DNA from: Candidatus Kerfeldbacteria bacterium
Lineage (GTDB): Bacteria > Patescibacteriota > Patescibacteriia > SBBC01
Assembly (NCBI GenBank): GCA_043799405.1
Contig: JAZDNT010000003.1
Location: 271,461 to 335,460 of the forward strand
Length of the DNA stretch: 64,000 nucleotides
Direction of reading: 5' to 3'
Below are positions 1 to 64,000 of this stretch, one piece after another. The notes below the pieces were generated by a model. That model worked only from the letters and a program-made list of their open reading frames with translations. It was not told the origin of the DNA and did not search any database. Position numbers and translations under genes: made by a program. The first letter of the stretch is position 1, and each line of letters opens with the position of its first letter.

Positions 1-915
1 GCTTAAGAAATTCACAGCGAACTCAGGAAGTGCAACGAACAGCACCGGCAATCCGAGCAGTGCAATTCCGCCAACCGGGAACAATAGCTGCCGTATAAGC
101 GAGAGCTGATCGCGGCCGAAGAAGTCAGAGAGCGTACTGATCGGGTGCTGGAACACGTTCCGGATGATCGAGGTAAACGAATCGCCGTACGCTCCGTAGT
201 ACCCGATCGCAAAATGCCCGGGTGCGTCTCGTGCGGAAGGAATCGCCCATCCGAGCATGAGCACTGTCCAGCCAATACCGAGCGCAATGCTAATAATCGC
301 CATTGTCCTGTGCGTCCTGCGCCAGATCCAAAAAAGGCCCATCGCCGCAACGACGAGACCGACCTCTTCCTTACCGAGCACTGCGAGTGCTATTGCCGGA
401 TAATACACTAGCCATTTCCGTTCTTCAGCGGCCCACCACGCCCACAGAATGAGCGGCGTTACGAGGACAACGGCATGGACGTCGAACGTAACAGCCCATT
501 CGAGCGTGGGATACAGGAGGTACAGAAGGACGATGAACGCGGCCGCTAGAGCGCCGAGTTTTTTCCGTGCAAGAAGAAACAGCGGAATAACGCCGCTCGC
601 GACAGCGAGGACCTGAAGCACGAGCGGCGTACGAGGATCCTGGAACACCGCGTAGAACGGAAGGTAGATAAGCAGCAGGTAATCAGTGTGGATCGCGGTT
701 CGTAGGTGCGTAATCGCTCCTCCCGGATCCGTCATCTGAAACCATTGCCCGTGCAGGCTGTGCCAGAGTACCTGGTCCATGTTGCCCATGTCGAACTGCG
801 CGGTCAAAAGATTCGCCTGCCGCATCCAGTTGCTCGCTCCGAAAAACAGAACGAACAGCGCTGTAGCAACGATGACAACGAGTTTTGCTATATGTTCAGT
901 GCGCTGATGCGCCAT
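1..915 (-). CDS. DUF2079-like polytopic membrane protein, first 305 codons (gene continues past window start)
   Basis: Hand translation of the minus strand from ATG 915..913 stays open to position 1 (MAHQRTEHIAKLVVIVATALFVLFF...AQFDMGNMDQVLWHSLHG...). It is absent from the ORF track because no stop lies in the window. Several hydrophobic helices; the FDxGxxDQ motif is recalled from DUF2079-type membrane proteins. Confidence 0.6.
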   Translation of the reverse strand, partial: MAHQRTEHIAKLVVIVATALFVLFFGASNWMRQANLLTAQFDMGNMDQVLWHSLHGQWFQMTDPGGAITHLRTAIHTDYLLLIYLPFYAVFQDPRTPLVLQVLAVASGVIPLFLLARKKLGALAAAFIVLLYLLYPTLEWAVTFDVHAVVLVTPLILWAWWAAEERKWLVYYPAIALAVLGKEEVGLVVAAMGLFWIWRRTHRTMAIISIALGIGWTVLMLGWAIPSARDAPGHFAIGYYGAYGDSFTSIIRNVFQHPISTLSDFFGRDQLSLIRQLLFPVGGIALLGLPVLFVALPEFAVNFLS

Positions 916-1019
916 GTGTCCCGGTTACTGGTAAGTACCACGGTAGGAAAGCCCGGTTATAAAAAAGTACCTGAATATGCTCCGGTACGCAACACCTTCT
1001 TTCTCCCTGCCGCTTTCGC

Positions 1020-1694
1020 CTACTGATTCTTAGCGGTGAAATCGATCAGCAGCAGCATGCTGTTATCCCAGCTGAACTGGCTCTCCTTTTTGTTCCCGGA
1101 AATACCGTCGACAGTCATGCGCAGGATCTTTGGTTCAGCTACGCCAGCGGGCTTCTTGAACCAGAGGACGCCCGCAAGCGACGTCCCGGAGGTATCCGGA
1201 AGCACGAGCGGTTGCCAATGATCGAAATCGTACCTCGCGGTCCCGTCTGCAGTAAGCGTAACGTAGGACTCGACCTGAAAGTCCGTATCGATTGCCTCGT
1301 TGTGCTGGAACGTCATGAGGAACGGGTACAGGAACATATCAGGATACTTCGAAAGTTCACCGAACGTCTGGTTTTGGAGCGAGGTCCGTTCAGTGTATTG
1401 GCTCAAGATCTGGAAAAGTGCCGGGTAGTAGTACACCGTTTCGATCGCCGTATTGCCAGCCGATCCGTCAGAGCGCCAGCCGATCTGGTAGAGCCCGTTG
1501 AAGATCTCACGCGTGGTGTTCCCGGTCACCACCGTCGTACCGAGGTTCTTCGGTTCGATCACGAAAAAGAAATACGTAAAGACCGCTAACAATCCGATCA
1601 AAGAAACGATAACGTACAGCGCGACACGAACTGGCTTTTTAGAACGCAATTGCGGTTGTTGTCGCGTTGATGATGGTCGTTGTAACGGCTTCAT
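1020..1694 (-). CDS. hypothetical membrane-anchored protein
   Basis: 224-aa ORF with a basic N-terminus, then a single hydrophobic helix (VALYVIVSLIGLLAVFTYFFFVI), then a soluble body. Same strand and close spacing with the blaI-like gene upstream. No family recognised. Confidence 0.5.
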   Translation of the reverse strand: MKPLQRPSSTRQQPQLRSKKPVRVALYVIVSLIGLLAVFTYFFFVIEPKNLGTTVVTGNTTREIFNGLYQIGWRSDGSAGNTAIETVYYYPALFQILSQYTERTSLQNQTFGELSKYPDMFLYPFLMTFQHNEAIDTDFQVESYVTLTADGTARYDFDHWQPLVLPDTSGTSLAGVLWFKKPAGVAEPKILRMTVDGISGNKKESQFSWDNSMLLLIDFTAKNQ

Positions 1695-1737
1695 TATTTT
1701 ATACTAGTATGAGAGAGCAACGGATGCTAGGCGTTCA

Positions 1738-2127
1738 TTAATCACGCCGTTCTCGGACAGCGGATGTGCGGGGACGAAGTACGGCCTTTTTCTCTTCCAT
1801 TTTCCCGATTGCTTCTGCAAGAGGCGGAACGGCTTCGTTGCCGTAGCAATGAACGAACGTATCAACGACATTGCGAGAGCACTCACAGAGGTACGCGCAC
1901 TTCGTCTGGATCGCGGAGTAACGGAAGCTCGTCCCTCTTTGCTTTCGACGAAGGAGACCCTTCTTGACCAAACGGTTCATTACAGTCATGACGGTCGTGT
2001 AGGCCGATCTCCGTGACCCTTTCAATTCCCCGATGACGTCGCGTACGGTCACGTCAGAACGCGACCATACTGCCTCCATGATTGCGCGCTCGAGGTCGCC
2101 CAGTAATGTTAACCGCGATTCGTGCAT
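1738..2127 (-). CDS. BlaI/MecI/CopY-family transcriptional repressor
   Basis: 129 aa with an N-terminal winged-helix pattern (LGDLERAIMEAVW..VTVRDV...YTTVMTVMNRLVKKGLL) typical of the penicillinase-repressor family. Confidence 0.75.
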   Translation of the reverse strand: MHESRLTLLGDLERAIMEAVWSRSDVTVRDVIGELKGSRRSAYTTVMTVMNRLVKKGLLRRKQRGTSFRYSAIQTKCAYLCECSRNVVDTFVHCYGNEAVPPLAEAIGKMEEKKAVLRPRTSAVRERRD

Positions 2128-2188
2128 ATCGAAACTTCCCTACTACACACTGTAGCAGGCATTCACCTCGAAGGTCAAGTCGAACGTC

Positions 2189-3697
2189 CTACGACGTGAT
2201 CATCACGATCGTCAGCCCGTAGAGCAGGAGCAGCGTATAGAGGATGACCGGACGGTGCTGGACGCGGACCTTCACGATGACGTTCACTGCGAGCACGATG
2301 AACAGGAACAGCCAGAAGGTGATGAAGAACTTCTGCGAGAAGAATATGATATGAGGAATCCACTCAGCGATCCCTTCACGCGAGAACGACCGGACGACCG
2401 TAGTGTCGAGGAACGAGAGCGACGCGAGCTGCACTACCGAAACGTTGCCGATCGCATCTTTCAGTTCGATGTCGATCGTCTCGTTCGCGGCATACCGTGC
2501 CGGTGGTAGGTTCGCGATAAATGATCCGGTCGACGGTTGAATATCTACGTGCGTCGTACCGACGGTGATCACCGCTGATGCCACATCCTGTCCCTCGATC
2601 GTTCCGGTGACCATAAGGCCACCCGGGGTAAGGTATGACGGCAATACAATGGTGGTACCGAGCGCCGCCGAAGGAGGCTCTGTATCGATCATGATGCGGT
2701 CTGCCGCACTAACAACGCTTGAGAGGCCTCCGCTCTGCGCAATCGCGGTAAGCTCGTGCGCGCCATCAACGAGGTCTCCCTCGGGCTGGAGCGAGAAGTA
2801 TCCCTGTGCATCGCTTACGACCGCCCCTATCCTGTTCTTGTTGTCGTAGACGGTTATCAGAACGTCCGGCTGCGACTCTCCTGCGATCCACGGCTTTACG
2901 GTCGAAAGGATCGAGCCGCTCTGCGGGACGGTCAGCTTCGGTACTGCGGGGGGTGCGGGAGCTGGCTTCGTTTCAGTCTGCTCTCCGAGTACGGGTTTCG
3001 GTACAGGATTCTCTTTCGCAACGACCGACGGCTTCTGTTGGGTGACTGGCTTTTTCGGTACGACTTTCGCTACTACTTTCGCCTGCTGCTTCGGCACAAC
3101 CGCAACGCCGAAGAACTGTACGACGACGGTCGATGACATTCCGTTCATCTGTCCTGTCGAAACAGCAACACCGATGTCGCGGTACTTTGAGTTCAGAAGG
3201 TTCTTGCGGTGCGTCGGGCTATCAAGCCACGCCTCAACGACGTCCTCGGCTGTCGTAAAATCGATCGCGAGGTTCTCGCCTGCCGAGCTGTAATTGTATC
3301 CTGCTTTCTTGAACCAGTACCACGGCGTTACCTTCGTAGGACTCACGTGAGCGAAGTACTGTTTCGAGAGCATATCGTCCGCCTTGAACTCCGCACCCGT
3401 GGTAAGGTTCTTGTTGACCTGAAGCGGTTTGAGTCCTTTGGTGACGCGCGACTCGTTCGTCAGGCGAACGATCTCGCCCTGCGTTAGGTCTGCGGTTGCC
3501 GACGGGCCGGGATACACGAACGCTGTGCCGCTGACGATCACCTTTACGACGATAATGATCACTGCGTAGGCAGTGAGCGCCTTGTGACGCAATGCATGCG
3601 GCTTGTGATCGTTCCCTTCGTGCGGAACGAATGCATTCCAAAAATGCCGTTTTGCGGTTGCGCAGTGTCGCTGTATATGATGCTTGAGCGGTGCCAT
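2189..3697 (-). CDS. CAP/SCP-domain membrane protein with Ig-like region and C-terminal TM helices
   Basis: 502 aa. N-terminal TM helix; CAP core (YFAHVSP..GENLA..EAWLDSPTHRKNLL..YRDIGVAV); Pro/Lys-rich linker; beta-rich region; hydrophobic C-terminus (FFITFWLFLFIVLAVNVIV.., LYTLLLLYGLTIVMI). Confidence 0.65.
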   Translation of the reverse strand: MAPLKHHIQRHCATAKRHFWNAFVPHEGNDHKPHALRHKALTAYAVIIIVVKVIVSGTAFVYPGPSATADLTQGEIVRLTNESRVTKGLKPLQVNKNLTTGAEFKADDMLSKQYFAHVSPTKVTPWYWFKKAGYNYSSAGENLAIDFTTAEDVVEAWLDSPTHRKNLLNSKYRDIGVAVSTGQMNGMSSTVVVQFFGVAVVPKQQAKVVAKVVPKKPVTQQKPSVVAKENPVPKPVLGEQTETKPAPAPPAVPKLTVPQSGSILSTVKPWIAGESQPDVLITVYDNKNRIGAVVSDAQGYFSLQPEGDLVDGAHELTAIAQSGGLSSVVSAADRIMIDTEPPSAALGTTIVLPSYLTPGGLMVTGTIEGQDVASAVITVGTTHVDIQPSTGSFIANLPPARYAANETIDIELKDAIGNVSVVQLASLSFLDTTVVRSFSREGIAEWIPHIIFFSQKFFITFWLFLFIVLAVNVIVKVRVQHRPVILYTLLLLYGLTIVMITS

Positions 3698-3851
3698 GGA
3701 AGCGTTCTTAGCGTATCATAAAACAGTGAAGAATAGCACGGAACAGCAAAAATGTCAATAGTGAACCAGGACGTTTTATCTAAAGTCAGAAGAATGATAG
3801 GATTTCATTCGTACTAGTGTAGTAATTACTGTACCCTTAACCACTACATGT

Positions 3852-4439
3852 ATGGCGTATGCATCACTTCCAAAACTCGAATATCCTTACGACGCGCTCG
3901 AGCCGCATATCGACGCCCGGACCATGGAGATCCACCACACGAAACACCACCAGACGTACGTCGATAAGCTGAACGCGGTAATGGAAAAACATCCGGAGCT
4001 CGCCGACCGTCCGCTAGAGCAGGTGCTCATGAAACTTGACTCACTCGACATCCCTGACGCTGACAAGACCGCGATACAGAACCACGGCGGCGGACACCTG
4101 AACCACTCGCTGTTCTGGCAGATCATGGGACCGGAAAAAACGGTCGATACAAAACTCCAGGCCGATATTGAGGCTACCTGGCAATCGCTCGAGGTGTTCA
4201 AAAAGGAGTTCTCAGAAAAAGCCGCTGCACACTTCGGTAACGGATGGATGTGGCTTATGCGCAATGCGTCTGGTTCGCTTGATATGCATGGTCTCCCGAA
4301 TCAGGATTCCCCTCTCCTTATGGGCATGACGCCGGTCTTTTGCCTCGACCTCTGGGAACACGCGTATTACCTGAAGTACCAGAGTCGTCGCGCCGATTAC
4401 ATAGCAGCTTGGTGGAATATACTCAAATTGCTGCCATAA
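3852..4439 (+). CDS. sodA: Fe/Mn superoxide dismutase
   Basis: 195 aa with HHTKHHQTYV and DLWEHAYYLKYQ signature motifs of the Fe/Mn SOD family. Confidence 0.9.
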   Translation: MAYASLPKLEYPYDALEPHIDARTMEIHHTKHHQTYVDKLNAVMEKHPELADRPLEQVLMKLDSLDIPDADKTAIQNHGGGHLNHSLFWQIMGPEKTVDTKLQADIEATWQSLEVFKKEFSEKAAAHFGNGWMWLMRNASGSLDMHGLPNQDSPLLMGMTPVFCLDLWEHAYYLKYQSRRADYIAAWWNILKLLP

Positions 4440-4482
4440 CGCAGCTTGTCCTGATTCACAGTACCGATTGCCGCGCGAAAAG

Positions 4483-6462
4483 CTACAATAGTAGTTCCTT
4501 TGCCTGCTGCCAATCGCTTTCGTTCAGTATGGTGACCTTATCCGCAGCGACGATATAGAGAAAATCGTCGAGGTACACGGCGCGAAGCGCACGGTAACCC
4601 GATACCGCTTTTTTCAAAGACAGCGTCCCGCCGTCGTAGGAGATGACGTAGCTGCCCTTACTGGACGGAATGAAAAAAACCTTATGTTTTGCGTCGTGCA
4701 GGAACGCATGGTGATTGCTCTGTATTCCTGTCCAGTATTCATCAAGTTGGTACGTCGAAAGATCTTTGGGATTTGCAGGATCAGACACATCAAATAGCGT
4801 CAGTTTCACCTTGGATCTGTCCTCACCGACGCCGAGTACTAGCGTATCGGTCAGCTTGTCGAGATACGAGGAATACCCCGGTATCTTGAGCTCGCCGGTA
4901 AGTTTCGGATCGCGGGGATCGCGAAGATCAAGGACATAGAAGGGATCAATCTGTCTGAACGTGACTACATACCCCTGTCCACCGACGAAACGAACGCTGT
5001 ATATTCTCTCCCCTTTTCCGAGGTCGAGCACCGATCCCACGATCTTCATCGAACCGTCAAGCACGTACACGTCGTTGACCGACTGTTCGGAACTGCCGGT
5101 TAGGAACGAATCGCCCGAGGTCGTTGCGACGCGGAGCATGCCGCCGTTCTCATCAAGTGAGAACTGGTTGAGAAGGTGCCCGGGAACATCGCCGACCGAG
5201 GCGATCGACATCGAGTCGAGGGTGATCTTAGCGATACCGGACCGTTCGAACTCTCGCTGATGTTGTAATCCGTACGACTTCATCCTATTGGCCATTTCCG
5301 TCTCCATCTTCATCTGATCGTCGTTCGTCAGTCCCGCCTGGAAACGATTCATGATCACCTCGAATTCGACCATCTTCGCTTCGCTGCTGATGTCGAGTGC
5401 CATAAGCTTTTTAAGACGTTCCAGGGTATCCGATGAGACAAGGTCCTTCGCTGATTCGTTCAAAAAATTATACATGTACGCTACAAAATCGCCGACCATA
5501 GTGTAGGCGACGTACAGCGCGTTCTCCGACATATAGACGGTTGTGTACGTGGAAGAGCCGACGAACGATACCTTCTTCCCGATCGAGCCGTCTTTAGGAT
5601 CCATGATCATTGCAGTGTACGTGCCGTCGACCGGTGACGGATCGACCGGATGGTAGATCTCCGCGCAGAGAATGGTGAGCGTTCTTGTTCCGACCTTCAA
5701 GAGGTCATACGGGCAGGGGCGGTTGTTTTGCAGATTGTTCCTGACGACCAGATACACAGAACCATCCTTAAGACGCGCAGTGACCAGTTTGCTCGATGTT
5801 CCGAGATCATTGGTCCATATCTCTTTCGGCGAGGCTGGATCGGTGACGTCGTACCCATACATCTTCGAATAGCCGAATACGATCATCGTCTTCCCAACGA
5901 TGAGAAGGTTGCCGGTCGTATCGACGGAACCGTCCATTTTCATTGAATCAACAGGAAATGCACGCACTAGTTTCGTTTTCGCAATCGACTGTTGCGGAGG
6001 AACAAGTTTGCCGCTGATAGAGGTGTCGAACGGCATGATATCACCGTAGTAATACTGCGCCTCCGATGATATATACAGCTCGGTTCCGTCGGTCTTTACA
6101 ATGTCAGGTTCATCGATACCCTCTACCTGTACGTTCGTTTCGGAGATCCGTTCGGGCGCAGGCGCGGTCTTTGTATCAGCCGTACCAAGTCCGACCGATG
6201 ATCCGATATCCTCGACCAGAAATTCTCCAGTTGCGGGGGCAGACGTTCTCAATCCTAAAGAATACGACGCGCTCCTACTCGACGATTCGCTAATATACGA
6301 GAGAAAATCTTTTTCCGAGGTGAACCGCGTAAGGTTCGTATGCGCCGTAGGAAGCTTTCCTCCTCCCGGTTGAACTCGGTTCAGTACCGAGTAGACGCCG
6401 AAAAACACTGCGACGGCCAGTATGACAGCCACAGACCCGATGAGAAGCTTATCTCTGTTCAT
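4483..6462 (-). CDS. secreted beta-propeller domain protein
   Basis: 659 aa with an N-terminal signal-anchor. The C-terminal block YVVTFRQIDPFYVLDLRDPRDPKLTGELKIPGYSSYL is recalled from the beta-propeller domain family (PF09826-like). Confidence 0.6.
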   Translation of the reverse strand: MNRDKLLIGSVAVILAVAVFFGVYSVLNRVQPGGGKLPTAHTNLTRFTSEKDFLSYISESSSRSASYSLGLRTSAPATGEFLVEDIGSSVGLGTADTKTAPAPERISETNVQVEGIDEPDIVKTDGTELYISSEAQYYYGDIMPFDTSISGKLVPPQQSIAKTKLVRAFPVDSMKMDGSVDTTGNLLIVGKTMIVFGYSKMYGYDVTDPASPKEIWTNDLGTSSKLVTARLKDGSVYLVVRNNLQNNRPCPYDLLKVGTRTLTILCAEIYHPVDPSPVDGTYTAMIMDPKDGSIGKKVSFVGSSTYTTVYMSENALYVAYTMVGDFVAYMYNFLNESAKDLVSSDTLERLKKLMALDISSEAKMVEFEVIMNRFQAGLTNDDQMKMETEMANRMKSYGLQHQREFERSGIAKITLDSMSIASVGDVPGHLLNQFSLDENGGMLRVATTSGDSFLTGSSEQSVNDVYVLDGSMKIVGSVLDLGKGERIYSVRFVGGQGYVVTFRQIDPFYVLDLRDPRDPKLTGELKIPGYSSYLDKLTDTLVLGVGEDRSKVKLTLFDVSDPANPKDLSTYQLDEYWTGIQSNHHAFLHDAKHKVFFIPSSKGSYVISYDGGTLSLKKAVSGYRALRAVYLDDFLYIVAADKVTILNESDWQQAKELLL

Positions 6463-6551
6463 GGTTCCCCCGATATAAGGTTATAAGCTTTATGCTGTTA
6501 GTCTAAACTGTTTTTCTTCTTTTGTAACCATATGCAGGCCAGTTCAGTATG

Positions 6552-7601
6552 TCAGATCGACAGGACAAGTACGACCTTCTGTCCGGTTTCCGGATGGCCG
6601 TCATTGTAGTCGTGCATCGCTTTCGTTACGACCGATTCCGAGTAGTAGAGGTTTTCGCCGGAAGACGTCCCGGGATCGTTCACGATGAACCGGTGGTCCG
6701 ACGTGTACCCGCGGATCACGAACACGTGGTAGTCGGGGCCGGGTTTTTTGAAAAACCTGTTGCCGAGCTTCCTTCCAAGGGCCGGAACGATGATAGGGTG
6801 CCCGGTATCGATGATATCGCGAAGGTTCTGTGCGGACGGATTGTAGGTGAGCTGCGTCTTAAGGTGGTAGACTCCGCTCGCGATCTTCGCGGTCTCTGCT
6901 ATATCGGTATCATAATGGTGACCGAGCCGCTTCACTTCCCACCGCTTCATCCGCTGCAGTTCGGTTTCCGCGTCGTTCGCTGTTTTGATCGCCCGCCCCT
7001 GCAAGAACCGGTACACCATGAGCACTGACGTCTCCTCGCAGAACTCGCTGTGATCCAAGTCCCATATGCCCTTCGGCGCCTGGGAAGAGAACGGAACGTC
7101 GAGGTTGACGGATGTCGGAATCTGAATGAGCGTCCCATCCGTGATGCGGGTGCCGAGAACACCGAACAAGGCCGAGGCGGTGTCTGCACTTACAGTGTAC
7201 CGTACATTGTCGTCCGGATCGACGTACCATGCCTCTCCTCGGCCATCGACCTGAATCAGGAAGTAGCCGGCGAGGCGGTACCGCAAGGAACTTTCTGACG
7301 TCGCCGAAAAACCGGCTGACGGAATTTTTGCAAGATCCTTGTTGCTGATGCGTATGCCGACCTTCTTCACGACGGTCTTGAAGTCTTCGACAGACGCAAT
7401 CGAGAACCGCGTCAGGTACTTCGGGTGGACGTACCAGGCCTTGTCCCCGCTCTCGGCTTGCAACACAACGCGACCCCGATACAGTTCGGCAACAGTGCCG
7501 GCAGAAAGGTGCAGCGGCAGTGCGAGCACGAAAACGATGATCGCTACTGCGATATGCCAGTACCGGTTCTTTCCATCAAAAACGTCCGGTACGGTCTTCA
7601 T
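6552..7601 (-). CDS. peptidase C39-like domain protein (secreted/anchored)
   Basis: 349 aa with a signal-anchor. C-terminal half FSSQAPKGIWDLDHSEFCEETSVLM...YHVFVIRGY resembles the papain-fold C39-like domain. Paralog of 14059..14889. Confidence 0.55.
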   Translation of the reverse strand: MKTVPDVFDGKNRYWHIAVAIIVFVLALPLHLSAGTVAELYRGRVVLQAESGDKAWYVHPKYLTRFSIASVEDFKTVVKKVGIRISNKDLAKIPSAGFSATSESSLRYRLAGYFLIQVDGRGEAWYVDPDDNVRYTVSADTASALFGVLGTRITDGTLIQIPTSVNLDVPFSSQAPKGIWDLDHSEFCEETSVLMVYRFLQGRAIKTANDAETELQRMKRWEVKRLGHHYDTDIAETAKIASGVYHLKTQLTYNPSAQNLRDIIDTGHPIIVPALGRKLGNRFFKKPGPDYHVFVIRGYTSDHRFIVNDPGTSSGENLYYSESVVTKAMHDYNDGHPETGQKVVLVLSI

Positions 7602-7610
7602 CGAATGACT

Positions 7611-7982
7611 CTACCGGGTATCACGTGCCGCACGCTTAAGCGCTTCGAGCGGAAGGTATGCGCACCGTTCCCGGGCAGGCCCGACCTTCACGCCGAGCAA
7701 CTGATCGATGTCATTGGTCGTGAGCTGTTGCACATGTGCTACTGATTTCCCTATGATTTCATCAGTGAGCAGTGAAGCTGCAGCAGTGGTAATAGCGCAT
7801 CCGCGACCTGAAAATGCGATATCAACGACTTTCCCCTTTTCAACCTTCAGCTGCATTGTGACCTCATCTCCGCAGAGCGTATTCTCAAGAAAGGCTTCGT
7901 GCGTGGTCTTTTTTAGTTTTCCAAAATGCCGGGGGTTCTTGTTGTGGTCGAGAATGATGTCTCTGTATAATTGGTCGGTCAT
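7611..7982 (-). CDS. sufU: SufU/IscU-type Fe-S cluster scaffold
   Basis: MTDQLYRDIILDHNKNPRHFG...CGDEV...GRGCAI...RERCAYLP carries the three conserved Cys of NifU-N/SufU. The start at ATG 7982 overlaps the grpB stop (ATGA). The ORF track extends to 8147, but that overlaps grpB. Confidence 0.8.
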   Translation of the reverse strand: MTDQLYRDIILDHNKNPRHFGKLKKTTHEAFLENTLCGDEVTMQLKVEKGKVVDIAFSGRGCAITTAAASLLTDEIIGKSVAHVQQLTTNDIDQLLGVKVGPARERCAYLPLEALKRAARDTR

Positions 7983-8500
7983 GTGCCCTTTTGAAGAATG
8001 GTGTTTATATAACGACTCTTTGCCGACGTATAGCGGTTTCGATCCGTTGAAAAACGCCGATATAGTTCTAACTTTATTTGTTGGTACCTTCTCACATCGT
8101 TCGGATGGGAACGCATCCAATCTCGAAAACTGACGTACTGTTTCCAAAGAACACCTCGATACCGCACGATGTGAAGGTATACCGTTCGATTCGTTTCAGG
8201 TCCTTTTACAAAGAGCGTATCGTTATCTCTGCCTTTTCGGCGGCGGACATATCCAATTGTTCGCAGACGCTGCTCCAATCCAGCTATCGCACGAACCTTC
8301 CGGACCCCGAGCGCGATATCAAGAATCGGTTTTGCAATGAGGCCGGGGATTGCCGTGCTGCCGACGTGTTCGATGCCGAGAGCCAACGAACCAAGCTGTT
8401 TTATGAGGCGCCGCTTCTCATGGACAAACTCGCGGTGCCAATATGCGTGGTGCTGTACGAGCCGGACAGTCCCTCGTGCAAGCCCCAATGCCCTCGTCAT
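7979..8500 (-). CDS. GrpB (UPF0157) family protein
   Basis: 173 aa. The pattern IEHVGSTAIPGLIAKPILDI...HLHIV...FRDWMRSHPNDVRRY is typical of the GrpB nucleotidyltransferase-fold family. ATGA overlaps at both ends. Confidence 0.7.
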   Translation of the reverse strand: MTRALGLARGTVRLVQHHAYWHREFVHEKRRLIKQLGSLALGIEHVGSTAIPGLIAKPILDIALGVRKVRAIAGLEQRLRTIGYVRRRKGRDNDTLFVKGPETNRTVYLHIVRYRGVLWKQYVSFRDWMRSHPNDVRRYQQIKLELYRRFSTDRNRYTSAKSRYINTILQKGT

Positions 8501-9717
8501 ACGTCCAATACGTTCTTCGCCTTCTCAATGGCAGCGATGCACTGATCAATGTCCTGTTTCGTCGTGTATACGGAAAAACTCATCCTTCCGGTCGATTTGA
8601 CGCCGAGCTTCTGCATGAGCGGCTGGGCGCAGTGGTGACCGCTACGGATCGCAACGCCCTCGCGGTCGAGGAGCGTTGCAAGGTCGTGCGGATGGATGCC
8701 GTCAACGTTGAACGCGATGATCCCGCCCTTCTTCCGCGCGTTCATCGTCCCATAGATCGTAATGCCCTTGATGCGCCGGAGTTTTTTCAGTGCGTATGCG
8801 ACAAGCGTCTGTTCATGGCGGATCACCTTGCCCATACCGAGTTTCGTAAGGTAATCAATCGCAGCGCCGTACCCAACGGCGCCGACCGCGTTCGGCGTAC
8901 CCGCCTCGAACTTCCACGGCACATCGTTCCACGTTGCAGTCTGCAGCGTCACGGCATGGATCATGTCCCCTCCTCCCATGAACGGCGGCATGGATTCCAG
9001 GATCTCCTTCCGCGACCATAAACAGCCAATACCCATCGGTCCCAGCATTTTGTGACCTGACATCGCAAGGAAATCACACCCGAGCTTTTGTACATCAGTC
9101 GGAAGGTGGGAAACGCTCTGCGCGCCGTCAACGAGTACGAGTGCTCCCTTTCGGTGCGCCATTCGTGAGATCGCTGCAACGTCAGGGATCGTTCCGTAGA
9201 CGTTCGACATACCGGTCACGGCAATGAGCTTCGTCCGGTGGGTCAGAAGTCGCCTGAACAACTTCATGTCGAGCGCGCCATCTAAGCCAACGGGCGCAAC
9301 GCGGAGCTCAGCTTTTTTTTCTTTACACAAGAGCTGCCACGGCACGAGGTTCGAGTGGTGCTCCATTTCCGTGACAATGACGTTATCGCCCTGCTTCACG
9401 TTCTGTCTTCCCCAGGCATACGCTACAAGGTTTATCGCTTCTGTCGCGTTCCGCGTGAATACGATCTCGCTCTCATGCGCGTGGATGAACCTCGCGACCT
9501 TTCTTCGCGCTTCCTCGTACATCCTCGTCGCTTCTTCGCTTATAACGTAGATGCCGCGGTGCGTGTTCGCGTTATGCCGTTTCTGGAACTCGGTCATCGC
9601 GTCAATGACCTGACGGGGACGCTGCGTCGTCGCTGTTGAATCGAGGTACGCGAACCGCTTGCCGTGGATGTGGCGTCGCAGTATTGGAAAATCGTTTTGA
9701 ATATTCGAACGAATCAT
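8497..9717 (-). CDS. sufS: cysteine desulfurase SufS
   Basis: 406 aa class-V aminotransferase with FLAMSGHKMLGPMGIG (PLP lysine) and RSGHHCAQPL (catalytic Cys loop). Located in the suf operon. Confidence 0.9.
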   Translation of the reverse strand: MIRSNIQNDFPILRRHIHGKRFAYLDSTATTQRPRQVIDAMTEFQKRHNANTHRGIYVISEEATRMYEEARRKVARFIHAHESEIVFTRNATEAINLVAYAWGRQNVKQGDNVIVTEMEHHSNLVPWQLLCKEKKAELRVAPVGLDGALDMKLFRRLLTHRTKLIAVTGMSNVYGTIPDVAAISRMAHRKGALVLVDGAQSVSHLPTDVQKLGCDFLAMSGHKMLGPMGIGCLWSRKEILESMPPFMGGGDMIHAVTLQTATWNDVPWKFEAGTPNAVGAVGYGAAIDYLTKLGMGKVIRHEQTLVAYALKKLRRIKGITIYGTMNARKKGGIIAFNVDGIHPHDLATLLDREGVAIRSGHHCAQPLMQKLGVKSTGRMSFSVYTTKQDIDQCIAAIEKAKNVLDV

Positions 9718-9727
9718 AGTAATGTAT

Positions 9728-9813
9728 CCCCTCCTAAATTTGGAGGGGTGGCACGAAGTGCCGGGGTGGTACCTCCTCTCCTGCCCGAGGGGAGGCCAGG
9801 TGGGGTGGGAGGG
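9728..9813. repeat. GC-rich structured intergenic element, copy A (CCCCTCC..GGAGGGG hairpin family)
   Basis: Hairpin CCCCTCC-TAAATTT-GGAGGGG (9728..9748), then hairpin GGCAC-GAA-GTGCC (9750..9762), then GGGGTGGT and further CCTCC/GGAGG tracts. Same architecture as 57141..57235 and 60957..61054. Confidence 0.6.
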
Positions 9814-9838
9814 AAATCGTTTCTAACTGTTCTCCGTA

Positions 9839-9967
9839 TCATGCGTTAACGCTCTTAAGAATGGCTTTGGTAACTATGTCCTCGGCTACTTTGTTAGAAA
9901 TACCACGAGAACGCAAATAAAACAACTGTTCCGGATCGAGCGGCGCGACTGTTCCCACATGTGGTTC
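9839..9967 (-). pseudogene. relic of the 3' end of a SufD/SufB-like gene
   Basis: Minus-strand hand translation gives ..HVGTVAPLDPEQLFYLRSRGISNKVAEDIVTKAILKSVNA*, the conserved (D/E)EQLFYLRSRG C-terminal motif of SufB/SufD. There is no upstream ORF, the frame differs from sufB, and it lies directly after the sufB stop. Confidence 0.6.
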
Positions 9968-9968
9968 T

Positions 9969-11291
9969 CTAGGCAACGCTCTTCTCCATTTCCATACTGA
10001 TAAGTCGATTCAACTCCGCTGCGTATTCCATCGGCAATTCCTTCACGATCGGCTCGATGAACCCGTTTACGATCATGGCTGATGCTTCAGCTTCGGTCAA
10101 TCCGCGGGAACGTAGGTAGAACAGTTGTTCATCGCCGAGTTTCCCGACCGTTGCCTCATGGCTCACGGTGGCCGTGAGTTCGCTGCTCTGCACCGTCGGA
10201 TAGGAATCCGCGCTGCTTCGCGGATCGATCAGCAACGAGTCGCACCGCATGTGTGACCGTGCACTACGAGCTCCCCGCGCAACGCGGACAAGCCCTCGGA
10301 ACGACGTCCGGCCACCCTGCTTTGCGACCGACTTCGACGTGATTACCGACGTCGTTTCGGGGGCTCCGTGGACCATGCGGGCGCCCGTGTCCTGATGCTG
10401 TCCCGTTCCTGCAAGCGAGAGCGACAGCATGCTGCCATGGGCTTTCCTGCCGACGAGAAGACAGCCGGGATACTTCATGGTCACGCGCGAGCCGATGTTG
10501 CCGTCGATCCACTCCATCACACCCTCTTCCTCGACGCGCGCGCGCTTTGTCACGAGATTGTAGACGTCCCGCGACCAGTTCTGCATCGTTGTGTAGCGGA
10601 CCTTCGCGCGCTTCCCGACAAAAATCTCGACGACACCGGCATGCAAGCTGGCTGCCGAGTACCGCGGTGCCGTGCATCCCTCGATGTAGTGCATCGAACT
10701 GTCGTCGTCCGCGATAATGAGCGTCCGCTCGAACTGCCCGAGCCGCTCGGCATTGATCATGAAGAACGCCGACAGCGGCGCCGCTACTGTAACGCCCTTC
10801 GGCACGTAGATGAACGACCCGCCGGACCATGCCGCGGAGTTCAGTGCCGCGAACGGGTTGTCGTGCGCCGGTACCAGTGTTCCGAAATACCGACGGACGA
10901 TCTCCGGGTGCTCGCGTACGCCATCCTCCATGCTCGAGAACACGACGCCGAGCTTCCGAAGAGCGTCACGGTAACGATGGTAGATCATTTCCGAATCGAA
11001 CTGCGCGCCGACGCCGGCGAGCAGTTTCCGCTCCGCCTGCGGCACGCCCATGCGGTCGAAGGCGCGTTTCACGTCACGGGGCACGTCGCGCCATGACCGT
11101 GTCGCATCGCCTATCGGCTTTAGGTAGTATTTCAGATCACCGAACCGGAGACCTGTAAGACTCGGCCCCCACGAAGGCCGTCCGCATTTCCTGAACGCTG
11201 CGAGCGACTTCAATCTCGATGCGGTCACCCATTCCGGTTCATGTTTCTGCACCGAGATGCTGCGGACGACATCGGCCGATGGTCCGGTCAT
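9969..11291 (-). CDS. sufB: Fe-S cluster assembly protein SufB
   Basis: 440 aa with NSAAWSGGSFIYVPKG, TLIIADDDSSMHYIEGCTAP and GDEQLFYLRSRGL motifs of SufB. Confidence 0.9.
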   Translation of the reverse strand: MTGPSADVVRSISVQKHEPEWVTASRLKSLAAFRKCGRPSWGPSLTGLRFGDLKYYLKPIGDATRSWRDVPRDVKRAFDRMGVPQAERKLLAGVGAQFDSEMIYHRYRDALRKLGVVFSSMEDGVREHPEIVRRYFGTLVPAHDNPFAALNSAAWSGGSFIYVPKGVTVAAPLSAFFMINAERLGQFERTLIIADDDSSMHYIEGCTAPRYSAASLHAGVVEIFVGKRAKVRYTTMQNWSRDVYNLVTKRARVEEEGVMEWIDGNIGSRVTMKYPGCLLVGRKAHGSMLSLSLAGTGQHQDTGARMVHGAPETTSVITSKSVAKQGGRTSFRGLVRVARGARSARSHMRCDSLLIDPRSSADSYPTVQSSELTATVSHEATVGKLGDEQLFYLRSRGLTEAEASAMIVNGFIEPIVKELPMEYAAELNRLISMEMEKSVA

Positions 11292-12415
11292 CGCATCCTC
11301 GCTGCATCCACGAACCGCCCGTAGCCGTTCTGTGCGACCTGTGAAGCCAGTCGCCGGTCCCCCGATCTCACGATCTTTCTTACAATTCCGCGGCGAGTAT
11401 CCATCTCAATGACATCCCCATCTCGAAACACCTGTGTTGCCTCTTTCGTTCCGACGATGCACGGTTTTTTCAACTCACGCGACACAATCGCGGCATGACA
11501 CATCAGTCCTCCTTCATCCGTCACGATCCCTTTTGCCCGCTTCAGCATTGGAAACATCTGCGGGTTAGTCATGCCGGTGACTATAATTTCTCCCGCTTCG
11601 AGCCGAGTGGTGTAGGTAAACGAAAAATGACGTCGGACTCTGCCCCGAACGACATACGGTACCTGATATGCAACCCTTCCATAGACTTCTCTTTCATCGC
11701 CAGCCGGTAACAGTCGCCGTTTCCAACTCTGAAAAGCTGGCCCGGTCAGAATGACCCAACGTCCGCCACGCTGCAGCAGCACGTACCCGTGCTCTCGAGC
11801 TCGAACGGCTTGTGGAATGTTTCGAAAAAGCGACTTCGCGCCTTTTCGAAATTCATCGACTGAATGCATCAACAAGAGTTTTGAGGAAATATGAAGCTGC
11901 CGACCGAGGCGTTGCACCTCACGGATCAGCATATCTTCAAGGATACTCAACCGCTTATGAGCCTCAATTTTATAGTGGCCGATGTACTTCAGCATCCGGT
12001 ATACGCCGGGTTTACTGCTGTGTTTTTCGACACCAGCGAGCGACGTGCCGTCGGTATAGAAGTAGCTTTTTCCTAAATCGTAAAAGAGTAAAAATATCAA
12101 CTCGATCCTTTGTATTCTCTGTTGAATGTTCACACGACCGACGAACTGTTTTCTGATTCGATCTACGGTCGAAAATCGCTTTCTACCTTCGACAAACATC
12201 TGCTTCCAAGACCGATTGTGAAGAAGACGTTTAAGCGTCAAGTTGCTCGCTTCCCGCAGTCCTTTCTTAGAAAGGTAAGCTGAAAAAATTGGCGGCGGAT
12301 TAGTGAATAAGAACACATAGTCAACGTTGTAGTAGTCTGTGTGATATTGAAAGGCATCAATCACTAATAGCGTGAAGTCTTGACGATAATGAAGATGATA
12401 TAAATTTCGTTTCAT
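11288..12415 (-). CDS. PEP-utilising-enzyme mobile (phosphohistidine swivel) domain protein with SufC-derived C-terminal tail
   Basis: 375 aa. The C-terminal block GEIIVTGMTNPQMFPMLKRAKGIVTDEGGLMCHAAIVSRELKKPCIVG is the PEP-utiliser swivelling domain. The last ~30 aa (IVRSGDRRLASQVAQNGYG) duplicate the SufC C-terminus. The N-terminal 250 aa are AT-richer and unassigned. Confidence 0.65.
   Translation of the reverse strand: MKRNLYHLHYRQDFTLLVIDAFQYHTDYYNVDYVFLFTNPPPIFSAYLSKKGLREASNLTLKRLLHNRSWKQMFVEGRKRFSTVDRIRKQFVGRVNIQQRIQRIELIFLLFYDLGKSYFYTDGTSLAGVEKHSSKPGVYRMLKYIGHYKIEAHKRLSILEDMLIREVQRLGRQLHISSKLLLMHSVDEFRKGAKSLFRNIPQAVRAREHGYVLLQRGGRWVILTGPAFQSWKRRLLPAGDEREVYGRVAYQVPYVVRGRVRRHFSFTYTTRLEAGEIIVTGMTNPQMFPMLKRAKGIVTDEGGLMCHAAIVSRELKKPCIVGTKEATQVFRDGDVIEMDTRRGIVRKIVRSGDRRLASQVAQNGYGRFVDAARMR
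11348..11375. repeat. 28-nt perfect direct repeat, copy 1 (SufC-tail duplication)
   Basis: cagtcgccggtcccccgatctcacgatc is identical to 12495..12522. Both copies encode IVRSGDRRL on the minus strand. Confidence 0.9.
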
Positions 12416-12434
12416 AACGTACTTGTTTTTTACT

Positions 12435-13175
12435 CTATAATTTTTTGCTTCCTTTCATCAACCATCCATACCCTTTTTTCTCAATCGACAGCGTCAGTCG
12501 CCGGTCCCCCGATCTCACGATCCTTCCCCCCACCATGATGTGCACGCGGTCCGGTTTCAGCAGTGCCGTAACCTTCGGATTGTGCGTAATGACCAAAAGA
12601 CCCATTCGTCCCCGCACCTTGCTGATCCCCCGAAACACCGCCCTGAGCGCATCTATATCCAGTCCCGAATCAGGTTCGTCGAGAAGTGCCATTCTCGGCT
12701 GCAGCATAGCCATCTGCACGATCTCGCTGCGCTTCTTTTCTCCGCCGGAAAGACCATCGTTGAGGTTCCGCGTCGAAAACTCTCCGCCAAAGCCCAGTGC
12801 ATGCATCTTCTGCTCAGTATATTCACGAACGTTCTTCAATACAGTACCCTTTGTTCCGCGGTACGCACTTCGGATGAAGTTTGTAAACGATACTCCTGCA
12901 ACCTCGGTCGGATGCTGGAACGATAGGAAGAGCCCAAGCCGTGCCCGCTCCTCCGGTTTGAGTTTAAGTACGTTCTTTCCCCGGAACGTCGCAGTCCCCT
13001 TCGTAACGGTATACGAGGGGTGGCCTATGATGGTCATGGCAAGCGTACTCTTACCAGACCCGTTCGGACCCATGAGCACGTGCGTCTCGCCCGCCCTCAC
13101 GGTCAATGTAACGCCGTCCAGTATCTCTGAACTGTTAACGCTGATGTGAAGATTTCTGACAGCGAGTGCATTCAT
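12435..13175 (-). CDS. sufC: Fe-S cluster assembly ATPase SufC
   Basis: Walker A GPNGSGKST, ABC signature LSGGEKKR, Walker B LALLDEPDSGLD. The start at ATG 13175 (MNALAVRNL..) forms an ATGA overlap with the upstream regulator. The ORF track start at 13208 is in-frame upstream. Confidence 0.9.
   Translation of the reverse strand: MNALAVRNLHISVNSSEILDGVTLTVRAGETHVLMGPNGSGKSTLAMTIIGHPSYTVTKGTATFRGKNVLKLKPEERARLGLFLSFQHPTEVAGVSFTNFIRSAYRGTKGTVLKNVREYTEQKMHALGFGGEFSTRNLNDGLSGGEKKRSEIVQMAMLQPRMALLDEPDSGLDIDALRAVFRGISKVRGRMGLLVITHNPKVTALLKPDRVHIMVGGRIVRSGDRRLTLSIEKKGYGWLMKGSKKL
12495..12522. repeat. 28-nt perfect direct repeat, copy 2 (authentic sufC 3' end)
   Basis: Identical to 11348..11375. Confidence 0.9.
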
Positions 13176-13558
13176 AACAGTTTCATTGTAGCGGCGCATG
13201 ACGTACATAGCCCATATCCAATAAGCTGCGAATAGAATACGACCTGCGCTCCATCCATTTTCCGTTGGACGTAGTCGTCAAGCGTCTTACTACTCAAACG
13301 CCTTGTCTTCCCACACCGTTGGCAGTGGAACACGGCCTCGTGGGAACTGTGCCCGATATAGCGCCGGACGCCGTCGTTCGTTTCGACGACGACGATCTCG
13401 CCCCTCTTCGCGAGAAGGTCGAGGTTGCGGAATACGGTTGCCCGGGCAAACCCAGGCTCAGCGCGAATAATTTCCTCTGCAGAGAGCGGCGCTGCGCTCT
13501 TTTTTACTTTCGCTAGTATCCGTCGGCGCTGTGTTGTGTGTCGTGAGGAAGCCTGCAT
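13172..13558 (-). CDS. Fur/Zur/PerR-family metalloregulator
   Basis: Winged-helix N-terminus (QRRRILAKV..LSAEEI...ATVFRNLDLLAKRGEI), then HCQRCGK and CTSC cysteine pairs. First gene of the suf operon. ATG 13558 is preferred over the TTG at 13579 used by the ORF track. Confidence 0.7.
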   Translation of the reverse strand: MQASSRHTTQRRRILAKVKKSAAPLSAEEIIRAEPGFARATVFRNLDLLAKRGEIVVVETNDGVRRYIGHSSHEAVFHCQRCGKTRRLSSKTLDDYVQRKMDGAQVVFYSQLIGYGLCTSCAATMKLL

Positions 13559-13585
13559 ACTATTGAGACAAAGTCTCAATAGTAT
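13557..13585. promoter_or_regulatory. perfect 13-3-13 palindrome, candidate autoregulatory operator of the Fur-family gene
   Basis: atactattgagac-aaa-gtctcaatagtat. The arms are exact reverse complements. It abuts the ATG of the regulator and extends upstream of it. Confidence 0.6.
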
Positions 13586-13648
13586 GAATAGTACTCCCCT
13601 TTACTGCGCTAGTCAAAGGGGGTTACAACAAGCACTGCAAGGAATCGC

Positions 13649-14062
13649 TCAAAACGCAGCACCCGAGACCGATGTATTGAACGCCGGACTAAAAACGACA
13701 ACGAGATCGAAGTCGCTGAGCGCTACGGTATTTGGAATGGCAAGCAAAAACGTTGCGTGATCGAACGTCTGGTCAGTAAGGTCCTTGAGCGTTGCTACCT
13801 TGTTGAAGTTCTTCTGCAGCCGGATCTCTGCAGGCACGCTCGTGTCGCCATGATAAGAAAAATCATCGAAACGAAGCGTTCGCGCATCAACGACCGTCAC
13901 GGTCCCGGAAATCCCCCACCGCGGATACTCCTGGAACGTCGCCGTGCTCCCGACACGGGGTGTCGCGAACGTATCATCCGTCTTATTGACCGAGCACCCT
14001 GCACCGATAAAGAGAACGAGCGCTGTGACGACAGAAACAATTGCTAATGTCATTTGTCTCAT
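13649..14062 (-). CDS. lipoprotein with DM13-like beta-sandwich domain
   Basis: 137 aa. Lipobox LFIGAGC. The body GTVTVVDARTLRFDDFSY.GD...LQKNFN resembles the DM13 domain (tentative). Confidence 0.45.
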   Translation of the reverse strand: MRQMTLAIVSVVTALVLFIGAGCSVNKTDDTFATPRVGSTATFQEYPRWGISGTVTVVDARTLRFDDFSYHGDTSVPAEIRLQKNFNKVATLKDLTDQTFDHATFLLAIPNTVALSDFDLVVVFSPAFNTSVSGAAF

Positions 14063-14889
14063 AGGACACCTCGCGCAATGATGATGACCTTTTTTCCGTT
14101 CGCAGCACCATTACCTGCTTTCGTCCTGTCGCCCTTCGGCACCCAGTCGTGCATGGCGTTCATGACGACTGCAGTGTCGTACACGTAATCGGCTCCCTTC
14201 CGCGTACCGGGATCGTTCGTAATGAACCTCCCGTCCTTCGTGTATCCCTTGATAACAAGGTTATGGTATACCGGACCAGGCTGACGGAAATTGGGATTGC
14301 CAAGCTCGCGCCCGGCTGTCGGAACAATAACCGGTCTGCCTGATACGACAGCGCGTTTGATCGCATCGACGGTCGGATCTTCAATAAGATCGAACGAGAT
14401 GTCGTACATTCCTGTCAGGATCGATGCCGATTCTGCTGCGGTTGTATCGTAGTAGAAACCGAGGTGCTCGACCTCCCACGTCTTTAGCTGCTGGAGCGCA
14501 TCCTCTGCCTCATCCTTATCCGCGATCCCCCGATCCTGCCAGTACCTCCCGACCATGAGCACCGCGGCCTCCTCGCAGAACTCATCGTGGTCAGTGTCCC
14601 AGTTCGCGTGCGGCGCCTGCGACGTGAACGGCACCTTAAGATTGAACTCTTCAGGAAGCGGCTTTTCAGCGACCGGGGTATTCGTGTTCAGGTTCGCGTT
14701 CGCGTTTTCGCTTGTGTTACTGTTACTGTTCGTTACGATATCGTCGCGGTTCACTGCCGCAGGAACGTCTTCTGTATGCGAGAAGAGCCTATCCTTGATC
14801 GCAACGCGGTGCGTGTAGCCGAACCAGCCTGCAAGAACAGCAAGGATAACGGTGCAACTTACAACGATTTTTCGTACGCTCAGGTGCAT
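14059..14889 (-). CDS. peptidase C39-like domain protein (paralog)
   Basis: VPFTSQAPHANWDTDHDEFCEEAAVLM...YHNLVIKGY aligns with 6552..7601. Asn-rich linker. Start ATG 14889 (MHLSVRK.., TM helix) lies 1 nt after the ZIP gene stop. The ORF track start is 14928. Confidence 0.55.
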   Translation of the reverse strand: MHLSVRKIVVSCTVILAVLAGWFGYTHRVAIKDRLFSHTEDVPAAVNRDDIVTNSNSNTSENANANLNTNTPVAEKPLPEEFNLKVPFTSQAPHANWDTDHDEFCEEAAVLMVGRYWQDRGIADKDEAEDALQQLKTWEVEHLGFYYDTTAAESASILTGMYDISFDLIEDPTVDAIKRAVVSGRPVIVPTAGRELGNPNFRQPGPVYHNLVIKGYTKDGRFITNDPGTRKGADYVYDTAVVMNAMHDWVPKGDRTKAGNGAANGKKVIIIARGVL

Positions 14890-14890
14890 A

Positions 14891-15658
14891 TCAATGCATC
14901 GGAATGAAGAAGAGAATGCCGGCGCCAAGCAGCAGCATGAAAACCTGAATAACTATCTTTATGCGATCCCGCTCATGGAATAGGTGCGGCAGGAGGTCGC
15001 TCATGGCGATATATAAGAGGTTACCGGCAGCGATAGCGAGCAATGGGGCGAATAAGCCCTCGATGTTCGTCGCGAAGAAGTACGCGATCACCGTGCCGAG
15101 CGGAGCGACCAGCGCGCTGATGAAATTAACGAGGAACACCTTTTTCCTGCTCATGCCGCTGCGGATCAGTATGGTGAAATCCGCGATCTCGTGTGGCAGT
15201 TCATGAACAAGGACCGACGTCGCGGTCGCCATACCGAGTGGAATGCTCGCAACGAACGTAACCGCAACCGTTATACCATCGATGAAGTTATGGACCGTAT
15301 CACCGAACACCACGAGCGGGACTGATCGCCGCAGCGTCTCCGCGTTTGCGCTGTCGTCATCATCTACCGCGTGCTCATGGCTGTGGACGGAGGCGATGAT
15401 TCGCTCGATCACGAAGAACACCAGAATGCCGAGCATGACGTACCCGAATGCCGCTCTTGTCTCTGAAAAACCGGCGAGCGCTTCCGGCAGAAGATCGAAA
15501 AACGTAACGCCCAGCAGTATGCCTGCGGAAAACCCGATGAGCACCCGGGAAAGCATACGGGCTACTCGCTCGCGGGCAAGAAGGAGAAGCCCACCGGCAA
15601 GGCCTCCGACGCTCGCAATGATGCTCGCCGAAAGCGCGAAGACAAAGACGTTGTTCAT
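14891..15658 (-). CDS. ZIP-family divalent metal transporter
   Basis: 255 aa, about 8 hydrophobic helices, a His/Asp-rich loop (HSHEHAVDDDD) and the HELPHEIADF ZIP signature. Confidence 0.8.
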   Translation of the reverse strand: MNNVFVFALSASIIASVGGLAGGLLLLARERVARMLSRVLIGFSAGILLGVTFFDLLPEALAGFSETRAAFGYVMLGILVFFVIERIIASVHSHEHAVDDDDSANAETLRRSVPLVVFGDTVHNFIDGITVAVTFVASIPLGMATATSVLVHELPHEIADFTILIRSGMSRKKVFLVNFISALVAPLGTVIAYFFATNIEGLFAPLLAIAAGNLLYIAMSDLLPHLFHERDRIKIVIQVFMLLLGAGILFFIPMH

Positions 15659-15732
15659 GGTAAAAAGTATATCGCGTTCGCTTCGGTCTGACTATAGCGT
15701 TCTCATTCTATTTTGCTATACTGCCAGGTGTC

Positions 15733-17307
15733 ATGGCACAAAGCAAACCATTTGCGCGCATAGTGCTACCCGTACTTACCATAGGGCTTTTCGCGCTCGT
15801 ATCAAGCGGCGTTCGTCTCTACGTCCACTTCGCTTTCGCGCAGACCCCGCGTCCAATTACGTCCTGTGACAACTCGGTGTGGGACGTTTCTTACCGCACC
15901 TACTCCATCAGCAATGACCTCGTCGCATCAGGCGGACTCGACTGCCTGACGCCGACCGTCAGCAACGTGACGATCGAGGGCAACGGCAAGACCATCACCA
16001 CAGACGGCGGAAATGCTGTCCGGATCGTCAACCAGGCCGGTATCGTCATTCGGAGCGTCGTTTCATCATCTGATATCTCGATTGAGGAGGAGGCTGCTGA
16101 CAGGAACCTTGTCGATCGCTTCAGCGGAGGCGGGGACGTCGTTGTTCTCGATGGAGATAATAATGTAATAACCAATAGCACCATCGGGAGTTTCCGCGCG
16201 GTCGGACGGGGATCTAATGCCGCAGCCGGTGAAATGGTGACGAACAGTACTATCGAAGGCACCGCGGACGTCCTCGTCGAGATCACTGGATCTGAACAGT
16301 CACCGTGCCCACTCGGCGAACATACGATCTCGAACAATACCATCATCAACCATCGTTCCGGAACCCCGACAGACGCTTTGGCGACGTTCATGCTGTGCTG
16401 CACGTCGAACAGTACAGTGCTCGGAAACGTAATCCGATCCACTGATTCGGCAGTCGGCCTTTCGATCCGCGATGATGCCAGCAGTACGACGTTCGAAAAC
16501 AATACCTTTTGGACTAACGCGGGAGTAGCGCTGCTCATTGCCGCAGGAGAGCCCGATAAAGGATACCCCTCAGGCAACACCTTCAAGCAGAACACGTTCC
16601 GATCCGAGAACGCACCGAGCAACTCCATTCAAGCGATCGGCGCGAATAACCAGTTCCTCTATAACACCTTTTGGGGGAATGACGTGTTCGCGGGAGGAAC
16701 TATTACCGGCGGTTTCGGAAACACGTTCGACCACAATACCTTCTACGTCGAAGGGTCAGGAAACCGTAGCCAGCGCATGGTCTATGAGAACGGCCCACCA
16801 GCCGATACATTCACGAACAATATATTCGACTACAGCGGTCCGTCCGTATTTTCGTTCGACGCGTTCTCGTTCAACCGCATGACGAGCAACTACAATCTCT
16901 TCCACAACAGGACGGGTAGCGTGACCTTCGGCTCTTACGGCTCAATCGCGAACTGGCGAAGCGAGAGCGTCCGTGCAGGTCATCCGGAAGACGCGAACTC
17001 GCTCGTCGCAAACCCGATGTTCGTCGACCCTTCCACCGGTAACTTTTCGCTCACAATCGATTCGCCGGCGAGGAGCGCTGGAACGAATGGATCGGATATC
17101 GGAGCATACAGCAGCAAGCCGACCGAATCGTGTACAGAACGGTGGACATGCGGTGGCTGGTCAACGTGCATAAGCGGCATACAGCAACGCACCTGCGTCG
17201 ACAGTAGCAGCTGCGGCACTATCTACTCGCGGCCAATCCTTAACAAAGCATGCACCCAGACCGATACGGCCCCTCCTGCTTTTATTAAAAACCTCAAGGT
17301 GCAGTAG
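15733..17307 (+). CDS. secreted right-handed parallel beta-helix repeat protein with Cys-rich C-terminal module
   Basis: 524 aa with a signal-like N-terminus. Repeated N-x-I/V-x-x-N/S-T/I turns (NNTIINH, GNVIRST, NNTFWTN, NTFKQN, NTFWGN, HNTFYV) are typical of NosD/pectate-lyase-fold repeats. C-terminus CTERWTCGGWSTCISGIQQRTCVDSSSCG. Confidence 0.55.
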   Translation: MAQSKPFARIVLPVLTIGLFALVSSGVRLYVHFAFAQTPRPITSCDNSVWDVSYRTYSISNDLVASGGLDCLTPTVSNVTIEGNGKTITTDGGNAVRIVNQAGIVIRSVVSSSDISIEEEAADRNLVDRFSGGGDVVVLDGDNNVITNSTIGSFRAVGRGSNAAAGEMVTNSTIEGTADVLVEITGSEQSPCPLGEHTISNNTIINHRSGTPTDALATFMLCCTSNSTVLGNVIRSTDSAVGLSIRDDASSTTFENNTFWTNAGVALLIAAGEPDKGYPSGNTFKQNTFRSENAPSNSIQAIGANNQFLYNTFWGNDVFAGGTITGGFGNTFDHNTFYVEGSGNRSQRMVYENGPPADTFTNNIFDYSGPSVFSFDAFSFNRMTSNYNLFHNRTGSVTFGSYGSIANWRSESVRAGHPEDANSLVANPMFVDPSTGNFSLTIDSPARSAGTNGSDIGAYSSKPTESCTERWTCGGWSTCISGIQQRTCVDSSSCGTIYSRPILNKACTQTDTAPPAFIKNLKVQ

Positions 17308-17315
17308 ACCCCCCT

Positions 17316-17339
17316 GGTACCTCTACAGGGTACCGTTTT
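17316..17339 (+). terminator. putative intrinsic terminator
   Basis: ggtacc-tctacag-ggtacc stem-loop followed by gtttt, 9 nt after the stop at 17307. The stem is short. Confidence 0.35.
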
Positions 17340-17344
17340 GAGAA

Positions 17345-17374
17345 TTGGCGTAAAAACCCTTTATTTGCTATACT
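17345..17374 (+). promoter_or_regulatory. putative sigma-70 promoter of the HU gene
   Basis: TTGGCG - 18 nt - TATACT. AAGGAG Shine-Dalgarno at 17416..17421, 7 nt before the ATG. Confidence 0.35.
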
Positions 17375-17428
17375 TTTTCCACAAGACAGTATCTTAGCAA
17401 AGCTAATTAACAAGTAAGGAGCACACAC

Positions 17429-17722
17429 ATGGCAGATAAACCCATGAATAAGTCGCAACTTCTCAACCACCTCGCTGAGAAGTCCGGCCACAGCCGCAAG
17501 GACGTAGCGGGACTCTTGGATCTTCTCGTCCAGACCGCCTACGGCGAGGCAAAGCGCGTCGGGGAGTTCACGATCCCCGGCCTCGGTAAGTTTGTAAAGA
17601 AGAACCGAGCAGCGCGAAAAGGGCGCAATCCTGCGACAGGCGCTGAGATCATGATCCCGGCGAAGACCGTCGTGAAGTTCCGCGTCGCAAAAGCTGCGAA
17701 GGACTCAGTTCTCGGAGCATAA
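17429..17722 (+). CDS. hup: HU-family DNA-binding protein
   Basis: 97 aa. MNKSQLL..LAEKSG.SRKDV...IPGLGKF..K.R.AR.GRNP.TG..I.IPA..V.KF is the HU/IHF signature. Confidence 0.9.
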   Translation: MADKPMNKSQLLNHLAEKSGHSRKDVAGLLDLLVQTAYGEAKRVGEFTIPGLGKFVKKNRAARKGRNPATGAEIMIPAKTVVKFRVAKAAKDSVLGA

Positions 17723-17738
17723 CCTCCACCATTAAAAA

Positions 17739-17768
17739 CCTGCCCCCGAATACGGCGGCAGGTTTTTT
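17739..17768. terminator. intrinsic terminator between convergent genes (A-tract / hairpin / T-tract)
   Basis: aaaaa-cctgcc-cccgaatacggc-ggcagg-tttttt. An A-run upstream and a T-run downstream allow function in both directions. Confidence 0.65.
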
Positions 17769-17795
17769 GGTTTACAATTCGGTCCGCACAGAACC

Positions 17796-17826
17796 AAAAA
17801 CCCGCCGGGGAAACCCCAGCGGGTCT
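17796..17826 (-). terminator. intrinsic terminator of the RRM gene
   Basis: Minus strand reads acccgc-tggggtttccccg-gcgggt followed by ttttt, 15 nt after the stop at 17841. Confidence 0.55.
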
Positions 17827-17840
17827 TGGTTAGTACGACG

Positions 17841-18155
17841 TTAGTTGCCCCAGTTGCTGCCGCCGCCGCCGCGGTTGAATCCGCCGCTTCGACGCTGTGG
17901 CCGCTCGGTCATTGGCCGAGCTTCGTTGACCGTGAGGGTTCGTCCCTCAAAGTCCTTGCCGTTGTACATCTCGATCGCCTTCGCGGCATCCTCGTCCGCC
18001 GACATCTCGACGAACCCGAAGCCTTTTGATCGGCCTGTCATCCTGTCCATGATGATGGTAGCAGAGGTGACCGTGCCGGCCTGTGAGAAGGCGGTCTTGA
18101 GGGATTCCTCAGTTGTCGTGTACGGAATCCCACCAACGTATAGTTTCTTCGCCAT
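17841..18155 (-). CDS. RRM-type RNA-binding protein with Gly-rich tail
   Basis: 104 aa. RNP2 LYVGGI and RNP1 KGFGFVEM motifs; C-terminal RRSGGFNRGGGGSNWGN. Confidence 0.85.
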   Translation of the reverse strand: MAKKLYVGGIPYTTTEESLKTAFSQAGTVTSATIIMDRMTGRSKGFGFVEMSADEDAAKAIEMYNGKDFEGRTLTVNEARPMTERPQRRSGGFNRGGGGSNWGN

Positions 18156-18352
18156 GTTCTTCTTAAACCTTTCTTACGAATCTTTTTTTACTGTACGGAC
18201 GACCTACTTTCTTTTTTGGCCCTACTAAAAACCAAGGCCTGTGCTCGCCGTCTCCGGCGAACCGGCTCAATGTCTTTCGTATGAAAACCTACGAAGAAAC
18301 CATACAGCACTCACACTATAGCACAACCACAGAATTACGCAAGCCCCCCGCG

Positions 18353-18826
18353 CTATCCTTTCCCTAACGCGTCAAGCGCTGCTTTTGCATAGTATCGGAT
18401 CGTATCACGAATGCCATACACCGGATCATCAAGCTCTTTCTCCGTGAACCACTTCCACTCATCGCTTCGGTCTCCGGCGCTCATCGGTGCTACCTTTCCA
18501 CTGTCCGAAGTAGCAAAAAATCGCAAGGTCACGTGCTCATGGGTATTTGACACACGGTGGCGATCCATAAATGCAGGACCGACGAGCTGACGGTATGCTG
18601 GCTCATCCTTTCCGATATTCGGCTGCGGACCGACGAGCGTGATAATAAGACCGGTCTCTTCCTTTGCCTCGCGCACGGCAGCTTCGTTCGGATCCTCTCC
18701 GGATTCAACGTGACCTCCGACGCCGAGCCAAATGTGATACTTTTCGTGCATACGGAGGAGCACCCTGCTGTTGTATACGATGAACGTTTCAACGGTGAGG
18801 CAGAGATGGTCGTGCGTGTGCGGCAT
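18353..18826 (-). CDS. NUDIX hydrolase
   Basis: Nudix box GGHVESGEDPNEAAVREAKEETGL. Preferred start is MPHTHDH.. at 18826; the ORF track start is 18898. Confidence 0.8.
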   Translation of the reverse strand: MPHTHDHLCLTVETFIVYNSRVLLRMHEKYHIWLGVGGHVESGEDPNEAAVREAKEETGLIITLVGPQPNIGKDEPAYRQLVGPAFMDRHRVSNTHEHVTLRFFATSDSGKVAPMSAGDRSDEWKWFTEKELDDPVYGIRDTIRYYAKAALDALGKG

Positions 18827-18904
18827 GAATGTATCATAGCATAGCGCTTGCTCGTTGACGCCTACCATACGTCTAGGTACACTATTCCTACGTTCCACGT
18901 GTCA

Positions 18905-19030
18905 TCCCCAGCGCTCCGGGGTACCCCGCACCGGGACTCACTTCATTCGTCCGGTACGGGGCAGGGCTCCCGCCTACGCCGTCGCTTCGGCGGGCAGGCA
19001 GTGGCCCCGCATGTGGCAGTAGGTGGTAGA
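18905..19030. repeat. GC-rich multi-hairpin intergenic element
   Basis: Stem ccccgcaccggga (18924..18936) pairs with tccggtacgggg (18950..18961). Stem cccgcc (18969..) pairs with ggcggg (..18994). 18977..18999 cgccgtcgcttcggcgggcaggc recurs at 50045..50072 with a 4-nt insertion. Confidence 0.5.
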
Positions 19031-19077
19031 GTGGTCGGCTGTACATTGACATTGATGTTTGGTATACCTAGTAATGT

Positions 19078-19389
19078 ATGCCAGACAAACGCCGGTATGC
19101 GGATCGCGCCGAATATCTCAAACTCGCCGTCGCCGAACGTCGGAAGACGATCAAAGCGACGGTGGTCGAGTATAAGGGTGGCCGCTGTCAAATCTGCGGA
19201 TATCATCGATCAATCGCTGCACTCGAGTTTCATCACCGGGTAGCTGCAACGAAGCGATTCTCGATATCCGGCCAGGGTCTAACGCGTTCATGGCAACGCG
19301 TAAAACAGGAAACGGATAAGTGTTTCCTGGTGTGCGCGAACTGTCACCGCGAACTGCATGCTGGCATGCGGCCCCATAAAAAATCATAA
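19078..19389 (+). CDS. small HNH-endonuclease-family protein
   Basis: 103 aa. The CQICGY..LEFHH...CANCHRELH arrangement (CxxC..HH..CxxCH) is that of the HNH/zinc-finger nuclease fold. Confidence 0.6.
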   Translation: MPDKRRYADRAEYLKLAVAERRKTIKATVVEYKGGRCQICGYHRSIAALEFHHRVAATKRFSISGQGLTRSWQRVKQETDKCFLVCANCHRELHAGMRPHKKS

Positions 19390-19442
19390 GTACTGATTGC
19401 TCCGTAGTACCCGCGTAAAACGTTCTAAAAAACTTTGTTGAT

Positions 19443-19517
19443 TCCGAGGTAGCTCAGTGGTAGAGCAGTCGCCTGTTAAGCGATTGGTCGTGGGTTCGAG
19501 TCCCACCCTCGGAGCCA
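19443..19517 (+). tRNA. tRNA-Asn (GTT), CCA encoded
   Basis: Hand-folded cloverleaf: acceptor TCCGAGG/CCTCGGA, D arm GCTC-AGTGGTA-GAGC, anticodon arm GTCGC-CTGTTAA-GCGAT, T arm GTGGG-TTCGAGT-CCCAC, discriminator G, CCA. 75 nt. Confidence 0.9.
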
Positions 19518-19595
19518 ACAAAGTTTTTTTGTTCTAGAAAAATTATTCGAAATATAAGCACTGATGCCTACGACGCAGGTTCTCCCGCAACCTTG

Positions 19596-19712
19596 ATTTA
19601 ATAATTTATGGAAGGCGGGATCCCGCTCCGTCGCGTAATACGTGGCTCCGCGGGAGAATCCTTGCCCCGAACCACGTAGGGTTCGGGTCTGTCCCCGGGG
19701 CCACATTACGTG
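19596..19712. repeat. GC-rich multi-hairpin intergenic element
   Basis: Palindromes gcgggatcccgc and ccccgggg. Hairpin cccgaacc-acgta-ggttcggg. The flanking gcgtaatacgtggc / gccacattacgtgc are imperfectly complementary. gggatcccgc..tccgtcgc resembles gggctcccgcc..gccgtcgc at 18964..18985. Confidence 0.4.
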
Positions 19713-19726
19713 CGAGAAGCCAAGTA

Positions 19727-19755
19727 ACGACAATCCCCTTCTTTTTTTGTATACT
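19727..19755 (+). promoter_or_regulatory. putative promoter of the ferredoxin-hydrogenase operon
   Basis: ACGACA - 17 nt - TATACT, about 45 nt upstream of ATG 19800. The same TATACT -10 hexamer is seen upstream of the HU gene. The -35 is weak. Confidence 0.3.
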
Positions 19756-19799
19756 GTATCCATCAACCACGTATCGACAACTAACGAAAGGGATTCATT

Positions 19800-20081
19800 A
19801 TGGCCGATGAAAAAAAGAAGGTGAAGAAGGTCGTCGTGAACCGCGACCTCTGCATTGGCGCGGCGAGCTGTATCGTGAATGCGCCGGGTGTTTTTGAGCT
19901 CGACGCCGAGAACAAGGCGGTCATGAAGCTCGACAAGGGCGCGAAGAGCTCCGGTCCTTCGGAACGGAAAGACCTCGAAGACAAAACAATCGACGACGAA
20001 ACGATCATCAATGCAGCGCAGTCCTGCCCGACCAAGGCGATCTTCGTGTACGACGAGGACGGGAAGCAGATCTATCCATGA
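19800..20081 (+). CDS. small single-cluster ferredoxin
   Basis: 93 aa. The DLCIGAASC ... SCPTKAI pattern (CxxxxxC...CP) matches [3Fe-4S]/[4Fe-4S] mono-cluster ferredoxins. ATGA overlap with the next gene. Confidence 0.7.
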   Translation: MADEKKKVKKVVVNRDLCIGAASCIVNAPGVFELDAENKAVMKLDKGAKSSGPSERKDLEDKTIDDETIINAAQSCPTKAIFVYDEDGKQIYP

Positions 20082-21322
20082 TACAGACGAAGTACCTGAT
20101 CGTCGGGGGCGGGGTCGCAGGAACCTCCGCTGCCGAGACCATCCGGCTGAAAGACAAGACGTCAAGCATCCACATCGTCTCGGACGAACCGTACCGGTTC
20201 TACTCGCGCATCATGCTGTCAAAGCCATCGTTCTTCCTCGGGAAGATCCCGTTCGATTCGGTCTTCCTAAAATCGGAGTCGTGGGCAAAGGATAACAGCA
20301 TCAGTACGACGTTCAGGCAGCGGGTTGTCTCTTTGGATACGAAGAAGAAGCTTGTGACGCTGAAGGACGGCAACGAGATCGCCTACGAGAAGCTCCTGCT
20401 GGCGCTCGGCTGCGACGTTTGTCGCTGGACCATCCCCGGAGCAGACAAAAAAGGCGTTCACTACCTCCGTACGCTCGATGACGCGAAGGGCATCATTGCG
20501 GACGTGAAGACAGCGAAGAAAGCGGTCGTCATCGGAGGCGGGTTCATCGGCTTCGAAATGTGCGACATGCTGAAGCTCGCAGGCCTCGATGTAACGCTCA
20601 TCATCCGCGAGAAGTACTTTTGGGAGCCTCTGCTCGATGAGCCGTCCGGACGCATGATCGAAGCGGCACTGAAAAAAGGAGGAGTGAACATCGTTTACGA
20701 AACGCTCGTTGATGAGGTCATTGGCAGAACACGCGTCGAGGGAGTGAAGCTCAATAGCGGAGCGACCATGCCGGTCGACATGATCATCGTCGGGATCGGG
20801 ACGAAGACCACGCTCGACTGGATTAAAAATGCCGGGATCTCCTGCAACCGAGGCGTACTGGCGAACGAATTCTTGCAGACGTCCGCGCCGGACGTATACA
20901 CTGCCGGCGACTCTGCCGAGTACGGGGACAGGATCCTGAACGAATACATCCAGTTCGGCAACTGGGCGAATGCGCAGCTGCAGGGCAAAATAGCAGCAGA
21001 GAACATGATGGGCGGTAACATACCGTTCAAACACGTCTCGTTCTATACTGCACAGGGCCTCGGGACCGCGATCGTGTTTGCCGGCGACATTCGCATACTC
21101 CCCGGAAGAACGGTCGTAACGCGGGGAATGCCCGCATCCGGGGGCTATACCCGCATCATCATTTGGAACGGCGAGGTTGAAGGTGCTACGATGATCAACA
21201 GGACCGTCGACCTGCAGCCGCTTCTGAAAATCATTGAACAGGATGTTAAAATTGAGCCGTACTTGAAACAGCTTGCTGACCCTTCATTCGACCTGAAGTC
21301 GATACCTTTGCAGAAACCATGA
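20078..21322 (+). CDS. FAD-dependent pyridine-nucleotide oxidoreductase (ferredoxin/rubredoxin reductase-like)
   Basis: 414 aa. FAD fold YLIVGGGVAGTSAAE, NAD(P) fold AVVIGGGFIGFEM, and TAGD motif VYTAGDSAE. Overall layout is that of class-I two-dinucleotide-binding-domain flavoproteins. Confidence 0.75.
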   Translation: MIQTKYLIVGGGVAGTSAAETIRLKDKTSSIHIVSDEPYRFYSRIMLSKPSFFLGKIPFDSVFLKSESWAKDNSISTTFRQRVVSLDTKKKLVTLKDGNEIAYEKLLLALGCDVCRWTIPGADKKGVHYLRTLDDAKGIIADVKTAKKAVVIGGGFIGFEMCDMLKLAGLDVTLIIREKYFWEPLLDEPSGRMIEAALKKGGVNIVYETLVDEVIGRTRVEGVKLNSGATMPVDMIIVGIGTKTTLDWIKNAGISCNRGVLANEFLQTSAPDVYTAGDSAEYGDRILNEYIQFGNWANAQLQGKIAAENMMGGNIPFKHVSFYTAQGLGTAIVFAGDIRILPGRTVVTRGMPASGGYTRIIIWNGEVEGATMINRTVDLQPLLKIIEQDVKIEPYLKQLADPSFDLKSIPLQKP

Positions 21323-21400
21323 TCCCGTTAGAAGTCCCCTTAATAAAACATTGAACATGAACGACCATGGCCAACTTGCCAAAAGTTACTTCTAACGGGA
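21323..21400. mobile_element. MITE-like element copy 1 (78 bp) at oxidoreductase-stop / hydrogenase-start junction
   Basis: TIRs tcccgttagaagt (21323..) and acttctaacggga (..21400) are perfect. Flanked by tga (21320..21322) and tga (21401..21403). The interior is homologous to copy 2. Confidence 0.65.
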
Positions 21401-21888
21401 TGACGCCGCCGAAGAAAAAGATACGCATTGGATGGTTCTCGTTCTCGTGCTGCGAGGACAGCACCATCGTGTTCACCGAGCTCATGAACGACCACTGGAA
21501 GGAGTGGAAGGAGCTCTTCGACTTCCGGCACGCGCACGTATTGAAAAGCAAGAATGTCATGGACGACATGGACATCGCGTTCGTTGAGGGAGCTATCGCA
21601 TCGGAAGCGCATGCAAAAAAGCTCAAGACCATCAGGAGCAAGGCGAAAAAGCTCGTCGCGATCGGCTCCTGCGCGGTCATTGGTATGCCGTCTGCACAAC
21701 GGAACAGCTTTACGCCGGAACAAATGCACGAGATACAGTTCCTCATCGACCGGTTCAAGGCGCTGCCAAAAGTATTAAGGGTGTCTGACGTCGTGAAGGT
21801 CGATGCGCAGGTTCCCGGCTGCCCCATGGATCCGAAGCTCTTCCTCGCTGCAGTGGATGGACTTGTCAAGGAATTTCTTAACGCCTGA
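21400..21888 (+). CDS. [NiFe]-hydrogenase small subunit (short, proximal-cluster-only type)
   Basis: MTPPKKKIRIGWFSFSCCEDS..., GSCAVIG and VPGCPMD supply the four Cys of a proximal [4Fe-4S] cluster, as in NuoB/HoxY-like short small subunits. The ORF track start at 21367 is an in-frame ATG inside the inserted element. Confidence 0.75.
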   Translation: MTPPKKKIRIGWFSFSCCEDSTIVFTELMNDHWKEWKELFDFRHAHVLKSKNVMDDMDIAFVEGAIASEAHAKKLKTIRSKAKKLVAIGSCAVIGMPSAQRNSFTPEQMHEIQFLIDRFKALPKVLRVSDVVKVDAQVPGCPMDPKLFLAAVDGLVKEFLNA

Positions 21889-21891
21889 CCT

Positions 21892-23211
21892 ATGCACACG
21901 ATAGACCTCACCATGGACCGCATCTCGAAGATCGAGGGTTCGGCGTCGCTCGACGTCAAGGTCGTGGACGACAAGGTCACGGAATGCCACTTCAAAACGA
22001 CGGAGTACAAACGCTTCTACGTCGAGGCGATGAAGGGAAAGCCTATCATCGCGCTGCCGCAGCTTTTGTCGCGTATCTGCGGCACGTGCTCGAACGCGCA
22101 CCTCTTGTGTAGTATCGCGGCGTGCGAGGATGCGCTCGGCATCGTCCCGAGTATGCAGACCATGCTGCTCCGGTGGCTCACCATGTATGGCCTGAACATT
22201 CGCGACCACGCCCTGCACCTCTACCTCTTTTCGATGCCGGACCTCTACGGCAAGGACGCGTTCCTCGATTTCGACGAGAACGACCCGGAGCAGCACCAGC
22301 AGCTGCACGACGGCTTTGAAATAAAAGCGGCTGGAAATTTCCTTGCGACCCTCGTTGCTGGCCGTAGCGTGCACGCACTCCACCCGACGATCGGCGGATT
22401 TCTACGCTTCCCCGATGCCGAAGGTATCAAAGAAGCGATCACAAAGCTCGAGAAAGCGCGCCCAGCTGTTCTGCGGCTCATCGACACGTTCGCGAAAGCG
22501 CCGTTCCACCTTGACCGGAAAACGCACTATATGGCGCTCGTTCCCGAACGGTTCGGATACCTGACCGGCTCGATCTACAGGACCGATACCGGCGAAACGA
22601 TCCCGCCGCGCGAGTTCCGGCAGCACCTTGAGCATGTCGTTCTCCCCTACTCGCAGGCATCAGCGTACAAGCACAAAGAACATTCGTACATGGTAGGTGC
22701 TCTGGCGCGCCTCAACATCGCGAAAGAAAAGCTCCACGCAAAGACAAAGCAAACGTTAGGAAAACTCCTTGACCGGTTCCCGTCAACGGATATTTTCGAC
22801 AATAACCTCGCGCAGGCTATCGAGGTTCTTCACTGCCTCGATGATGCCGTAGAGATACTTAGGACCAGCTCATTCAAACCCGAGCCGGTCGTGAAAAAGC
22901 CGTACAAAGCCGGTATCGGCATTGGTGTTATCGAAGCGCCGCGCGGAACGCTCTACCATAAGGTCGAGATCGACGACAAGGGCATTGTCAAAGGCGGCGA
23001 GGTCATCGTCCCGACGAACCAGAACCAGATAAACATCGAAGAGGATATCGTTGTCCTCGTCGAAAAGCTGTTACCTAACACAGAAAAAGAAAAGCTCGAA
23101 TTCGAGATCGAAAAGCTCATCCGCGCGTATGATCCGTGCATGAGCTGCGCCGCGCACTTTTTGAAAGTGAATTGGCAATCCCTGAAGGCGAAGCCCCGCA
23201 CCGGAGCGTAG
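21892..23211 (+). CDS. [NiFe]-hydrogenase large subunit (cytosolic group-3-like)
   Basis: 439 aa. N-terminal RICGTCSNAH and C-terminal DPCMSCAAH Ni-Fe ligand motifs. A 17-aa extension follows the His, as expected for endopeptidase processing. Confidence 0.85.
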   Translation: MHTIDLTMDRISKIEGSASLDVKVVDDKVTECHFKTTEYKRFYVEAMKGKPIIALPQLLSRICGTCSNAHLLCSIAACEDALGIVPSMQTMLLRWLTMYGLNIRDHALHLYLFSMPDLYGKDAFLDFDENDPEQHQQLHDGFEIKAAGNFLATLVAGRSVHALHPTIGGFLRFPDAEGIKEAITKLEKARPAVLRLIDTFAKAPFHLDRKTHYMALVPERFGYLTGSIYRTDTGETIPPREFRQHLEHVVLPYSQASAYKHKEHSYMVGALARLNIAKEKLHAKTKQTLGKLLDRFPSTDIFDNNLAQAIEVLHCLDDAVEILRTSSFKPEPVVKKPYKAGIGIGVIEAPRGTLYHKVEIDDKGIVKGGEVIVPTNQNQINIEEDIVVLVEKLLPNTEKEKLEFEIEKLIRAYDPCMSCAAHFLKVNWQSLKAKPRTGA

Positions 23212-23460
23212 CGACCGGTGCGTGGGTGAAGTGGGACAAAGCGTAAGCGCTGGCGAAGCGGCTATCTTTTCATTACCACCTCCCCGTCCTGTCGAATGAC
23301 GGGACAACCCCTCCACAGTAGCGGAGAGGTTCTTAAGGTGCCGAGCTCCATTCCTTGACATTGTTACGGATAGTGCTAACGTCAGCACGTTGCTGTCCCC
23401 ATAAACCAGTCGACCTGAACGCCTATTGACAGATCGGCAGAAACACCACGTCCCACCGCC

Positions 23461-23925
23461 ATGAGAATGGCAAGGAGTTCACTCATGTTTGAGATACCAG
23501 AGGTTCTGTATGAGATTGTGAGGATGTTTGTGCTTTGTGCCGCTGGTATTGATCTCGTTTGGACGATCGTGTATGGTTTTTCGCTCAACTACCATTTCGA
23601 CTGGCGTGAATACTTCCATATTAAGTTTGTGGTCTACGGCGCCAGGACGCTCTTCCTCTTGGTATTTCTAGGGGTCACCCATATTACGTACAACCACCTG
23701 AACGACGAGCCAATACTGTATGGTGCGGCGAAAACGGCTGTGCTTGTGTGCGCTGTTGCGTACATACTGTACGATGTCGTGATGGCGCTCTATCATGGCA
23801 TCCGTGATTTCCGTGGGTATTCGGACCCGGAATGGCCCATATCACTGATGTACCCACACGCCCTTCGTGCGTGTCTACTGGCCGTGATTGCCGGTGCGTA
23901 CTGTGGGCTCATCTGGGTCTCATGA
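23461..23925 (+). CDS. hypothetical 4-TM membrane protein
   Basis: 154-aa ORF with four hydrophobic stretches. No family recognised. Confidence 0.4.
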   Translation: MRMARSSLMFEIPEVLYEIVRMFVLCAAGIDLVWTIVYGFSLNYHFDWREYFHIKFVVYGARTLFLLVFLGVTHITYNHLNDEPILYGAAKTAVLVCAVAYILYDVVMALYHGIRDFRGYSDPEWPISLMYPHALRACLLAVIAGAYCGLIWVS

Positions 23926-24059
23926 TTCTGAACACCGGCCACGTTCTCTTCTTGAAGAGGACCATTCCGGGAGGAAGTTCTGGTATACCTCACCATCGGA
24001 CGCCCTCCGTTCGTCACCCTTTGTTCGTTCTCGTGCACCCTGCGCGAGTACGACCTACC

Positions 24060-24099
24060 GAAGCCCGAGCACTCTCTTGCCCGGGCTTCATGATTTTTT
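24060..24099 (+). terminator. putative intrinsic terminator
   Basis: gaagcccg-agcactctcttgc-cgggcttc followed by atgatttttt. Confidence 0.45.
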
Positions 24100-24136
24100 A
24101 CGCAAAAACCTCTGTTTCGACGAGTTGGTTTGCTTC

Positions 24137-24505
24137 TTAAGAAACCATCCGATCGACGAGGATCATCATTACCGCGCCGACGACCATGAGGTAGCCGAAG
24201 CGAGGCTGGAGTTTCTTGTTTCTGGATAATGCTGCAAACGCGATCAGGACAAGCCATACCGCGACCGCACCAACGGTCATAGGAACGCCGACCCTGAGAA
24301 TCTCGGAAAGGATGTGGCGGAGTCCGGCAGTGAAGAACGGCGGGTAGAACACTACCTCGCCGTGGTAGATGTGCTCCGGAATGAGCCAGGCAACCCCGCC
24401 CCAGAGCAGGGCAAGAAGCCACGCAACGTGAAAGCGCGGTGTGATCTTCTTCTTTGCAGCGGTCACGATGATTGCTGCAGTTGTCGGAGCAATGAAGCAG
24501 GCCAT
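24137..24505 (-). CDS. hypothetical membrane protein
   Basis: 122-aa ORF with 3-4 hydrophobic helices. The overlapping 209-aa Arg-rich ORF in another frame is rejected. Confidence 0.4.
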   Translation of the reverse strand: MACFIAPTTAAIIVTAAKKKITPRFHVAWLLALLWGGVAWLIPEHIYHGEVVFYPPFFTAGLRHILSEILRVGVPMTVGAVAVWLVLIAFAALSRNKKLQPRFGYLMVVGAVMMILVDRMVS

Positions 24506-24543
24506 ACCGAAAGTATAGCCGAAGTTGAGATTTTTTTACACTT

Positions 24544-24813
24544 CTACGCTGAATAGCCTCGGCGCTTCATTTTTGTATTGATGCTCATCTTTTCCCCTGG
24601 TTTTCTTACGGTTGCCACCTTTCTACCGTATGACTGCCCTTCAACACGCGCTATCAATTCTTCACCATTGATATAATCTTTCAATATTCCCTTAGCTTTT
24701 TGATAGCCCCGTTCTCTTTTCTCTGGAGTATCAATATCAGCCAATCGGAAAAATCGCTTTCGCGTATCCTCAAAAGTGTCTCCATCAATTACCTTTTTTA
24801 CTCGAACTCTCAT
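24544..24813 (-). CDS. short thermonuclease (SNase)-like protein
   Basis: VIDGDTFED..FRLADIDTPE....YGRKVATV matches SNase core motifs (DGDT, RL.GID.PE, YGR). At about 89 aa it is shorter than canonical SNase. Start at MRVRVKK; the ORF track start is 24864. Lies in the low-GC island. Confidence 0.45.
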   Translation of the reverse strand: MRVRVKKVIDGDTFEDTRKRFFRLADIDTPEKRERGYQKAKGILKDYINGEELIARVEGQSYGRKVATVRKPGEKMSINTKMKRRGYSA

Positions 24814-24829
24814 TTCTACCACCTCCTTC

Positions 24830-25717
24830 CTATGGATTGATACATGCCTTACGTTCTCGATCACTTGGTCGATCGCCCCAATCGCTCATTGCGACCGCAC
24901 AATATCCACGTAATTCAACGATTGGATGCCCGTTCCTACTATCTATAAGACCAACACTGAACACGCCACTATTACCATTCGTCTGTTCTGGCGCTTCGAC
25001 AATCCATGACGGCATCGGCCCTAATTTCATCGGATTGCCTTTGTCATCAAGAACAAGAAGGTCAACCCTGACTTGTTTTGAAATTTTTCCTTCAGGCGCT
25101 GTTATGGTTAGACAAGATGTAAATTCCTTTCCTATTGGCAGGGAAACATCGAGATGAAACCGATTTAATCTATCAACATGACCGCCTCCGTCATTGGGTT
25201 TAATGTATTCACCGTTTGCATTCACACCAGAAATTTTTTTCAGTGCAATTGTTCGGTCGTCGCCATCACCATGAATAACCTGCAGTTTATTATTCAAGCG
25301 AAACGAAAAATCAATTGAGGACGTCTGTGACAAAACCTTTGTGCAGACAAATACATTTTCTGGCATTGGTTTTGGTGACTGAATGTATCCCTGAGGATCA
25401 CGAATAGACCGTCCCTTATAACGATCTTTCCACTGTCGTCGGTAACCGTCCTCCGATAAAGTCAGAACCCCGTCATGATTCTCTAAATCATTGACTACTT
25501 GATCGCTCTTTACCCATTCCGCGAATGGCGTTCTATCAATCATCATTTCCGGTTGAGACGTTGGGCTCGGTTTCTGTTGCGTTATCCTGGCGATTGCATA
25601 TCCTCCCATTAGGCTGACCAACAATATAACAAAAGTACCCAATGACAATCCCTCCCACGACCAAAAGGTGTAACGGCGTCGGGCTCGAACATCTTGTTTG
25701 TTTTGCTTTATCTGCAT
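24830..25717 (-). CDS. hypothetical membrane-anchored protein
   Basis: 295-aa ORF with one TM helix (LSLGTFVILLVSLMGGYAIA). Low-GC codon usage. No family recognised. Confidence 0.4.
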   Translation of the reverse strand: MQIKQNKQDVRARRRYTFWSWEGLSLGTFVILLVSLMGGYAIARITQQKPSPTSQPEMMIDRTPFAEWVKSDQVVNDLENHDGVLTLSEDGYRRQWKDRYKGRSIRDPQGYIQSPKPMPENVFVCTKVLSQTSSIDFSFRLNNKLQVIHGDGDDRTIALKKISGVNANGEYIKPNDGGGHVDRLNRFHLDVSLPIGKEFTSCLTITAPEGKISKQVRVDLLVLDDKGNPMKLGPMPSWIVEAPEQTNGNSGVFSVGLIDSRNGHPIVELRGYCAVAMSDWGDRPSDRERKACINP

Positions 25718-25831
25718 ATTATCTATCTTCAGCGATGTGCCGATCTACAACGTGTGCTATAATGAGGAAGCCGAGTAATCGGCAGCAAAAAAATCTTCTC
25801 TTCGCGGGGAGGATTTTTTGCGATTCTTACT

Positions 25832-26209
25832 TCACGTTGGTTCATGTTCTTTTAGTTCAATCACGTAAATTGGTCCAATTGTTTCATCTGGTACGATTAC
25901 TGCCGGGTATTTCCCACTATATTTTAAAGGATCAATGTCGTAGAATCGTAAAAATGATCTCGCGGATATTGATGCGCTTCTGTTGGCTTCTGAATAATTC
26001 AATCGATAACAGCTATCGGACTTATCTTTAAGGAATTTAAAGGCAATTGCCTTCTTTTCTTTATCGAAAAAGAGCTCAACATAATTAAAATCAGCAACTC
26101 GGTGTTTTTCACAAAATGCGTGGGGAAGCCCAATAAAATGGGATTTCGTGAGACTTATTCGATCGTCCCATTTATCACCGACCCCTGAAAATCGTTCGAA
26201 GTTAAACAT
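25832..26209 (-). CDS. hypothetical protein
   Basis: 125-aa ORF in the low-GC island, preceded by a good promoter-like sequence. No family recognised. Confidence 0.4.
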   Translation of the reverse strand: MFNFERFSGVGDKWDDRISLTKSHFIGLPHAFCEKHRVADFNYVELFFDKEKKAIAFKFLKDKSDSCYRLNYSEANRSASISARSFLRFYDIDPLKYSGKYPAVIVPDETIGPIYVIELKEHEPT

Positions 26210-26217
26210 ATATCTGG

Positions 26218-26246
26218 AGCATATGCCTTTTCTTTTTACGTGTCAA
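26218..26246 (-). promoter_or_regulatory. putative sigma-70 promoter (near-leaderless) for 25832..26209
   Basis: Minus strand reads TTGACA - 17 nt - TATGCT. The -10 ends 8 nt before ATG 26209. Confidence 0.45.
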
Positions 26247-26317
26247 GCATAAATAGACATATTACATCACTTTTAATGACATATGTCAAAAAATGCTAAA
26301 TTTACCTCACTTCACTC

Positions 26318-27181
26318 CTATCTCATCCCCTCCAGCAGCTTTCTGATGTTCCGGCCGTTTGGCAATTGCTCAATAAGCGGTTTTTCTTTTATTGCTGTAA
26401 ACCCGTCTTCGAGTATCGGCATTTCCTTCCGGTAGAATATACCGATGGGAAGTTTTTCCTCGTTCTGTGCAGCTTTCCACGCTGCATCGCGATCCGCAGA
26501 GTTGTGCTGCAATGTTTCGAGCTTTACAACGCGGTCGTAGAACCACTTGTACGTGTTCACCTTGTTGAACGTGACGCACGGCTGGAAAATATCGACGAGC
26601 GCGAATCCGCGGAACTGGATCGCCTCTTTTATGAGCTGCGTCAGGTGCGTCGTATCACCTGCGAACCCGCGGGAAACGAATCCGCAGCCTGCAGCAAGCG
26701 CAAGCGTCAAGGGATTTACCGGCGTGTCGGTCGAGCCGAAGGGCGTCGACGGCGTCTTTGTCCCTCGCGCTGACGTCGGCGACGTCTGCCCTTTCGTCAG
26801 GCTGTACATCTGGTTATCGTGCACGAGGTACGTCACGTTCGGATTGGCGCGGATCGTGTGGATGAAGTGCGCCATGCCCTCGCCGTAGCCGTCGCCGTCT
26901 CCGCCGACCGCGATCGTCGTTACTCCGCTGTTCGCGAGCGCGATACCTTCTGCGACAGGAAGCGCCCGACCGTGCAGACCGTGGAAACCGTATGCCCTGA
27001 CGAAGTTCGCCTGGTTTCCCGAGCAGCCGATTCCGAACACGACAACGACCTTATGCACTGGAAGTTTCAGTTCGGCGAGCGCTTGCTTTAAGCTCGTCCA
27101 GAGACCGAAGTTTCCGCAGCCAGGGCACCACGTCGGAACGACCGGCGTTTTAAACTCGTCTTGTGGCTGTATCGTGCTCAT
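26318..27181 (-). CDS. 2-oxoacid:ferredoxin oxidoreductase beta subunit (TPP-binding)
   Basis: MSTIQPQDEFKTPVVPTWCPGCGNFG.., GGDGDGYGEG TPP motif. Start ATG 27181 restores the ATGA overlap once the element is removed. The ORF track start at 27199 lies inside the element. Confidence 0.85.
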   Translation of the reverse strand: MSTIQPQDEFKTPVVPTWCPGCGNFGLWTSLKQALAELKLPVHKVVVVFGIGCSGNQANFVRAYGFHGLHGRALPVAEGIALANSGVTTIAVGGDGDGYGEGMAHFIHTIRANPNVTYLVHDNQMYSLTKGQTSPTSARGTKTPSTPFGSTDTPVNPLTLALAAGCGFVSRGFAGDTTHLTQLIKEAIQFRGFALVDIFQPCVTFNKVNTYKWFYDRVVKLETLQHNSADRDAAWKAAQNEEKLPIGIFYRKEMPILEDGFTAIKEKPLIEQLPNGRNIRKLLEGMR

Positions 27182-27259
27182 CCCGTTAGAAGTCCTCATT
27201 AAATAAGATCAAATATGAACAATTGCTATCAGTATTTTTATGGGTGACTTCTAACGGGA
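27181..27259. mobile_element. MITE-like element copy 2 (79 bp) at OFOR alpha-stop / beta-start junction
   Basis: TIRs tcccgttagaagt (27181..) and acttctaacggga (..27259) are perfect. Flanked by tca (27178..27180) and tca (27260..27262), which read TGA on the coding strand. Confidence 0.65.
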
Positions 27260-29020
27260 TCATTTCTTTCTTGCAATCAAAGCAAGTTCTTTAGCAAGCT
27301 CGTCAGGGTCGAACGGCCTTCCGTCATACCGCCGTATCGAATGGTCAGGCGTGAAACCCGTGTACTCGCGGATGAAGCCGGCGAACTTTCCGCTTCGATT
27401 ACTCTCTACAATGACGGTCTTTTTCGCTTTCTTCATCGCTGCCATGAACACTTTAACGGGAAGAGGAGCTACCATCGGGACAACGACCGCGTTCGCGGTC
27501 TTTCCGTAGTTCTTTTTTAACGTTGCAAGCGCCATTTCGACCGGTCCGGCAGACGAACCCCACGTCACGACCGTGAGCGAAGCTTTTTTTGCTCCAATGA
27601 TTCGGGGTGGCATCGTCTTTTTCCGGAGCGTTGCTACTTTCCGTGCCCGACGTTCCATCTGCGCTATGCGGTGGTCCTTGTCCTCGTTCGAAAATCCGTA
27701 CTCGTCGTGCTCGTCCGAGTTCGCAAGGAACAGTCCTTTCGGGGTTCCCGGGATGGCGCGCGGACAGATCCCGTCAGTGACCCTTTCGCGGTATCGCAAG
27801 TAAGTTCCTTCCCCTTTCCATACCTTACCGCGCTTGATAGGAAGCGTTTTTAGGTCCTTCACTGCGACGCTGCAACGCCCTTCAGCAAGGTACTTGTCCG
27901 TCAGCACGATGACCGGCGTCTGGTAGACGTCCGCAAGGTTGAATGCGTGCTGGATAAGCGTAAAGCACTCGGCGTGCGAGGTCGGCGCCAGCACGATGCG
28001 CGGAAAGTCGCCCTGCGAAGCGTGCAAAACCTGCCGAAGGTCGCCCTGCTCGGTCCACGTCGGCATGCCAGTCGACGGTCCCGGACGCTGCGCATCAATG
28101 ATGACGATACCGACCTCGGTCATGGCGGCAAGACCGACCGCCTCGGTCATGAGCGAAAATCCCCCGCCGGACGTTGCTGTCATAGCGCGGACGCCCGCGT
28201 ACGCAGCGCCGATCGCGTTGTTGACCGCTGCGATCTCGTCTTCGGAGTGCCGTACGACCATCCCAAAACCTGGTCCATGCTGGGCTAAAAAGTGCAGGAT
28301 GGACGTTGCCGGGGTCATCGGGTATGCCGAGAAGAACTGGCAGCCGGCCTGGATGGCGCCGAGCGCTAGAGCATCGTTTCCCGTAAGCAGCACCCGCGTA
28401 TCCTTCGTTTTCGCGGGTGTAACCTGCCAGGGACAGCTCTTTCTCTGTGCGCTCGTTGCTGCCTTGTAGCCGGAAGCAAGCACGTCCGCGTTGAGCTTAA
28501 TAACCTCATCCCCTTTTTTACCGAACGTCTCGTCGATCACTTCATTCAGGTTGTCGAGTGGAATATCTAAAAGCGCGCAACTTGCACCGAGTGCCACGGT
28601 GTTACGCATCAGGACCTCTCCGCCGGATTTCTTTGCAAGGTCTTCTAACGGCAGACCGAACAGCAGCACATCGCGGCGCGAAACCTTCGATGGATCGAAC
28701 TTGGCAAACGTTGTATCCGTCGTATCATAGATGATCACGCCGTTCGGGCTCATCTCGGATAGGTGCAGGTCGATAGTCTCGCGGTTCAGCGCAACGAGGA
28801 TGCTGACCGATGTCCTATGGCTCGTGAGCGGCTCGGCTGAAGCCGTGACCTGGTCGGTATTGTGCCCGCCGCGTATGAGCGACGGGTACTCCGGGTAGCT
28901 GAAAACGTTCAGGCCCGCCCGCATGCAGATGCGCGCGAACATTTCTCCGGTCGACATGATGCCGAAACCGGCTTCGCCGCCTATTTTCCACGTGATGTCG
29001 TTCGTTCGTGCTGGCATCAT
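27260..29020 (-). CDS. 2-oxoacid:ferredoxin oxidoreductase alpha subunit (fused gamma-alpha type)
   Basis: 586 aa. N-terminal gamma-like WKIGGEAGFGIMSTGEMFA, then the pyrimidine-binding/transketolase-like alpha domain (YPMTPAT..., GFSLMTEA). Confidence 0.85.
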   Translation of the reverse strand: MMPARTNDITWKIGGEAGFGIMSTGEMFARICMRAGLNVFSYPEYPSLIRGGHNTDQVTASAEPLTSHRTSVSILVALNRETIDLHLSEMSPNGVIIYDTTDTTFAKFDPSKVSRRDVLLFGLPLEDLAKKSGGEVLMRNTVALGASCALLDIPLDNLNEVIDETFGKKGDEVIKLNADVLASGYKAATSAQRKSCPWQVTPAKTKDTRVLLTGNDALALGAIQAGCQFFSAYPMTPATSILHFLAQHGPGFGMVVRHSEDEIAAVNNAIGAAYAGVRAMTATSGGGFSLMTEAVGLAAMTEVGIVIIDAQRPGPSTGMPTWTEQGDLRQVLHASQGDFPRIVLAPTSHAECFTLIQHAFNLADVYQTPVIVLTDKYLAEGRCSVAVKDLKTLPIKRGKVWKGEGTYLRYRERVTDGICPRAIPGTPKGLFLANSDEHDEYGFSNEDKDHRIAQMERRARKVATLRKKTMPPRIIGAKKASLTVVTWGSSAGPVEMALATLKKNYGKTANAVVVPMVAPLPVKVFMAAMKKAKKTVIVESNRSGKFAGFIREYTGFTPDHSIRRYDGRPFDPDELAKELALIARKK

Positions 29021-29034
29021 TAATCAGCGTATCA

Positions 29035-29110
29035 TCCCGTTAGAAACTGATTTGGTAAATACATATGCATGATATATTGTTGTGTGAACAAAAGCTAGTT
29101 TCTAACGGGA
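29035..29110. mobile_element. MITE-like element copy 3 (76 bp) directly after the acetate kinase stop
   Basis: TIRs tcccgttagaaact (29035..) and agtttctaacggga (..29110) are perfect. Flanked by tca (29032..29034) and tca (29111..29113). Confidence 0.65.
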
Positions 29111-30235
29111 TCATGCAGCAACCGCGTCAACAATGGCCTGCTCCTCGTCCGTCGGTACCATGAATGTACGGATGCCCCGTGCTGCCGGAAGGTCACGCAG
29201 GATCATCTGCCGGATGATACGTTTTCCGCTGATCGGTCCGGTAAAGACGATCGCCTGTACAGTACTACTGAGCCCAAGGTATGCGGCAAGGTAGCGCCGG
29301 ATACGGTACGTGTAGACACCAAGCGCGAGTCTCGCCCGTGCTCTGACGGCTGCCGTGTATTTCCTGCGAGGCCACCCTGCTACAGGTTTTCCTATTGCTC
29401 CGAGAATGTCGCGCATGTCTTTGAGACCGCAGAGTCCAAAAAGGCCGGACTCATGCTCGAGAAGATATTTTACACGTTCAGCAGACCACCCGAGTTTGCT
29501 TTGTATATACAGCGGGATCGCAGGATCAATGTCGCCAGAACGCGTGAGCATTGTTAATCCCTCGAGCGGCGTAAAACCCATTGTCGTATCGACCGGTACA
29601 CCGTTCTGCCACAGTGTCATACTCGCTCCTGCGCCGAGGTGAATTGTTACAGCAGAAAATGACCGCAACGGCTTCCGAAGCTTCTTAGCTCCCTGACGGA
29701 AAACCCACGCGTGCGATGTGCCGTGAAATCCGTACCTTTCTATTGCAAGGAGCGTTGCTAAACGCCTCGGGATCGCATACGTTCGTGCGTGTTCAGGAAG
29801 CGAGCGGTATATCGCCGTATCGAACACGCCCCATTGTAAAGCCTTTGGCCACACCCGTTTCGCAAAAGAAACGCCTAAAAGGTTCGCGGGCTGATGCAGC
29901 GGCGCAAGATCAGCAAGCGTTTTTAAGTACTGGATAACAGACGGCGTCAGCCTCATGGGTTTTGAGAACCGCTTTCCGCCATGCACGATGCGGTGTGCTA
30001 TGATGTCAGGTTTAATCCCATAATCCGCAGCAACTCGCCGTACTTCGACGAGAGCTGATCTCAGATCTGGGACGTTCGCAACCCGAGTACGACGGCGGCC
30101 TTCTGAAACGACGTGTATGCGCGCCTGACGACCGAAGTGCTCAACAAACCCCCGCAGTACGATACGGCGGTTCTGGGCTACGGCGAACTTTACCGAGGAA
30201 GAACCAGCATTGAGAACGACGACATTCCGGGTCAT
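29111..30235 (-). CDS. ackA: acetate kinase
   Basis: 374 aa. VLNAGSSSVKF, HRIVHGG, ERYGFHGTSH and GDIDP motifs of the acetate/propionate kinase family. Confidence 0.85.
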   Translation of the reverse strand: MTRNVVVLNAGSSSVKFAVAQNRRIVLRGFVEHFGRQARIHVVSEGRRRTRVANVPDLRSALVEVRRVAADYGIKPDIIAHRIVHGGKRFSKPMRLTPSVIQYLKTLADLAPLHQPANLLGVSFAKRVWPKALQWGVFDTAIYRSLPEHARTYAIPRRLATLLAIERYGFHGTSHAWVFRQGAKKLRKPLRSFSAVTIHLGAGASMTLWQNGVPVDTTMGFTPLEGLTMLTRSGDIDPAIPLYIQSKLGWSAERVKYLLEHESGLFGLCGLKDMRDILGAIGKPVAGWPRRKYTAAVRARARLALGVYTYRIRRYLAAYLGLSSTVQAIVFTGPISGKRIIRQMILRDLPAARGIRTFMVPTDEEQAIVDAVAA

Positions 30236-30236
30236 A

Positions 30237-30800
30237 TCATTTCACCACATCAGCGGTCATGCCGGGAACGACGCCACAGGCGTTTCCTTCGTCAGTGTCG
30301 AGGTGGAGCCGTGTTGTAAAATCTCTGTCAACACGGGCATAGACGTTGTTGAGGAGCGCACCTCGCGGTCCGCCGACACGCACCGAGATAACCTGACGGT
30401 CAGAAAGCCCGAGCGTTTTCGCGTCATCGGGGCTTAAGTGAAGGTGGCGCTGTTGGATGATTGCGGCGGGTTTTGTGATTTCGCCAACTGGCCCTTCGAT
30501 TGTTATTGTCGCTGCGTTGTCGAGAAGACCCGAATCGCTTAATGGTGGCGCAATACCTAAGTGCCGCGCTTCTGTTAATGAAAGCTCGACTTGCGTGTAC
30601 TGCCTGAACGGTCCGACGACGCCGACGTTTGCGTACTCGCCCTTTGGTCCCTTAAGTACGACCCGCTCCTTTGCGACGAACTGTTTAGGGAGCGATATCG
30701 GATGGTCCAGCGTCATCTCCGCCGTACCGAAAAGCTTGACCCAATCGTCTTTGGTGATATGTATGTGGCGTGCGGATAGTTCAATTGGTATGGATATCAT
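30237..30800 (-). CDS. pduL: phosphate acyltransferase PduL type
   Basis: 187 aa with two PduL repeats (IELSARHIHI.. and QQRHLHLSPDDA..). Sits immediately upstream of ackA (1-nt gap). Confidence 0.75.
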   Translation of the reverse strand: MISIPIELSARHIHITKDDWVKLFGTAEMTLDHPISLPKQFVAKERVVLKGPKGEYANVGVVGPFRQYTQVELSLTEARHLGIAPPLSDSGLLDNAATITIEGPVGEITKPAAIIQQRHLHLSPDDAKTLGLSDRQVISVRVGGPRGALLNNVYARVDRDFTTRLHLDTDEGNACGVVPGMTADVVK

Positions 30801-31222
30801 GGTCGCTGATGTATGGTTTTCGAACGTTCTTTCATAATACCGCTTCCGCCCGACAGACGCAAAAGTATAGAAACGATGTTACGATGTGCTACTATCTCAT
30901 TAATCGTTGGCGGAACGCCGATGATGGTCACTTTTTTTAGCCTACCGAGCTTCTGTAATAGCCGCAGCTGCGTCAGCGCGTCAAAGTCATGCACCGAAAC
31001 TCTCGGGGTTCTTTCAAATGTAGCGAGGTCGCTAAAGACCTGTACAGTATCAATGCCAACGACAGCGTCGATCACGACGAGGCGTTCGGGCGTTTCCCAT
31101 TCTTCGTTCGGATCTTTTACCTCGAACGCTATATCCGGGCATGATTTCCGAAGGCCAGCAAGGAGCCGAATGGGCAGCGCGTCGCCGGGAAGGTCGGGGT
31201 TTCCGAAAACGTAGACTGTCAT
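30797..31222 (-). CDS. hydrogenase maturation endopeptidase (HycI/HoxW family)
   Basis: MTVYVFGNPDLPGDALP.., VVIDAV, SVHDF correspond to the GNxxxxD / D / H metal-binding positions of hydrogenase C-terminal proteases. The ORF track start is 31234. Confidence 0.7.
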   Translation of the reverse strand: MTVYVFGNPDLPGDALPIRLLAGLRKSCPDIAFEVKDPNEEWETPERLVVIDAVVGIDTVQVFSDLATFERTPRVSVHDFDALTQLRLLQKLGRLKKVTIIGVPPTINEIVAHRNIVSILLRLSGGSGIMKERSKTIHQRP

Positions 31223-31349
31223 ACCCACCCCCATACCGTCGTATTCCTGAAGCCACGCGCCATGGCTGAAGGATCTCCTTTTGTCCTAAGGAGATTCTTC
31301 GGCTCCACATTGTTCCGCCTCAGAATTACGATGTAGGGGCATCGCTGGA

Positions 31350-32084
31350 TCATAGCGTCTCGTTCGCGAACCGGATGTGAGAAAGGGTCCTGCGCTTGAG
31401 TTCAGAGACCTGCTCCGCGGATACGACCTCGCACGGCACGTCCCAGTGCATCGTTACGAGCTGTCCGGGCGCCAGCGATTCGATGTCGCCCTCTGCACCA
31501 AGGTTCCGTACGATCCTTTTACTCATCGCCTTTCCTAGAGCAAGTTTTCCGTTCACAAGAACTAACGGCTCGGTTTCAACGTTGATGAACGGTCCGTCGA
31601 CGCTCTGCACCTTGCCCCAGCTGATGCGGCAGGAATCCATGCTAAGAAGCGTATGTTCGCGTTCGAGGTTGCCCGTACGCTTCCAAATATCGAACACGTG
31701 GAACGAGTGGTGCGGAACCGCACCCCGGACCGCTTTTCCGCCGAGCAGCTCTAGGGTTACGCGTCCCATACGCTTACCGATCTGCTGCTCATCGCGGAGG
31801 TGGTTGTAAAACGCCCTCACCCTGACCATATCAAGGAGATGATTCCCGATCCAGTATGCCTCAACGACACGCTCGTCGAACGCATCACGGATGTTGTTCG
31901 CGTCCGCGATGAGCCGGAGGTACGGGTACATGGTCTTGAACCCCTTGAGGATGCTCTCGAGGCCGGGGTCAGAAGCCTTGCTGTCGATGTGCGCCAAGAG
32001 CTCCTGATTCGCATCAGGACCGCAGTAGTGCAGACGGTTCGGACCGAACGCGTACCGGCTGCACCGTAGCAATCCATCCATCAT
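31350..32084 (-). CDS. conserved hypothetical protein with HypC/HupF-like C-terminal half
   Basis: 244 aa. Residues ~150-235 (SCRISWGKVQSVDGPFINVE...APGQLVTMHWDVPCEVVSAEQV) align by eye with HypC (MCIGVPGQI..IDG..A.V......GQWVLVHVGFA...I.E.EA). The N-terminal 150 aa are unassigned. First gene of the protease-pduL-ackA-OFOR operon. Confidence 0.45.
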   Translation of the reverse strand: MMDGLLRCSRYAFGPNRLHYCGPDANQELLAHIDSKASDPGLESILKGFKTMYPYLRLIADANNIRDAFDERVVEAYWIGNHLLDMVRVRAFYNHLRDEQQIGKRMGRVTLELLGGKAVRGAVPHHSFHVFDIWKRTGNLEREHTLLSMDSCRISWGKVQSVDGPFINVETEPLVLVNGKLALGKAMSKRIVRNLGAEGDIESLAPGQLVTMHWDVPCEVVSAEQVSELKRRTLSHIRFANETL

Positions 32085-32094
32085 ACGCGATCTA

Positions 32095-33027
32095 TTAGAT
32101 CTGCTGGTTCATCGTCGGCCGACTTACTACAGGGAGCGAGGATGAACGCCGGGTAAAAACGACCACAAGTACGACACCGATGGATATGAAAAACGAATTC
32201 ATGAACTGGACGAGCGGGAACGTGTGCGTAATGAACAGCGCTGAGAGCACGTTCGTAATGAGCGTCGCAGGAACGAGCAGGGTCGCGACATACGTCGCCG
32301 GCGCGCGCTTCAGCGCTGCGTACCACGTCAGGACGTATCCCAAGAGCAGAGCGCTCGAAAGCAGCGTCCAGCCCCACTGTGTCGCGTTCACGTGTGCGAT
32401 TGCTCCGCCGCCTCCGCGTATTCCGACGACACCGTATAGGACAATAGATCCAACTACCATACGTGCAGCAGCAACCGTCGTACTTGAGATATCTTTGAGC
32501 GCGACCTTTGCGATGATGTTCTCGATCGCCCAGAAAAGCGTCGCGCCGAGGATCATGAGCTCGCCAATGTTGAGTTTAAAACCGATAAATCCACCGACGA
32601 AAAGGTTCGCGACCGCAATGAGCCCGATGCCTGCCCACTGCAACCCCGTCATCCGTTCTTTCAGGATTGGAATGGCCAGTAGCAGCACCCAGAGGAACAG
32701 TGATTTATGGATTAGAGAGGCATTGAGCGCCGATGTGCCTGCTAGACCAATGAAGAAAAGAGCGAACGGTACTGAGCCGCCGATGATGCCGATAGCTATG
32801 AGTTTTGTCCAGTGTTTTCGTGTAAGTGTCCTGATTTCGCGCCACTGTTTGAAACACAGAATGATTCCGACCAACAATAAAGCCACGATTGCGTTCTTCA
32901 GCGTCGTGAATACGAGCGGGTCTTTTACCGCGGTCACACCGATCTTGCCAATATAATTACTGAACCCGGAGATAGTCGCGGTTGCAAGCGCGAGGAGCGT
33001 TGCGGAAACGATGGGCGATTGCCTCAT
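32095..33027 (-). CDS. EamA/DMT-family transporter
   Basis: 310 aa, 10 hydrophobic helices in two halves, typical of the drug/metabolite transporter superfamily. Confidence 0.75.
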   Translation of the reverse strand: MRQSPIVSATLLALATATISGFSNYIGKIGVTAVKDPLVFTTLKNAIVALLLVGIILCFKQWREIRTLTRKHWTKLIAIGIIGGSVPFALFFIGLAGTSALNASLIHKSLFLWVLLLAIPILKERMTGLQWAGIGLIAVANLFVGGFIGFKLNIGELMILGATLFWAIENIIAKVALKDISSTTVAAARMVVGSIVLYGVVGIRGGGGAIAHVNATQWGWTLLSSALLLGYVLTWYAALKRAPATYVATLLVPATLITNVLSALFITHTFPLVQFMNSFFISIGVVLVVVFTRRSSSLPVVSRPTMNQQI

Positions 33028-33129
33028 AGAAAGTAACTATACGGATTTTCTTGCGTTAACACAATATCGACGGAGCAACGCTAACTCCGCGCCGTCGTTC
33101 TGACGGCGCGGAGCTTCGTGTTCGGATTG

Positions 33130-36100
33130 TTATTTTATTGTGAGGGTCTTCGATTTAGAGACCTTTCCGCCTGGGTTCGTTACAGTGACGGCGAACTTCC
33201 CTGCACCGAGCTTCGTTGCATCGAAGACGACGCTGAGCTCGGTCGAGGACTTGAAGGTGATCTTCGTTGCTCCGACAGAACCGATGAGGATACCGGAATT
33301 AGACGTGAAGTTCTTTCCCTTGACCTTGATCGTCGCCTTCGTCGCGGTCGCCTTGACCGTTCCGGATATCGATGTTATCTGCGGCGTCGGTATATCGAGC
33401 ACGATCGAACCGCCGGAATCCTTCAAGTACTGCGCGTACGACGTACTGTACTGCTGGAACTTCCCCTTGTTGAACTTATAGACCTGGAAACCCTGTGCCT
33501 TGTTGTTCGTAACGGTCGCAGCGACGACCTGAGGAATGCCGTTGCTGGTGAAATCGACCGCTGCAACGGTGAGCCGTGCGGCGCGCTTACCAACGCCAAT
33601 GTTCGTTGCCTTGTACTTCTTGGCAATCTCAATCACCCGCACCTCGGTTCCGCTTGTGGAGGTGAGTAGAATGTCGGCGTTCCCGTCCTTAGTGACGTCA
33701 CTGAATGCGACAGTATTGATCCCCTTCCATCCTGTCTTAATGGTCTTCAGTAACTTTCCCTTGACATCATACACCTTGACCGATCCTTCGCAGCTCGAGA
33801 CAGCAGCAATGTACTGCTTTCCGCTCACGGCGTTTGTCACGACGTTGACCGTGTCTTTGCACTTCGCGAATGGCGTTACTTTCTTTCCGCCAACCGTAAA
33901 CGACGTGATGTTCGTTTTGCTCCTGGAAACGGTCACTGTTGCGAGCGCGCCGTTCGCCGATGAGCCACTGCTATTCGCGATCGTGTAGACGGAGAAGTGG
34001 TCGACCGGGCAGCTGAAGGTGTTGTTCTCTGTGTTCTTCGTGCAGGTATCAAGGTTCTTGTACGCCCCGAGCGTCGAATCGTAGAAGACCGCCTGCAGTG
34101 CGCTCTCATACGACGTCCCTTCTCGGTTCTTCGGGATCTTGTACGGAAGCGTGATCACGGCGTTCGTATTGAGCTTCTTCACGACCGCGTTGTTCTCGTC
34201 ACGGCACTCGATCGTATACCCGACGCCTTCCGGCTGGTTCGCCTGCGTTGCGACAAGTTCAATGGTCGGACTTGCAGTGCAGGAGCAGATTCCGTCGGTC
34301 GATGAGCTTAACGCGCCGCCTGGAACCTCGATCTTCGCACCGTTCGAAAGTCCGAGCGACAGCGTGCTCGAGCATGCACCGTTCACAGACACTGGATGCG
34401 GCACCTCAAAGTCTTGCTTCTTGAGATCAAGGTTCTGGCTGTACGTCTTCGTCCCGCACTCAATTACCTTGACGACCTCATCAGAACGGTAGAACGTTAC
34501 ATCCTTCATGCTGTCAGCGCCGATGTGCCACTTCGTGTTGCAGGTAACGTTGACCTTGTAGGTACCATCCGGATTGCACCCCTGACCGCTGAAGTTGCCA
34601 TCCTCAGCCCACGCATGTACGAAGCATCGGTCTTGCGCGACGCCCTCGAAAGCAACCTTGCCACTTATCGTTGCATCAGCATCGCGCAACTGCAGCGTAA
34701 CGTTCGCTGTCTTCGCTGTTGTCAGATCGATGAACTGGCACTTCGGCGGCATTGCGTTCGACTGCGGCGGAAGACCGGCACATACTTTATACTTATGGCC
34801 ACTCAACGTAAGGATGCGAGCATTCCCCTGGAAATCTGTGGGGCTGCCTGAACGGATGATCTTGTCAAAATTCGCACCGCCCTGATCTTCTTTGCCTGCA
34901 ACTGCCGTTACTTTTACTGATGCCTTAGAGCTGATACGTACAGTCGTGCTCTGCGCGCTCGGAGGAGGAGCTTGTTTCGCGCATTCTGTCTGGTGTGCGG
35001 GATCGGAACAGTACTTCTGACACTCTTCAGGAGAGCTGCAGCCGCCCGGACCGGCCACGAAAGTACCTTGACCCGGCTGCGGACCGCTGTTCTGGTTCTG
35101 CTTGAATGAATCCTCGCATACTTTTTTGTTCTTCTTGCAGTACTGCGCGCAGTCCCAAGCGTTCTTGCACTTGTTCGGTCCGTCAGGAATGGCGAAGGCC
35201 TTGCATACATTCTTGTTCTTCGAGACGCCACAGCACTTGAGTACGCCCGCCGGATCCTTCGCATTGCACGGCGTCTTCTTGTTGAACCCGAGGTCGGCGC
35301 CCTTGCCGGTGTCGCCTTGACCGGGGCCACCCTGTCGTGACTGGTTGATCTCATCCGAGTTGTCTAGATTGACGTATCCCTGCGTGCCGTTGCCGTTCTG
35401 ATCAAGCAATCGGACCGTGACCGATGCGTCGGCTTGCGTGAACTGTATGTTCTTTTCGACCGTCTGTCCGCTGAACACCTGGATAGGGCTGCCTGGCGGT
35501 GAGTTCATTGCACCGCTTTCCGGTGGGAAGAATGCCCCGATGTTATAGACGCCGGCAACAAGCGAGATCCGGTATGAACAGTCGCTGTTGATCTGTCCCT
35601 GGTAGTGCGCGCCCTCGCGGTCTGCGAACACCATCGCGCCCTTGAGTTTCTCGCAGACCGCAGCACCGACCGGGAATCCCGAAGAGTCGAACAACCGGCC
35701 ACCGACCGTCGAGTTATTGGAGAGCAGCTCGACGTTCTGTGTAATATTTGCGCCACTGGTGATGTTTACGGTAACGGGACTGCCACAGGAATACGGAGCA
35801 TTCGGAGGTGTATGGCACCCGACCTGATATGACGTTGAGACTGCCGACGAAACCCTGATGGTGAATGTACCGTTACGCGGATCCATCGGGCTGCAGTTCT
35901 CATTGAACGATCCTGCCGGCCGCGCATAGACGCACCCGTTCATGTTCGGAAGCGGACTGCCATTCAGGGTGACGGAACCGGTGATCGTCGCATCAGCGAC
36001 ATCGACCGTGAAATTGATATCGGTAACGACAGACGAGTCGGTCGGAACCGTAACGTTAACCTGCGGGCCACCGACCGGTACGTACGCAGAGTTCGGCTCC

Positions 36101-37449
36101 ATCGAGACGTTCATCCCGTACTGACCTGCTGTTACGAGCATGTCGTACGTGCAGTCTGCGGCTGTCCGGGCATTACCCCAGCCGCCGGGCCCTCCTCCGG
36201 GACCTGTCTGCTGCCACGCATTGACCGGAACGTTCGTTGCTGGAAGACCAGCCCTCGTTCGTACGCATCCCTTAATGTGCGCGGTCTTTGCGGTAAGAAC
36301 GAGATCAAGCGTAAGCGCCTGCCCGTCTCCTACGGTCACCGTTGTCGGAGGAAGGTTGTATGCGTTCGACGGCGACCAGAAACGCACATCGTAGGTCCCT
36401 GGAACGAGGTTCACTCTGTACGTACCGTTCGACTGCACCTGTCCGTTCGAACCCATTCCCGAAGAATTCCGTACATCAACGTTACCGGTAGTAATAAGGT
36501 TACCGCTCTTATCCCTGACCGTTCCTGACACAGATGAGCTGGCGATCGTGACGGTAAAGTTCAGTGACCGTGACTCAACGGTAGTATCGTTCGCAAAATC
36601 AACCTGTATAGCGTTCCCGGCGATCCAGTCCGGCGCGGGAGTGCATGGATTTGTGTTCACCAACCACGAACCGCCGGAAAGAGACAACAAGTAGTTGCCG
36701 GCTCCGTCGACGTGCGTGCTTGCGCGTGTTCCAGTATTGAGCTTGTTCGCATCGACACACGCATCAGTTGCGACCGCGCCGTTATTCTTGATTATAGTAC
36801 CGGTGAGGGTCTTTGATGCCACAGCGTAGACGAAGTCAACGACCTGCGGGCTCCCACCGATTGATACTGATTTCGGTTCCGGAGCGACGACGCCACTTAC
36901 ATTATTGAATAACCCTGTTTCAGCAATGTACTCGCCTGCCGAAAGACCGCCGACGGTATAGAAACCGTTCTGATCCGAATCGGAGTGCTTATTCTGGCTC
37001 CAATCAGATGTGTGCACGTTGACCCAGCCCTGCACGGCGCTGCCGTCAGCCTTCTTCAAGTTGCCTTTCATCTGAAGCGCGGTGAGCGTCAGATCGAGCG
37101 TCTGCCACTGGCCGTCGATAACATCGTAGTCCTGTTCAGGGGCCGGACCATAGTCGACGCCGGTCGCGGACTTCGTTGAAACATGGTAGCGGCCGGGCTG
37201 AAGCGAGGTCATGTATGTTCCACCGGGGCCGGTCGTTGGACATTCGCCGCTCGGACCATGGAAACAAACGGTTATGCCTGCTACGCCGACGAGCGACGGG
37301 CTCTTTACAGTTCCGCTAACGTTCGCGCTCGCGCTAACGCGCGATGCCCCGTTCATCATCCAGAAAAAAACAAATGCCCCGACGAAGAGCACGGTTCCAA
37401 CGACAATTCGTGCCGTTGAATGCTTATGAATTCTATTCGCTATATTCAT
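33130..37449 (-). CDS. giant (1439 aa) secreted/cell-surface protein
   Basis: N-terminal signal-anchor. Several ~90-aa beta-sandwich units of carboxypeptidase-regulatory-like type (G.V.d..G.p..ga.V). Central Cys/Lys-rich insert. FG-GAP/VCBS-like segment (DVTKDGNADILL). C-terminal IPT/TIG-like domain (ITSISG...VTVTNPGG). Confidence 0.75.
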   Translation of the reverse strand: MNIANRIHKHSTARIVVGTVLFVGAFVFFWMMNGASRVSASANVSGTVKSPSLVGVAGITVCFHGPSGECPTTGPGGTYMTSLQPGRYHVSTKSATGVDYGPAPEQDYDVIDGQWQTLDLTLTALQMKGNLKKADGSAVQGWVNVHTSDWSQNKHSDSDQNGFYTVGGLSAGEYIAETGLFNNVSGVVAPEPKSVSIGGSPQVVDFVYAVASKTLTGTIIKNNGAVATDACVDANKLNTGTRASTHVDGAGNYLLSLSGGSWLVNTNPCTPAPDWIAGNAIQVDFANDTTVESRSLNFTVTIASSSVSGTVRDKSGNLITTGNVDVRNSSGMGSNGQVQSNGTYRVNLVPGTYDVRFWSPSNAYNLPPTTVTVGDGQALTLDLVLTAKTAHIKGCVRTRAGLPATNVPVNAWQQTGPGGGPGGWGNARTAADCTYDMLVTAGQYGMNVSMEPNSAYVPVGGPQVNVTVPTDSSVVTDINFTVDVADATITGSVTLNGSPLPNMNGCVYARPAGSFNENCSPMDPRNGTFTIRVSSAVSTSYQVGCHTPPNAPYSCGSPVTVNITSGANITQNVELLSNNSTVGGRLFDSSGFPVGAAVCEKLKGAMVFADREGAHYQGQINSDCSYRISLVAGVYNIGAFFPPESGAMNSPPGSPIQVFSGQTVEKNIQFTQADASVTVRLLDQNGNGTQGYVNLDNSDEINQSRQGGPGQGDTGKGADLGFNKKTPCNAKDPAGVLKCCGVSKNKNVCKAFAIPDGPNKCKNAWDCAQYCKKNKKVCEDSFKQNQNSGPQPGQGTFVAGPGGCSSPEECQKYCSDPAHQTECAKQAPPPSAQSTTVRISSKASVKVTAVAGKEDQGGANFDKIIRSGSPTDFQGNARILTLSGHKYKVCAGLPPQSNAMPPKCQFIDLTTAKTANVTLQLRDADATISGKVAFEGVAQDRCFVHAWAEDGNFSGQGCNPDGTYKVNVTCNTKWHIGADSMKDVTFYRSDEVVKVIECGTKTYSQNLDLKKQDFEVPHPVSVNGACSSTLSLGLSNGAKIEVPGGALSSSTDGICSCTASPTIELVATQANQPEGVGYTIECRDENNAVVKKLNTNAVITLPYKIPKNREGTSYESALQAVFYDSTLGAYKNLDTCTKNTENNTFSCPVDHFSVYTIANSSGSSANGALATVTVSRSKTNITSFTVGGKKVTPFAKCKDTVNVVTNAVSGKQYIAAVSSCEGSVKVYDVKGKLLKTIKTGWKGINTVAFSDVTKDGNADILLTSTSGTEVRVIEIAKKYKATNIGVGKRAARLTVAAVDFTSNGIPQVVAATVTNNKAQGFQVYKFNKGKFQQYSTSYAQYLKDSGGSIVLDIPTPQITSISGTVKATATKATIKVKGKNFTSNSGILIGSVGATKITFKSSTELSVVFDATKLGAGKFAVTVTNPGGKVSKSKTLTIK

Positions 37450-37677
37450 ACTTCCCCCTTAATTACGAAACGCACTGGGCTAACGCTGTGCGTTCCCTTG
37501 CGATTAGAGGCTAAAATTGATTATTTTTCTTATATTATGGATACTCATCGGTATTCCAATACATCTAGTATACCACAACAGAGCGGTATGAACAATATGC
37601 GACATTTTCTGTATACTACAGTCTGACAAATCACTAGTCTGTGGAAAAACAATCACAAGTAAATATCATTACGGCAT

Positions 37678-38175
37678 ATGAAACCATCAACGCCAGGACT
37701 CGTCCATCTCCCAAAGCGAAGCGTGCTCACGTACACAGCGCACGGCAACCCGAACGCAGCGCAACCGGTGATCAAAGCGCTCTACGGAACGGCGTATACA
37801 ACGAAATTCAAGGTTATGAAACCGAAAGGGAAAGACATGAAGATCGGATGTCTTTCCGCGTTCTGGCCTGATGCACACAAGAAACCGAAATCACAGTGGA
37901 CCGGCATCTGGGACCTCGAGGTTCCATCGTTCGTGAAACAAAAGGACCTCCTGCAGAAAGACCCGAATATAATCGTAAAGCTCGCGAACCGGAAGGCAGG
38001 ATTGTACGCGCAGATCCTGCACGTCGGTCCGTACTCAAAAGAGAAATCAAACATCACGAAACTGCATGCGTTCGTAAAAGAAGAAAAGCTGAAGCTTATC
38101 GGCCCACACGAAGAAGTATACCTCACCATGCCGGGGCCGAGGGCAAAAACAATAATTCGGTATTCCGTAAAGTGA
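37678..38175 (+). CDS. GyrI-like small-molecule-binding domain protein
   Basis: 165 aa. Two-repeat beta-alpha-beta-beta layout ending HVGPYSK...L..F......L...GP.EEVYL, reminiscent of the GyrI/SbmC/AraC-effector domain. Tentative. Confidence 0.45.
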   Translation: MKPSTPGLVHLPKRSVLTYTAHGNPNAAQPVIKALYGTAYTTKFKVMKPKGKDMKIGCLSAFWPDAHKKPKSQWTGIWDLEVPSFVKQKDLLQKDPNIIVKLANRKAGLYAQILHVGPYSKEKSNITKLHAFVKEEKLKLIGPHEEVYLTMPGPRAKTIIRYSVK

Positions 38176-38327
38176 GGGTGGCCTTTCAAGCGCGACCTGC
38201 TCAAGCGGATCAGTCCGTACTGCACTATGAGACAACTCCAACGCGTTTTTCGAGCGCGTTATATAATCGTTTCCGAATCGTAGCACGGCTCATATCAGCG
38301 TATTGAGATAAACGTATCAATATAACT

Positions 38328-39179
38328 ATGAAGCGATCGCTGCTTCCCCCAATGATCTCATACGCCGAGCATGGTGAGGATGTTATACTGCGTCGCGCCT
38401 TTCCCGGCCCTACGGGATTCTACGTCGATGTCGGCGCAGGATTTCCAACGGTAACGTCAGTCACAAAGCACTTTTACGACAAAGGCTGGTTCGGTATCAA
38501 CATCGAGCCGTATGAGGCGATGTTCGAAACGCTCGAACGCGCGCGTTTACGAGACGTGAACCTCGACTGCGCTGTCGGCTCGAAAGCGGGGAAGGCTGTA
38601 ATGAGCTTCTTTTCAGACTCGTTCGGCCTTTCGACGCTGGATCCATCAGTTACGAAACGGCACCGTGCAGCCGGTTTGAGGGTCGGGCGAACCACAGTCG
38701 ACGTGCGGACGCTCAACGACATCCTCGAAAAGCACGCGCCGGACCAGCCTATTGATTTCATCAAAATCGACGTTGAGGGACGCGAGAAAGACGTCCTGCG
38801 TTCGTTCGATCTTAAACGATGGAGCCCGAGGGTACTCATCATCGAATCGACCGTTCCGACGTCGCCGAAACCCTCATTTAAAGCATGGGAGGAAATCGTT
38901 ACAGGCGCTGGATACACATGCTCGCTGTTCGACGGATTAAACCGCTACTATGCGAAGGCGGGAAATACAAAACTGCTTCACGCCCTGTCGCTGTCGCCGA
39001 ATCCGTTCGATTCCTTTGTGCCGTTCGGATGGTGGGGCATGATTCCGCAATTTCGCAGAAAGCAATACATCAAGAGGAAAAAAATGGGAGGTAAGGACAT
39101 GCGCGCTTTTGAGCGCTTTGAAGCGCAGTGGCCGCAGATCAGGAAAGAGTTCGAACTGGCATGGGGATATAGCGTTTAA
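38328..39179 (+). CDS. FkbM-family methyltransferase
   Basis: 283 aa. YVDVGAG (SAM motif I), then IDFIKIDVEGREKDVL, characteristic of FkbM-type methyltransferases. Confidence 0.65.
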   Translation: MKRSLLPPMISYAEHGEDVILRRAFPGPTGFYVDVGAGFPTVTSVTKHFYDKGWFGINIEPYEAMFETLERARLRDVNLDCAVGSKAGKAVMSFFSDSFGLSTLDPSVTKRHRAAGLRVGRTTVDVRTLNDILEKHAPDQPIDFIKIDVEGREKDVLRSFDLKRWSPRVLIIESTVPTSPKPSFKAWEEIVTGAGYTCSLFDGLNRYYAKAGNTKLLHALSLSPNPFDSFVPFGWWGMIPQFRRKQYIKRKKMGGKDMRAFERFEAQWPQIRKEFELAWGYSV

Positions 39180-39280
39180 CCCTCCCGACGCATTATGTGC
39201 GACCCTGAAGATGTACATGCAAATTTCTGAAGTACCACAAGAGCGTTGCGCACATGCACAACGCTGCTGCATATATTCTT

Positions 39281-40519
39281 TTAATAGTCCCGCAACTTCC
39301 GCATTGAGCGGTGCGCCTGGATCTTCTCGAGCGCCTTTGCCTCGATCTGCCGGATGCGTTCGCGGGTGACGCCGAATTCCTGACCGACCTCTTCGAGCGT
39401 ATGCGCGACGCCGTCGTGCAGACCAAACCGCATCTCAAGGATCTTCTGCTCGCGAGGGCTGAGCTCGCGGATGATGTCCTGCACCTGCTCGCGCAGCAAC
39501 TGCATTGCCGCAGCACGGTCCGGTGTCGTCGTCTTTACGTCCTCAATGAAATCACCGAGGACCGAGTCCTCCTCGTCGCTGTCGCCGACGCTCGTTTCCA
39601 AGCTCACGGTGTCCTGGCTGATCTTGATGATCTGCCTGATCTTATCGACATCCTCGCCCATCTCTGCTGCTATCTCCTCGGGGAGCGGTTCGCGGCCGAG
39701 GTCCTGGATGAGCTGTCGCTCGACCTGCTGGAACTTGTTGATCGTCTCGACCATATGAACCGGGATACGTATCGTCCGGCTCTGGTCAGCGAGCGCGCGC
39801 GTGATCGCCTGCCGGATCCACCACGTCGCATACGTCGAGAACTTGTATCCTTTGCGGTAGTCAAACTTCTCGACCGCGCGGAACAGACCGATGTTGCCTT
39901 CCTGGATGAGATCAAGGAGGGACAGCGAGCGCCCGGTAAACTTCTTTGCGATCGATACGACGAGACGGAGGTTCGCTTCAACAAGCTTCTTCTGCGCTTC
40001 GACGTCGCCCCTATCCTTGCGTTTCGCAAGGCTCACCTCTTCCTCGCCGGTGAGCAACGGAACCTTCCCGATCTCGCGGAGATACATCTGGATCGAGTCG
40101 TTCGAGATATCGCCGAGATCGAAGTTCCGCTCCTCGTGGAGCCGCCGCTGTTTCGGCGTTTTCTCCTCTTTTGGCTTCTCGGTCAGTTGTCCGATGTGCT
40201 GATCGAGAATGCTCCCTCCGGATTCGATGACCTTTGCTCCGTCGCGCTCGAATTGATCCAGCAGCCTCTCGTAGACGGGAATGTACTCCTCGAGGTCCGG
40301 AAGCGCGTAGAGAATCTCGGTTTCCGTAACGAAACCGCGGGTCCGAGCTTTCGTCGTTAGCTGCTGGATGGCCGCTTCGGGGACTTCGGCGATCTTCCGC
40401 TGCTTCGATATGACAGCACGGGAACGCGAACCCGCCTTCGCCTTCGATAATCCCCTCCGGGCGAAGCTTTTTTTATTGGCCGTCCTCTTCACCGGCCGCT
40501 TCTTGACCTTCTGTGCCAT
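39281..40519 (-). CDS. rpoD: RNA polymerase sigma-70 factor RpoD
   Basis: 412 aa. Region 2 ([37 protein letters not shown]), region 3 and region 4 ([24 protein letters not shown]). Confidence 0.9.
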
Positions 40520-40573
40520 ATCCTATGAAAATCCCCCGTACGCACGTCGTGTAGTAAAAATGTCGCTCACGAG

Positions 40574-42394
40574 CTACTTATCGAGCGTCCGAAGCTCGTC
40601 GGTAAGCTCATCCATTCTCTTCAGCAGAGGATCAGCATCGCTGCCTGCTGCCTCAACTCGTCTGAGCTCTTCCTCGATTGTCTTAAGCTCCGTAACGATC
40701 TTCAGGCGCCGCAGAAATACAAGGTTCTTTCCGAGTTCGCGGCGTAAAACGACATCGCGATCGCCATCGGCTTCATGGTGCACGATGTGTTCGGAAAGCA
40801 GGATAAGCTGCTCGAACCGAGGTTTCAGCAAGGGAAGCTCTTTCGAAAGGTATTCGCTGAAGCCTTCGATGTCAATAGTATGCGACTGACTATAGTACAA
40901 AAGCGCCTGCCTGTAAAGAGCTCGGAGGTCGTGATCCGGGATCATATCCGGTTCAAGCTGTTCGGATAGCTCGGGAAAGAGCTTGGGCTGCAGGAAAACC
41001 GCAAGAGCAAGCGCCTGTTCCGAGACCAGGGTTGCCCTGTCCTTCTGAACGAGCGGCTGTTCGGCGCTTTCGTCGCCCTTCTCGGCCCGTTTCGGCGCTG
41101 CGCGCTTCTTGAGCGCATCACGGAGCGTTTCCTCATCGACCGAGAGTTTCGCGCTTAAACTCTGAAGGTAGTGGCTCTGCTCAATGGGATCGGGAAGACG
41201 CGCAATAACAGGGAGAAGCTGCTTCGCAATGCGCTTCTTCACGTCGACATCGGAGAGGTCGGCGTTCGCAAGCGCCCGATTGAACGAGTACTCGACGATG
41301 CGCTCCGCTGTTGCTATCGCGTTCCGCCACTTCGCGGGGTCCTGTTGGATGAGCTCGTCGGGATCCTTCGCGCCGGAGAACGAGATCACGGTGACGCGCA
41401 TATCCGCGTTGAGCGCCTGATCGATCCCGCGGCGCGCCGCTTCGCCGCCCGCAAGGTCCGCGTCGAACGCGAGCGCGATGTTGCTGGTGTACCGCTTCAG
41501 AAGCTTAACCTGCTGCACGGTAAGCGCCGTACCGGATACGGCGATGACGTTCTTTACCCCTGCCTGGTGCGACGTGATCAGATCCATGTACCCTTCGACG
41601 AGAACCGCGAGGTCAGCGCTCTTTATGGCCTGTTTCGCTACGTCAAGACCGTAGAGCACCCGGCTCTTCTGGTAGACGAGCGTTTCCGGGGTGTTGATGT
41701 ACTTGGCTCCCGAACTTGGGTCTTCCTTGATCTCCTCGAGCGCCCTACCGCCAAATCCGACGACCATTCCGCTCACATCGCGTATCGGGAACATGAGCCT
41801 ACCGCGGAAACGGTCGTAGTAACCGACGCCCTTCTCCCGCCGGACCGTAAGCCCGGCATCGAACACCTCCTGCTCGCGGAACCCCTTCTTCGTTAAGAAC
41901 GTAAGCGTTGCGTCCCACGTCGTCGGGCTGTAACCGATAAGAAAATCCTCGGCTGTCTCGTCTGAAACCTTCCGCTTCGCGAGGTAGGAACGCGCGATAC
42001 CTGCCCCCTCCGCATCGGTCAGCACCTTACGGTAAAAAGCTGCGGTCAGCTTAAGGATATCGAGGAGGCGCGTCTTCGCGTTGTGCAGCTCGGGGTTGAT
42101 GGGTTTCAGTTCGACGTTCGCCTTCTTCGCGAGCATGCGGAGCGCCTCCGGGAACTCCGCGCTCTCGATCTCCTGCACGAACGTGAACATGTCGCCGCCC
42201 TTGCCACACCCGAAGCAGTGCCACGTCTGCCTGTCCTTCGATACCATAAGGCTCGGCGTCTTCTCGTGGTGGAACGGGCAGAGCACCTTAAAACGGCTCG
42301 GTCCGGAAGGGATGAGCTTCACGTACTCAGAGAGCACCTCGGCAATATCGAGGCGCTCTTTGATCTGTTCGACTGATGTGCTTCCGAGCGGCAT
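40574..42394 (-). CDS. dnaG: DNA primase DnaG
   Basis: 606 aa. Zinc ribbon CPFHHEKTPSLMVS....WHCFGCGKGGD and TOPRIM (LVEGYMDLI...DADLAGGEAA). Classic dnaG-rpoD order. Confidence 0.9.
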   Translation of the reverse strand: MPLGSTSVEQIKERLDIAEVLSEYVKLIPSGPSRFKVLCPFHHEKTPSLMVSKDRQTWHCFGCGKGGDMFTFVQEIESAEFPEALRMLAKKANVELKPINPELHNAKTRLLDILKLTAAFYRKVLTDAEGAGIARSYLAKRKVSDETAEDFLIGYSPTTWDATLTFLTKKGFREQEVFDAGLTVRREKGVGYYDRFRGRLMFPIRDVSGMVVGFGGRALEEIKEDPSSGAKYINTPETLVYQKSRVLYGLDVAKQAIKSADLAVLVEGYMDLITSHQAGVKNVIAVSGTALTVQQVKLLKRYTSNIALAFDADLAGGEAARRGIDQALNADMRVTVISFSGAKDPDELIQQDPAKWRNAIATAERIVEYSFNRALANADLSDVDVKKRIAKQLLPVIARLPDPIEQSHYLQSLSAKLSVDEETLRDALKKRAAPKRAEKGDESAEQPLVQKDRATLVSEQALALAVFLQPKLFPELSEQLEPDMIPDHDLRALYRQALLYYSQSHTIDIEGFSEYLSKELPLLKPRFEQLILLSEHIVHHEADGDRDVVLRRELGKNLVFLRRLKIVTELKTIEEELRRVEAAGSDADPLLKRMDELTDELRTLDK

Positions 42395-42515
42395 AGACGC
42401 TTATACTTGTACCACGATTCGAGCAAATCTCAAAAGTTTCATTTCACAATAACCAGTGTTTGCCATAAACAATTCATCTGATTCAGAAATCGCACCGTTC
42501 AATTCCGGCATCCGG

Positions 42516-43379
42516 TCATCGAGTATATGGCAGAATAACCTCTGCGGTCTTACGGGGCGCATCCGGTCCTTTTTCATGGAGGGTAACCGTTGCGGAAACT
42601 TCATTGTCCTTTCCCAATGTCCCCGATGGGTCGATCTCGAGGATCTGCCCCCTCCGCATGTTCTCTTCCATACCAAACGTTTCCCGCAAGAACACGGCGG
42701 GCAGCTCCTCATGCGTGAGGCTGACGACGCGGATCCGCTTGCCGTACAAGCGGCCCTTTGTTTCGTCGGAGAGCATCCGTTCGATGTTCGTCATGTGACG
42801 GAGATACCGGTGAAAACGGCCGCTGATGCCCCGATAATCTTCTGTAAAGATATCGGTGATCTCCTTTCCAAGCGACGCCGCAATGAGGGCGTGGGCGCGT
42901 TCCGGGGTCATGCGGGTATGGCTCGGATCCTGATGCCGGAACCTTTTATCCGCTTCGATCCACGTCGAACGCATATCCTCCCGATACGATATCTGACGGA
43001 GGTTGTTGGCGATGTACACCTCATCGTTCGGGTTCAGCACCTCGATCCCCGCCTGACGCAACCGCTCTTCGATGAGGAGTTCGGACGACCGCGCGCGGAA
43101 GTTCGGGCTCGAGACCAGAAGGACGACTTCTCGATCCTTGTCTATCGTTCTCACAAGCTGTTCCGCGGTCTCACGGATCTCCGCGATGCCCTTATCATTC
43201 AGGTCGAGGTGCTCAGCATCAGGATGTTCTTTTGCTGCCGCCGGATCAAACTGAAACGACGGATCGCGGAGCTCCTTGTAGTCGGTCGACCCGTGGCGGA
43301 CTATGGTCGTTATCGCCGGCAACGGCTGGCCAGGTTCCCGCTCGACTATATTCGGCCTCGATTCCGTGCGCTCACTCAT
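42516..43379 (-). CDS. histidine phosphatase (phosphoglycerate-mutase-like) family protein
   Basis: 287 aa. RHG motif in TTIVRHGSTDY and a later SSPNFRA-type segment. ATGA overlap with the upstream kinase gene. Confidence 0.55.
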   Translation of the reverse strand: MSERTESRPNIVEREPGQPLPAITTIVRHGSTDYKELRDPSFQFDPAAAKEHPDAEHLDLNDKGIAEIRETAEQLVRTIDKDREVVLLVSSPNFRARSSELLIEERLRQAGIEVLNPNDEVYIANNLRQISYREDMRSTWIEADKRFRHQDPSHTRMTPERAHALIAASLGKEITDIFTEDYRGISGRFHRYLRHMTNIERMLSDETKGRLYGKRIRVVSLTHEELPAVFLRETFGMEENMRRGQILEIDPSGTLGKDNEVSATVTLHEKGPDAPRKTAEVILPYTR

Positions 43380-44335
43380 ACGTTCGCGAGCATACCATCG
43401 AACTCCTCATGCGTAAACGACAAACGCCGTTCGGTCTCGAGGAGGTTTTTAATACCCCATCGGATGTACGACAGCGGAAGACGATGGCGCCCGTGGAGCA
43501 TCATGTCGATGTCGACGAGCACGTGGCTCACTGCCGCGTAATGGACCGCTTTGAACAGAGAACGGCGCTCGAGGGCGCCGAGCGGCCGTACCGCATTATA
43601 CGCCTGTGCGATCGCAAGCGAACCCTCAAGATCAAACCGTCCGCGCCGTGAACAGAACCACATCATCGTATTCGCAAGATCTAAAAGGATCGGTCCCAGG
43701 TAGGCATTGTCAAAGTCAATGATTCCGCGAAGCCGACCGCCGCTGAACAACACATTTTCCGGTTTCACATCAATGTGCATCGCCCCTTGTGGTAATGACG
43801 GTGGTAATCGATAGCGGCGGAATACAGACGCGAGGTAAACAGTTGCACGACGAACCTCAACTTGGGGCGCATGTCGTCCCACGCGAACCATTCTCTGAAA
43901 TCGTGCGGAAGAAATGTTGTAGAACTCAAAGCGATGAACCTTTGAATGGAACTGGCGGCTCTGCAAATGGTATTGCCCGAGAAACCTTCCAACCTGACGG
44001 AACATCGAGCGAGTAAAACGATGGTGCTGCGTACCGGAAAGCAACGGGTACATGAATGCCTTGTGAATGCCGTCAAAATCGAGCAAATACGTTCCATGCC
44101 TCGAGCGGAGCGGTTTCGGCGTTGGGAGATTCTTCAAGAAACACAGTAGATCCACTTCATATCGCACGCGAACGGGATTGTTCCGAACCGCCACCTTCAG
44201 GATGTAATCACCCTTCGTCGTGGTAATTGCGCAGACGGCGTTCGCGAAACCTTTCTTGATCCGGCGATACCAGACGAGCGTACCGACGCGATAGTTCCTC
44301 AGGAATCGTATGACGTTGTTGCGGTCTACTCGCAT
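43376..44335 (-). CDS. APH/ChoK-like phosphotransferase (kinase) 1
   Basis: 319 aa. Catalytic loop HIDVKPENVLF and IDFDNAY metal-binding motif of the aminoglycoside/homoserine-II/choline kinase fold. Confidence 0.6.
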   Translation of the reverse strand: MRVDRNNVIRFLRNYRVGTLVWYRRIKKGFANAVCAITTTKGDYILKVAVRNNPVRVRYEVDLLCFLKNLPTPKPLRSRHGTYLLDFDGIHKAFMYPLLSGTQHHRFTRSMFRQVGRFLGQYHLQSRQFHSKVHRFEFYNISSARFQRMVRVGRHAPQVEVRRATVYLASVFRRYRLPPSLPQGAMHIDVKPENVLFSGGRLRGIIDFDNAYLGPILLDLANTMMWFCSRRGRFDLEGSLAIAQAYNAVRPLGALERRSLFKAVHYAAVSHVLVDIDMMLHGRHRLPLSYIRWGIKNLLETERRLSFTHEEFDGMLANV

Positions 44336-44350
44336 ATCTTACCTGAGGTA

Positions 44351-45319
44351 TCAGAATTTCTTAAAAGATGCATTGTGATACATCTGTATGAAATGGTACG
44401 CCTTCCGTTCGGCAAAGCGCAAACGGCGCAGAAAAACATATGCGTACTTGAACGCGTGTTTCAACAATACAAACCGAATCACGGTCGGCAGCGCGCTGCG
44501 TTCTTCAGGTGCAAGACGTCTCACCAATTCGTACGCTTTCACAAACTCACGCACCTTCCGCACGTCCAGCGACTCCGTGTTGAGACACAACCAGGAGATC
44601 GCATAGCCAATATCAATGACGAACGCATCGACGTATGCGTTGTCAAAATCGATGAAGCTCAAATGACGGCGAGGACCGACGATATTCTCGGACTTCACGT
44701 CGGCATGGATGACGCCGCGGGGAAGCCCCGCCGGAATCCTTATGCCCGCAAGCTCGCGTTCAAGAAACCGAATAAAGGCAGCGCGTCCTTTGAACCGACT
44801 TTTCAGAATGAAGCGCTTCTTTGTTTTCACATACCTCCGAATGACGGCGACTCCCTCTCCCTCGCGTCGGAACGGCAAACGCATGTCCTCTGTCAACAGG
44901 TGCATCCGCGCCAGCAGTTTCGCGATGCGTCGGGAGGAACCCCTCGTAACGTGCTGCATCGTCCGTCCTTCGATATACCTGAAACAACACACGGGATTAC
45001 CGCCGATCGTAACGACAGACCCGACCGGTTCCGGGCACGGGAATCCTTTTCGCCTCAATGCCGTAAGCAGGAACACCTCGCTCTCGACCTCGGAACGAGC
45101 TTTGAACGTATACGAACGCACGATGAACCTCCCGCGGTCCGTCGAGACGACGTAGTTCGCGTTAATGACACCAGTACGGAGATATGTAATCTTCTTACAT
45201 TTCCCCAACCGAAACGAGGCGAGAGCTGTCTCTAGCTGTTTGGTCGTCAGGGTTGCTTTTCGTGCGATCTGTTGCATACGCCGCGTGTCAAGGGTAGTTA
45301 ATCGACGATATGACCGCAT
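44351..45319 (-). CDS. APH/ChoK-like phosphotransferase (kinase) 2, paralog
   Basis: 322 aa. HADVKSENIV and IDFDNAYVD motifs. Similar length and layout to 43376..44335. Confidence 0.6.
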   Translation of the reverse strand: MRSYRRLTTLDTRRMQQIARKATLTTKQLETALASFRLGKCKKITYLRTGVINANYVVSTDRGRFIVRSYTFKARSEVESEVFLLTALRRKGFPCPEPVGSVVTIGGNPVCCFRYIEGRTMQHVTRGSSRRIAKLLARMHLLTEDMRLPFRREGEGVAVIRRYVKTKKRFILKSRFKGRAAFIRFLERELAGIRIPAGLPRGVIHADVKSENIVGPRRHLSFIDFDNAYVDAFVIDIGYAISWLCLNTESLDVRKVREFVKAYELVRRLAPEERSALPTVIRFVLLKHAFKYAYVFLRRLRFAERKAYHFIQMYHNASFKKF

Positions 45320-45401
45320 CTTCTTCTTTTTTATACAGCGTCACAGCTGCTGATGCTAAAATCTCTACCAACCATCAGACCCACTGTATAGATAGTACTG
45401 A

Positions 45402-46742
45402 TTACGACTGTACATGCTGTGACCGCAACCTCTCTAGTAAATCCGTGACTTTCTTACTAATTTCAAGCGGTGCGGGATGCTCATGAAAAATATCTTTCAG
45501 CTGTTCGGGCAGCAGTGAAAGCTGGCCCATAGTATACTGTCTTCGTTTTTCGATCGACGGCAATCTATACACAAGTTTTCCCTTCCTGAATACGGGAACA
45601 AGGAGCGGCGTTCCGAGGTCTTCATTCTCAAGACCGATAATGTCCTTCTCGATCAAGCCGTCTTTCACAATCCTGAATACCTGTTTCTTCCCGGGTAAGC
45701 TAACTTTATTCGCAGAAAATTTCGCAGTGTACCGGATTGTATTACCGTCCTCGATCTGCGCGAGCTTATAGACCGTTTCGAGTTTCGGCGCGTCGGCGGA
45801 CGTTACCACCTCGGTCACAACGAGGAAGATGTCTGCCGGAATTCCCTGTTCAATGAGTCTTGAAATCTTATATTCATCAAGGTTGCTCGCAACGCTGATC
45901 GTCGTCTGCGTGTGACCGGCTTCATCGAGCTTCTTCCGGACATACATCGCGTTCTTCAAGAGGTCGCCGCTGTCAACGGTGACGTCTTTTAGGTGTTTTC
46001 CGCGTTGTTTCATTTCATGAGCGACGGTTATAACGTTCGCAACGCCCTGCTCAATGCCGTACGTGTCCACCATCGGCGAGATGATGTCCGGAAAATGACG
46101 GACCGAGGCGCGGAACGCCTCCAGTTCAGTGTTGAATGACTTTACGAATGCGTGGTTCGCGTTGAACGTCGATGCCTCAGATACGAGGTTCATTCTCATC
46201 GCCGTCACGGCATTGCTGAAACCCATGTGGTCGAAAAAGAGCGCGTTCCGGCCTGCGCGCCATCCCGCATCAATGCCCTGCGCGCGGACAAATCCGACTC
46301 CGCACCGGATATCTTTCGCGGCGATCCGTACGCGGGCGAGTTTGGACAGGAGCAGCGTATCAATGTTGGACAGCGCGATGAGCTGGTCGGTGATCAGGTT
46401 CGCTTCGATTATAGGTGCGGTGACGCGCACGATAGGTTCACCTGGAAAATGGACTGTACCTTCAGGGAGCGCATCGATATCGCCTGAGAAAGAAAAATTC
46501 CTCAGGTAGTCGGCGAACTTCTTATTGATCTGTTTCGCATCGAGAAGGTGCTTGATGAGCGCTTCGTCGTACCGGAGATTCTTAATGAAACCGATAATCG
46601 CCTCAAGCCCTCCCGTAACAAGAAAATTCCTTTTCGGCGCATCGCGTATTAAAAGATCGCACGTAGCAATGAGGTGTTCCATCCCCTCGTTGAAAAATAT
46701 CGTCCCGACCCCGAACTGATGCTCAAGCCCGAAACCGGGCAA
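45402..46742 (-). CDS. nicotinate phosphoribosyltransferase (NAPRT)-family protein 1
   Basis: 446 aa. ..NEGM.., GGLEAI, FSG.I.ALPEGT, VDSGDL and LVVTEV..S motifs parallel NAPRT/PncB class II. TTG start in the ORF track. Confidence 0.7.
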   Translation of the reverse strand: MPGFGLEHQFGVGTIFFNEGMEHLIATCDLLIRDAPKRNFLVTGGLEAIIGFIKNLRYDEALIKHLLDAKQINKKFADYLRNFSFSGDIDALPEGTVHFPGEPIVRVTAPIIEANLITDQLIALSNIDTLLLSKLARVRIAAKDIRCGVGFVRAQGIDAGWRAGRNALFFDHMGFSNAVTAMRMNLVSEASTFNANHAFVKSFNTELEAFRASVRHFPDIISPMVDTYGIEQGVANVITVAHEMKQRGKHLKDVTVDSGDLLKNAMYVRKKLDEAGHTQTTISVASNLDEYKISRLIEQGIPADIFLVVTEVVTSADAPKLETVYKLAQIEDGNTIRYTAKFSANKVSLPGKKQVFRIVKDGLIEKDIIGLENEDLGTPLLVPVFRKGKLVYRLPSIEKRRQYTMGQLSLLPEQLKDIFHEHPAPLEISKKVTDLLERLRSQHVQS

Positions 46743-46928
46743 TTCAGAATCGTTGACTAAACGTGATGATCTTTTTGTTCGTGGCGTATTATTTATTCAA
46801 TGGCTGAGAGGAGGCTGAAAATCTTACTTTGTCCGAGTTCGGGATCTTCGAACGGAGGACGAAACGCATGTGATTGAATTCTAGTTGTATTAAGTAATAT
46901 CTGCTTCTTTTCGCTAGCTATTCGGGAC

Positions 46929-46970
46929 CCGCGCAAGCATTATAAGGGTCTGCGGATTCTGATAATTTTG
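46929..46970. repeat. direct repeat R1 flanking the fibre-like gene
   Basis: cccgcgcaagcatta (15/15 identical to 49260..49274), followed by a related ggatt.tctga..atttt segment. Confidence 0.6.
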
Positions 46971-46997
46971 GTTGTTTTGACCTGCTCCTAGAGTCCG

Positions 46998-49043
46998 CTA
47001 CTTTTCCGCGTAGTAGAGGGTTAGGATGTTTGCTTCGAACATCGGGTCGCTGCTCCCGGCGTTGTATAAGCCATTTTGCAGCGCTCCGCGGATCCCGTTC
47101 TGCCAAATAATCGGGTCTTGGACGAAGAGCCGATAGCTTTCGGATTTGCTCACACCATCCCAATACGTCGTACCCCAATTCTGCGTCGCGATTTCACCGG
47201 CAGAGAAGTAGAAGGGGTTTAATCCTAGGATGTCTTCGCCACCGGACGTCTGCCACACCGGATCGCCCGACCCGTCGGTATAGAAGCGCCAATTTCCTTC
47301 ATACGGATCGGGTTGGTTGGTTTGGTCGCCGGTCGGCTTGAAGCTGGCAAAAATCCCCACCAGCATCCCCGGTTTCGAAGATACATTCAGGAACGTCGAT
47401 TCCGGATCGTTATAGTTCATCGTGTTGCGCAAAGTTGCAGCTTTCAAGCGCCATGATTGATAAGGGAAACTGGATGTTCCCTCCTCATAACTCACCCAGT
47501 GGTAATTGCTCAGTCCAGTGACCGGTTGCGGCGTCCCGGTGCGATTCCAATACTGAATCAGTATTCCGTTCTCGAACGGTATCGGCAGGCTTAATGTCAG
47601 TGCGATGTTCGATCCACCGGAGTAATCCATGACCGCGGTTTGGTATACCTGACCCGGCGTCTTCGTCGTATCGTAGACTCCACCCATGAGCATACCGAGC
47701 GGGATTTGCGCCGTAAGATACTGTGTCGGCGGATTGGCGGTATCGGCGATATTACCTGCCCCGACGTAGATCCGAAGTTCATAGTCGTCAACGTCCGTCC
47801 AATCGCTGAAACCGATCGTGCTGCCGACCGACCAAATGTTCCGGACCACGCCGCTCTTGCCCTCGCCGAGGTACAGTAGATAATTCGGTGTCGTGGGATG
47901 GACGGTTGAAGGGTAATTATCCCACCAATCGGTTTTCTGCGGGCCAACGTATGGGAACCGGTAGATGTCCTGTGGAGTGAAGTAGCCCTGGTCATCCGCG
48001 CACTGCCACGAGCCACTCATGTATTTCAAAATCTGCTGATCATCGCAGGAAGTGGTCAGGGCAATGCTGTAACTGCCGTTGTTGTTGTTCGTTACCTGTA
48101 CGATCGAGTTCCCGACAATCGACTTCACCACGCTCCCATCCGAAGCGATCTGCGTGGCCGTAATGGTGCCGGTCGCAATCTTCGCCGCGGTCAGGGACAG
48201 GTTGGCTATTTTGTTCGTGGTCACGGCGCCATCGGCGATCTTTTCGCCTGTCACGGCGCCGTCTGCAATTTTATCCGTTGTCACCGATTGGTTTGAGATC
48301 GTTCCCCCGGACACTGCACCATCAGCAAGTTTTGTGCCAGTGATTGAACCATCTAATATTTTTTCACCGGTAATAGCACTGTCGGCGATCTTGGAGCCGG
48401 TGACAGCGGCAGTTTCTATTTTCGCCTCGGTGACCGCATGGTTGGCAATCTTGGCGGTAATGATGCTGTCGGACTGCAGATGCACGGCTTTAATTTGGCC
48501 GTTCGCGATCTTGTTGGATTTAATCACGCCGTTGAGGATCTTCACTTCCGTTACCGCGCCGTTCTTTAATTTAACTGTGGTCACCGCGGCATCAATCAAC
48601 TTCACAGTAGTTACGCTATTTTTAGCCAGACGCCAGCCATAAATGATGTCGTTGGACGTAATTCTGACTTTGGCGGTCGTGCCGTCCGGGTATTGAATGG
48701 TGGCGTTCGGAGATAATGCCCCATTAGTGACCGTGGCTGCCGTTACCACTGCGCTGGCGATCGATCCATTCGCAAGCTGGGTGGTCAGATAGACCTTTCC
48801 AGCCAGTGTAGCGTCCATGACGGAATCTCGGTTTAGGATAACGTGATCGATGGTGTCCGAAGAGACGCCGGATACCTGGAATAATGACCGTTCACCGATA
48901 AAGGAAACCTGCCGTTGTAGATCGGTATACTTGACGTACACATAACCGGATACCAACACAAAAACTGCGATGGAGGCAACGATCGTGATTGATCGTGCAT
49001 GCATGAATCTGCGATTTTTCAGGCAGCGCATTGTCAACATCAT
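46998..49043 (-). CDS. membrane-anchored fibre-like protein: ~18 x 11-residue repeats plus beta-jelly-roll-like C-terminal domain
   Basis: 681 aa. N-terminal TM helix. Residues ~135-330 consist of (I/L)x(D/N)GAVTxxKI-type undecapeptide repeats. The C-terminal 350 aa (..YEGNWRFYTDGSGDPVWQTSGGEDILG..) are tentatively DUF2961/GH172-like. Confidence 0.6.
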   Translation of the reverse strand: MMLTMRCLKNRRFMHARSITIVASIAVFVLVSGYVYVKYTDLQRQVSFIGERSLFQVSGVSSDTIDHVILNRDSVMDATLAGKVYLTTQLANGSIASAVVTAATVTNGALSPNATIQYPDGTTAKVRITSNDIIYGWRLAKNSVTTVKLIDAAVTTVKLKNGAVTEVKILNGVIKSNKIANGQIKAVHLQSDSIITAKIANHAVTEAKIETAAVTGSKIADSAITGEKILDGSITGTKLADGAVSGGTISNQSVTTDKIADGAVTGEKIADGAVTTNKIANLSLTAAKIATGTITATQIASDGSVVKSIVGNSIVQVTNNNNGSYSIALTTSCDDQQILKYMSGSWQCADDQGYFTPQDIYRFPYVGPQKTDWWDNYPSTVHPTTPNYLLYLGEGKSGVVRNIWSVGSTIGFSDWTDVDDYELRIYVGAGNIADTANPPTQYLTAQIPLGMLMGGVYDTTKTPGQVYQTAVMDYSGGSNIALTLSLPIPFENGILIQYWNRTGTPQPVTGLSNYHWVSYEEGTSSFPYQSWRLKAATLRNTMNYNDPESTFLNVSSKPGMLVGIFASFKPTGDQTNQPDPYEGNWRFYTDGSGDPVWQTSGGEDILGLNPFYFSAGEIATQNWGTTYWDGVSKSESYRLFVQDPIIWQNGIRGALQNGLYNAGSSDPMFEANILTLYYAEK

Positions 49044-49181
49044 TATGATATTCTAACTGATTTCGCGCATAAAAGCCAATCTTTCCTCGCGAATTGTTTG
49101 CTGTGACATCTCGATGGGTTTGCATGTTTAGCTCTCTGACCCAGTAGTTCTTATCGCTCGATAATAAATTGTGTTGGCGGG

Positions 49182-49211
49182 CCACTGCCAGGTCATACGA
49201 CCTGGCAGTGG
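49182..49211. other. perfect 13-bp stem hairpin in the leader of the fibre-like gene
   Basis: ccactgccaggtc-atac-gacctggcagtgg, about 140 nt upstream of start codon 49043. Confidence 0.7.
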
Positions 49212-49259
49212 GTTAGGCGCCCCATCCACCTACGCGCTAAGTGCGCTTCGGCGGACGAG

Positions 49260-49299
49260 CCCGCGCAAGCATTACAACAAGGATTTTCTGACGATTTTT
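49260..49299. repeat. direct repeat R2 flanking the fibre-like gene
   Basis: cccgcgcaagcattacaacaaggattttctgacgatttt. See R1. Confidence 0.6.
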
Positions 49300-49524
49300 C
49301 TAGAAGGCGACTTGGGGCATGTGGGTCGGGGACTATTGTTAATATTTGAATTTCTTCTACGGTTTTATCGTTCTTTGCGCTTCGGAAAAGGCCGCTTCGA
49401 TCTTTAGAATATCATTCATAATTGAATCTATAACACCGTAATCGACCCATCTATATGGTTCTTGTAATTTATATACTCCGCCGCCGCGATTTCTTTGTTT
49501 CAGCCGTTCAGGAAAACGCTCAGC

Positions 49525-49997
49525 TTAATTCTTTTTATCGGGATGTCGCATATCTTTTCGATTGGGGTCGTATGTTCCATAGTAATACTTTACTACGGTA
49601 GGCCAAACGTCTTTATGTAATTTTTCTATAATCATTTTATTCTGGCCGCTATTTACAATTGCCTCAGCAAATAAGAATTTTAGATTATGATTACCGATAT
49701 ATTTTCCATAGTCCATATTGCCGATGCCCTTTAACCACAATTCAACCCCCCCTGCTTTAAATTAAAAACGATTGGCCAAATAAATTCATAATCTGGGTGA
49801 GATCGAAAACCAAAATCTTTACAAAGACTCTTCCTTATGGATCCGAGCCCAGATTTGTTATTTAAACATACCCTTTGCGCGAGACTTAGGGCGCTAACTA
49901 AATACATTTGCGCCACCACAATCCAATAATAGTGTTTTTCCTTTCTACTAGTTTGAGTAAACTTTTGCGAGTTTGACATAATGTGTCTGAAGATCAC
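49525..49997 (-). pseudogene. frameshifted AT-rich ORF (88-aa + 71-aa halves) split at a G7 homopolymer
   Basis: ORFs 49731..49997 and 49525..49740 overlap. Adding one G to the run at 49746..49752 (minus strand GGGGGGG) fuses ..FNLKQGG to VELWLKGIGNMDYGK... A hand count gives 23/60 G+C for line 49561..49620. Confidence 0.45.
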
Positions 49998-50023
49998 AGG
50001 TCAACTCATATATAAAACTGTAT

Positions 50024-50295
50024 TGGCGGAGAGGGGGAGATTTCCGCCGTCGCTTCGCTTTGGCGGGCAGGCGAACCTGCCCAGAGCGGAGGGTGCGAGA
50101 TTCGAACTCGCGAATCCTTTCGGATTGCACGCTTTCCAAGCGTGTGCACTAGACCGCTATGCGAACCCTCCGCTCTGGGCAATAAATAATGTGCTTTCTG
50201 CGGCGAAGCCGCATCCGGCTTTGCCGGACAAGCGTGCGCCATAGACCACCCACCGCCCTGCGGGGTCCCGCTCTGCGGCGATCGGCCATCTCTCC
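50024..50295 (-). pseudogene. disrupted second tRNA-Ser-like gene surrounding the intact tRNA-Ser
   Basis: Minus strand: GGAGAGATGGCCGA (50295..50282, class-II tRNA 5' end). GGTCTATGGCGCACGCTTG (50247..50229) matches the intact gene's D-loop-to-anticodon-loop at 16/19. GAAAGC (50198..50193) follows a 30-nt double-hairpin insertion. GGCGGAAATCTCCCCCTCTCCGCCA (50048..50024) is T-arm/acceptor/CCA-like and complements GGAGAGA at 6/7. Confidence 0.45.
50087..50171 (-). tRNA. tRNA-Ser (GGA), class II, no encoded CCA
   Basis: Hand fold: GGAGGGT|TC|GCAT-AGCGGTCTA-GTGC|A|CACGC-TTGGAAA-GCGTG|CAATCCGAAAGGATTC (long variable arm)|GCGAG-TTCGAAT-CTCGC|ACCCTCC|G. 85 nt. Confidence 0.85.
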
Positions 50296-50461
50296 GCACT
50301 GGACTCGTACGATGTTAATGATTCGCTGACAAGCGGTTATTGTCCGAGCCTGTCGAGGACGTTCTATAGAAACTTCTCGATTCGGTCGCTCCTCTCCCTC
50401 ACTCGAAGAACAAATCCACGACTTCGAGCTTACTGATTTTCACGCCCGAGCGCAAGCCTGA

Positions 50462-52399
50462 TCAGTGAATAGCGATTTTTTTAATGACGACCGGCTCCTG
50501 CGCTCTATTTCCGAACTTGATCGCGATCTCGGTAACGTACCCGCCGACCATCCAGTTCGTGTACGAGCAGAGTTGGATCGATTGGGTCGGAATAGTCGTC
50601 AATGGAAAACTCTGGAACTCACGATACTCAGGACTATCGTAGGTTTTCCAGGCGAACTCGAAGTCCTCTGGCGCTGTGCCATCGAACGAAACATCAAGCT
50701 TGCGCACATCGCTTACCGGTATGGCTTCGGGCAATACAAACGCAATCCGCGGGTTGCTCCCGAAATCAGATAGCTCGACCCCATTGTCGACCTGCCTGAC
50801 CATGAGGTCTCTCGCCTCCCAGTGGTTCGATATGAACGACTCGGTTGAATCGAATCCGAACGACATCTTGGATGATGGCGGCAGTAGCCACCCGGCAATT
50901 GTCTCGTCAGAAAGTTCTAGGTGATCGTTCCTCCATCCGAGTAAATGCACGACTGTGCCATCATGCGTTTCACAAAGCGACTCTTCTGGTGGAGACCGAT
51001 ACCGACCAACCGGCACAACAGTGACATTGCTATTTCTGAACCGGATATCGAACGCTTCCTTAAAACTGTAGAGGTCATGGAACGCATACGCGCCGTCAAC
51101 GCTCCCGGGAAGCCCATGAACGTAGAGTAGTATCGGACCCGTCGCGTGGGCGATCGCAGGATACCCCTCTGCAACATCATTGATCGCTGTACTCATAACC
51201 CCAGAGGCCTGTATCCAAGGTTTTGCGTTGATTAAGAGCGCCACCGCGTAGACGGCAATGATGCAGAAAAGGAAACCACGCTTAGCAAATCTCATACCTC
51301 TTGCGATGTTGCCTTCGTTCGTAACGAGAATCGCCATGAGCAGCGCGACGCCGGCTGACGGGGCAAGCAGGAATCGAGTGTGCTGAAGGTTCTCATTGAT
51401 ATTGCCAAGAAGCGGCAGAACTGGCAGCGCAAACAGAACGATAATGCCGAACGCTAGTACGACGAGCTTCCAGAAGTTTTTGTCCCTGAACCGCGGTAGT
51501 GCGAGCAAGAACAGGATTGCGGTTGTTCCGACCGAGATGTACCCGTGCCACCTCGACCAGAAATCGGCGACCGGTACGTTCACGCGCGCGAGCGCCGCAA
51601 CGTTAAAACGGAAGGTCAGTGAGTTGACCGCCATCTTGAGGTACGAAGGTTTGAGAGAATCGATGAAACTGCCGACAGTGTTCGGGTTGCTGCCGGAAAG
51701 ATTCCCGAGGACTGCGATGCGCGCGACAAGATACAGGGCAGTAATAGCGAACAATGATCCGTACGCAACAATGAACGGTTTCCACCCACGACCGCGTCCG
51801 TCGCGCAAGAACAGCAGATCGATCAATAGAATAATGAACGGCGTCATGAGCGCGAACTCTTTCGAGAGCGTCGCGAGGAAAAACGCCACGCAGGCCCACA
51901 TGAGCATACGGAGTTTCCCTGTGTCCCGATACCGAATGAACAACATGATGGCCGCGAGCGAACCAGATAACGCAAGCAGATCAGTAACGCTCGAAAGCCA
52001 CACAAATCCTTCGTAGTGATACGGCGTAATGAAATAGATCGCGGTCGTGACCATGGCAAGTTTCGCGCCGCCGATGCGCTTTACGATCCGGTACAGCAGC
52101 CAGACGATACAAAAGTACAGTAAGAGGTGCGCTAGGTGGTACCACACGGGATTCGTACCAAAAACAAAACGCTCAATAAACCAGAACAGGTTCGTGAACG
52201 GCCGCCACACGAACGCGGCGCCGAGCGGCTGCATGACGTACCGAACGATCTCACGGAACCCGTGAGCATGCTCTACGTCGTACAAGAACCGAAGGTCATC
52301 GCCGAGGAATCCAACTTGCGTAACTAATACAAACAATCCGACGCCAACACACACGAGCAGCGCCAGCCAGAGCGTACGGCTACTCGGATGCTTGATCAT
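50462..52399 (-). CDS. GT-C-fold (ArnT/PMT-like) glycosyltransferase-like membrane protein
   Basis: About 645 aa. More than 10 TM helices in the N-terminal 420 aa, with an acidic first-loop motif (GDDLRFLYD), then a soluble C-terminal domain. The ORF track start at 52450 overlaps the upstream gene by 71 nt; ATG 52399 (MIKHPSS) is preferred. Confidence 0.5.
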   Translation of the reverse strand: MIKHPSSRTLWLALLVCVGVGLFVLVTQVGFLGDDLRFLYDVEHAHGFREIVRYVMQPLGAAFVWRPFTNLFWFIERFVFGTNPVWYHLAHLLLYFCIVWLLYRIVKRIGGAKLAMVTTAIYFITPYHYEGFVWLSSVTDLLALSGSLAAIMLFIRYRDTGKLRMLMWACVAFFLATLSKEFALMTPFIILLIDLLFLRDGRGRGWKPFIVAYGSLFAITALYLVARIAVLGNLSGSNPNTVGSFIDSLKPSYLKMAVNSLTFRFNVAALARVNVPVADFWSRWHGYISVGTTAILFLLALPRFRDKNFWKLVVLAFGIIVLFALPVLPLLGNINENLQHTRFLLAPSAGVALLMAILVTNEGNIARGMRFAKRGFLFCIIAVYAVALLINAKPWIQASGVMSTAINDVAEGYPAIAHATGPILLYVHGLPGSVDGAYAFHDLYSFKEAFDIRFRNSNVTVVPVGRYRSPPEESLCETHDGTVVHLLGWRNDHLELSDETIAGWLLPPSSKMSFGFDSTESFISNHWEARDLMVRQVDNGVELSDFGSNPRIAFVLPEAIPVSDVRKLDVSFDGTAPEDFEFAWKTYDSPEYREFQSFPLTTIPTQSIQLCSYTNWMVGGYVTEIAIKFGNRAQEPVVIKKIAIH

Positions 52400-53789
52400 G
52401 CTTTCGTACCGATCTTTGGATGCCTGCGGCAGTTGCCCGCGTAAGTGCACTAAGCCGGGGGCTGATCTTCACGGGGTACGTTGCCCTTCTATTAATCTGG
52501 AACAACTGCGGATCGAACTTCTTTCTTTCGCGTTGGTAATATGCGCCGATCTCCGTTGGTTCCGGACATTGATATACCAAATGTCCTGATCGGATTATCG
52601 GATGTAGCAACGGTACGCCCGCAACACGTTCTCCTACCAACCCAAGTGTATCATGTATAAATTGTCCGCTGCGCGTATGACGGTACACCTGCTTCCGGCC
52701 GGGGAACGACTGCTTCTTTGTCGACGTCTTCATGACGGGAACCATCCGTTTACTACGCTCAACCTCAACCATTTTATACACGAGCTCAAGCGTCGGCGCA
52801 TCTGTCGGCGTTAAGATCTCGGTAACACCCGCGTAGACGTCGATCGGGGCTCGGGCGCGCTCGAGCGCTGAAACCTTGTACTCATCGAGGTTGCCCATTG
52901 CAAATATCTTCGCATCATGAAGTCCGGCTTCGTCGAGCATCCGACGCGCCGTCCTGCTCAATGAGAGAATATCACCGCTATCGAGCTGTATGCCTGTCGG
53001 GCGCATGCCGATTGCGCTCAATTCACGTGCTACCTCGATGTACTGCCTGATCCCACGGATCGAATCGTACGTATCAACGAGGACGTACCCGCGGCCTTTT
53101 GTATGGCGCAGATACGATCGGAATGCAGCGCGTTCATTCTTGAAGGACGTTATGAGGTAGTGGAATGTCCCGATAGCAAACGGCGTTCGTCCGCCGTGAG
53201 TGTACTCATAACCGACATGCGAGGTCTGGATGCCGAACACCTTCGAGAGCCGCGTTGCCTGTAACGCCGCATCAGTTCCATAACTGCGATTGAACCCGAG
53301 CGTTACCTGCTTCCCGTTCGCGGAGTGGACGAAACGGGAGAACTTCGTTGCTAGGATCGTCTGCAGGTACACCGCGTTGATGATGAACATTTCGACGTAC
53401 TGCGCCTCGATGAGAGGCGCCGTGATGCGGATGACCGGTTCGTTTGGGAAGAAGATCGAACCCTCGGGCATTGCCCAGAGATCGCCGTTAAAATGAAACT
53501 GCTTCCAGTACGCCATGACATCAGGCGAAAATCCGAAAGAACGCTTGATCCAACGGAGTTGGTCCGATGAAAAACGAAGTTTCGTGAGAAACTCTATGAC
53601 ACGCTCAAGTCCGGCGAACACAAGGTAGTTCCGCGCGTCAGGAAGATCGCGGACGAACAGATCGAACGTCGCCCTCGTATCGCGCATTCCTTCGTTGAGG
53701 TAAAGCGACGCGAGCATGAAGCGAGAACCGCTCGTCACGAGCGGGAGCGCCTCGTCCGGAATACGCTGACCAGTTCGCTTACGCCGCAT
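52380..53789 (-). CDS. nicotinate phosphoribosyltransferase (NAPRT)-family protein 2
   Basis: 469 aa. LASLYLNEGM.., FAGLERV, F.GDLWAMPEGS, LDSGDIL and GVTEILT motifs. A divergent paralog of 45402..46742. Confidence 0.75.
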   Translation of the reverse strand: MRRKRTGQRIPDEALPLVTSGSRFMLASLYLNEGMRDTRATFDLFVRDLPDARNYLVFAGLERVIEFLTKLRFSSDQLRWIKRSFGFSPDVMAYWKQFHFNGDLWAMPEGSIFFPNEPVIRITAPLIEAQYVEMFIINAVYLQTILATKFSRFVHSANGKQVTLGFNRSYGTDAALQATRLSKVFGIQTSHVGYEYTHGGRTPFAIGTFHYLITSFKNERAAFRSYLRHTKGRGYVLVDTYDSIRGIRQYIEVARELSAIGMRPTGIQLDSGDILSLSRTARRMLDEAGLHDAKIFAMGNLDEYKVSALERARAPIDVYAGVTEILTPTDAPTLELVYKMVEVERSKRMVPVMKTSTKKQSFPGRKQVYRHTRSGQFIHDTLGLVGERVAGVPLLHPIIRSGHLVYQCPEPTEIGAYYQRERKKFDPQLFQINRRATYPVKISPRLSALTRATAAGIQRSVRKHDQASE

Positions 53790-53801
53790 ATGTAAATGCT
53801 A

Positions 53802-56228
53802 TTAAGACTTCTCTTTTTCCGTCTCCAGAATCGCGAGCGTGGTCTTGATCACCGTATCCGGATTCAACGAGATCGAGTCGATCCCCTCGCGTACGAGGAA
53901 CTTCGCGAACTCGGGGAAGTCGGAGGGCGCTTGCCCGCAGATGCCGATCTTGCGCTTTGCAATTTTTGCTCCGTGGATCGCCTGCCGGACGAGGATTTTC
54001 ACTGCCTCGTTGTTCTCGTTCGCAATGTGGCTCACGATACCGGAATCGCGGTCTAATGCTAGTGTGAACTGCGTCAGGTCATTCGATCCGATCGAAAACC
54101 CGTCGAATATCTTCGCGAACTCGTGAACGAGGATCACGTTCGACGGCACCTCGCACATCACGTACACATCAAGCCCGTCCTTGTGCTGCTTCAGGCCGTA
54201 CTTGCTCATCAGCGCAATGACCTTCTTCCCCTCTTCCGGCGTACGGCAGATGGGTATCATGACCTTAATGTTCGTAAGGCCGAACTTCTCGCGCACGCGC
54301 CGGAGTGCCTTGCACTCCATGGCGAACGCGGGTTCGAACTTCGGGTCGTAGTAGCGCGATGCACCACGCCATCCGATCATCGGGTTTTCCTCAGCCGGTT
54401 CGTACTGCTTGCCGCCGATAAGACCGGCGTACTCATTCGTCTTGAAGTCGGAGAGACGCACGATGACATCCTTCGGGTAGAACGCTGCTGCGATCATGCC
54501 GATACCCTGCGAGAGCTTGTCAACGAAATACTCTTTCTTATCGCGGTAACCGACCGTCAATTTCTCGATCTGCTGAACTGCCTTCTTGTCCTTCACCCTC
54601 GGATAGTTGAGCAATGCGAGCGGATGGATCTTGATCCACGATGCAGCGATGAACTCCTCGCGAAGGAGCCCGACGCCGTCGTTCGGAATGAACGACTCGG
54701 AAAAGGCCTGCTCAGGGCTTGCGACGATCATCATAACCTTCGTCTTCGGCCGTTTGAGCGATTTCAAATTTACGGTTTTCACGTCAAACGGCAGGATGCC
54801 GGAGTATACATACCCATCAGCGCCTTCCGCTGCAGAGACTGTCACTGGTACACCGGTCTTGATCACGCGTGTCGCATTTTCCGTACCGACGACTGCCGGG
54901 ATCCCGAGCTCACGCGAAACAATGGCCGCGTGCGACGTCCGGCCGCCGCGGTTCGTGACGATGGCTGACGCTATCTTCATGATCGGTTCCCAGTCCGGGT
55001 CCGTGATGTCGGTCACGAGCACCTCGCCTTTCTTGAACTGTTTCATGTGCTTTGCGTCCATGATGACGCGCGCCTTGCCGCTACCGATCTTTGCGCCGAC
55101 CGCGAGCCCCTTCGCGAGCACCTTTCCGGTCTTTTTTAAGTGGTACGTCTCGAGCTTTGATGTGTCCTTCCGCGACATGACGGTTTCAGGACGTGCCTGA
55201 ACTATGTAGAGCTGCTTTGTTATCCCATCCTTCGCCCACTCCATGTCCATCGGCTTCTTATAGTGCTGTTCGATCTGGACCGCCCAACGCGCAAGTTCGA
55301 ACACTTCTCTATCACTTATGCAGAATCTCCCCAGCTCAGCTGTCGTCGTTGCAATGTTCTTCGTTGGTTTTCCCGGATCCTTTGTGTAGACCATTTTAAT
55401 CTTCTTGTCACCCAGGACCTTTTTAATGAGCGGACTGAAGCCTGCTGCAAGCGTCGGTTTGAACACGACGAACTCGTCCGGCGTGACCCGACCGAGCACG
55501 ATGTTCTCGCCCAAACCCCACGAACCGTTGATGAGGACGGTGTCGCGGAAACCGGATTCCGTGTCAATCGAGAACATGACGCCGGAACACGCGCGGTCCG
55601 ACCTGACCATCTTCTGCACCCCGACCGAGAGCGACACCTTGAAGTGGTCGAATCCCTTATCCTGCCGGTAGCTGATCGCCCGGTTCGTGAAGAGCGACGC
55701 GATGCACTTCTTCACCGCCTCAACGACGCCGTCAGCGCCGCGTATGTTCAGAAAGGTTTCCTGCTGACCGGCGAACGATGCGTCAGGAAGGTCCTCGGCG
55801 GTCGCGGACGAACGCACGGCGACGTCACAGTTCTTGTGGTACTCCTTTTCGAGCTTTGCGTACGCTGCTCTGATCTCGCGCTTGAGGTCTGCCGGGAGCT
55901 CTGCCGCCATGATCGCCTCTCGAACGCGGCTTCCTCGGTCCATAAGGTTCTGAATATTCTTCGTATTGAGATCTTTCAAGATAGAGCGGATCTGCTTTTT
56001 CACGCCTGTCGAAATGATGAAGTACTGGTATGCGCTCGCGGTGATCGCGAATCCGTCCGGAACGCGGACGCCTTTCGACGTTAGAGTGCTGTACATTTCG
56101 CCCAAGGAGGAGTTCTTTCCGCCGACGATCGGGGTATCCATGCTCCGAAGTTCGGAATACCAGAGGATGTTACGCTTTCGTCGTGATCGGTTAGCATTCT
56201 TTACGGTAGTCCGAATTATCTTTTTCAT
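53802..56228 (-). CDS. ppsA: phosphoenolpyruvate synthase
   Basis: 808 aa. N-terminal ATP-grasp (GGKNSSLGEM), central swivel domain (TNRGGRTSHAAIVSRELGIPAVVG) and C-terminal PEP/pyruvate TIM barrel (GSNDLTQ). Confidence 0.9.
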   Translation of the reverse strand: MKKIIRTTVKNANRSRRKRNILWYSELRSMDTPIVGGKNSSLGEMYSTLTSKGVRVPDGFAITASAYQYFIISTGVKKQIRSILKDLNTKNIQNLMDRGSRVREAIMAAELPADLKREIRAAYAKLEKEYHKNCDVAVRSSATAEDLPDASFAGQQETFLNIRGADGVVEAVKKCIASLFTNRAISYRQDKGFDHFKVSLSVGVQKMVRSDRACSGVMFSIDTESGFRDTVLINGSWGLGENIVLGRVTPDEFVVFKPTLAAGFSPLIKKVLGDKKIKMVYTKDPGKPTKNIATTTAELGRFCISDREVFELARWAVQIEQHYKKPMDMEWAKDGITKQLYIVQARPETVMSRKDTSKLETYHLKKTGKVLAKGLAVGAKIGSGKARVIMDAKHMKQFKKGEVLVTDITDPDWEPIMKIASAIVTNRGGRTSHAAIVSRELGIPAVVGTENATRVIKTGVPVTVSAAEGADGYVYSGILPFDVKTVNLKSLKRPKTKVMMIVASPEQAFSESFIPNDGVGLLREEFIAASWIKIHPLALLNYPRVKDKKAVQQIEKLTVGYRDKKEYFVDKLSQGIGMIAAAFYPKDVIVRLSDFKTNEYAGLIGGKQYEPAEENPMIGWRGASRYYDPKFEPAFAMECKALRRVREKFGLTNIKVMIPICRTPEEGKKVIALMSKYGLKQHKDGLDVYVMCEVPSNVILVHEFAKIFDGFSIGSNDLTQFTLALDRDSGIVSHIANENNEAVKILVRQAIHGAKIAKRKIGICGQAPSDFPEFAKFLVREGIDSISLNPDTVIKTTLAILETEKEKS

Positions 56229-56269
56229 AGCTACGTTCGGTTAGGAATAATGATGATGTTATTGTAAAA

Positions 56270-56749
56270 CTACTGCTTGCGTTTACTATCTCTGGTCGTT
56301 GTAAGGAGGTATGCGCTCGTGCTCATGAGCAGCCCGACAAGGATCGCGAGGAGCGAACTCCTGATGATCTCGAAGAACGCGGTCACGTTGTGGTACCAGA
56401 GGAACTGGAAGAGCGACGTCGATACGCCGACGATGAGTCCGGAGGCGAATCCGAGGCCAGTAGCGTTCGCGAGGGTGCCGTGGAAGTACCGCTCGACCGA
56501 TACGCCGAGCGAAACGGTAAGCACGATAAGGAAAAACCATGAAAGCGCGAGGTTCCAGTGCGCCGTGGTTACGATGATGTTGAGAACGACCGTGATAAGC
56601 GACGGCCACTTCACGATCTGCGCGTAGCGGACGACGCTCCATCCTCCGACGATCACTTCGTCGGGTGGAACCGGTTTCCGGTGCGTGTGGTGCGGTGTCG
56701 CGTGCGGCATAGCTCCGTGTAGTATACCGTCGAATAGCTGCATTGACAA
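56270..56749 (-). CDS. hypothetical 4-TM membrane protein
   Basis: 159-aa ORF with four hydrophobic helices. The alternative-frame 170-aa Arg-rich ORF is rejected. Confidence 0.45.
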   Translation of the reverse strand: MSMQLFDGILHGAMPHATPHHTHRKPVPPDEVIVGGWSVVRYAQIVKWPSLITVVLNIIVTTAHWNLALSWFFLIVLTVSLGVSVERYFHGTLANATGLGFASGLIVGVSTSLFQFLWYHNVTAFFEIIRSSLLAILVGLLMSTSAYLLTTTRDSKRKQ

Positions 56750-56831
56750 CGTATGAAAGGAAGGGAAATGAAGAACACAAAACGCGCCTCGGGCTCATCT
56801 CATCGAGCCTGGGGGCGTCTTCGTTCCTACG

Positions 56832-56990
56832 TTACGTTCTCCCGATAAAAAACAGAATAACGGCTATAGCAACCGTGCTAATGAGGACCGACATCAGCGT
56901 GATGAGCGCGATGCGGCGCGACGTCGCTGTCCGTGCTTCGATCTGCTGTGCTGTGGGTTTTTCCATATACTTGGTTACGTTCATTAACAT
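56832..56990 (-). CDS. possible small single-TM protein (52 aa)
   Basis: Found by hand and below the ORF-track length cutoff: MLMNVTKYMEKPTAQQIEARTATSRRIALITLMSVLISTVAIAVILFFIGRT*. The hydrophobic C-terminal helix is the only support. Confidence 0.3.
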   Translation of the reverse strand: MLMNVTKYMEKPTAQQIEARTATSRRIALITLMSVLISTVAIAVILFFIGRT

Positions 56991-57032
56991 TCTGGATAAT
57001 ACCCCGTTATTCCTATGCTGTCCACTTCCAAA

Positions 57033-57059
57033 GAGCGCGGACGTTCTGTCCGCGCTCTA
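57033..57059 (-). terminator. putative groESL terminator hairpin
   Basis: agagcgcggac-gttct-gtccgcgctct (11-bp perfect stem). On the minus strand it is followed by TTTGG; the T-run is short. Confidence 0.45.
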
Positions 57060-57140
57060 GAGTATTCTTCCGTTGCGCCGCTCGAGCGAGAATCAGGGTG
57101 CCCGACCTCCCCAACGTCCCGCGCTATGCTTGGGACGTTC

Positions 57141-57235
57141 TCCCCTCCTACCGCCCCCTCCCCCTCCTAAGCTTAGGAGGGGTGCCGCCTGCTGGCGGGT
57201 TCAAGGGAGGGGATACCGCGGAGCGGAGGGGCGGT
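57141..57235. repeat. GC-rich structured intergenic element, copy B
   Basis: Perfect 22-bp palindrome cccctcctaagcttaggagggg (57161..57182), then hairpin ccgcc-tgct-ggcgg (57185..57198), plus further complementary C/T and G/A tracts. Lies directly after the groEL stop. Confidence 0.6.
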
Positions 57236-58894
<1,659 letters not shown>

Positions 58895-58914
58895 CTAAAT
58901 CCTTACCTAGAGTA

Positions 58915-59205
58915 TTATTGAGTCGTTGCGATAATGTCGCTCTCTTCGGCGACGAGGTACTCCGTGCCTTCGATCTTCACCTTGTCCGGTCCATACTTCT
59001 TTAAAATTACCTTGTCCCCGACCTTCACGGACATTGGTGCGCGGGTTCCGTTGTCGAGAAGCTTGCCCGGACCGATGGCAAGCACTTCGCCGTGCTCAAG
59101 CTCTTCTTTTTCCGCGGTATCCGGCAGGACAATGCCTGATTTCGTCATTTTGTCCTCTGCCGAGGCTTTCACGATGACATGGTCTCCCAATGGTTGTAGC
59201 TTCAT
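58915..59205 (-). CDS. groS: co-chaperonin GroES
   Basis: 96 aa. MKLQPLGDHVIVK...GIVLPDTAKEK...G.V.A.G.G. Confidence 0.95.
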   Translation of the reverse strand: MKLQPLGDHVIVKASAEDKMTKSGIVLPDTAEKEELEHGEVLAIGPGKLLDNGTRAPMSVKVGDKVILKKYGPDKVKIEGTEYLVAEESDIIATTQ

Positions 59206-59249
59206 ACACTCAAAATCTCCTTTAGTTAACTATAGGTAAAAGGTTGTTT

Positions 59250-59276
59250 TTAGCACTCTCTTATCAAGAGTGCTAA
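59250..59276. promoter_or_regulatory. CIRCE operator (HrcA binding site)
   Basis: TTAGCACTC-TCTTATCAA-GAGTGCTAA is a perfect match to the CIRCE consensus TTAGCACTC-N9-GAGTGCTAA. It lies 45 nt upstream of the groES start. Confidence 0.9.
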
Positions 59277-59339
59277 TTATCCACATTGTAACAACAGCAA
59301 AAAGTATGTCAAGAGCGTCCACGCGCTTAACGCCATCAA

Positions 59340-59924
59340 TCACTTAATAAGAGGCACAAATAGCTGCTCGATCGCCCTTCGGTTCTTTTTTGCGATCGAG
59401 ATACAGTCGGGCAGCGTCAGGTATCCGAGCTTCTGCTTCATTTTCAGGAGCACTCGTTTTGCAGATAGTTTCGGGGACCAGCCGCGTCTGCCGAGCTCAT
59501 GGAAATAGAAGAGCGCGCCCTCGACGGTCACGAACTTCATGCACTCGGCGTTCTTCATGACTTCCGCGAGTTTTGACGTTCCTCGTACGTGGTCATGGTG
59601 CGCCTCTATCGCGTTTTGTAGCAACACAATATCTTTCGGTGCGACGCGCCATTTCCGGAGATACGGCACAACGAAGTTACTGCTTAATCGCTCGTGATTC
59701 CGCTGCACGCGTCCGCTCCATATCGGGGAGAACACGGTATGCGCGAGATAGAGGCTCGCTACGACAAGATCTGCGTCGACCCCATAACGACGTGCGACCT
59801 TTCTTCCGTATATGACCGCATGTTCAGTGAGCACCCATGCCGGCGCCCTGTTCTTCTTCGTCTGCCGGAGCATCAGCGACTTACTCAAAGCGGCAAGTCT
59901 TTTATTCGAGATGTATTTCCGCAT
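59340..59924 (-). CDS. putative HD-domain protein
   Basis: About 194 aa. H...HHDH (AIEAHHDHV) and helical character suggest an HD-type phosphohydrolase; the call is weak. Start ATG 59924 lies 1 nt after the upstream stop; the ORF track start is 59993. Confidence 0.4.
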   Translation of the reverse strand: MRKYISNKRLAALSKSLMLRQTKKNRAPAWVLTEHAVIYGRKVARRYGVDADLVVASLYLAHTVFSPIWSGRVQRNHERLSSNFVVPYLRKWRVAPKDIVLLQNAIEAHHDHVRGTSKLAEVMKNAECMKFVTVEGALFYFHELGRRGWSPKLSAKRVLLKMKQKLGYLTLPDCISIAKKNRRAIEQLFVPLIK

Positions 59925-59925
59925 G

Positions 59926-60903
59926 TTATATCGTAAGTCCAGACATCCGTTTCTGGAACTCGAGTTGATATTCCTCCCGGCGGTCACGCTCATGGAACTT
60001 CAGCACATCGTCCGTCACGACCACGTCGGTCGTTTCGTCATGGATGCGGCTTCCCTGCTTCGCGAGCATGTGGTCGTACTGAAGGTCGCTCGCGAGCCAC
60101 TCGCCAATGTCGCCGAGCACGCTGTAACCCAGAGCTTCGGGAATGAAGCGCACTATCTTCACGAAGACGTCATCGTTGTGGTACGGCACGGGTGCGCCCC
60201 GGAAACCGTGCGGGATTCGCTCTGCAACCCACTTGTTCGCCGAGAGGAACCTGTTCCAGCAGCCGTTCCGCGAGAACATTGGAACGACCTGCGTGATCCA
60301 GTAGTGCAGGTACGTATCGCGCTCGATCGCGGGATGCTGCAACGATTCTAAGTTTAGCGCGCCATCACTCACGTAAAAACTCAGACAGATGTTATCCGCG
60401 ACCCTGCTGCCGTGCCGTCGCACACCCATCAGGTGCACGAGTGCGGTCACGACCGCACGTGTAAGCCACAGCCGCCGGCGTTTCACGATGATGAACAGGT
60501 CAATATCGCTCTCGGGGCGGGCATTATCGAGAGCAAGCGTATTTACGACACCGATGAAACGGACGAACGGAACGAAACGAAGGATGCCCGAAACCCGTTT
60601 TGCGCGCCGCCACTTCCGCTCGTTCGCGACTTTTCGTTCCATCCGCGTTGCAACGTTCACAGACCGTCCCTTCAGGCTCACGAACGAGCCCGCGCGGTCG
60701 GTGAGCTCTGCGAGCGGCCCCGAACTCAATGCCCGTTCAACGTCCACGGGCGTCGCACGCGCAACGTCCTCCGTATCCCACGCATACTCAACATACAGCC
60801 ATTTCCAGATCTCCTCTACCGTCAATGGGTACTCAAATATGTCGTGGTACGCCAAAACCGCGAGTATCGAGCGTTCCAACGGTGAGAGCTGTGGAGAAGT
60901 CAT
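59926..60903 (-). CDS. nucleotidyltransferase-fold protein
   Basis: 325 aa. The pattern G..N..A.....ESDIDLFIIV is typical of minimal polymerase-beta-type nucleotidyltransferase domains. N-terminal winged-helix-like region. Confidence 0.5.
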   Translation of the reverse strand: MTSPQLSPLERSILAVLAYHDIFEYPLTVEEIWKWLYVEYAWDTEDVARATPVDVERALSSGPLAELTDRAGSFVSLKGRSVNVATRMERKVANERKWRRAKRVSGILRFVPFVRFIGVVNTLALDNARPESDIDLFIIVKRRRLWLTRAVVTALVHLMGVRRHGSRVADNICLSFYVSDGALNLESLQHPAIERDTYLHYWITQVVPMFSRNGCWNRFLSANKWVAERIPHGFRGAPVPYHNDDVFVKIVRFIPEALGYSVLGDIGEWLASDLQYDHMLAKQGSRIHDETTDVVVTDDVLKFHERDRREEYQLEFQKRMSGLTI

Positions 60904-60956
60904 AGCATGGACGCCATCATTCTATCGCACGTCGAACCCCACCGCCAGTGGACGGT

Positions 60957-61054
60957 GCCGTCTCCTACCGCACTCATCCCCTCCTCATATGAGGAGGGGT
61001 GCCCCGACCGCACCGCGCGTCGGGGCGGGGTGGTCTTCCTAGGATGGAGACGGC
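60957..61054. repeat. GC-rich structured intergenic element, copy C (three-way junction)
   Basis: Outer stem gccgtctcc (60957..60965) pairs with ggagacggc (61046..61054). It encloses the perfect 22-bp palindrome cccctcctcatatgaggagggg (60978..60999) and the hairpin ccccgac..gtcgggg (61002..61025). Confidence 0.6.
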
Positions 61055-61057
61055 GCT

Positions 61058-64000
61058 TTAGCTGTTCTTCTTGCTCTTCGTCTTGCCCGCGCCTGTCTTC
61101 GCCAGCATCGACTTCAGATATTGCCCTGTGTACGACCGCTTTACGTTCGCTACCTGCAGCGGCGTTCCAATAGCCACGACATCGCCTCCCTTTGCTCCCC
61201 CTTCCAGACCGAGGTCGATGAGCCAGTCCGCGCTCTTGATCACATCGAGGTTGTGCTCGACGATGAGCACGGTATTACCCTTGTCCACGAGCTGGTTCAC
61301 GACGCCGAGGAGCCGTTTCACGTCGTCGAAGTGCAGGCCGGTCGTCGGCTCGTCCAGGATATAGAGTGTCCGGCCGGTCGCTCGTCGCGAGAGTTCTGCC
61401 GAGAGCTTCACGCGCTGCGCCTCGCCGCCGGAGAGCGTCGTTGCCGACTGGCCGAGGTGTATGTAGCCGAGCCCTACGTCGAAGAGCGTCTTGAGCTTCT
61501 GGTTGACCGCCGGAATGTGCTCGAAAAACTTCATCGCCTCCTCAACGGTCATGTCGAGGACGTCCGCAATATTCTTCGTGCGGTAGGTGATCTCGAGCGC
61601 CTGCGAGTTGTAGCGCTTGCCGTGACACTCCTCGCACTCGACGTACACATCCGGCAAAAAGTGCATCTCGATGCGGACGACGCCGTCACCCTCGCACGCT
61701 TCACACCGTCCGCCCTTTACGTTGAACGAGAACCGACCGGGGCCGTAGCCTCTGATGCGCGCTTCTGGCACCTGCGTGAAGAGATCGCGCATATAGGTGA
61801 ATACACCCGTGTAGGTCGCCGGGTTGGAACGTGGCGTCCTGCCGATCGGCGACTGGTCGATATCTATGACCTTGTCAAGGTGTTCGATGCCGACAATATC
61901 CTTGTGTGCGGCCGGAAGGTTTTTTGCGTTGTAGAAGTGCTGGTTCAGAGAGCGTGCAAGGATATCGGTCATGAGCGTCGATTTTCCAGACCCGGAAACA
62001 CCGGTGATGCATACGAACTTGCCGAGCGGTATCGGTACCGTGATGTTCTTCAGGTTGTAGGCTGTTGCTCCCTTTATGACGAGCTGCTTTCCGTTGCCCT
62101 CGCGGTACTTCTTTGGCGGATCGATGCTGAGCTTGCCGGTAAGATACTTGCCGGTCAGGGAATTCGTGTTCGCCATGATCGCCCGAGGGCTCCCCTGCGC
62201 GACGATCTCGCCGCCGTGCTCCCCTGCGCCGGGACCGATATCAACAACTTCGTCAGCCGACAGGATCGTCGATTCATCGTGCTCGACGACGATGACGGTA
62301 TTACCAAGATCTCGAAGGCGCTTCAGCGTCTCGATGAGCTTATCGTTGTCCCGCTGGTGAAGGCCAATCGACGGTTCGTCAAGGATGTAGACGACGCCGA
62401 CAAGCGAGGAGCCGATCTGCGTCGCAAGGCGGATGCGCTGCGCTTCGCCTCCGGCGAGCGTCGATGCGCTCCTGTCGAGCGTCAGGTAGTCGAGCCCGAC
62501 GTTATGGAGGAACGCGAGGCGGTTCCGAATCTCCTTCACGATCTGGTGGCTGATCTTCCTGTCGCGTTCGGAGAGTCGCAGTGCACTATCCTTCGACTTC
62601 GGATCGCCGAGAGCGCTGAAGAGACCGACCGCCTGTTCGATGGTCATCTCGGACACCTCGGAGATGCTCTTCCCGCCGACGGTAACGCCGAGCACTTCTT
62701 TCTTAAGGCGCTTCCCCTTACAGAGCGGGCAGGGATAGACGCGCATGTACCGTTCGATCTCGGCGCGCATGTAGTCTGAATCGGTCTCGCGGTAGCGCCG
62801 CATCAGGTTCGGGACGACGCCTTCGTAGGTCGTATTGAACGCCTGTACCTTATGGTTCCCCCCAAAGTCGTTGAGGTTATAGAGCTGACTGCCGGTTCCG
62901 TAGAGCACCATGTCGAGCGCTTTCTTCGGGAGTTTCTCTACCGGAACGTCGAGGGAAAACTTGTTCGCAGAAGCCATGCCCTCGAGGATGCGGTAGTACC
63001 AGGTCTGGTTCGAGCTCGTTCGGGACCATGGCCGGATAGCGCCTTCGGCGATCGTGAGGCGTCTGTTCGGAATGACGAGGTCAGAATCGATCTCGAGCTT
63101 CGTTCCGAGGCCGGTGCACTCCGGGCATGCACCGTGCGGCGAGTTGAATGAGAAGCTCCGCGGCTCAAGGTCAGGCAGGTTCGTTCCGTCGTACGAGCAG
63201 GCGAACCGTTCACTGAAGACCGTTTCGTCGCCGTCGGGCACGATCTCGGTCGTCCCCTGCCGTAATTGTTGGATGATAGCGAGGCCTTCGCCGAGCTTGA
63301 GCGCCGTTTCGACAGAATCGTAGAGGCGTGTTTTCTCAGAATCCGCTTCTTTTTCCTCGGCGTCCTCACCGATAACGAGCCGGTCGACGACGACCTCGAC
63401 CTTATGCTTCTTCTGCTTGTCGACACGGAGATCTTCCGCTTCATCGATCGTATAGACGACACCATCAAAACGGACGCGCACGAAACCCGCCTTTCGGACC
63501 TCAGCCAAAAGGTGCTTGTGCTCTCCCTTCTGGTCGCGGATGACCGGCGCCATGATCATGATCCGGGTGCCTTTCGGAAGCTGCCGGATGTGCTCAACGA
63601 TCTGCTCGACGGTCTGCCGGGAAACGACACGACCGCACGTCGGGCAGTGCGGAACGCCGATTCGCGCGAACAGCAACCGTAGGTAATCATAGATCTCCGT
63701 TACTGTCCCGACGGTCGAGCGCGGATTGTGCGTGGTCGACTTTTGGTCGATAGAGATCGCAGGCGATAACCCCTCGATCTGGTCAACGTCGGGCTTGTCC
63801 ATGAGTCCCAAAAATTGCCGTGCGTAGGCTGAAAGGGATTCAACGTACCGGCGCTGGCCTTCTGCATAGATGGTATCGAACGCCAACGAGGACTTCCCTG
63901 AACCAGAGAGTCCTGTAAAGACGATCAGCTTATTGCGTGGGATCGTCAGGCTCACGTTCTTGAGATTGTGGACCCGAGCGCCCCGTATGATGATCTTTTC
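61058..64000 (-). CDS. uvrA: excinuclease ABC subunit UvrA (N-terminal few residues beyond window end)
   Basis: Two ABC ATPase modules ([18 protein letters not shown]; LSGGEAQR twice) and zinc modules (CPTCG, CPECTG, CPLCKG, CEACEG). The reading frame stays open from 63955 to 64000 ([23 protein letters not shown]). Confidence 0.95.

Follow-up and report, generated by a model that had tools for sequence, protein, structure and literature searches.

How does a [NiFe]-hydrogenase exchange electrons with its cell when none of the usual partner subunits is encoded beside it? The question is raised by four genes in a 64,000-nucleotide stretch of DNA, here called the window, from a Candidatus Kerfeldbacteria bacterium whose genome is 1.03 Mb and 87.9% complete. 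All four are on the plus strand: a ferredoxin gene (19800-20081; 93 aa, Fer4_15), a flavoprotein or reductase gene (20078-21322; 414 aa, Pyr_redox_2 and Reductase_C), and the genes for a hydrogenase small subunit (21367-21888; 173 aa from the first ATG, Oxidored_q6) and large subunit (21892-23211; 439 aa, NiFeSe_Hases). The end of the ferredoxin gene and the beginning of the flavoprotein gene share 4 nt (ATGA), which amounts to translational coupling, and only 3 nt separate the small-subunit stop from the large-subunit start. ORFs and family matches agree with an earlier, sequence-only reading of this order and coupling; the small subunit of 162 aa given there corresponds to a start at Met12. 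The four genes are an operon for a pared-down [NiFe]-hydrogenase of the type termed hyd2, from a member of the CPR (Patescibacteria).

The hydrogenase dimer

The large subunit (NiFeSe_Hases, E = 8e-28) is the only one encoded in the genome. Its top NCBIfam models, ShyA (230.6 bits) and HydA (206.2 bits), are both of group 3b, although neither reaches its equivalog cut-off (230.6 versus 700 bits), and its top PDB matches, at about 204 bits, are the P. furiosus SHI alpha subunit and the T. kodakarensis 3b enzyme. The two Ni-Fe ligand motifs and the cleavable tail previously read from the letters are present at residue level: RICGTCSNAH occupies residues 61-70 and DPCMSCAAH residues 414-422, followed by a tail of 17 residues. 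Across 30 relatives, which share 46-78% identity with the window protein, neither CxxC pair varies, nor do E15 and R351.

The small subunit (Oxidored_q6, E = 7e-19) aligns to no more of the HydD model than positions 3-153 out of 261. As had been proposed, only the cysteines of the proximal cluster are present; in an alignment of 27 relatives C28, C29, C102 and C152 are the sole conserved Cys residues, and the C-terminal domain that would hold the medial and distal clusters is absent. The relatives range from 157 to 181 aa, and the closest representatives are 145-176 aa long or are fusions. A group 3b small subunit has about 260 residues and three clusters, compared with 173 residues and four conserved Cys in the window protein.

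The diaphorase of group 3b enzymes, formed by HyhB (Fe-S) and HyhG (FAD/NAD(P), [2Fe-2S]), was likewise not found. Neither gene is in the operon, and the genome has no PF10418 or PF00037 matches and no genuine CxxCxxCxxxCP ORF. Profile searches of the 87.9% complete genome found no HydG-type PF10418, NuoF/HoxF PF01512, FrhB PF04432 or MvhD PF02662 protein, in keeping with the earlier claim that canonical partner subunits are lacking.

The relatives of the window hydrogenase come from Patescibacteria/Parcubacteria MAGs, and the identity of large subunits of the class to the window protein is bimodal (47-79% versus 29-37%), which separates hyd2 from hyd1. A CPR hyd2 clade, in which the small subunit is truncated and PF07992 and Fe-S proteins are encoded close by, was described by Jaffe et al. 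(2020, BMC Biol 18:69; PMC7304191), who left its function 'uncertain'. The window enzyme has the CPR host, the 3b-related large subunit and the truncated small subunit (162-173 aa here versus a mean of 164 aa there); beta and gamma subunits are absent, a PF07992 flavoprotein and a small Fe-S protein lie near a subset of the enzymes, and the distribution is patchy. Nothing structural sets it apart, and it is a member of that clade. The dimer is thus a group 3b relative that does without the canonical partners, as the sequence-only reading held, but the arrangement is not new.

The closest solved large subunits are those of group 3b or sulfhydrogenase I enzymes (HyhBGSL) of Pyrococcus furiosus and Thermococcus kodakarensis (PDB 9nez, 9e15, 5yxy), which are similarly cytosolic and NAD(P)-linked and have the same L1 and L2 ligand motifs. 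In contrast to these enzymes, the window has a small subunit without the medial/distal domain and has neither HyhB nor HyhG; its large subunit scores 230 bits against the 700-bit cut-off, and the place of the diaphorase is taken by an unrelated two-dinucleotide-fold FAD enzyme and a free ferredoxin.

The ferredoxin and the reductase

The ferredoxin (Fer4_15, E = 1e-12) has three Cys residues in the pattern C18-x2-A21-x2-C24 ... C76-P77, with Ala21 at the place of the fourth ligand, and this pattern is conserved in 16 relatives. PDB profile matches are to single-cluster ferredoxins, and the CxxXxxC ... CP motif places the protein among them (Fer4_15/Fer4_13). Judging from these ligands, the cluster is likely to be [3Fe-4S], or [4Fe-4S] with a non-Cys ligand. 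A search of the genome, at 87.9% completeness, for a PF00037 match, a genuine CxxCxxCxxxCP ORF or a paralog returned none, and the window ferredoxin is the sole ferredoxin recognizable in the genome.

The flavoprotein matches Pyr_redox_2 (E = 1.7e-54), Pyr_redox and Reductase_C. Its top NCBIfam models are PadH, HcaD and AndAa, of which PadH is first at 223.6 bits, below the equivalog cut-off of 475 bits. The top PDB matches (3lxd, BphA4, 3fg2, TodA and putidaredoxin reductase) cover its full length, and 8c0z_E (AorC) is also matched (E = 1.5e-32). In the reductase alignment G10-G12-G15 and G153-G155 never vary, and there is no invariant Cys. Two GxGxxG folds, a Reductase_C domain and no redox-active Cys pair characterize GR-fold ferredoxin-NAD(P)+ reductases, and what had been called an FNR/rubredoxin-reductase-like protein can be assigned more closely to the BphA4/putidaredoxin-reductase type. 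The predicted activity, electron transfer linking NAD(P)H to a small Fe-S protein, is supported by the conserved adjoining ferredoxin gene.

The same reductase family serves the Rieske dioxygenase and class I P450 chains (BphA4-BphA3, putidaredoxin reductase-putidaredoxin, 3lxd), including those with [3Fe-4S] ferredoxins in actinobacterial P450 systems. There too a single-cluster ferredoxin gene adjoins the reductase gene, and electrons pass from NAD(P)H through FAD and ferredoxin to a terminal enzyme. The window differs in that the terminal enzyme is a hydrogenase rather than an oxygenase, the host is an anaerobic fermenter, and the hyd2-side reductase can be fused to the Fe-S subunit of the terminal enzyme. 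PadH of phenylglyoxylate:NAD+ oxidoreductase and AorC of tungsten AorABC (8c0z chain E), NAD-linking modules of Fe-S complexes, are of the same superfamily, but the window protein scores below the PadH cut-off, the partner enzymes are other ones, and the window has no polyferredoxin subunit.

Fusions and conservation of the gene linkage

The order ferredoxin-reductase-small subunit-large subunit was found in 9 of 22 related species loci, and also at L058 and L060-L062. On the large-subunit tree, 23 of 25 reductase-associated proteins form one clade (SH-aLRT 93), the reductase label changes 3 times as against 17 with shuffled labels, and the basal hyd2 enzymes are without a reductase. The reductase tree mirrors this clade structure, unlinked copies included.

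The reductase is joined in frame to the small subunit in no fewer than 11 clusters of proteins (90% identity; P0006-P0016), giving products of 574-629 aa with variable linkers rich in Ala, Pro, Ser and Thr; two such fusions (L024 and L027) sit in separate subclades of the large-subunit tree. Fused to the truncated small subunit in CPR and DPANN are also FNR-type (PF00970+PF00175) and TrxR-like (PF07992+PF13738) flavoproteins. With three flavoprotein types fused to a one-cluster small subunit, the combination of an NAD(P)H flavoprotein and that subunit is therefore a recurring design. The proposed link between flavoprotein and hydrogenase is borne out by the recurrent fusions, by the four-gene order in many species and by the clustering in one clade, and the reductase probably binds to the small subunit.

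The linkage is not a trait of the enzyme type. In a class sample of 401 genomes, 142 carry a large subunit and 56 bear hyd2; the reductase is present in only 15-16 of these 56 and missing from 40, and it is therefore an accessory rather than a defining subunit. No flavoprotein was present at any of 20 hyd2 loci sampled from genomes picked because no reductase had been found in them. The conserved hyd2 core consists of the small and large subunits, a protease, a DUF6390 protein and an EamA transporter.

Ferredoxin and reductase also stay paired away from the hydrogenase (L032-L036). Genome G363 keeps the pair with only an 18-codon remnant of the hydrogenase, and the two proteins can therefore function on their own. 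The fusion locus L027 has no adjoining ferredoxin, and at L017 and L054 the ferredoxin is present and the reductase absent. Electrons may pass straight from the FAD to the cluster or by way of the ferredoxin. Ferredoxin and reductase are a tighter unit than their link to the hydrogenase.

A proposed route for electrons

The ferredoxin gene lies beside an operon on the minus strand for a two-subunit 2-oxoacid:ferredoxin oxidoreductase (OFOR) and acetate formation. The OFOR genes (26318-29020; alpha 27260-29020, beta 26318-27199) match POR, POR_N, TPP_enzyme_C and PFO_beta_C, and are followed in coordinate order by genes for acetate kinase (29111-30235; PF00871, E = 8e-87) and a PduL-type phosphotransacylase (30237-30800; PF06130, E = 8e-55). 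The OFOR is the presumed source of reduced ferredoxin. An OFOR alpha gene was found in all 8 high-quality hyd2 genomes without a reductase, and OFOR together with the same ferredoxin family in nearly all hyd2 genomes checked; in L054 and G020 the ferredoxin gene is beside OFOR and/or the hydrogenase.

The reading that we favor, with a probability of roughly 60%, is a three-way hub: a group-3b-derived hyd2 enzyme would link H2 to both NAD(P)H and the ferredoxin reduced by the OFOR, and on balance H2 would be evolved. The OFOR would reduce the ferredoxin while yielding acetyl-CoA for ATP formation by PduL and acetate kinase; the ferredoxin would hand electrons to the hydrogenase, which would release H2, and would exchange electrons with NAD(P)(H) through the BphA4/putidaredoxin-reductase-type FAD enzyme, with either NADH or NADPH as the preferred nucleotide. 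H2 evolution would be the electron sink of the fermentation. Gene content, motifs, conservation, fusions and co-inheritance are observations, and the docking, the cofactors, the direction of electron flow and any preference for NADH or NADPH are inferences. As part of the same explanation, the lost electron-transfer module (distal clusters, HyhB and HyhG) would in this sub-lineage have been replaced by the ferredoxin and the reductase. H2-NAD(P)H exchange through a ferredoxin and a flavoprotein, as first suggested for this locus, gains from the fusions and from the tracking of one clade, and loses from the pair also living apart and from the occurrence of the reductase in only 15-16 of 56 genomes. 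The alternative offered with it, that the hydrogenase re-oxidizes OFOR-reduced ferredoxin, is at least equally supported, and the two are best merged.

Taken alone, that alternative describes a ferredoxin-only hydrogenase with an independent ferredoxin-reductase pair and no stable reductase-hydrogenase complex; the pair would share the operon because both use the same ferredoxin. We consider it distinctly less probable, perhaps one chance in a few. It accords with the lack of a flavoprotein at most hyd2 loci, which nevertheless keep OFOR and ferredoxin, with the tightness of the pair when unlinked and after hydrogenase loss in G363, and with PadH, the reductase's best model, being the NAD-linking flavoprotein of an OFOR-type enzyme. 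However, the recurrent fusions of the reductase and of two other flavoprotein types are hard to explain without physical coupling, and the presence of the reductase tracks one large-subunit clade.

Maturation of the enzyme

Co-directional with the PduL-acetate kinase-OFOR genes on the minus strand is a cassette that travels with hyd2 hydrogenases. It encodes a HycI-type maturation endopeptidase (30797-31234; 145 aa, PF01750 at 23.4 bits against a cut-off of 23), orthologs of which adjoin the large subunit in most related loci, a DUF6390 protein (31350-32084; 244 aa, PF19927, E = 8e-59) and an EamA/DMT-family transporter (32095-33027; PF00892, E = 1.3e-30). At CPR and DPANN loci the transporter gene adjoins those for DUF6390 and the hydrogenase, and in L040 it is fused to DUF6390. 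The predicted DUF6390 structure (pLDDT 81) has a helical N-domain and a HypC-like C-terminal beta domain; its top Foldseek match is HypC 2z1c_B (E = 0.013), and hhalign pairs it with HypC-like proteins (probability 69%, E = 4.5e-5), the invariant Cys152 being aligned to Cys2 of HypC. It is a candidate maturation factor.

Of the canonical pathway of HypA-F and an endopeptidase, only the endopeptidase is present. None of the six Hyp families was found in the 87.9% complete genome, in which weak matches to the HypF model were far below the cut-off, and hydrogenase activity is for this reason only putative. HypD and HypE were each found in just 9 of the 401 class genomes, though 142 carry a large subunit; among the 56 hyd2 genomes HypD was found in none and HypE in one (G279), in a sample that includes one-contig genomes rated 100% complete. 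HypD is in 2 of the 22 genomes of related loci.

These counts favor the view that the hydrogenase does not cycle H2 in this cell, being inactive or having some other chemistry because assembly of the Ni-Fe(CN)2CO centre would require HypCDEF. We regard this as improbable. The metal ligands, proton-path Glu and active-site Arg are invariant among the relatives; the dedicated protease and the cleavable tail are retained; NicO-like nickel transporter genes lie inside the operons of L004 and L005; and in G363 the whole cassette was lost along with the hydrogenase. Together these observations indicate selection for a matured enzyme.

Least probable of all, and very unlikely, is a confurcating or bifurcating hydrogenase, a minimal analogue of HydABC/HydABCSL in which the reductase FAD is the branch point between NAD(P)H plus reduced ferredoxin and H2: the flavoprotein could trade single electrons with the ferredoxin and with the small-subunit cluster and also has a hydride partner, and fermenters disposing of NADH and reduced ferredoxin gain from confurcation, but there is a single flavin with no extra clusters, fusion locus L027 has no adjoining ferredoxin, the BphA4/PdR reductase family has no member that is known to bifurcate, and no result of the analysis favors it. 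A bifurcating role suggested for other 3b enzymes of CPR bacteria (PMC10811913) is a point in its favor.

Implications for CPR hydrogenases

Reductase-small-subunit fusions, clade-specific co-inheritance, independence of the ferredoxin-reductase pair and Hyp scarcity were not reported by Jaffe et al. (PMC7304191). New here are the reductase fusions with two further fused flavoprotein types, the one-clade pattern, the tighter ferredoxin-reductase unit, and the position of the genome's only recognizable ferredoxin beside the OFOR-acetate operon.

CPR hydrogenases are the basis on which many metagenomic papers infer hydrogen and sulfur cycling, and the partner and function of hyd2 have so far been unassigned. 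A generic ferredoxin and reductase, occasionally fused, in proximity to OFOR-acetate genes make hyd2 function testable with three or four small proteins. The scarcity of HypCDEF beside intact, conserved hydrogenase genes bears on the origin of the Ni-Fe(CN)2CO centre in host-dependent microbes. Tentatively, and with the odds against it, the small subunit with its one cluster may serve CPR bacteria and DPANN archaea as a universal adaptor that attaches directly to unrelated NAD(P)H flavoproteins of three or more types; the enzymes would be matured without HypCDEF, through the EamA-DUF6390-HycI cassette that always accompanies them or through host-derived cofactor or maturases. If so, no smaller [NiFe]-hydrogenases linked to NAD(P)H are known. 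The design proposed for the window would itself rank among the simplest known NAD(P)H/ferredoxin-linked [NiFe] enzymes.

Composition of the hydrogenase operon

The four genes at 19800-23211, all on the + strand, encode in order a ferredoxin of 93 aa (Pfam Fer4_15), a flavoprotein of 414 aa (Pyr_redox_2 plus Reductase_C) whose ATG overlaps the ferredoxin stop codon (ATGA), a small subunit (Oxidored_q6) and a large subunit of 439 aa (NiFeSe_Hases), which begins 3 nt past the small-subunit gene. A 44-nt spacer (21323-21366) separates the reductase and small-subunit genes, whereas the close relatives L003 and L004 have a 4-nt overlap at this junction. A scan of 19300-24000 found only weak promoter-like sites and no terminator-like sites. 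Coordinates, Pfam and NCBIfam agree that the four-gene anatomy and the family identities proposed in the sequence-only reading are real. The length proposed there for the small subunit, about 162 aa, holds if translation starts at Met12 (162 aa); as called, the protein has 173 aa.

The large subunit scored highest with the group-3b NCBIfam models ShyA (230.6 bits) and HydA (206.2 bits), in both cases far under the equivalog cut-offs. Among solved structures, P. furiosus sulfhydrogenase I and the T. kodakarensis 3b enzyme come nearest with about 204 bits, against 96-130 bits for Mvh, HydABCSL, Hox and Frh. A group 4 or NuoB/NuoD-type enzyme was ruled out by these best matches to group 3b models and structures. 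Residues R61, C63, C66, H70, C416, C419, E15 and R351 are invariant across 30 relatives, and H422 is kept in all but one; the protein ends in a short tail (FLKVxW...), 17 residues long in the window. Of the 261 positions in the HydD model the small subunit covers only 3-153, and C28, C29, C102 and C152 are its only conserved cysteines in 27 relatives, as anticipated from the sequence alone. Therefore the proximal cluster appears to be kept and the domain for the other two clusters lost.

The top NCBIfam models for the flavoprotein are the ferredoxin-NAD reductases PadH, HcaD and AndAa, and the nearest solved structures, matched over the full length, are 3lxd, BphA4, 3fg2, TodA and putidaredoxin reductase; the alignment shows no conserved cysteine. 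The ferredoxin has the pattern C18-x2-A21-x2-C24 ... C76-P77, with the three cysteines present in 16/16 relatives, and its matches include the single-cluster ferredoxins D. africanus FdI, P. furiosus Fd and D. gigas FdII.

Partners and neighbors in the genome

The genome (1.03 Mb in four contigs, rated 87.9% complete), whose relatives are Patescibacteria/Parcubacteria MAGs, has one large subunit, that of the window. Searches of this 87.9% complete genome with PF10418 (HyhG type), PF01512 (NuoF/HoxF), PF04432 (FrhB) and PF02662 (MvhD) gave no match, and partner subunits encoded elsewhere were rejected on that ground. No Fer4 domain (PF00037) was found in the genome by a search that was positive in 14/14 control genomes. 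The sole match to CxxCxxCxxxCP was an out-of-frame artefact, leaving no genuine ORF of this kind, and neither the ferredoxin nor the reductase has a paralog in the genome; a three-cysteine ferredoxin pattern was too permissive to use. The operon ferredoxin is therefore the only recognizable ferredoxin of the cell.

A string of minus-strand genes converges on the operon: an EamA transporter (32095-33027), DUF6390 (31350-32084), a HycI-type endopeptidase barely above the Pfam cut-off (30797-31234), a PduL-type phosphotransacylase, acetate kinase, and the alpha and beta subunits of a 2-oxoacid:ferredoxin oxidoreductase (OFOR). The stretch between the convergent operons (23461-26310; G+C 0.46 versus about 0.54) holds a 154-aa multi-pass membrane protein, for which there is no homolog among the related loci, and several ORFs; none of these has a Pfam family.

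Relation to known CPR hydrogenases

The enzyme type has been described before: Jaffe et al. 2020 (PMC7304191) divided the CPR group-3b-related hydrogenases into hyd1, with beta and gamma subunits, and hyd2, which lacks both and whose small subunit is consistently truncated (164 aa on average). Close to a subset of hyd2 they noted a PF07992 protein as well as a small Fe-S protein, and they left the function as uncertain. Other CPR bacteria have canonical four-subunit 3b enzymes (PMC10811913). The window fits the description of hyd2. In a sample of 401 genomes of the class, 142 carry a large subunit, and identity to that of the window is bimodal: 56 genomes lie at 47-79% (hyd2) and about 86 at 29-37% (hyd1). 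Our analysis adds fusion evidence, clade structure, a natural deletion and statistics on the Hyp maturation proteins; on flavoprotein-small-subunit fusions, DUF6390 and Hyp-less CPR hydrogenases, we found nothing past Jaffe et al. 2020.

Conservation of the ferredoxin-reductase linkage

The four-gene order is complete in 9 of 22 species-representative loci; the others have reductase-small-large (2), ferredoxin-small-large (1) or the small and large subunits only (10). A reductase ortholog (E <= 1e-100) is nevertheless present in 17 of the 22 genomes and, where unlinked, has a ferredoxin gene directly upstream in 5/6 cases. In the class sample the reductase was found in 15-16 of the 56 hyd2 genomes, no farther than about 4 kb from the large subunit in all 15 clear cases, and in 6 of the remaining 345 genomes. 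Of these six, which appeared to carry a reductase but no large subunit, G215 is a contig-end artefact, its ferredoxin, reductase and small-subunit genes ending a 2.7-kb contig, and G363 has a remnant of the small subunit (see below). Twenty hyd2 loci without the reductase share a core of small and large subunit, protease, DUF6390 and EamA, and none has a flavoprotein nearby.

When 51 large subunits were placed in a tree, one clade (SH-aLRT 93) took in 23 of the 25 reductase-associated sequences; its sister clade and the branches at the base are without reductase. The reductase label requires 3 changes on this tree versus a mean of 17 when shuffled, a comparison whose reductase-free rows were in part picked for that absence and whose related sequences are not independent. 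The same grouping, unlinked copies included, emerges from the reductase tree. Linkage to the flavoprotein is conserved in part, mainly within one clade and not throughout the hyd2 type.

Foreign-looking genes break up the operon in some relatives (L012:3897-5891, L014:3955-5982, L006:4214-4597): genes for a Bro-N domain protein and for unknown proteins, one of them 675 aa long, separate the small- and large-subunit genes, and a 23S-rRNA-intervening-sequence protein gene (PF05635) occupies a reductase/small-subunit gap. At L023:5396-6680 the large subunit was matched in three overlapping pieces (residues 1-34, 32-352 and 350-428), which suggests frameshifts, from a pseudogene or an assembly error.

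Fusions of flavoproteins to the small subunit

A search with the in-frame reductase-small-subunit fusion of locus L024 found 11 clusters at 90% identity (574-629 aa), from many contigs, each with PF07992, Reductase_C and Oxidored_q6 and with linkers of 12-50 residues rich in Ala, Pro, Ser and Thr. In the large-subunit tree, L024 and L027, both with a fusion, fall in separate subclades, and the sister of L024 is the unfused L004; therefore fusion or fission occurred more than once. In the same search the truncated small subunit also turned up fused to FNR-type flavoproteins (PF00970 plus PF00175; about 400-430 aa, one named Pacearchaeota) and to thioredoxin-reductase-like flavoproteins (440-560 aa, several named Aenigmarchaeota). 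The loci L029 and L030 of these two kinds carry archaeal genes, with EamA, DUF6390 or HypC, and HycI as neighbors. Since three types of flavoprotein are joined to a one-cluster small subunit, this combination with an NAD(P)H flavoprotein is a recurring design. The fusions speak for a physical coupling of reductase and hydrogenase.

Against 1.8 billion proteins, the nearest representatives of the small subunit are 145-176 aa long or fusions, and canonical small subunits (240-270 aa) enter only from about E 1e-19. Further forms (P0056, P0059, P0018, P0069, P0077) carry inteins, with LAGLIDADG and intein splicing domains, or join the small to the large subunit, and one is a 702-aa fusion of unknown make-up. 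For the natural fusion P0006, AlphaFold2 (11-row alignment; pTM 0.65) was confident on the reductase part and gave pLDDT <50 for the small-subunit domain. A complex prediction of the reductase with residues 16-173 of the small subunit and 1-422 of the large subunit scored 0.00, which is no answer and counts neither way.

A natural deletion and the link to OFOR

In G363, a genome of the same order as that of the window, the PduL, acetate kinase and OFOR genes converge on a ferredoxin and reductase 60-68% identical to those of the window. Behind the reductase gene the small subunit is an 18-codon remnant, and the large subunit is absent (L065:4930-6513, L071); no EamA, DUF6390 or HycI lies within 6.5 kb upstream of PduL. 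In the reductase tree, the G363 protein and its counterpart from the linked locus L005 are sisters. Therefore the hydrogenase and the EamA-DUF6390-HycI cassette were lost together and the ferredoxin-reductase pair retained, which speaks for the two proteins also working on their own.

Among hyd2 genomes without reductase, OFOR alpha is present in 8/8 of high quality and the window's ferredoxin family in 12/13. The ferredoxin gene is immediately upstream of OFOR alpha in G020, and L054 has the order OFOR alpha-beta, ferredoxin, EamA, DUF6390, large subunit, small subunit. A hydrogenase that deals with ferredoxin only would suit such loci; for the window, given the recurrent fusions, we consider it rather unlikely.

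Maturation genes

None of HypA, B, C, D, E and F was found in the 87.9% complete genome. HypD was found in 2 of the 22 genomes of related loci; across the class sample, 9/401 genomes have HypD, 9/401 have HypE and 8 have both. Eight of the nine HypD genomes have hyd1, and in the ninth, G172, no large subunit was seen; the 56 hyd2 genomes have HypD in none and HypE in one (G279). G216, G248 and G083, one- to three-contig assemblies rated 100% complete, have hyd2 without HypD or HypE. We found no literature stating or explaining this scarcity in hydrogenase-bearing CPR genomes. An inactive enzyme, as the missing Hyp proteins might imply, is very unlikely; despite them, the hydrogenase genes are under clear constraint.

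The EamA-DUF6390-HycI cassette is a constant companion of the hyd2 enzyme in CPR and DPANN, with EamA and DUF6390 fused in L040 (2958-4634). DUF6390 distantly resembles HypC in its C-terminal domain: hhalign gave E 4.5e-5, aligning the invariant internal Cys152 with HypC Cys2, and HypC was the top Foldseek match, a weak one (E 0.013). Between their small- and large-subunit genes, two loci have a gene (L004:3397-4086, L005:2810-3574) for a NicO/DsbD_2-like membrane protein that carries the nickel-transporter motif HxxxxDH.

Proposed electron flow

Confurcation of electrons from NAD(P)H and reduced ferredoxin is very unlikely. In the scheme that we prefer, OFOR would reduce the single ferredoxin, which would pass electrons to the proximal cluster of the minimal dimer for H2 formation, and the FAD reductase would let ferredoxin equilibrate with NAD(P)(H). 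The sequence-only reading, with ferredoxin and flavoprotein replacing the canonical diaphorase, was partly right; its alternative, re-oxidation of OFOR-reduced ferredoxin, fits the same model. In the reductase-bearing subclade the reductase would be attached to the small subunit, so that NAD(P)H could also reach the Ni-Fe site. Electrons may go from FAD directly to the proximal cluster, as favored by L027, a fusion without an adjacent ferredoxin, or they may go through ferredoxin as a substitute for the lost medial and distal clusters, as favored by the conserved ferredoxin-reductase-small-large order. Net flux would probably be toward H2, in a fermenter without respiration.

Follow-up and report, generated by a model that had tools for sequence, protein, structure and literature searches.

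Within the 64,000-nucleotide stretch of DNA analysed here (the window), three short repeats occupy junctions between genes, and they raise the question of whether they are mobile DNA or conserved parts of their operons, and of what places them there. The initial annotation described them as 76-79 bp elements, each with perfect inverted arms of 13-14 nt and a flanking TGA/TCA repeat, and this description holds. Copy 1 (21323-21400, 78 nt) has its arms at 21323-21335 (TCCCGTTAGAAGT) and 21388-21400 (ACTTCTAACGGGA) and is bracketed by two tga triplets. Copy 2 (27181-27259, 79 nt) carries the same arms, TCCCGTTAGAAGT at 27181-27193 and ACTTCTAACGGGA at 27247-27259, between two tca triplets, and copy 3 (29035-29110, 76 nt), also between tca triplets, has 14-nt arms (TCCCGTTAGAAACT and AGTTTCTAACGGGA); none of the three is assigned a strand. 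The 11-mer TCCCGTTAGAA occurs exactly six times in the window, as three inverted pairs, and none of 100 window shuffles reached at least seven matches to it at one mismatch or fewer. A search of the window allowing up to three mismatches per arm found no more copies; there are three copies in 64 kb. Hairpin folding of all three copies gave -26 to -29 kcal/mol (z = -4.2 to -5.7), and the GC content of their interiors is 28-33% versus 54% for the window. Of the interior homology also claimed for them, a part stands: a weak same-strand similarity links copies 1 and 2 (z = 2.8, a score reached by 3 of 500 shuffles), but the interior of copy 3 has no significant similarity to that of either. Relative to their own downstream genes, the interiors of copies 1 and 2 point opposite ways.

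Copy 1 lies between a Pyr_redox_2 oxidoreductase gene and the gene of a NiFe-hydrogenase small subunit (Pfam). The left copy of its duplication (TGA, 21320-21322, plus strand) is also the stop codon of the oxidoreductase gene (20078-21322). The final base of the element is the A of the hydrogenase ATG (21400-21402, plus strand; gene 21400-21888, 162 aa), and the TG of this codon opens the right duplication (21401-21403). The orthologue in locus L121 also has 162 aa and an empty CACCATGATCCC junction. A mechanical ORF caller would choose an in-frame ATG within copy 1 (21367-21369, plus strand), and a start at 21367 would lengthen the small subunit by 11 residues (MANLPKVTSNG). Copy 2 separates OFOR alpha from OFOR beta (Pfam). 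Its gene-proximal duplication (TGA on the minus strand, 27178-27180) makes, together with base 27181, the ATG (27181-27179) of OFOR beta (26318-27181, minus strand, 287 aa; Pfam); the NCBI protein (P0001) is 287 aa as well, and NCBI sets its start at the rebuilt ATG. An SD-like GAGGA (27193-27197, minus strand) is found just inside the gene-proximal arm, 11 nt upstream of this ATG, and the gene-distal duplication (27260-27262, minus strand) is also the TGA stop of OFOR alpha (27260-29020). Copy 3 lies between acetate kinase and OFOR alpha (Pfam). The duplication next to OFOR alpha (29032-29034) reads TGA on the minus strand, the OFOR alpha ATG (29020-29018) being 14 nt beyond the element, and the duplication on the acetate kinase side (29111-29113, minus strand) is also the TGA stop of acetate kinase (29111-30235). 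As first proposed, deleting the element plus one TGA restores an ATGA overlap at copies 1 and 2, and such empty junctions exist in orthologues; the coordinates given earlier for eight other ATGA/TCAT junctions of the window are correct.

Comparison of orthologous junctions, which the initial annotation had suggested, uncovered empty ATGA sites in relatives: in L121 at the sites of copies 1 and 2, in L123 at that of copy 2, in L124 at those of copies 2 and 3 and in L125 at that of copy 3. At the site of copy 2, a remnant of 32 nt is left in L129, whose OFOR beta is 93% identical, and the arm of this remnant holds a nested, different 100-nt family member flanked by CTAA, a 4-nt duplication; nested copies are also present in L013, L032 and L115. 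Copy 3 has an orthologous copy at the same site (L123:3143-3218) in which 28 of 28 arm bases and 36 of 48 interior bases are identical, and different copies within one genome (L009) have different matched 4-nt repeats. The three elements are small and have no transposase coding capacity, and with terminal inverted repeats, target duplications and dispersed copies showing presence and absence they have the features of MITEs. The initial interpretation is right in part: that they are MITE-like, non-autonomous mobile elements is borne out by inverted repeats, duplications, several copies, empty orthologous sites and the remnant with its nested copy in L129, and no transposase was found among the 40 of 56 window ORFs scanned, but the insertion target is not supported as stated. 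Since no autonomous element or candidate enzyme was found, we infer transposition from its footprints only.

The elements of the window are copies of a large and apparently undescribed family of tiny hairpin-forming mobile elements, mostly from ultrasmall, uncultured bacteria (CPR). The family was sampled with an exact 22-nt arm pattern and its figures count copies among the matches listed; drawn in this way, the sample favours young copies or copies under constraint. Among the matches listed, the arm pair TCCCGTTAGAA...TTCTAACGGGA is present in more than 120 species genomes or genome stretches, mostly of Patescibacteria but also of Planctomycetota, Omnitrophota and WOR-3, and element length ranges from 62 to 125 nt. 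Loci of 8 kb hold as many as four copies: L036 has four, L009 and L079 have three each. The host genes are unrelated housekeeping genes across phyla. A GC-rich subfamily lies in frame inside the genes of M17 peptidase, GatB, MraW and other housekeeping proteins, and the ORFs spanning these elements have Pfam domains on both sides. Viral contigs gave only two matches to the arms, and BLAST against plasmid and phage collections found nothing. Rfam scans at gathering scores of the window and 18 loci returned tRNAs only, and E-value scans of two single elements gave chance-level hits (E at least 0.5). A full-text literature search (arm sequence; start-codon MITEs, leaderless genes, CPR) brought up nothing relevant, and no annotated record matching the family was found.

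Stop codons or ATGA junctions had been seen as the target, but the constant feature of the family is the start codon. Among the matches listed, the terminal A of the element and the next TG form the ATG of the outward gene in 93 of 131 copies, and only 17 of these 93 are stop/start (ATGA) overlaps; the same placement at random A positions amounts to 1.0%. Because the element's own last base rebuilds the ATG, the gene stays intact. The usual duplication is a TGNN of 4 nt (90 of 130 copies among the matches listed, with no flanking duplication in another 16), its length varying between 3, 4 and occasionally 5 nt, and forms seen in the family include TGAA, TGGA, TGAG, TTGA and TAAA. The 3-nt TGA of the window is a minority variant, and all eight TGA/TCA (other strand) cases are in ATGA contexts. 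About half of the start-codon copies among the matches listed have no adjacent upstream gene, and in many a -10 box stands where that of a leaderless gene would be. TTAA-type targets are absent among the matches listed, where insertions 1-2 bases upstream, though equally gene-preserving, are hardly seen. A C...G terminus variant gives a GTG start (L094). An asymmetric model, with an element TCCCG...CGGG and a 5-nt duplication ATGAA, was rejected because the C...G terminal variants (L094, L111) keep a 4-nt repeat and give GTG.

Among the matches listed, six upstream genes now end at the TAG of the distal arm (C-termini ...ESR*) and are distinct from the downstream genes; of the short upstream ORFs, 20 terminate at the arm TAA and 7 at a TGA that overlaps. 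Among the matches listed, the internal arm copy has one sense relative to the gene in 31 cases against 2, and an SD-like motif beside the proximal arm is oriented 21 to 3; many family members have AAGGAG where copy 2 has GAGGA. Copy 1 runs against this orientation trend and has no SD-like motif. Two ideas about the host genes were discarded. Ribosomal bypassing or an intron-like split gene does not fit, all detected intragenic copies lying in long ORFs that are open in frame through the element, and the upstream and downstream ORFs are not split gene halves, the pairs being different genes.

Taken as a whole, these elements are probably a widespread family of small (about 60-125 nt), non-coding, MITE-like hairpin mobile elements moved in trans by an enzyme. 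Each element begins with T and ends with A; on this explanation, its integration would duplicate 3-4 target bases, which for the majority of surviving copies are TG and the opening bases of codon 2. The terminal A and the duplicated TG would then re-create the downstream ATG, and the other copy of the duplication would preserve the upstream sequence. At an ATGA overlap (copies 1 and 2), the left TGA would stay the upstream stop and A plus TG would become the downstream start, leaving both cistrons intact; copy 3 would have inserted in the short spacer between acetate kinase and OFOR alpha, directly after the acetate kinase stop, and then been inherited vertically. In the mRNA the stem may sequester the start codon, and it may be melted by a ribosome finishing the upstream gene or a short uORF that begins at the duplicated original start codon; such melting would roughly preserve translational coupling. 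Arm stop codons, SD-like sequences and, in many members, an internal decoy arm would make the insertions tolerable. The precision itself could come from a moderate target preference (T-G-R-A) and strong selection in very compact genomes, or alternatively from a start-codon-specific mechanism; simple sequence preference does not fully suffice for it. We put forward more tentatively a further-reaching version, possible but open to doubt, in which a cross-phylum hairpin family homes specifically on the codons where translation starts, with a design that leaves expression unaffected: its own base would supply the ATG, arm stops would cap upstream frames, the stem would keep coupling, and subfamilies would add an SD, a promoter-like box or a decoy arm. 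If this reading of homing and neutrality is true, the family would amount to a mobile 5' leader module that installs itself and rewires how streamlined genomes initiate translation, and its mover would be an enzyme class not yet linked to the family.

Homing as such, in which the start site itself is read, for instance as single-stranded DNA at leaderless promoters or through an initiation-coupled process, and not reached by preference plus selection, we consider rather unlikely, although several observations agree with it. In 72% of copies among the matches listed, the insertion junction comes exactly after the first base of the start codon. The base before the left duplication is not fixed and follows ATG/GTG/TTG usage (A 85%, G 4%, T 5% and C 4% among the matches listed, close to normal start-codon usage), and duplication positions 3-4 follow second-codon usage (TGAA, TGGA, TGAG). 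Start-codon copies are also present in larger-genome Planctomycetota (L024, L036, L039, L041 and L065), and 25 of 91 copies among the matches listed have a -10 box 7 nt ahead of the left ATG. However, operon-internal, promoterless ATGA junctions are occupied too, in the window and in 17 of 93 cases among the matches listed, and copies also lie within genes, with TTGA or TAAA duplications, and within other elements, with CTAA or CTGCG. Moreover, no enzyme or guide was found, and sampling by exact arms may enrich selectively retained copies. If start-codon placement is nevertheless mechanistic and not selective, it would be a targeting principle undescribed for bacterial transposons.

The pairing of the arms bears on how the elements move. 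The conserved 11-nt arm (TCCCGTTAGAA / TTCTAACGGGA) is lengthened to a stem of about 13 bp that encloses a variable interior, 13 bp being the modal length (53 of 93 copies among the matches listed). Position 12 is paired in 100% of copies, via four pair types, and position 13 in 89%, and decayed copies are rare, all among the matches listed; variant arms carry compensatory changes. Such perfect arm complementarity with covariation is unusual for the inverted repeats of ordinary DDE transposases. Mismatch types are strand-symmetric, and an RNA-specific pairing, to be recognized by a sense-strand excess of G-U, was dropped since the G-U and A-C mismatches (1 vs 2) are too few to tell. A Pfam scan of 40 of the 56 window ORFs detected no transposase, integrase or HUH domain, in agreement with the earlier statement that no transposase is nearby. 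The longer element with the same ends and a transposase, for which a search had been proposed, did not turn up in the window, in 0.86 Mb of flanks or in phage and plasmid collections: those flanks yielded no transposase, none was found between any arm pair examined, and clustering of 921 flanking ORFs gave housekeeping families only. Pfam likewise identified no transposase on an element-rich planctomycete locus and one viral contig. Lone arms, considered as ends of a longer element, proved to be degenerate or nested small elements, and where two arms 250-5000 nt apart carry matching repeats, they simply belong to neighbouring small elements.

These results are relevant to a single-strand mobilisation of the REPIN/RAYT or IS200/IS605 type, in which a single-copy host HUH (Y1) enzyme, and not a DDE transposase, would recognise the folded 13-bp hairpin. 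Pairing kept by compensatory changes even at freely varying positions, a defined stem length, the rarity of decayed copies, the lack of a transposase between arm pairs and strand-symmetric mismatches are in its favour. We nonetheless hold it to be improbable: HUH/Y1 systems make no target duplications, whereas the L009 copies have different matched 4-nt repeats, the arms are not palindromic REP units and lack the GTAG motif, and the 40 of 56 window ORFs scanned include no RAYT-like gene.

A cis-regulatory RNA hairpin (translational coupler or operator), selected and conserved in place, is largely refuted as an exclusive explanation and highly improbable: in its favour, the arms co-vary, copy 3 and its L123 counterpart keep 28 of 28 arm bases with an interior diverged by 25%, interiors are oriented relative to genes and the strong predicted hairpin sequesters the AUG, but the ATGA sites of close orthologues are empty, duplications flank the copies, some copies are nested and others reduced to remnants, the hosts are unrelated genes of several phyla with one subfamily in frame inside coding sequence, Rfam has no match, and copies 1 and 2 face opposite ways. 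Co-varying arms had been named as the observation that would speak for such an RNA rather than a mobile element. They are indeed found, yet mobility is evident too, which makes the hairpin something that a mobile element maintains and not an alternative to mobility.

As MITE-like mobile elements moved in trans, the repeats can be set beside known systems. The Correia elements of Neisseria (CREE/NEMIS) are non-autonomous elements of about 100-150 bp with inverted repeats, target duplications and many gene-adjacent copies; they are co-transcribed, and their mRNA hairpins can affect expression. The present family resembles them as small, hairpin-folding, non-autonomous inverted-repeat elements with duplications and many copies beside genes, and to our knowledge neither has a known autonomous partner. 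In contrast, the repeats of Correia elements measure 26 bp and their duplication is TA; they occur in a single genus and do not sit on start codons, whereas here different phyla share arms of 11-13 nt, the duplicated target is TGNN (3-4 nt) and the last base of the element supplies the missing part of the ATG. The 3-nt TGA/TCA duplications of the window fit the TNA rule of IS5/IS1031-group or PIF/Harbinger MITEs, the parentage suggested initially, but the mostly 4-nt duplication of the family goes against a strict TNA rule, and no related transposase or longer same-ended element was found. Rickettsia palindromic elements are similarly palindromic and inserted in frame in genes, as is the GC-rich subfamily but not the three window copies, which lie between genes; they are restricted to Rickettsia, have other sequences and are not known for start-codon placement.

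REPINs, like the family, are short, non-coding, intergenic, multicopy hairpins; both keep their pairing and are passed on vertically over long periods. REPINs differ in being species-specific, in consisting of two REP units, which are palindromic with a GTAG motif, in making no target duplication and in having a RAYT gene alongside; here the arms have no internal palindrome, target duplications do occur, and the 40 of 56 window ORFs scanned gave no Y1_Tnp domain. Integron attC sites also have a short inverted core with GTTAG / CTAAC, a conserved stem structure and a terminal structure of 40-70 nt that varies greatly, and lie directly upstream of ORFs. However, their box order is RYYYAAC...GTTRRRY, reversed in the present family (GTTAGAA 5', TTCTAAC 3'), the stems here are perfect with no extrahelical bases, there are real target duplications, and in place of the cassette arrays of attC sites the surroundings are housekeeping operons, whose orthologous sites are empty.

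The genomes of Patescibacteria (CPR) are tiny and compact, and are thought to be low in repetitive DNA. A mobile family common to many CPR classes and to unrelated phyla, with an 11-nt arm conserved to the base, a 13-bp stem that is kept up and a position that rebuilds the start codon of the host gene, would be a new case of selfish DNA that survives with almost no neutral sites. Operon junctions that resemble regulatory spacers may be insertions, and proteins can be extended by a C-terminal ...ESR or acquire about 25 residues internally. Gene callers can also misplace starts at these elements, as with the in-frame ATG at 21367 and the recurring ...TSNGM extensions.

The three elements, copies 1 to 3, belong to what we file as a cross-phylum hairpin MITE family whose final base completes the start codon of the host gene. 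The initial annotation had recorded them as MITE-like elements; that observation stands, and inspection of the sequence found their positions to be exact. Copy 1 (21323-21400) reads tga / TCCCGTTAGAAGT...ACTTCTAACGGGA / tga, copy 2 (27181-27259) has 13-nt arms identical to those of copy 1 and tca repeats on both sides, and copy 3 (29035-29110) reads tca / TCCCGTTAGAAACT...AGTTTCTAACGGGA / tca. The 11-mer TCCCGTTAGAA occurs exactly six times in the window, as three inverted pairs, a match count reached by none of 100 shuffles, and no further window copy was found at up to three mismatches per arm. The hairpins have folding energies of -26 to -29 kcal/mol (z = -4.2 to -5.7). The interiors of all three had also been described as homologous; those of copies 1 and 2 are marginally alike on the same strand (z = 2.8) but copy 3 resembles neither. 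Copies 1 and 2 precede genes on opposite strands and so face in opposite directions relative to those genes.

Pfam upheld the neighbouring genes first guessed from sequence: a Pyr_redox_2 oxidoreductase followed by the NiFe-hydrogenase small subunit at copy 1, OFOR alpha followed by OFOR beta at copy 2, and acetate kinase followed by OFOR alpha at copy 3. At copies 1 and 2 the element's final base supplies the A of the downstream ATG (at 21400, and at 27181 on the minus strand) and the remaining copy of the repeat is the TGA stop of the upstream gene. Read from 21400, the hydrogenase small subunit has 162 residues, as does its orthologue, and the NCBI protein length of OFOR beta is also 287 residues. 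An in-frame ATG at 21367 within copy 1 makes ORF callers add 11 residues (21367-21399), ending ...TSNG-M, to the hydrogenase small subunit; the same arm-encoded (T/V)SNGM string stands ahead of many genes in other loci, where it probably leads to starts being called wrongly. Copies 2 and 3, which together span 27181-29110, flank the entire OFOR alpha gene with the same TCA repeat on their outer flanks, which gives the look of a composite transposon, most likely a coincidence because every local duplication is TGA or TCA.

A scan of species-representative genomes with the pattern TCCCGTTAGAA-N40-70-TTCTAACGGGA returned at least 120 matching stretches. Those listed are mostly from Patescibacteria of many classes, together with Planctomycetota, Omnitrophota, WOR-3, Stahlbacteria and a few proteobacterial-labelled bins; only two viral contigs matched. 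Some members lie on short contigs of distant taxa, such as the 1.1-kb contig of a Nanoarchaeota bin (L089) and contigs of Gammaproteobacteria-labelled bins (L043, L063, L080, L083 and L104), and these could be mis-binned CPR DNA or true horizontal spread. We then counted duplications in 130 copies (listed loci plus the window), a sample that its exact arms skew toward retained copies. A 4-nt duplication brackets 90 of the 130 (TGAA 23, TTCA 20, TCCA 11, TTGA 7, CTCA 7, TAAA 5, TGGA 5, plus others), 10 have a 3-nt duplication, and 16 have no flanking repeat. Eight of the ten 3-nt duplications, the window's three included, are TGA or TCA, one repeat read on either strand, and all eight lie in ATGA contexts. 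Variants with terminal C...G instead of T...A retain the 4-nt repeat, which places the terminal pair within the element and gives a duplication of 4 nt rather than 5.

With the copy of L123 (a relative's locus fetched after the census) the set comprises 131 copies, and in 93 of them, among the matches listed, the window and L123, the terminal A and the next two bases form the ATG of an outward ORF 60 codons or more in length. This never happens on both sides of one element, and A positions drawn at random from these loci give such an ATG in only 1.0% of cases. With the gene set to the right, the left flank directly before the element reads A(85%) T(80%) G(75%) R R; the 15% of non-A first bases fit GTG and TTG starts, which the element turns into ATG. 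Stop codons or ATGA junctions had been proposed as the target. Upstream contexts in the 93 copies instead make the start codon the common rule and the ATGA junction only one special case: 17 copies lie on stop/start overlaps as in the window, in 6 more the upstream gene terminates at a TAG in the distal arm (that farther from the downstream gene), in 19 the upstream stop is 7-13 nt off, and 51 have no adjoining co-directional gene. A -10-like hexamer ends 7 nt ahead of the left ATG, the geometry of leaderless genes, in 25 of the 91 start-codon copies with a scorable flank, and an SD-like motif lies upstream in just 12 of these 91. Since TATAAT-like boxes are common and SD-like motifs rare, many of the Patescibacteria host genes look leaderless. 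Examples with a TATAAT-like box that ends 7 nt before the left ATG are L053, L033, L068, L101 and L119, and some element interiors carry extended -10-like boxes (TGnTATAAT) pointing at the gene.

The window is from a Candidatus Kerfeldbacteria (Patescibacteria) genome. Relatives with orthologous operons provided empty, occupied and re-invaded sites. In L121 (OFOR beta 82% identical) the alpha/beta junction reads AACAATGACTAC and the oxidoreductase/hydrogenase junction CACCATGATCCC, both empty ATGA overlaps; alpha/beta junctions are also empty in L123 (76%) and L124 (72%), and the interval between acetate kinase and OFOR alpha has no element in L124 and L125. L123 carries an element at the precise site of copy 3, with the same TGA repeats, 14-nt arms identical at 28 of 28 positions and an interior identical at 36 of 48. 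The likelier reading is an old insertion passed on vertically, its arms under constraint; the less likely one is that the spot was hit twice. In L129 (93%) the copy 2 site holds a 32-nt remnant, TCCCGTATTGC...TTTCTAA/CTAACGGGA, and a different family member of 100 nt (L129:88-228) is nested in the right arm of the remnant with a 4-nt CTAA repeat. Nested copies were also found in L013, L032 and L115; the elements evidently insert into one another's arms. Taken together, the empty sites, the shared copy 3 site and the L129 remnant with its nested copy show footprints of gain, decay and re-insertion within the time scale of close relatives. In another relative (L125:4927-5000 and L126:3037-3110) the OFOR alpha-to-beta spacer is not the element but a 74-nt tract of GCTAAC-like tandem repeats, degenerate in sequence, which makes it another kind of filler at this junction. 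At the empty orthologous site of copy 1 in L121 (region 5147-5150, CACCATGATCCCGCC) the sequence reads ATGA-TCCCG, the latter being the first five arm bases; this match may be a coincidence or a hint of an arm-like target preference.

The stem is of 13 bp in 53 of the 93 start-codon copies and of 14 bp in 22. Position 12, beyond the 11-mer searched, is paired in 100% of them (A-T 57, G-C 31, T-A 4, C-G 1) and position 13 in 89%. Sixteen variant-arm copies in the same loci, 11 of which occupy start codons, are compensated (...GAG/CTC..., CCCC.../...GGGG, ...TTACAA/TTGTAA..., ...TTAAAT/ATTTAA...), and truly decayed copies are rare in the loci examined, so pairing itself is maintained; the mismatch types gave no sign of pairing specific to the sense RNA. 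Interiors also have a preferred direction with respect to the gene: a partial extra arm (..AACGGGA..), in the sense able to pair with the distal arm, lies beside that arm (31 versus 2), and an SD-like AAGGAG lies immediately inside the proximal arm (21 versus 3), a pattern followed by copy 2 (GAGGA at 27193-27197) and reversed in copy 1. A short ORF (MNPVR...) starts at the duplicated original start codon and ends at a TAA in the proximal arm (20), at a TGA that overlaps the rebuilt ATG (7) or at an interior stop (30), or continues in frame into the gene (5).

Members with GC-rich interiors and the same arms fold as very stable Y shapes (-33 to -49 kcal/mol) and lie in frame within housekeeping genes, with Pfam domains on both sides. 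They are L038:1986-2059, L025:1149-1216, L120:3929-3996, L003:2402-2472, L081:395-465 and L114:3818-3888, and their hosts encode an M17 aminopeptidase, GatB (in two genomes, at one site), MraW, an epimerase and a TPR protein. Between the two GatB copies identity is 94% over the element, versus about 69% for the flanking coding DNA. Splicing and ribosomal bypassing were rejected, since no split genes were found and what look like upstream/downstream pairs are separate genes (YebC/RuvC, MltG/exonuclease, .../MetG).

Two explanations of the start-codon placement remain. One combines a moderate target preference, for T at position 1, G at 2 and a purine or A at 3-4, with very strong purifying selection. 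Where neutral DNA is almost lacking from a genome, an insertion placed one base inside a start codon would be uniquely harmless, as the ATG is rebuilt and native initiation signals would still load ribosomes at the duplicated start. The insertions at CTAA or CTGCG within other elements favour this explanation, as they show an enzyme that is not strictly TG-specific. The other is a mechanism that recognises start sites. In its support, hardly any insertions lie one or two bases farther upstream, where the gene would be kept intact just as well, hardly any duplications are of TTAA type, and Planctomycetota also carry start-codon copies.

No transposase, integrase or HUH domain was found in 40 of the 56 window ORFs, in the 921 ORFs that flank family members or in a planctomycete locus dense with elements, and no arm pair enclosing an ORF was found. 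We rank a putative trans-acting transposase first: copies within one genome have differing but matched 4-nt repeats, pointing to staggered cleavage as by a DDE-type enzyme. A candidate HUH-type system reading the hairpin ranks second; the strictly kept complementarity of the arms is more usual with enzymes that recognise folded single strands. In their workings the elements are like MITEs, and every MITE feature testable here was found save an autonomous partner. Rfam families, the searched literature, and phage and plasmid records gave no match. The family resembles Correia elements in its co-transcribed hairpins beside genes, RPEs in its in-frame subfamily and REPINs in its maintained hairpins, but on the features tested it belongs neither to REPINs nor to attC sites. 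Elsewhere in the window, a 375-aa ORF (11288-12415, minus strand) between SufBD-like and SufC-like (ABC ATPase) genes has as its sole Pfam match the PEP-utilising-enzyme mobile domain, which is odd in a suf operon.

Follow-up and report, generated by a model that had tools for sequence, protein, structure and literature searches.

A palindromic element inserted at ATGA stop/start overlaps, with a predicted hairpin over the downstream start codon

Three copies of a small palindromic element lie at gene junctions in the 64-kb window, the whole stretch of DNA that we analyzed, which derives from a Candidatus Kerfeldbacteria (CPR) genome, and they reflect insertion into an ATGA overlap between the stop codon of one gene and the start codon of the next, with duplication of the target and with both genes left intact. 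The element is a non-autonomous, mobile palindrome of 76-79 bp, with termini of the form TCCCGTTAGAA(nn)...(nn)TTCTAACGGGA and inverted repeats of 13-14 bp; its target was the 4-nt ATGA overlap of translationally coupled genes, and insertion duplicated TGA (or ATGA). Because TGA is duplicated and the element has the ends T...A, a stop codon is rebuilt at the left border and a start codon at the right one, and the upstream and downstream genes therefore remain intact.

This arrangement has implications for how the junctions might be translated. In the mRNA, the arms are predicted to pair, so that an insert of ~50 nt is looped out and the start codon is buried beside the upstream stop. We infer that ribosomes coming from upstream would rescue the downstream gene: a ribosome at the UGA would already have melted the first arm, and the ancestral AUG, which overlaps the stop at the left border, would launch a short ORF across the hairpin to a UAA in the second arm, followed by re-initiation at the regenerated AUG. 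In other copies, this relay ORF would end at a UGA overlapping the AUG, or would continue in frame. In other words, the insert would be nearly transparent to translation, a selfish sequence rather than a device evolved by the operon. A mobile palindrome that rebuilt stop and start within ATGA, combined with a hairpin through which upstream ribosomes and a relay ORF provide passage, is in our view the probable explanation for these junctions.

Three copies at gene junctions in the window

The three elements in the window have terminal inverted repeats that are perfect over 13-14 bp (TCCCGTTAGAAnn / nnTTCTAACGGGA) within their 76-79 bp. In all three, the 5' border directly follows a TGA stop codon and the last base is the A of an ATG. 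The copies, which we call c1, c2 and c3, have their termini in common and loops that are unrelated; each copy is single, and the repeats are inverted rather than direct. The 13-mer of the arm occurs seven times in the window at up to two mismatches, compared with 0.95 occurrences expected, and none of 100 shuffles reached seven.

Copy c2 (79 bp, 27181..27259, minus strand) separates the genes for the OFOR alpha subunit (27260..29020, minus strand; POR and POR_N domains), which has c3 upstream and c2 downstream, and the OFOR beta subunit (26318..27181, minus strand; TPP_enzyme_C and PFO_beta_C domains). The preliminary description of this DNA placed the first arm immediately after the OFOR-alpha stop and the end of the second arm on the OFOR-beta start, and both placements are borne out on the minus strand: the 5' arm (TCCCGTTAGAAGTC, 14 bp, 27259-27246) adjoins the TGA, and the 3' arm (GACTTCTAACGGGA, 14 bp, 27194-27181), with which it pairs perfectly, ends with the A at 27181 that begins the OFOR-beta ATG (27181-27179). 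The OFOR-alpha TGA (27260..27262) is the left copy of the duplicated target and, read together with position 27263, forms an ATGA that is the retained ancestral stop/start overlap, the empty orthologous sites also reading ATGA. A second ATGA (27178..27181, minus strand) lies at the right border and includes the right TGA copy (27180-27178). The annotated start of the corresponding NCBI OFOR-beta protein (P0001, 287 aa, 100% identical) is the element-end ATG, and the N-termini of orthologues align at this same codon.

Copy c1 (78 bp, 21323..21400, plus strand) lies between a Pyr_redox_2 gene and the gene for the NiFe-hydrogenase small subunit (21400..21888, plus strand; Oxidored_q6 domain), where the same geometry had been reported over 21320..21403. 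We find it repeated there on the plus strand: the stop TGA (21320-21322) is followed by the first 13-bp arm (21323-21335), and the second 13-bp arm (21388-21400) supplies the A of the ATG (21400-21402), which overlaps the duplicated TGA (21401-21403). The accompanying picture of a 13-14 bp helix closed by an AT-rich loop of about 50 nt fits c2, where the 14-bp arms enclose a loop of 51 nt with 25% G+C, but not c1, whose loop has a G+C content of 40% and is thus not especially AT-rich. In-frame ATGs at 27199 and 21367 do yield the N-terminal extensions MRTSNG-M and MANLPKVTSNG-M, and these are indeed derived from the element, the inverted repeat itself encoding TSNGM. For annotation, this means that the element gives rise to spurious N-terminal extensions (MRTSNG-, MANLPKVTSNG-, MNPVRN...) in CPR genomes.

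Copy c3 (76 bp, 29035..29110, minus strand) lies at the junction of acetate kinase and OFOR alpha, with arms at 29110-29097 and 29048-29035 and the acetate kinase stop TGA at 29113-29111. At this third junction the stop-codon part of the proposed geometry is present, but no gene start is sequestered: the terminal ATG (29035) opens only a mini-ORF of three codons (29035-29024; ATG ATA CGC TGA), and the true OFOR-alpha start is found at 29020, 15 nt beyond the terminal ATG.

Mobility and the wider family

The window copies are flanked by a duplicated TGA; if the terminal A is taken to belong to the target, the duplication is ATGA. Among the matches listed, 90 of 129 elements have flanking direct repeats of 4 bp, another 10 have 3-bp repeats and 12 have 2-bp repeats, mostly of the form TNNA; their length is not uniform, with 3, 2 or 0 bp in 37/129. 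Varying length of this kind is unusual for a single transposase, and decay of the non-coding left copy could be the cause.

Related operons show what the sites look like without the element. In one relative (L121, 82% identical), the alpha/beta and reductase/hydrogenase junctions both consist of a bare ATGA; in a second (L124, 76% identical), the alpha/beta junction is empty but a copy orthologous to c3 is present; and in a third (L123, 93% identical), the c2 site holds a different, nested version of the element. The earlier proposal that the hairpin is built in to the operon is not supported on these grounds, since the arms are the termini of a mobile element and close orthologues have a plain ATGA overlap instead. 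The element combines the features by which a MITE is recognized: small size without transposase coding, terminal inverted repeats, target duplication, and presence or absence at orthologous sites. In ~1.2 Mb of loci we detected neither a transposase nor an autonomous version bounded by these termini: when termini spaced 150-5000 bp apart were paired by their duplications, only neighboring small elements emerged, and no long pair had both a matching duplication and matching arm variants. We also considered an attC site, which was rejected because the core motifs are in the opposite order, and hairpin ends of the IS200/IS605 type, which were rejected because such ends produce no target duplication.

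At least 120 genome loci carry the termini of the family, as do 40 metagenome loci and 2 viral contigs. These loci, more than 160 in total, belong mostly to CPR bacteria and probably to other phyla as well (some Planctomycetota and Omnitrophota); with only two matching viral contigs, phage carriage is negligible. Across the family, element size ranges from 62 to 92 bp. Among the matches listed, 100 of the 126 elements from other genomes form an ATG with their flank, where 11% would be expected. An ORF of 60 codons or more begins at 87 of these 100 ATGs, compared with 24.6% of all ATGs at the same loci (p = 2e-39). The genes downstream of the element-end ATGs are diverse housekeeping genes. The stop/hairpin/start geometry at gene-gene junctions is seen in 17/89 start-linked elements from other genomes (among the matches listed) and in 13/34 from metagenomes.

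Some members of the family, unlike the window copies, sit in frame inside genes. They interrupt domains of PepA, GatB (two copies), UvrC, RsmH and PurD with inserts of 22-26 aa (PVR...SNG) and translate as xPVR[S/N]...[T/I]SNGx, and such inserts in conserved CPR proteins are a further consequence for annotation. The in-frame length class comprises 24/40 elements among the matches listed. A group I or bulge-helix-bulge intron was rejected, as copies within genes are in frame and free of stops, which together with the bias in length class indicates that the element is translated and not spliced; a ribosome-hopping element was also considered and set aside. The non-start-codon subfamily shares its arms with the start-codon copies. 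Our search of the literature by sequence and topic returned no description of the element, only general background on MITEs and RPEs, and the family is apparently a large and undescribed one that sits on start codons or in frame within genes of ultra-small (CPR) bacteria. It provides an example of a mobile element that colonizes extremely compact genomes by landing on the first nucleotide of a gene or a stop/start overlap and rebuilding both signals.

The predicted hairpin and the relay reading frame

Folding of the three junctions, which had been put forward as a check on the hairpin, pairs the arms at all three. Predicted free energies of -29.5, -27.2 and -31.7 kcal/mol correspond to z-scores relative to shuffles of -4.7, -3.7 and -2.5 in the same order. 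The predicted MFE and centroid structures alike pair the arms, which would sequester the downstream start by tying it to sequence beside the upstream stop. Among the matches listed, a 13-bp stem is present across 129 elements, and arm positions 12 and 13 are variable yet complementary (129/129 and 117/129 elements, respectively); compensated variants also occur at positions 1 and 11. Stem mismatches on the sense strand comprise four G.U and four A.C, an uninformative strand test for selection of the stem at the RNA level. As there is no excess of G.U over A.C, arm complementarity may be selected in DNA rather than in RNA.

The interior of the element is polarized relative to the gene. An inner CGGG that could pair with the 5' arm occurs in 37/89 elements compared with 4/89 for its mirror image, and SD-like motifs are found near the 3' arm in 19/89 compared with 3 (both among the matches listed). 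In the window, c2 has an SD-like GAGGA that is buried in the predicted helix, and c1 and c3 have no SD-like motif. In a stronger form of the tentative start-codon-seeking reading given below, some copies may have been co-opted as switchable hairpins for translation initiation, in which the 5' arm would pair either with the inner CGGGA or with the AUG-bearing 3' arm. Rfam gave no relevant match at E <= 1 between window positions 19000 and 31000 and none at the gathering score in 16 loci, and a scan for promoter and terminator consensus sequences returned no promoter-like or terminator-like site in the three window elements.

Two of the window copies contain a short ORF that runs through the hairpin. 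In c2, the ORF MIPLEVTHKNTDSNCSYLILFNEDF (27186..27263, minus strand) begins with the ancestral ATG kept at the left border and spans the entire hairpin, ending at a TAA (27188-27186) within the 3' arm, 4 nt before the OFOR-beta ATG. In c3, the ORF MIPLETSFCSHNNISCICIYQISF (29040..29114, minus strand) opens at an ATG that overlaps the acetate kinase stop and likewise passes through the hairpin as far as a TAA within the 3' arm, so both relay ORFs overlap the upstream TGA with their ATG and end 4 nt short of the ATG at the element end. The ORF from the retained ATG in c1, MIPLEVPLIKH (21319..21354, plus strand), stops within the loop; downstream of it, the ATG at 21367 is in frame, and MANLPKVTSNG-M reads into the hydrogenase gene.

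Among the matches listed, 39/71 elements have an ORF that stays open through the loop from the retained start, compared with 17.3 +/- 3.4 in loop shuffles, and none of 2000 shuffles reached the observed number. When similar loops were collapsed by clustering at 70-80% identity (60% identity merged everything and was discarded), the relay frame was open in 28/55, compared with 14.4 +/- 3.1, again among the matches listed. Of 63 elements, 14 and 13 are open in the remaining two frames, and 23 in the mirror frame of the other strand, itself somewhat open (all among the matches listed). In an independent sample with the exact ATGA geometry of the window, the relay frame is open in 14/34 elements, compared with 8.8 +/- 2.4 (p = 0.03), and a second frame, the 'PVR' frame of the family, is as open as the relay frame. 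The relay frame is open above chance across the family, with the controls agreeing only in part.

We suggest that upstream translation could open the hairpin, which is mechanically plausible and is indirectly supported by the relay ORF that passes through it. If the relay and hairpin mechanism is correct, the element would be a natural, portable module that keeps translational coupling over an 80-nt insert. A more tentative proposal is that the family is a widespread selfish one that seeks start codons, its ends having evolved to recreate stop and start and its interior keeping a relay ORF, so that the insert would be looped out and read through at a cost to the host near nil. With a TAA in one arm and a TGA in the target, every frame would either terminate at the regenerated AUG or be fused to it. 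Were this so, insertion would be cheap even on the starts of aminoacyl-tRNA synthetases, DnaG and MreB in genomes of roughly 1 Mb.

Alternative explanations and related systems

We considered whether the hairpin could be a regulatory device that the host evolved within the operon to impose coupling, or occlusion, on the translation of the subunit genes. The stable predicted helix that starts right at the upstream stop does bury the AUG, together with the SD-like GAGGA in c2, and c3 has been retained since the split from the 76%-identical relative. However, close orthologues are free of the element and their ATGA overlap already couples the genes, while the same termini recur with target duplications beside unrelated genes at the more than 160 loci, in many lineages; copies are also found in frame within proteins, and c3 covers no gene start. 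The stop/hairpin/start geometry follows from the duplication of the target TGA and from the T...A ends of the element, and it does not point to a selected regulatory device. As judged from the orthologous sequences, the empty sites largely refute built-in regulation, which we regard as unlikely. A selfish insertion could also leave the downstream gene to initiate independently, through breathing of the helix or SD-like sequences in the loop, in which case start codons would be favored only as non-disruptive sites. The target itself looks ATG-like (A/TGAA, A/TGGA, the slash marking the division) and coding density is high, so that purifying selection would be enough to enrich gene borders. Independent initiation would also accord with the SD-like motifs that some copies carry close to the 3' arm (19/89, among the matches listed) and with the ATGA class, where length classes are uniform and the relay frame has no advantage over the PVR frame. 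The predicted helix, however, is 13-15 bp long with a free energy of -27 to -32 kcal/mol and covers the AUG, and in bacteria a start codon masked in this way should be a poor site for de novo initiation, which would be strongly inhibited. Moreover, window copies c1 and c3 are without an SD-like motif, open relay frames are about twice as frequent as in shuffles, and the polarity of the interior fits selection against structures that lock the 3' arm. We consider independent initiation to be rather improbable.

The complementarity of the arms could instead be kept for a reason at the level of DNA, either a single-strand or cruciform hairpin or identical ends for a mobilizing enzyme, with the mRNA hairpin as a by-product. 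The 11 invariant nucleotides exceed what a hairpin needs, compensated changes are found at both ends of the arm, sense-strand G.U is not above A.C (4 vs 4), and the non-start-codon subfamily carries the same arms. What such a reason leaves unexplained is the polarity of the interior relative to genes and the open relay frame; we hold it to be possible but doubtful, and it is compatible with, rather than exclusive of, the mobile-element explanation that we prefer. An RNA processing site of the RNase III type, decoupling the stability of the upstream and downstream mRNA segments, would account for a perfect 13-14 bp duplex in a polycistronic mRNA and has a precedent in the Correia elements of Neisseria (reviewed in PMC10969869). 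The helix is short for RNase III, however, cutting would strip the start-codon context from genes that need co-expression, and the placement of the family on the start codons of essential genes speaks against destructive cleavage, so we rate this as very unlikely. Hardly credible is a transcription terminator or attenuator, or an internal promoter: a strong stem-loop does sit between the genes, but no T-tract follows the stem, the loop far exceeds the size of an intrinsic terminator, and the consensus scan was negative for all three elements.

Coupling by unmasking of a sequestered ribosome-binding site operates between the coat and replicase genes of phage MS2 and in atpHA of E. coli. The mobile element is predicted to act similarly, with the downstream start buried by pairing with sequence that the upstream ribosome traverses or approaches; here, in contrast, the pairing partner has been brought by a mobile element and may be melted by a relay ORF from the duplicated start. 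Structure-unmasking coupling is a mode of action and not a family. MIRUs, reportedly described by Supply and co-workers in 1997, are said to be intercistronic elements of operons with short ORFs that overlap or abut the flanking stop and start, and these ORFs have reportedly been proposed to preserve translational coupling. The short ORFs of c2 and c3, though not that of c1, are similar in overlapping the upstream stop and ending just before the next start. MIRUs, however, are tandem direct repeats with units of 46-101 bp and have neither terminal inverted repeats nor a start-burying hairpin, whereas the window copies are single and have inverted repeats. REPINs and REP sequences, which are mobilized by RAYTs, share with our elements the form of short hairpin-forming repeats with compensatory arm changes, but they are without target duplication, extragenic, lineage-specific and RAYT-linked, whereas the elements here have duplicated targets and lie on or in genes.

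Among bacterial MITEs, the Correia or NEMIS elements of Neisseria have terminal inverted repeats, are co-transcribed with their neighbors and form an RNA hairpin that alters the fate of the mRNA (PMC10969869). Their 26-bp terminal inverted repeats, TA duplication, IHF site, promoter parts and RNase III cleavage are not seen in the elements described here, which have arms of 13-14 bp with unrelated sequence and a duplication of TGA or TNNA; nor are Correia elements centered on start codons. A MITE inside operons is known from Geobacter uraniireducens, where Chunjie (Chen et al., 2008, cited in PMC10969869) is, as far as that citing account goes, likewise small, non-coding and present in many copies, with terminal inverted repeats and target duplication, and lies intergenically in operons without destroying them. 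By the same account, Chunjie is larger (178-235 bp, compared with 62-92 bp for our family), and our element differs in its position, which matches start codons or ATGA overlaps to the nucleotide, in its unconserved loops and in its spread over many CPR lineages and probably other phyla. The Rickettsia palindromic elements (RPEs) are also palindromes translated in frame within genes of reduced genomes (Ogata et al., 2000, 2002, summarized in PMC10969869). By that summary, RPEs are about 100-150 bp long and belong to another taxon, whereas members of our family are shorter, lie mostly on start codons rather than inside genes, and have clear target duplications. The family offers a second, much larger system beside RPEs in which to study the movement of palindromes and their tolerance by proteins.

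Element copies at three operon junctions

At the OFOR-alpha/beta junction, the stop codon of the OFOR-alpha gene (27260-29020, minus strand; TGA at 27262-27260) adjoins a palindromic element, c2, in which arm 1 (TCCCGTTAGAAGTC, 27259-27246, minus) starts on the base directly after the TGA, the loop comprises 51 nt at 25% G+C, and the final A of arm 2 (GACTTCTAACGGGA, 27194-27181, minus) is the A of the OFOR-beta ATG. The window is part of a Candidatus Kerfeldbacteria contig, and the NCBI OFOR-beta protein (287 aa, 100% identical) begins at this element-end ATG. This is the stop, hairpin and start layout given in the preliminary description, and the same geometry claimed for the NiFe-hydrogenase small subunit holds at its junction with the Pyr_redox_2 gene (copy c1, plus strand; TGA 21320-21322, 13-bp arms, ATG 21400). 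The N-terminal extensions attributed to internal in-frame ATGs are also exactly as quoted there. A third copy, c3, lies between acetate kinase and OFOR-alpha (29035-29110); its terminal ATG opens only ATG-ATA-CGC-TGA, and OFOR-alpha starts at 29020. Folding of the three junctions, the proposed check, gave paired arms in every predicted RNA structure (-29.5, -27.2 and -31.7 kcal/mol; z-scores -4.7, -3.7 and -2.5).

OFOR-alpha is bracketed by c3 upstream and c2 downstream, both with TCA/TGA flanks (27181-29110), an arrangement that is composite-transposon-like, yet the arm variants differ (GT versus AC at positions 12-13). The two tRNA genes in the window, tRNA-Asn (19443-19517, plus) and tRNA-Ser (50086-50171, minus), have leaders and trailers that lengthen the acceptor stem by ~16 bp (19427-19529) and ~8 bp (50078-50181), giving full inverted repeats of 23 nt with 91% complementarity and 20 nt with 95%, respectively.

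A mobile repeat family

The three window copies have their termini alone in common; their loops are unrelated. At least 120 loci matched TCCCGTTAGAA-N40-70-TTCTAACGGGA in a scan of one genome per species, where ~1 chance match is expected at that database size, and 40 further loci with precisely the window's geometry (ATGA-element-TGA) came from metagenomes; only 2 viral contigs had element termini. The elements are a repeat family rather than a local hairpin. Among the matches listed, most loci belong by record title to CPR/Patescibacteria and some sit on long contigs that carry labels such as Planctomycetota, Omnitrophota and WOR-3; the family is probably spread across phyla, with the proviso that MAG labels can be wrong. 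One locus (L111:3689-3717) is a loop-less mini-palindrome of two arms alone, CCCCGTTAGAAGTC-G-GACTTCTAACGGGG. A Parcubacteria locus holding two elements also contains a group I intron (L017:3154-3454; RF00028, 57.8 bits), which is unrelated to the element finding.

The elements are flanked by direct repeats, which among the matches listed are 4 bp long in 90/129, 3 bp in 10 and 2 bp in 12; the 4-bp flanks are TNNA-like (TGAA 43, TGGA 16, TGAG 10, TCAA 7, and others), and the 3-bp class takes in all three window copies (TGA). The elements are mobile, because orthologous operons differ in their presence or absence. In one relative (L121; OFOR-beta 82% identical), both the alpha/beta overlap (...ACAATGACTACT...) and the reductase/hydrogenase small subunit overlap (...CACCATGATCCC...) are without an element. 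In a second (L124; 76% identical), the alpha/beta junction is an empty ATGA, but an element is present between acetate kinase and alpha; across the aligned junction it is 89% identical to c3. Thus, by comparison with these orthologues, c3 is old, and the insertion of c1 and c2 into ATGA overlaps is more recent. A palindromic mobile element was inserted into the ATGA overlap, with stop and start codons regenerated; judged from the sequence, the duplicated target would be either TGA (element ending T...A) or ATGA (element one base shorter).

In a third relative (L123; 93% identical), the c2 site is occupied by a different, nested version, a 135-nt compound (L123:85-227) reading ATGA-TCCCGT...TTCTAA-[TCCCGTTAGAAAT...ATTTCTAACGGGA]-CTAACGGGA-TGA, which suggests a second insertion into the first element, or its replacement. 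Similar arm-in-arm nesting occurs in L013, L115 and L032. The element-free hydrogenase small subunit orthologue of L121 (5140-5152, minus) starts ATGATCCCGCC (M-I-P-P) and has 9 nt (ATGATCCCG) in common with the window's junction-plus-element hydrogenase start, which may be coincidence or insertion-site microhomology.

Start codons and in-frame copies

Among the matches listed, 100/126 elements of other genomes form an ATG with their flank, against 11% expected. Of these ATGs, 87 begin an ORF of 60 codons or more; for the ATGs of these loci as a whole the share is 24.6% (p = 2e-39). The genes opened are ordinary housekeeping genes, including those for aminoacyl-tRNA synthetases, DnaG, MreB, pyruvate kinase and a hibernation factor; among the matches listed, 82 proteins at start-codon elements represent 117 Pfam families, 39/89 start-linked elements also lie against the 3' end of an upstream ORF (80 codons or longer), and 17 of these 39 share the window arrangement, in which the duplicated TGA serves as the upstream stop. 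At L094:4897-4962 the terminal pair is C-G, not T-A, and the downstream 518-codon ORF starts with GTG, not ATG; the element's last base is therefore the first base of the start codon. Some copies, mostly from Saccharibacteria (L008:6900, L012:686, L026:2508, L093:757, L059:1983), have the left flank ...(A/T)A(A/T)A(C)TTG, repeat TG alone and have TAAAAT-like boxes ahead of that flank; here the element may make up the entire 5' UTR of a promoter-proximal leader.

Many of the 40 listed elements without a qualifying start-codon ORF lie in frame within long ORFs, and the length class is in frame in 24/40. In-frame copies (L038:1986-2059, L025:1149-1216, L120:3929-3996, L029:2235-2305, L003:2402-2472, L040:1152-1219, L114:3818-3888, L018:2535-2605) mostly have G+C-rich, structured interiors and always read xPVR[S/N]...[T/I]SNGx. 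They interrupt the Pfam domains of PepA, GatB (twice), UvrC, RsmH and PurD with 22-26 element residues, and occur in other conserved proteins, a TPR protein and a glycosyltransferase. Splicing of the element at the RNA level is therefore ruled out. These copies show the Rickettsia palindromic element phenomenon elsewhere in the bacterial tree, in CPR genomes.

Possible translation through the element

The built-in coupling hairpin of the preliminary description survives in part: a stable mRNA helix is predicted to bury the AUG (in c2 also an SD-like GAGGA) and to set it beside the upstream stop, but it belongs to a mobile insert whose site is an empty ATGA in relatives. We suggest that a terminating ribosome would melt arm 1, that a short relay ORF from the retained AUG would lead ribosomes across the stem as far as a stop lying 4 nt from the real AUG, and that re-initiation would follow. 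The duplicated ancestral start codon is kept at the left border and in the window overlaps the upstream stop (AUGA). At the 3' end (...UUCUAACGGGAUGA), arm and TGA target deal with all three frames: one joins the gene (TSNGM), one ends at a UAA 4 nt before the AUG, and one at a UGA overlapping it. The relay ORFs of c2 (MIPLEVTHKNTDSNCSYLILFNEDF) and c3 (MIPLETSFCSHNNISCICIYQISF) cross the hairpin to that UAA; that of c1 (MIPLEVPLIKH) stops inside the loop, followed by an in-frame ATG at 21367.

In the family as a whole, among the matches listed, the loop leaves the relay frame open in 39/71 elements, against 17.3 +/- 3.4 in loop shuffles (0/2000 reach 39), and in 28/55 against 14.4 +/- 3.1 with one representative per loop cluster; the remaining two frames are open in 14/63 and 13/63. 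Two caveats apply: the mirror frame of the other strand is open in 23/63, and an independent ATGA-class sample, with 14/34 against 8.8 +/- 2.4 (p = 0.03), had the PVR frame of the in-frame genic copies equally open. The signal is therefore real, but part of it may come from a coding-compatible frame general to the family.

Our preferred view of the element is that of a selfish insertion, almost transparent to translation. The alternatives are a host-evolved regulator, independent initiation at the downstream gene, selection on the hairpin at the DNA level, RNase III processing, and a terminator or promoter. On the choice between RNA and DNA, the family stem among the matches listed pairs over exactly 13 bp and is random from position 14 on; arm positions 1-11 are invariant by search pattern, and positions 12 and 13 are variable yet complementary (129/129 and 117/129 elements). 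In imperfect copies, position 11 is changed with compensation in eight cases and position 1 in three, one of which turns the start codon into GTG. Sense-strand G.U and A.C mismatches are equally frequent (4 versus 4), so that arm complementarity may be kept for the RNA or for the DNA. As to a terminator or promoter, no terminator-like or promoter-like site was found in the three window copies.

Rfam has no matching family, we found no description of the element in the literature, and a 2024 review of prokaryotic MITEs (PMC10969869) makes no mention of start codons. In construction the element is like a MITE (terminal inverted repeats, target duplication, presence/absence polymorphism), and no parent transposase was found in the loci searched. 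Its proposed mode of action resembles structure-unmasking translational coupling, and its relatives are similar in behaviour to Rickettsia palindromic elements. It is similar to MIRUs in its intercistronic ORFs but lacks their defining features, as it does those of Correia elements and REPINs. The family behind the coupling hairpin is more interesting than the hairpin itself.

The interior is polarised relative to the gene: among 89 of the matches listed, 37 have on the sense strand an inner CGGG(A) capable of pairing with the 5' arm (mirror, 4), and 19 have SD-like motifs near the 3' arm (mirror, 3). Gene-gene junctions have the inner CGGG less often (7/39) than other sites (21/50; p = 0.02, same matches). 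This pattern would fit selection against structures locking the arm with the AUG in cases where no ribosome comes from upstream. An inner (A/G)CGGGA 15-35 nt from the 5' end, frequent in start-codon copies (L119:2156-2223, L102:7680-7743, L101:6053-6115, L012:686-753) and absent from c1, c2 and c3, offers the 5' arm an alternative partner and could be an alternative-pairing switch or a mini-element remnant.
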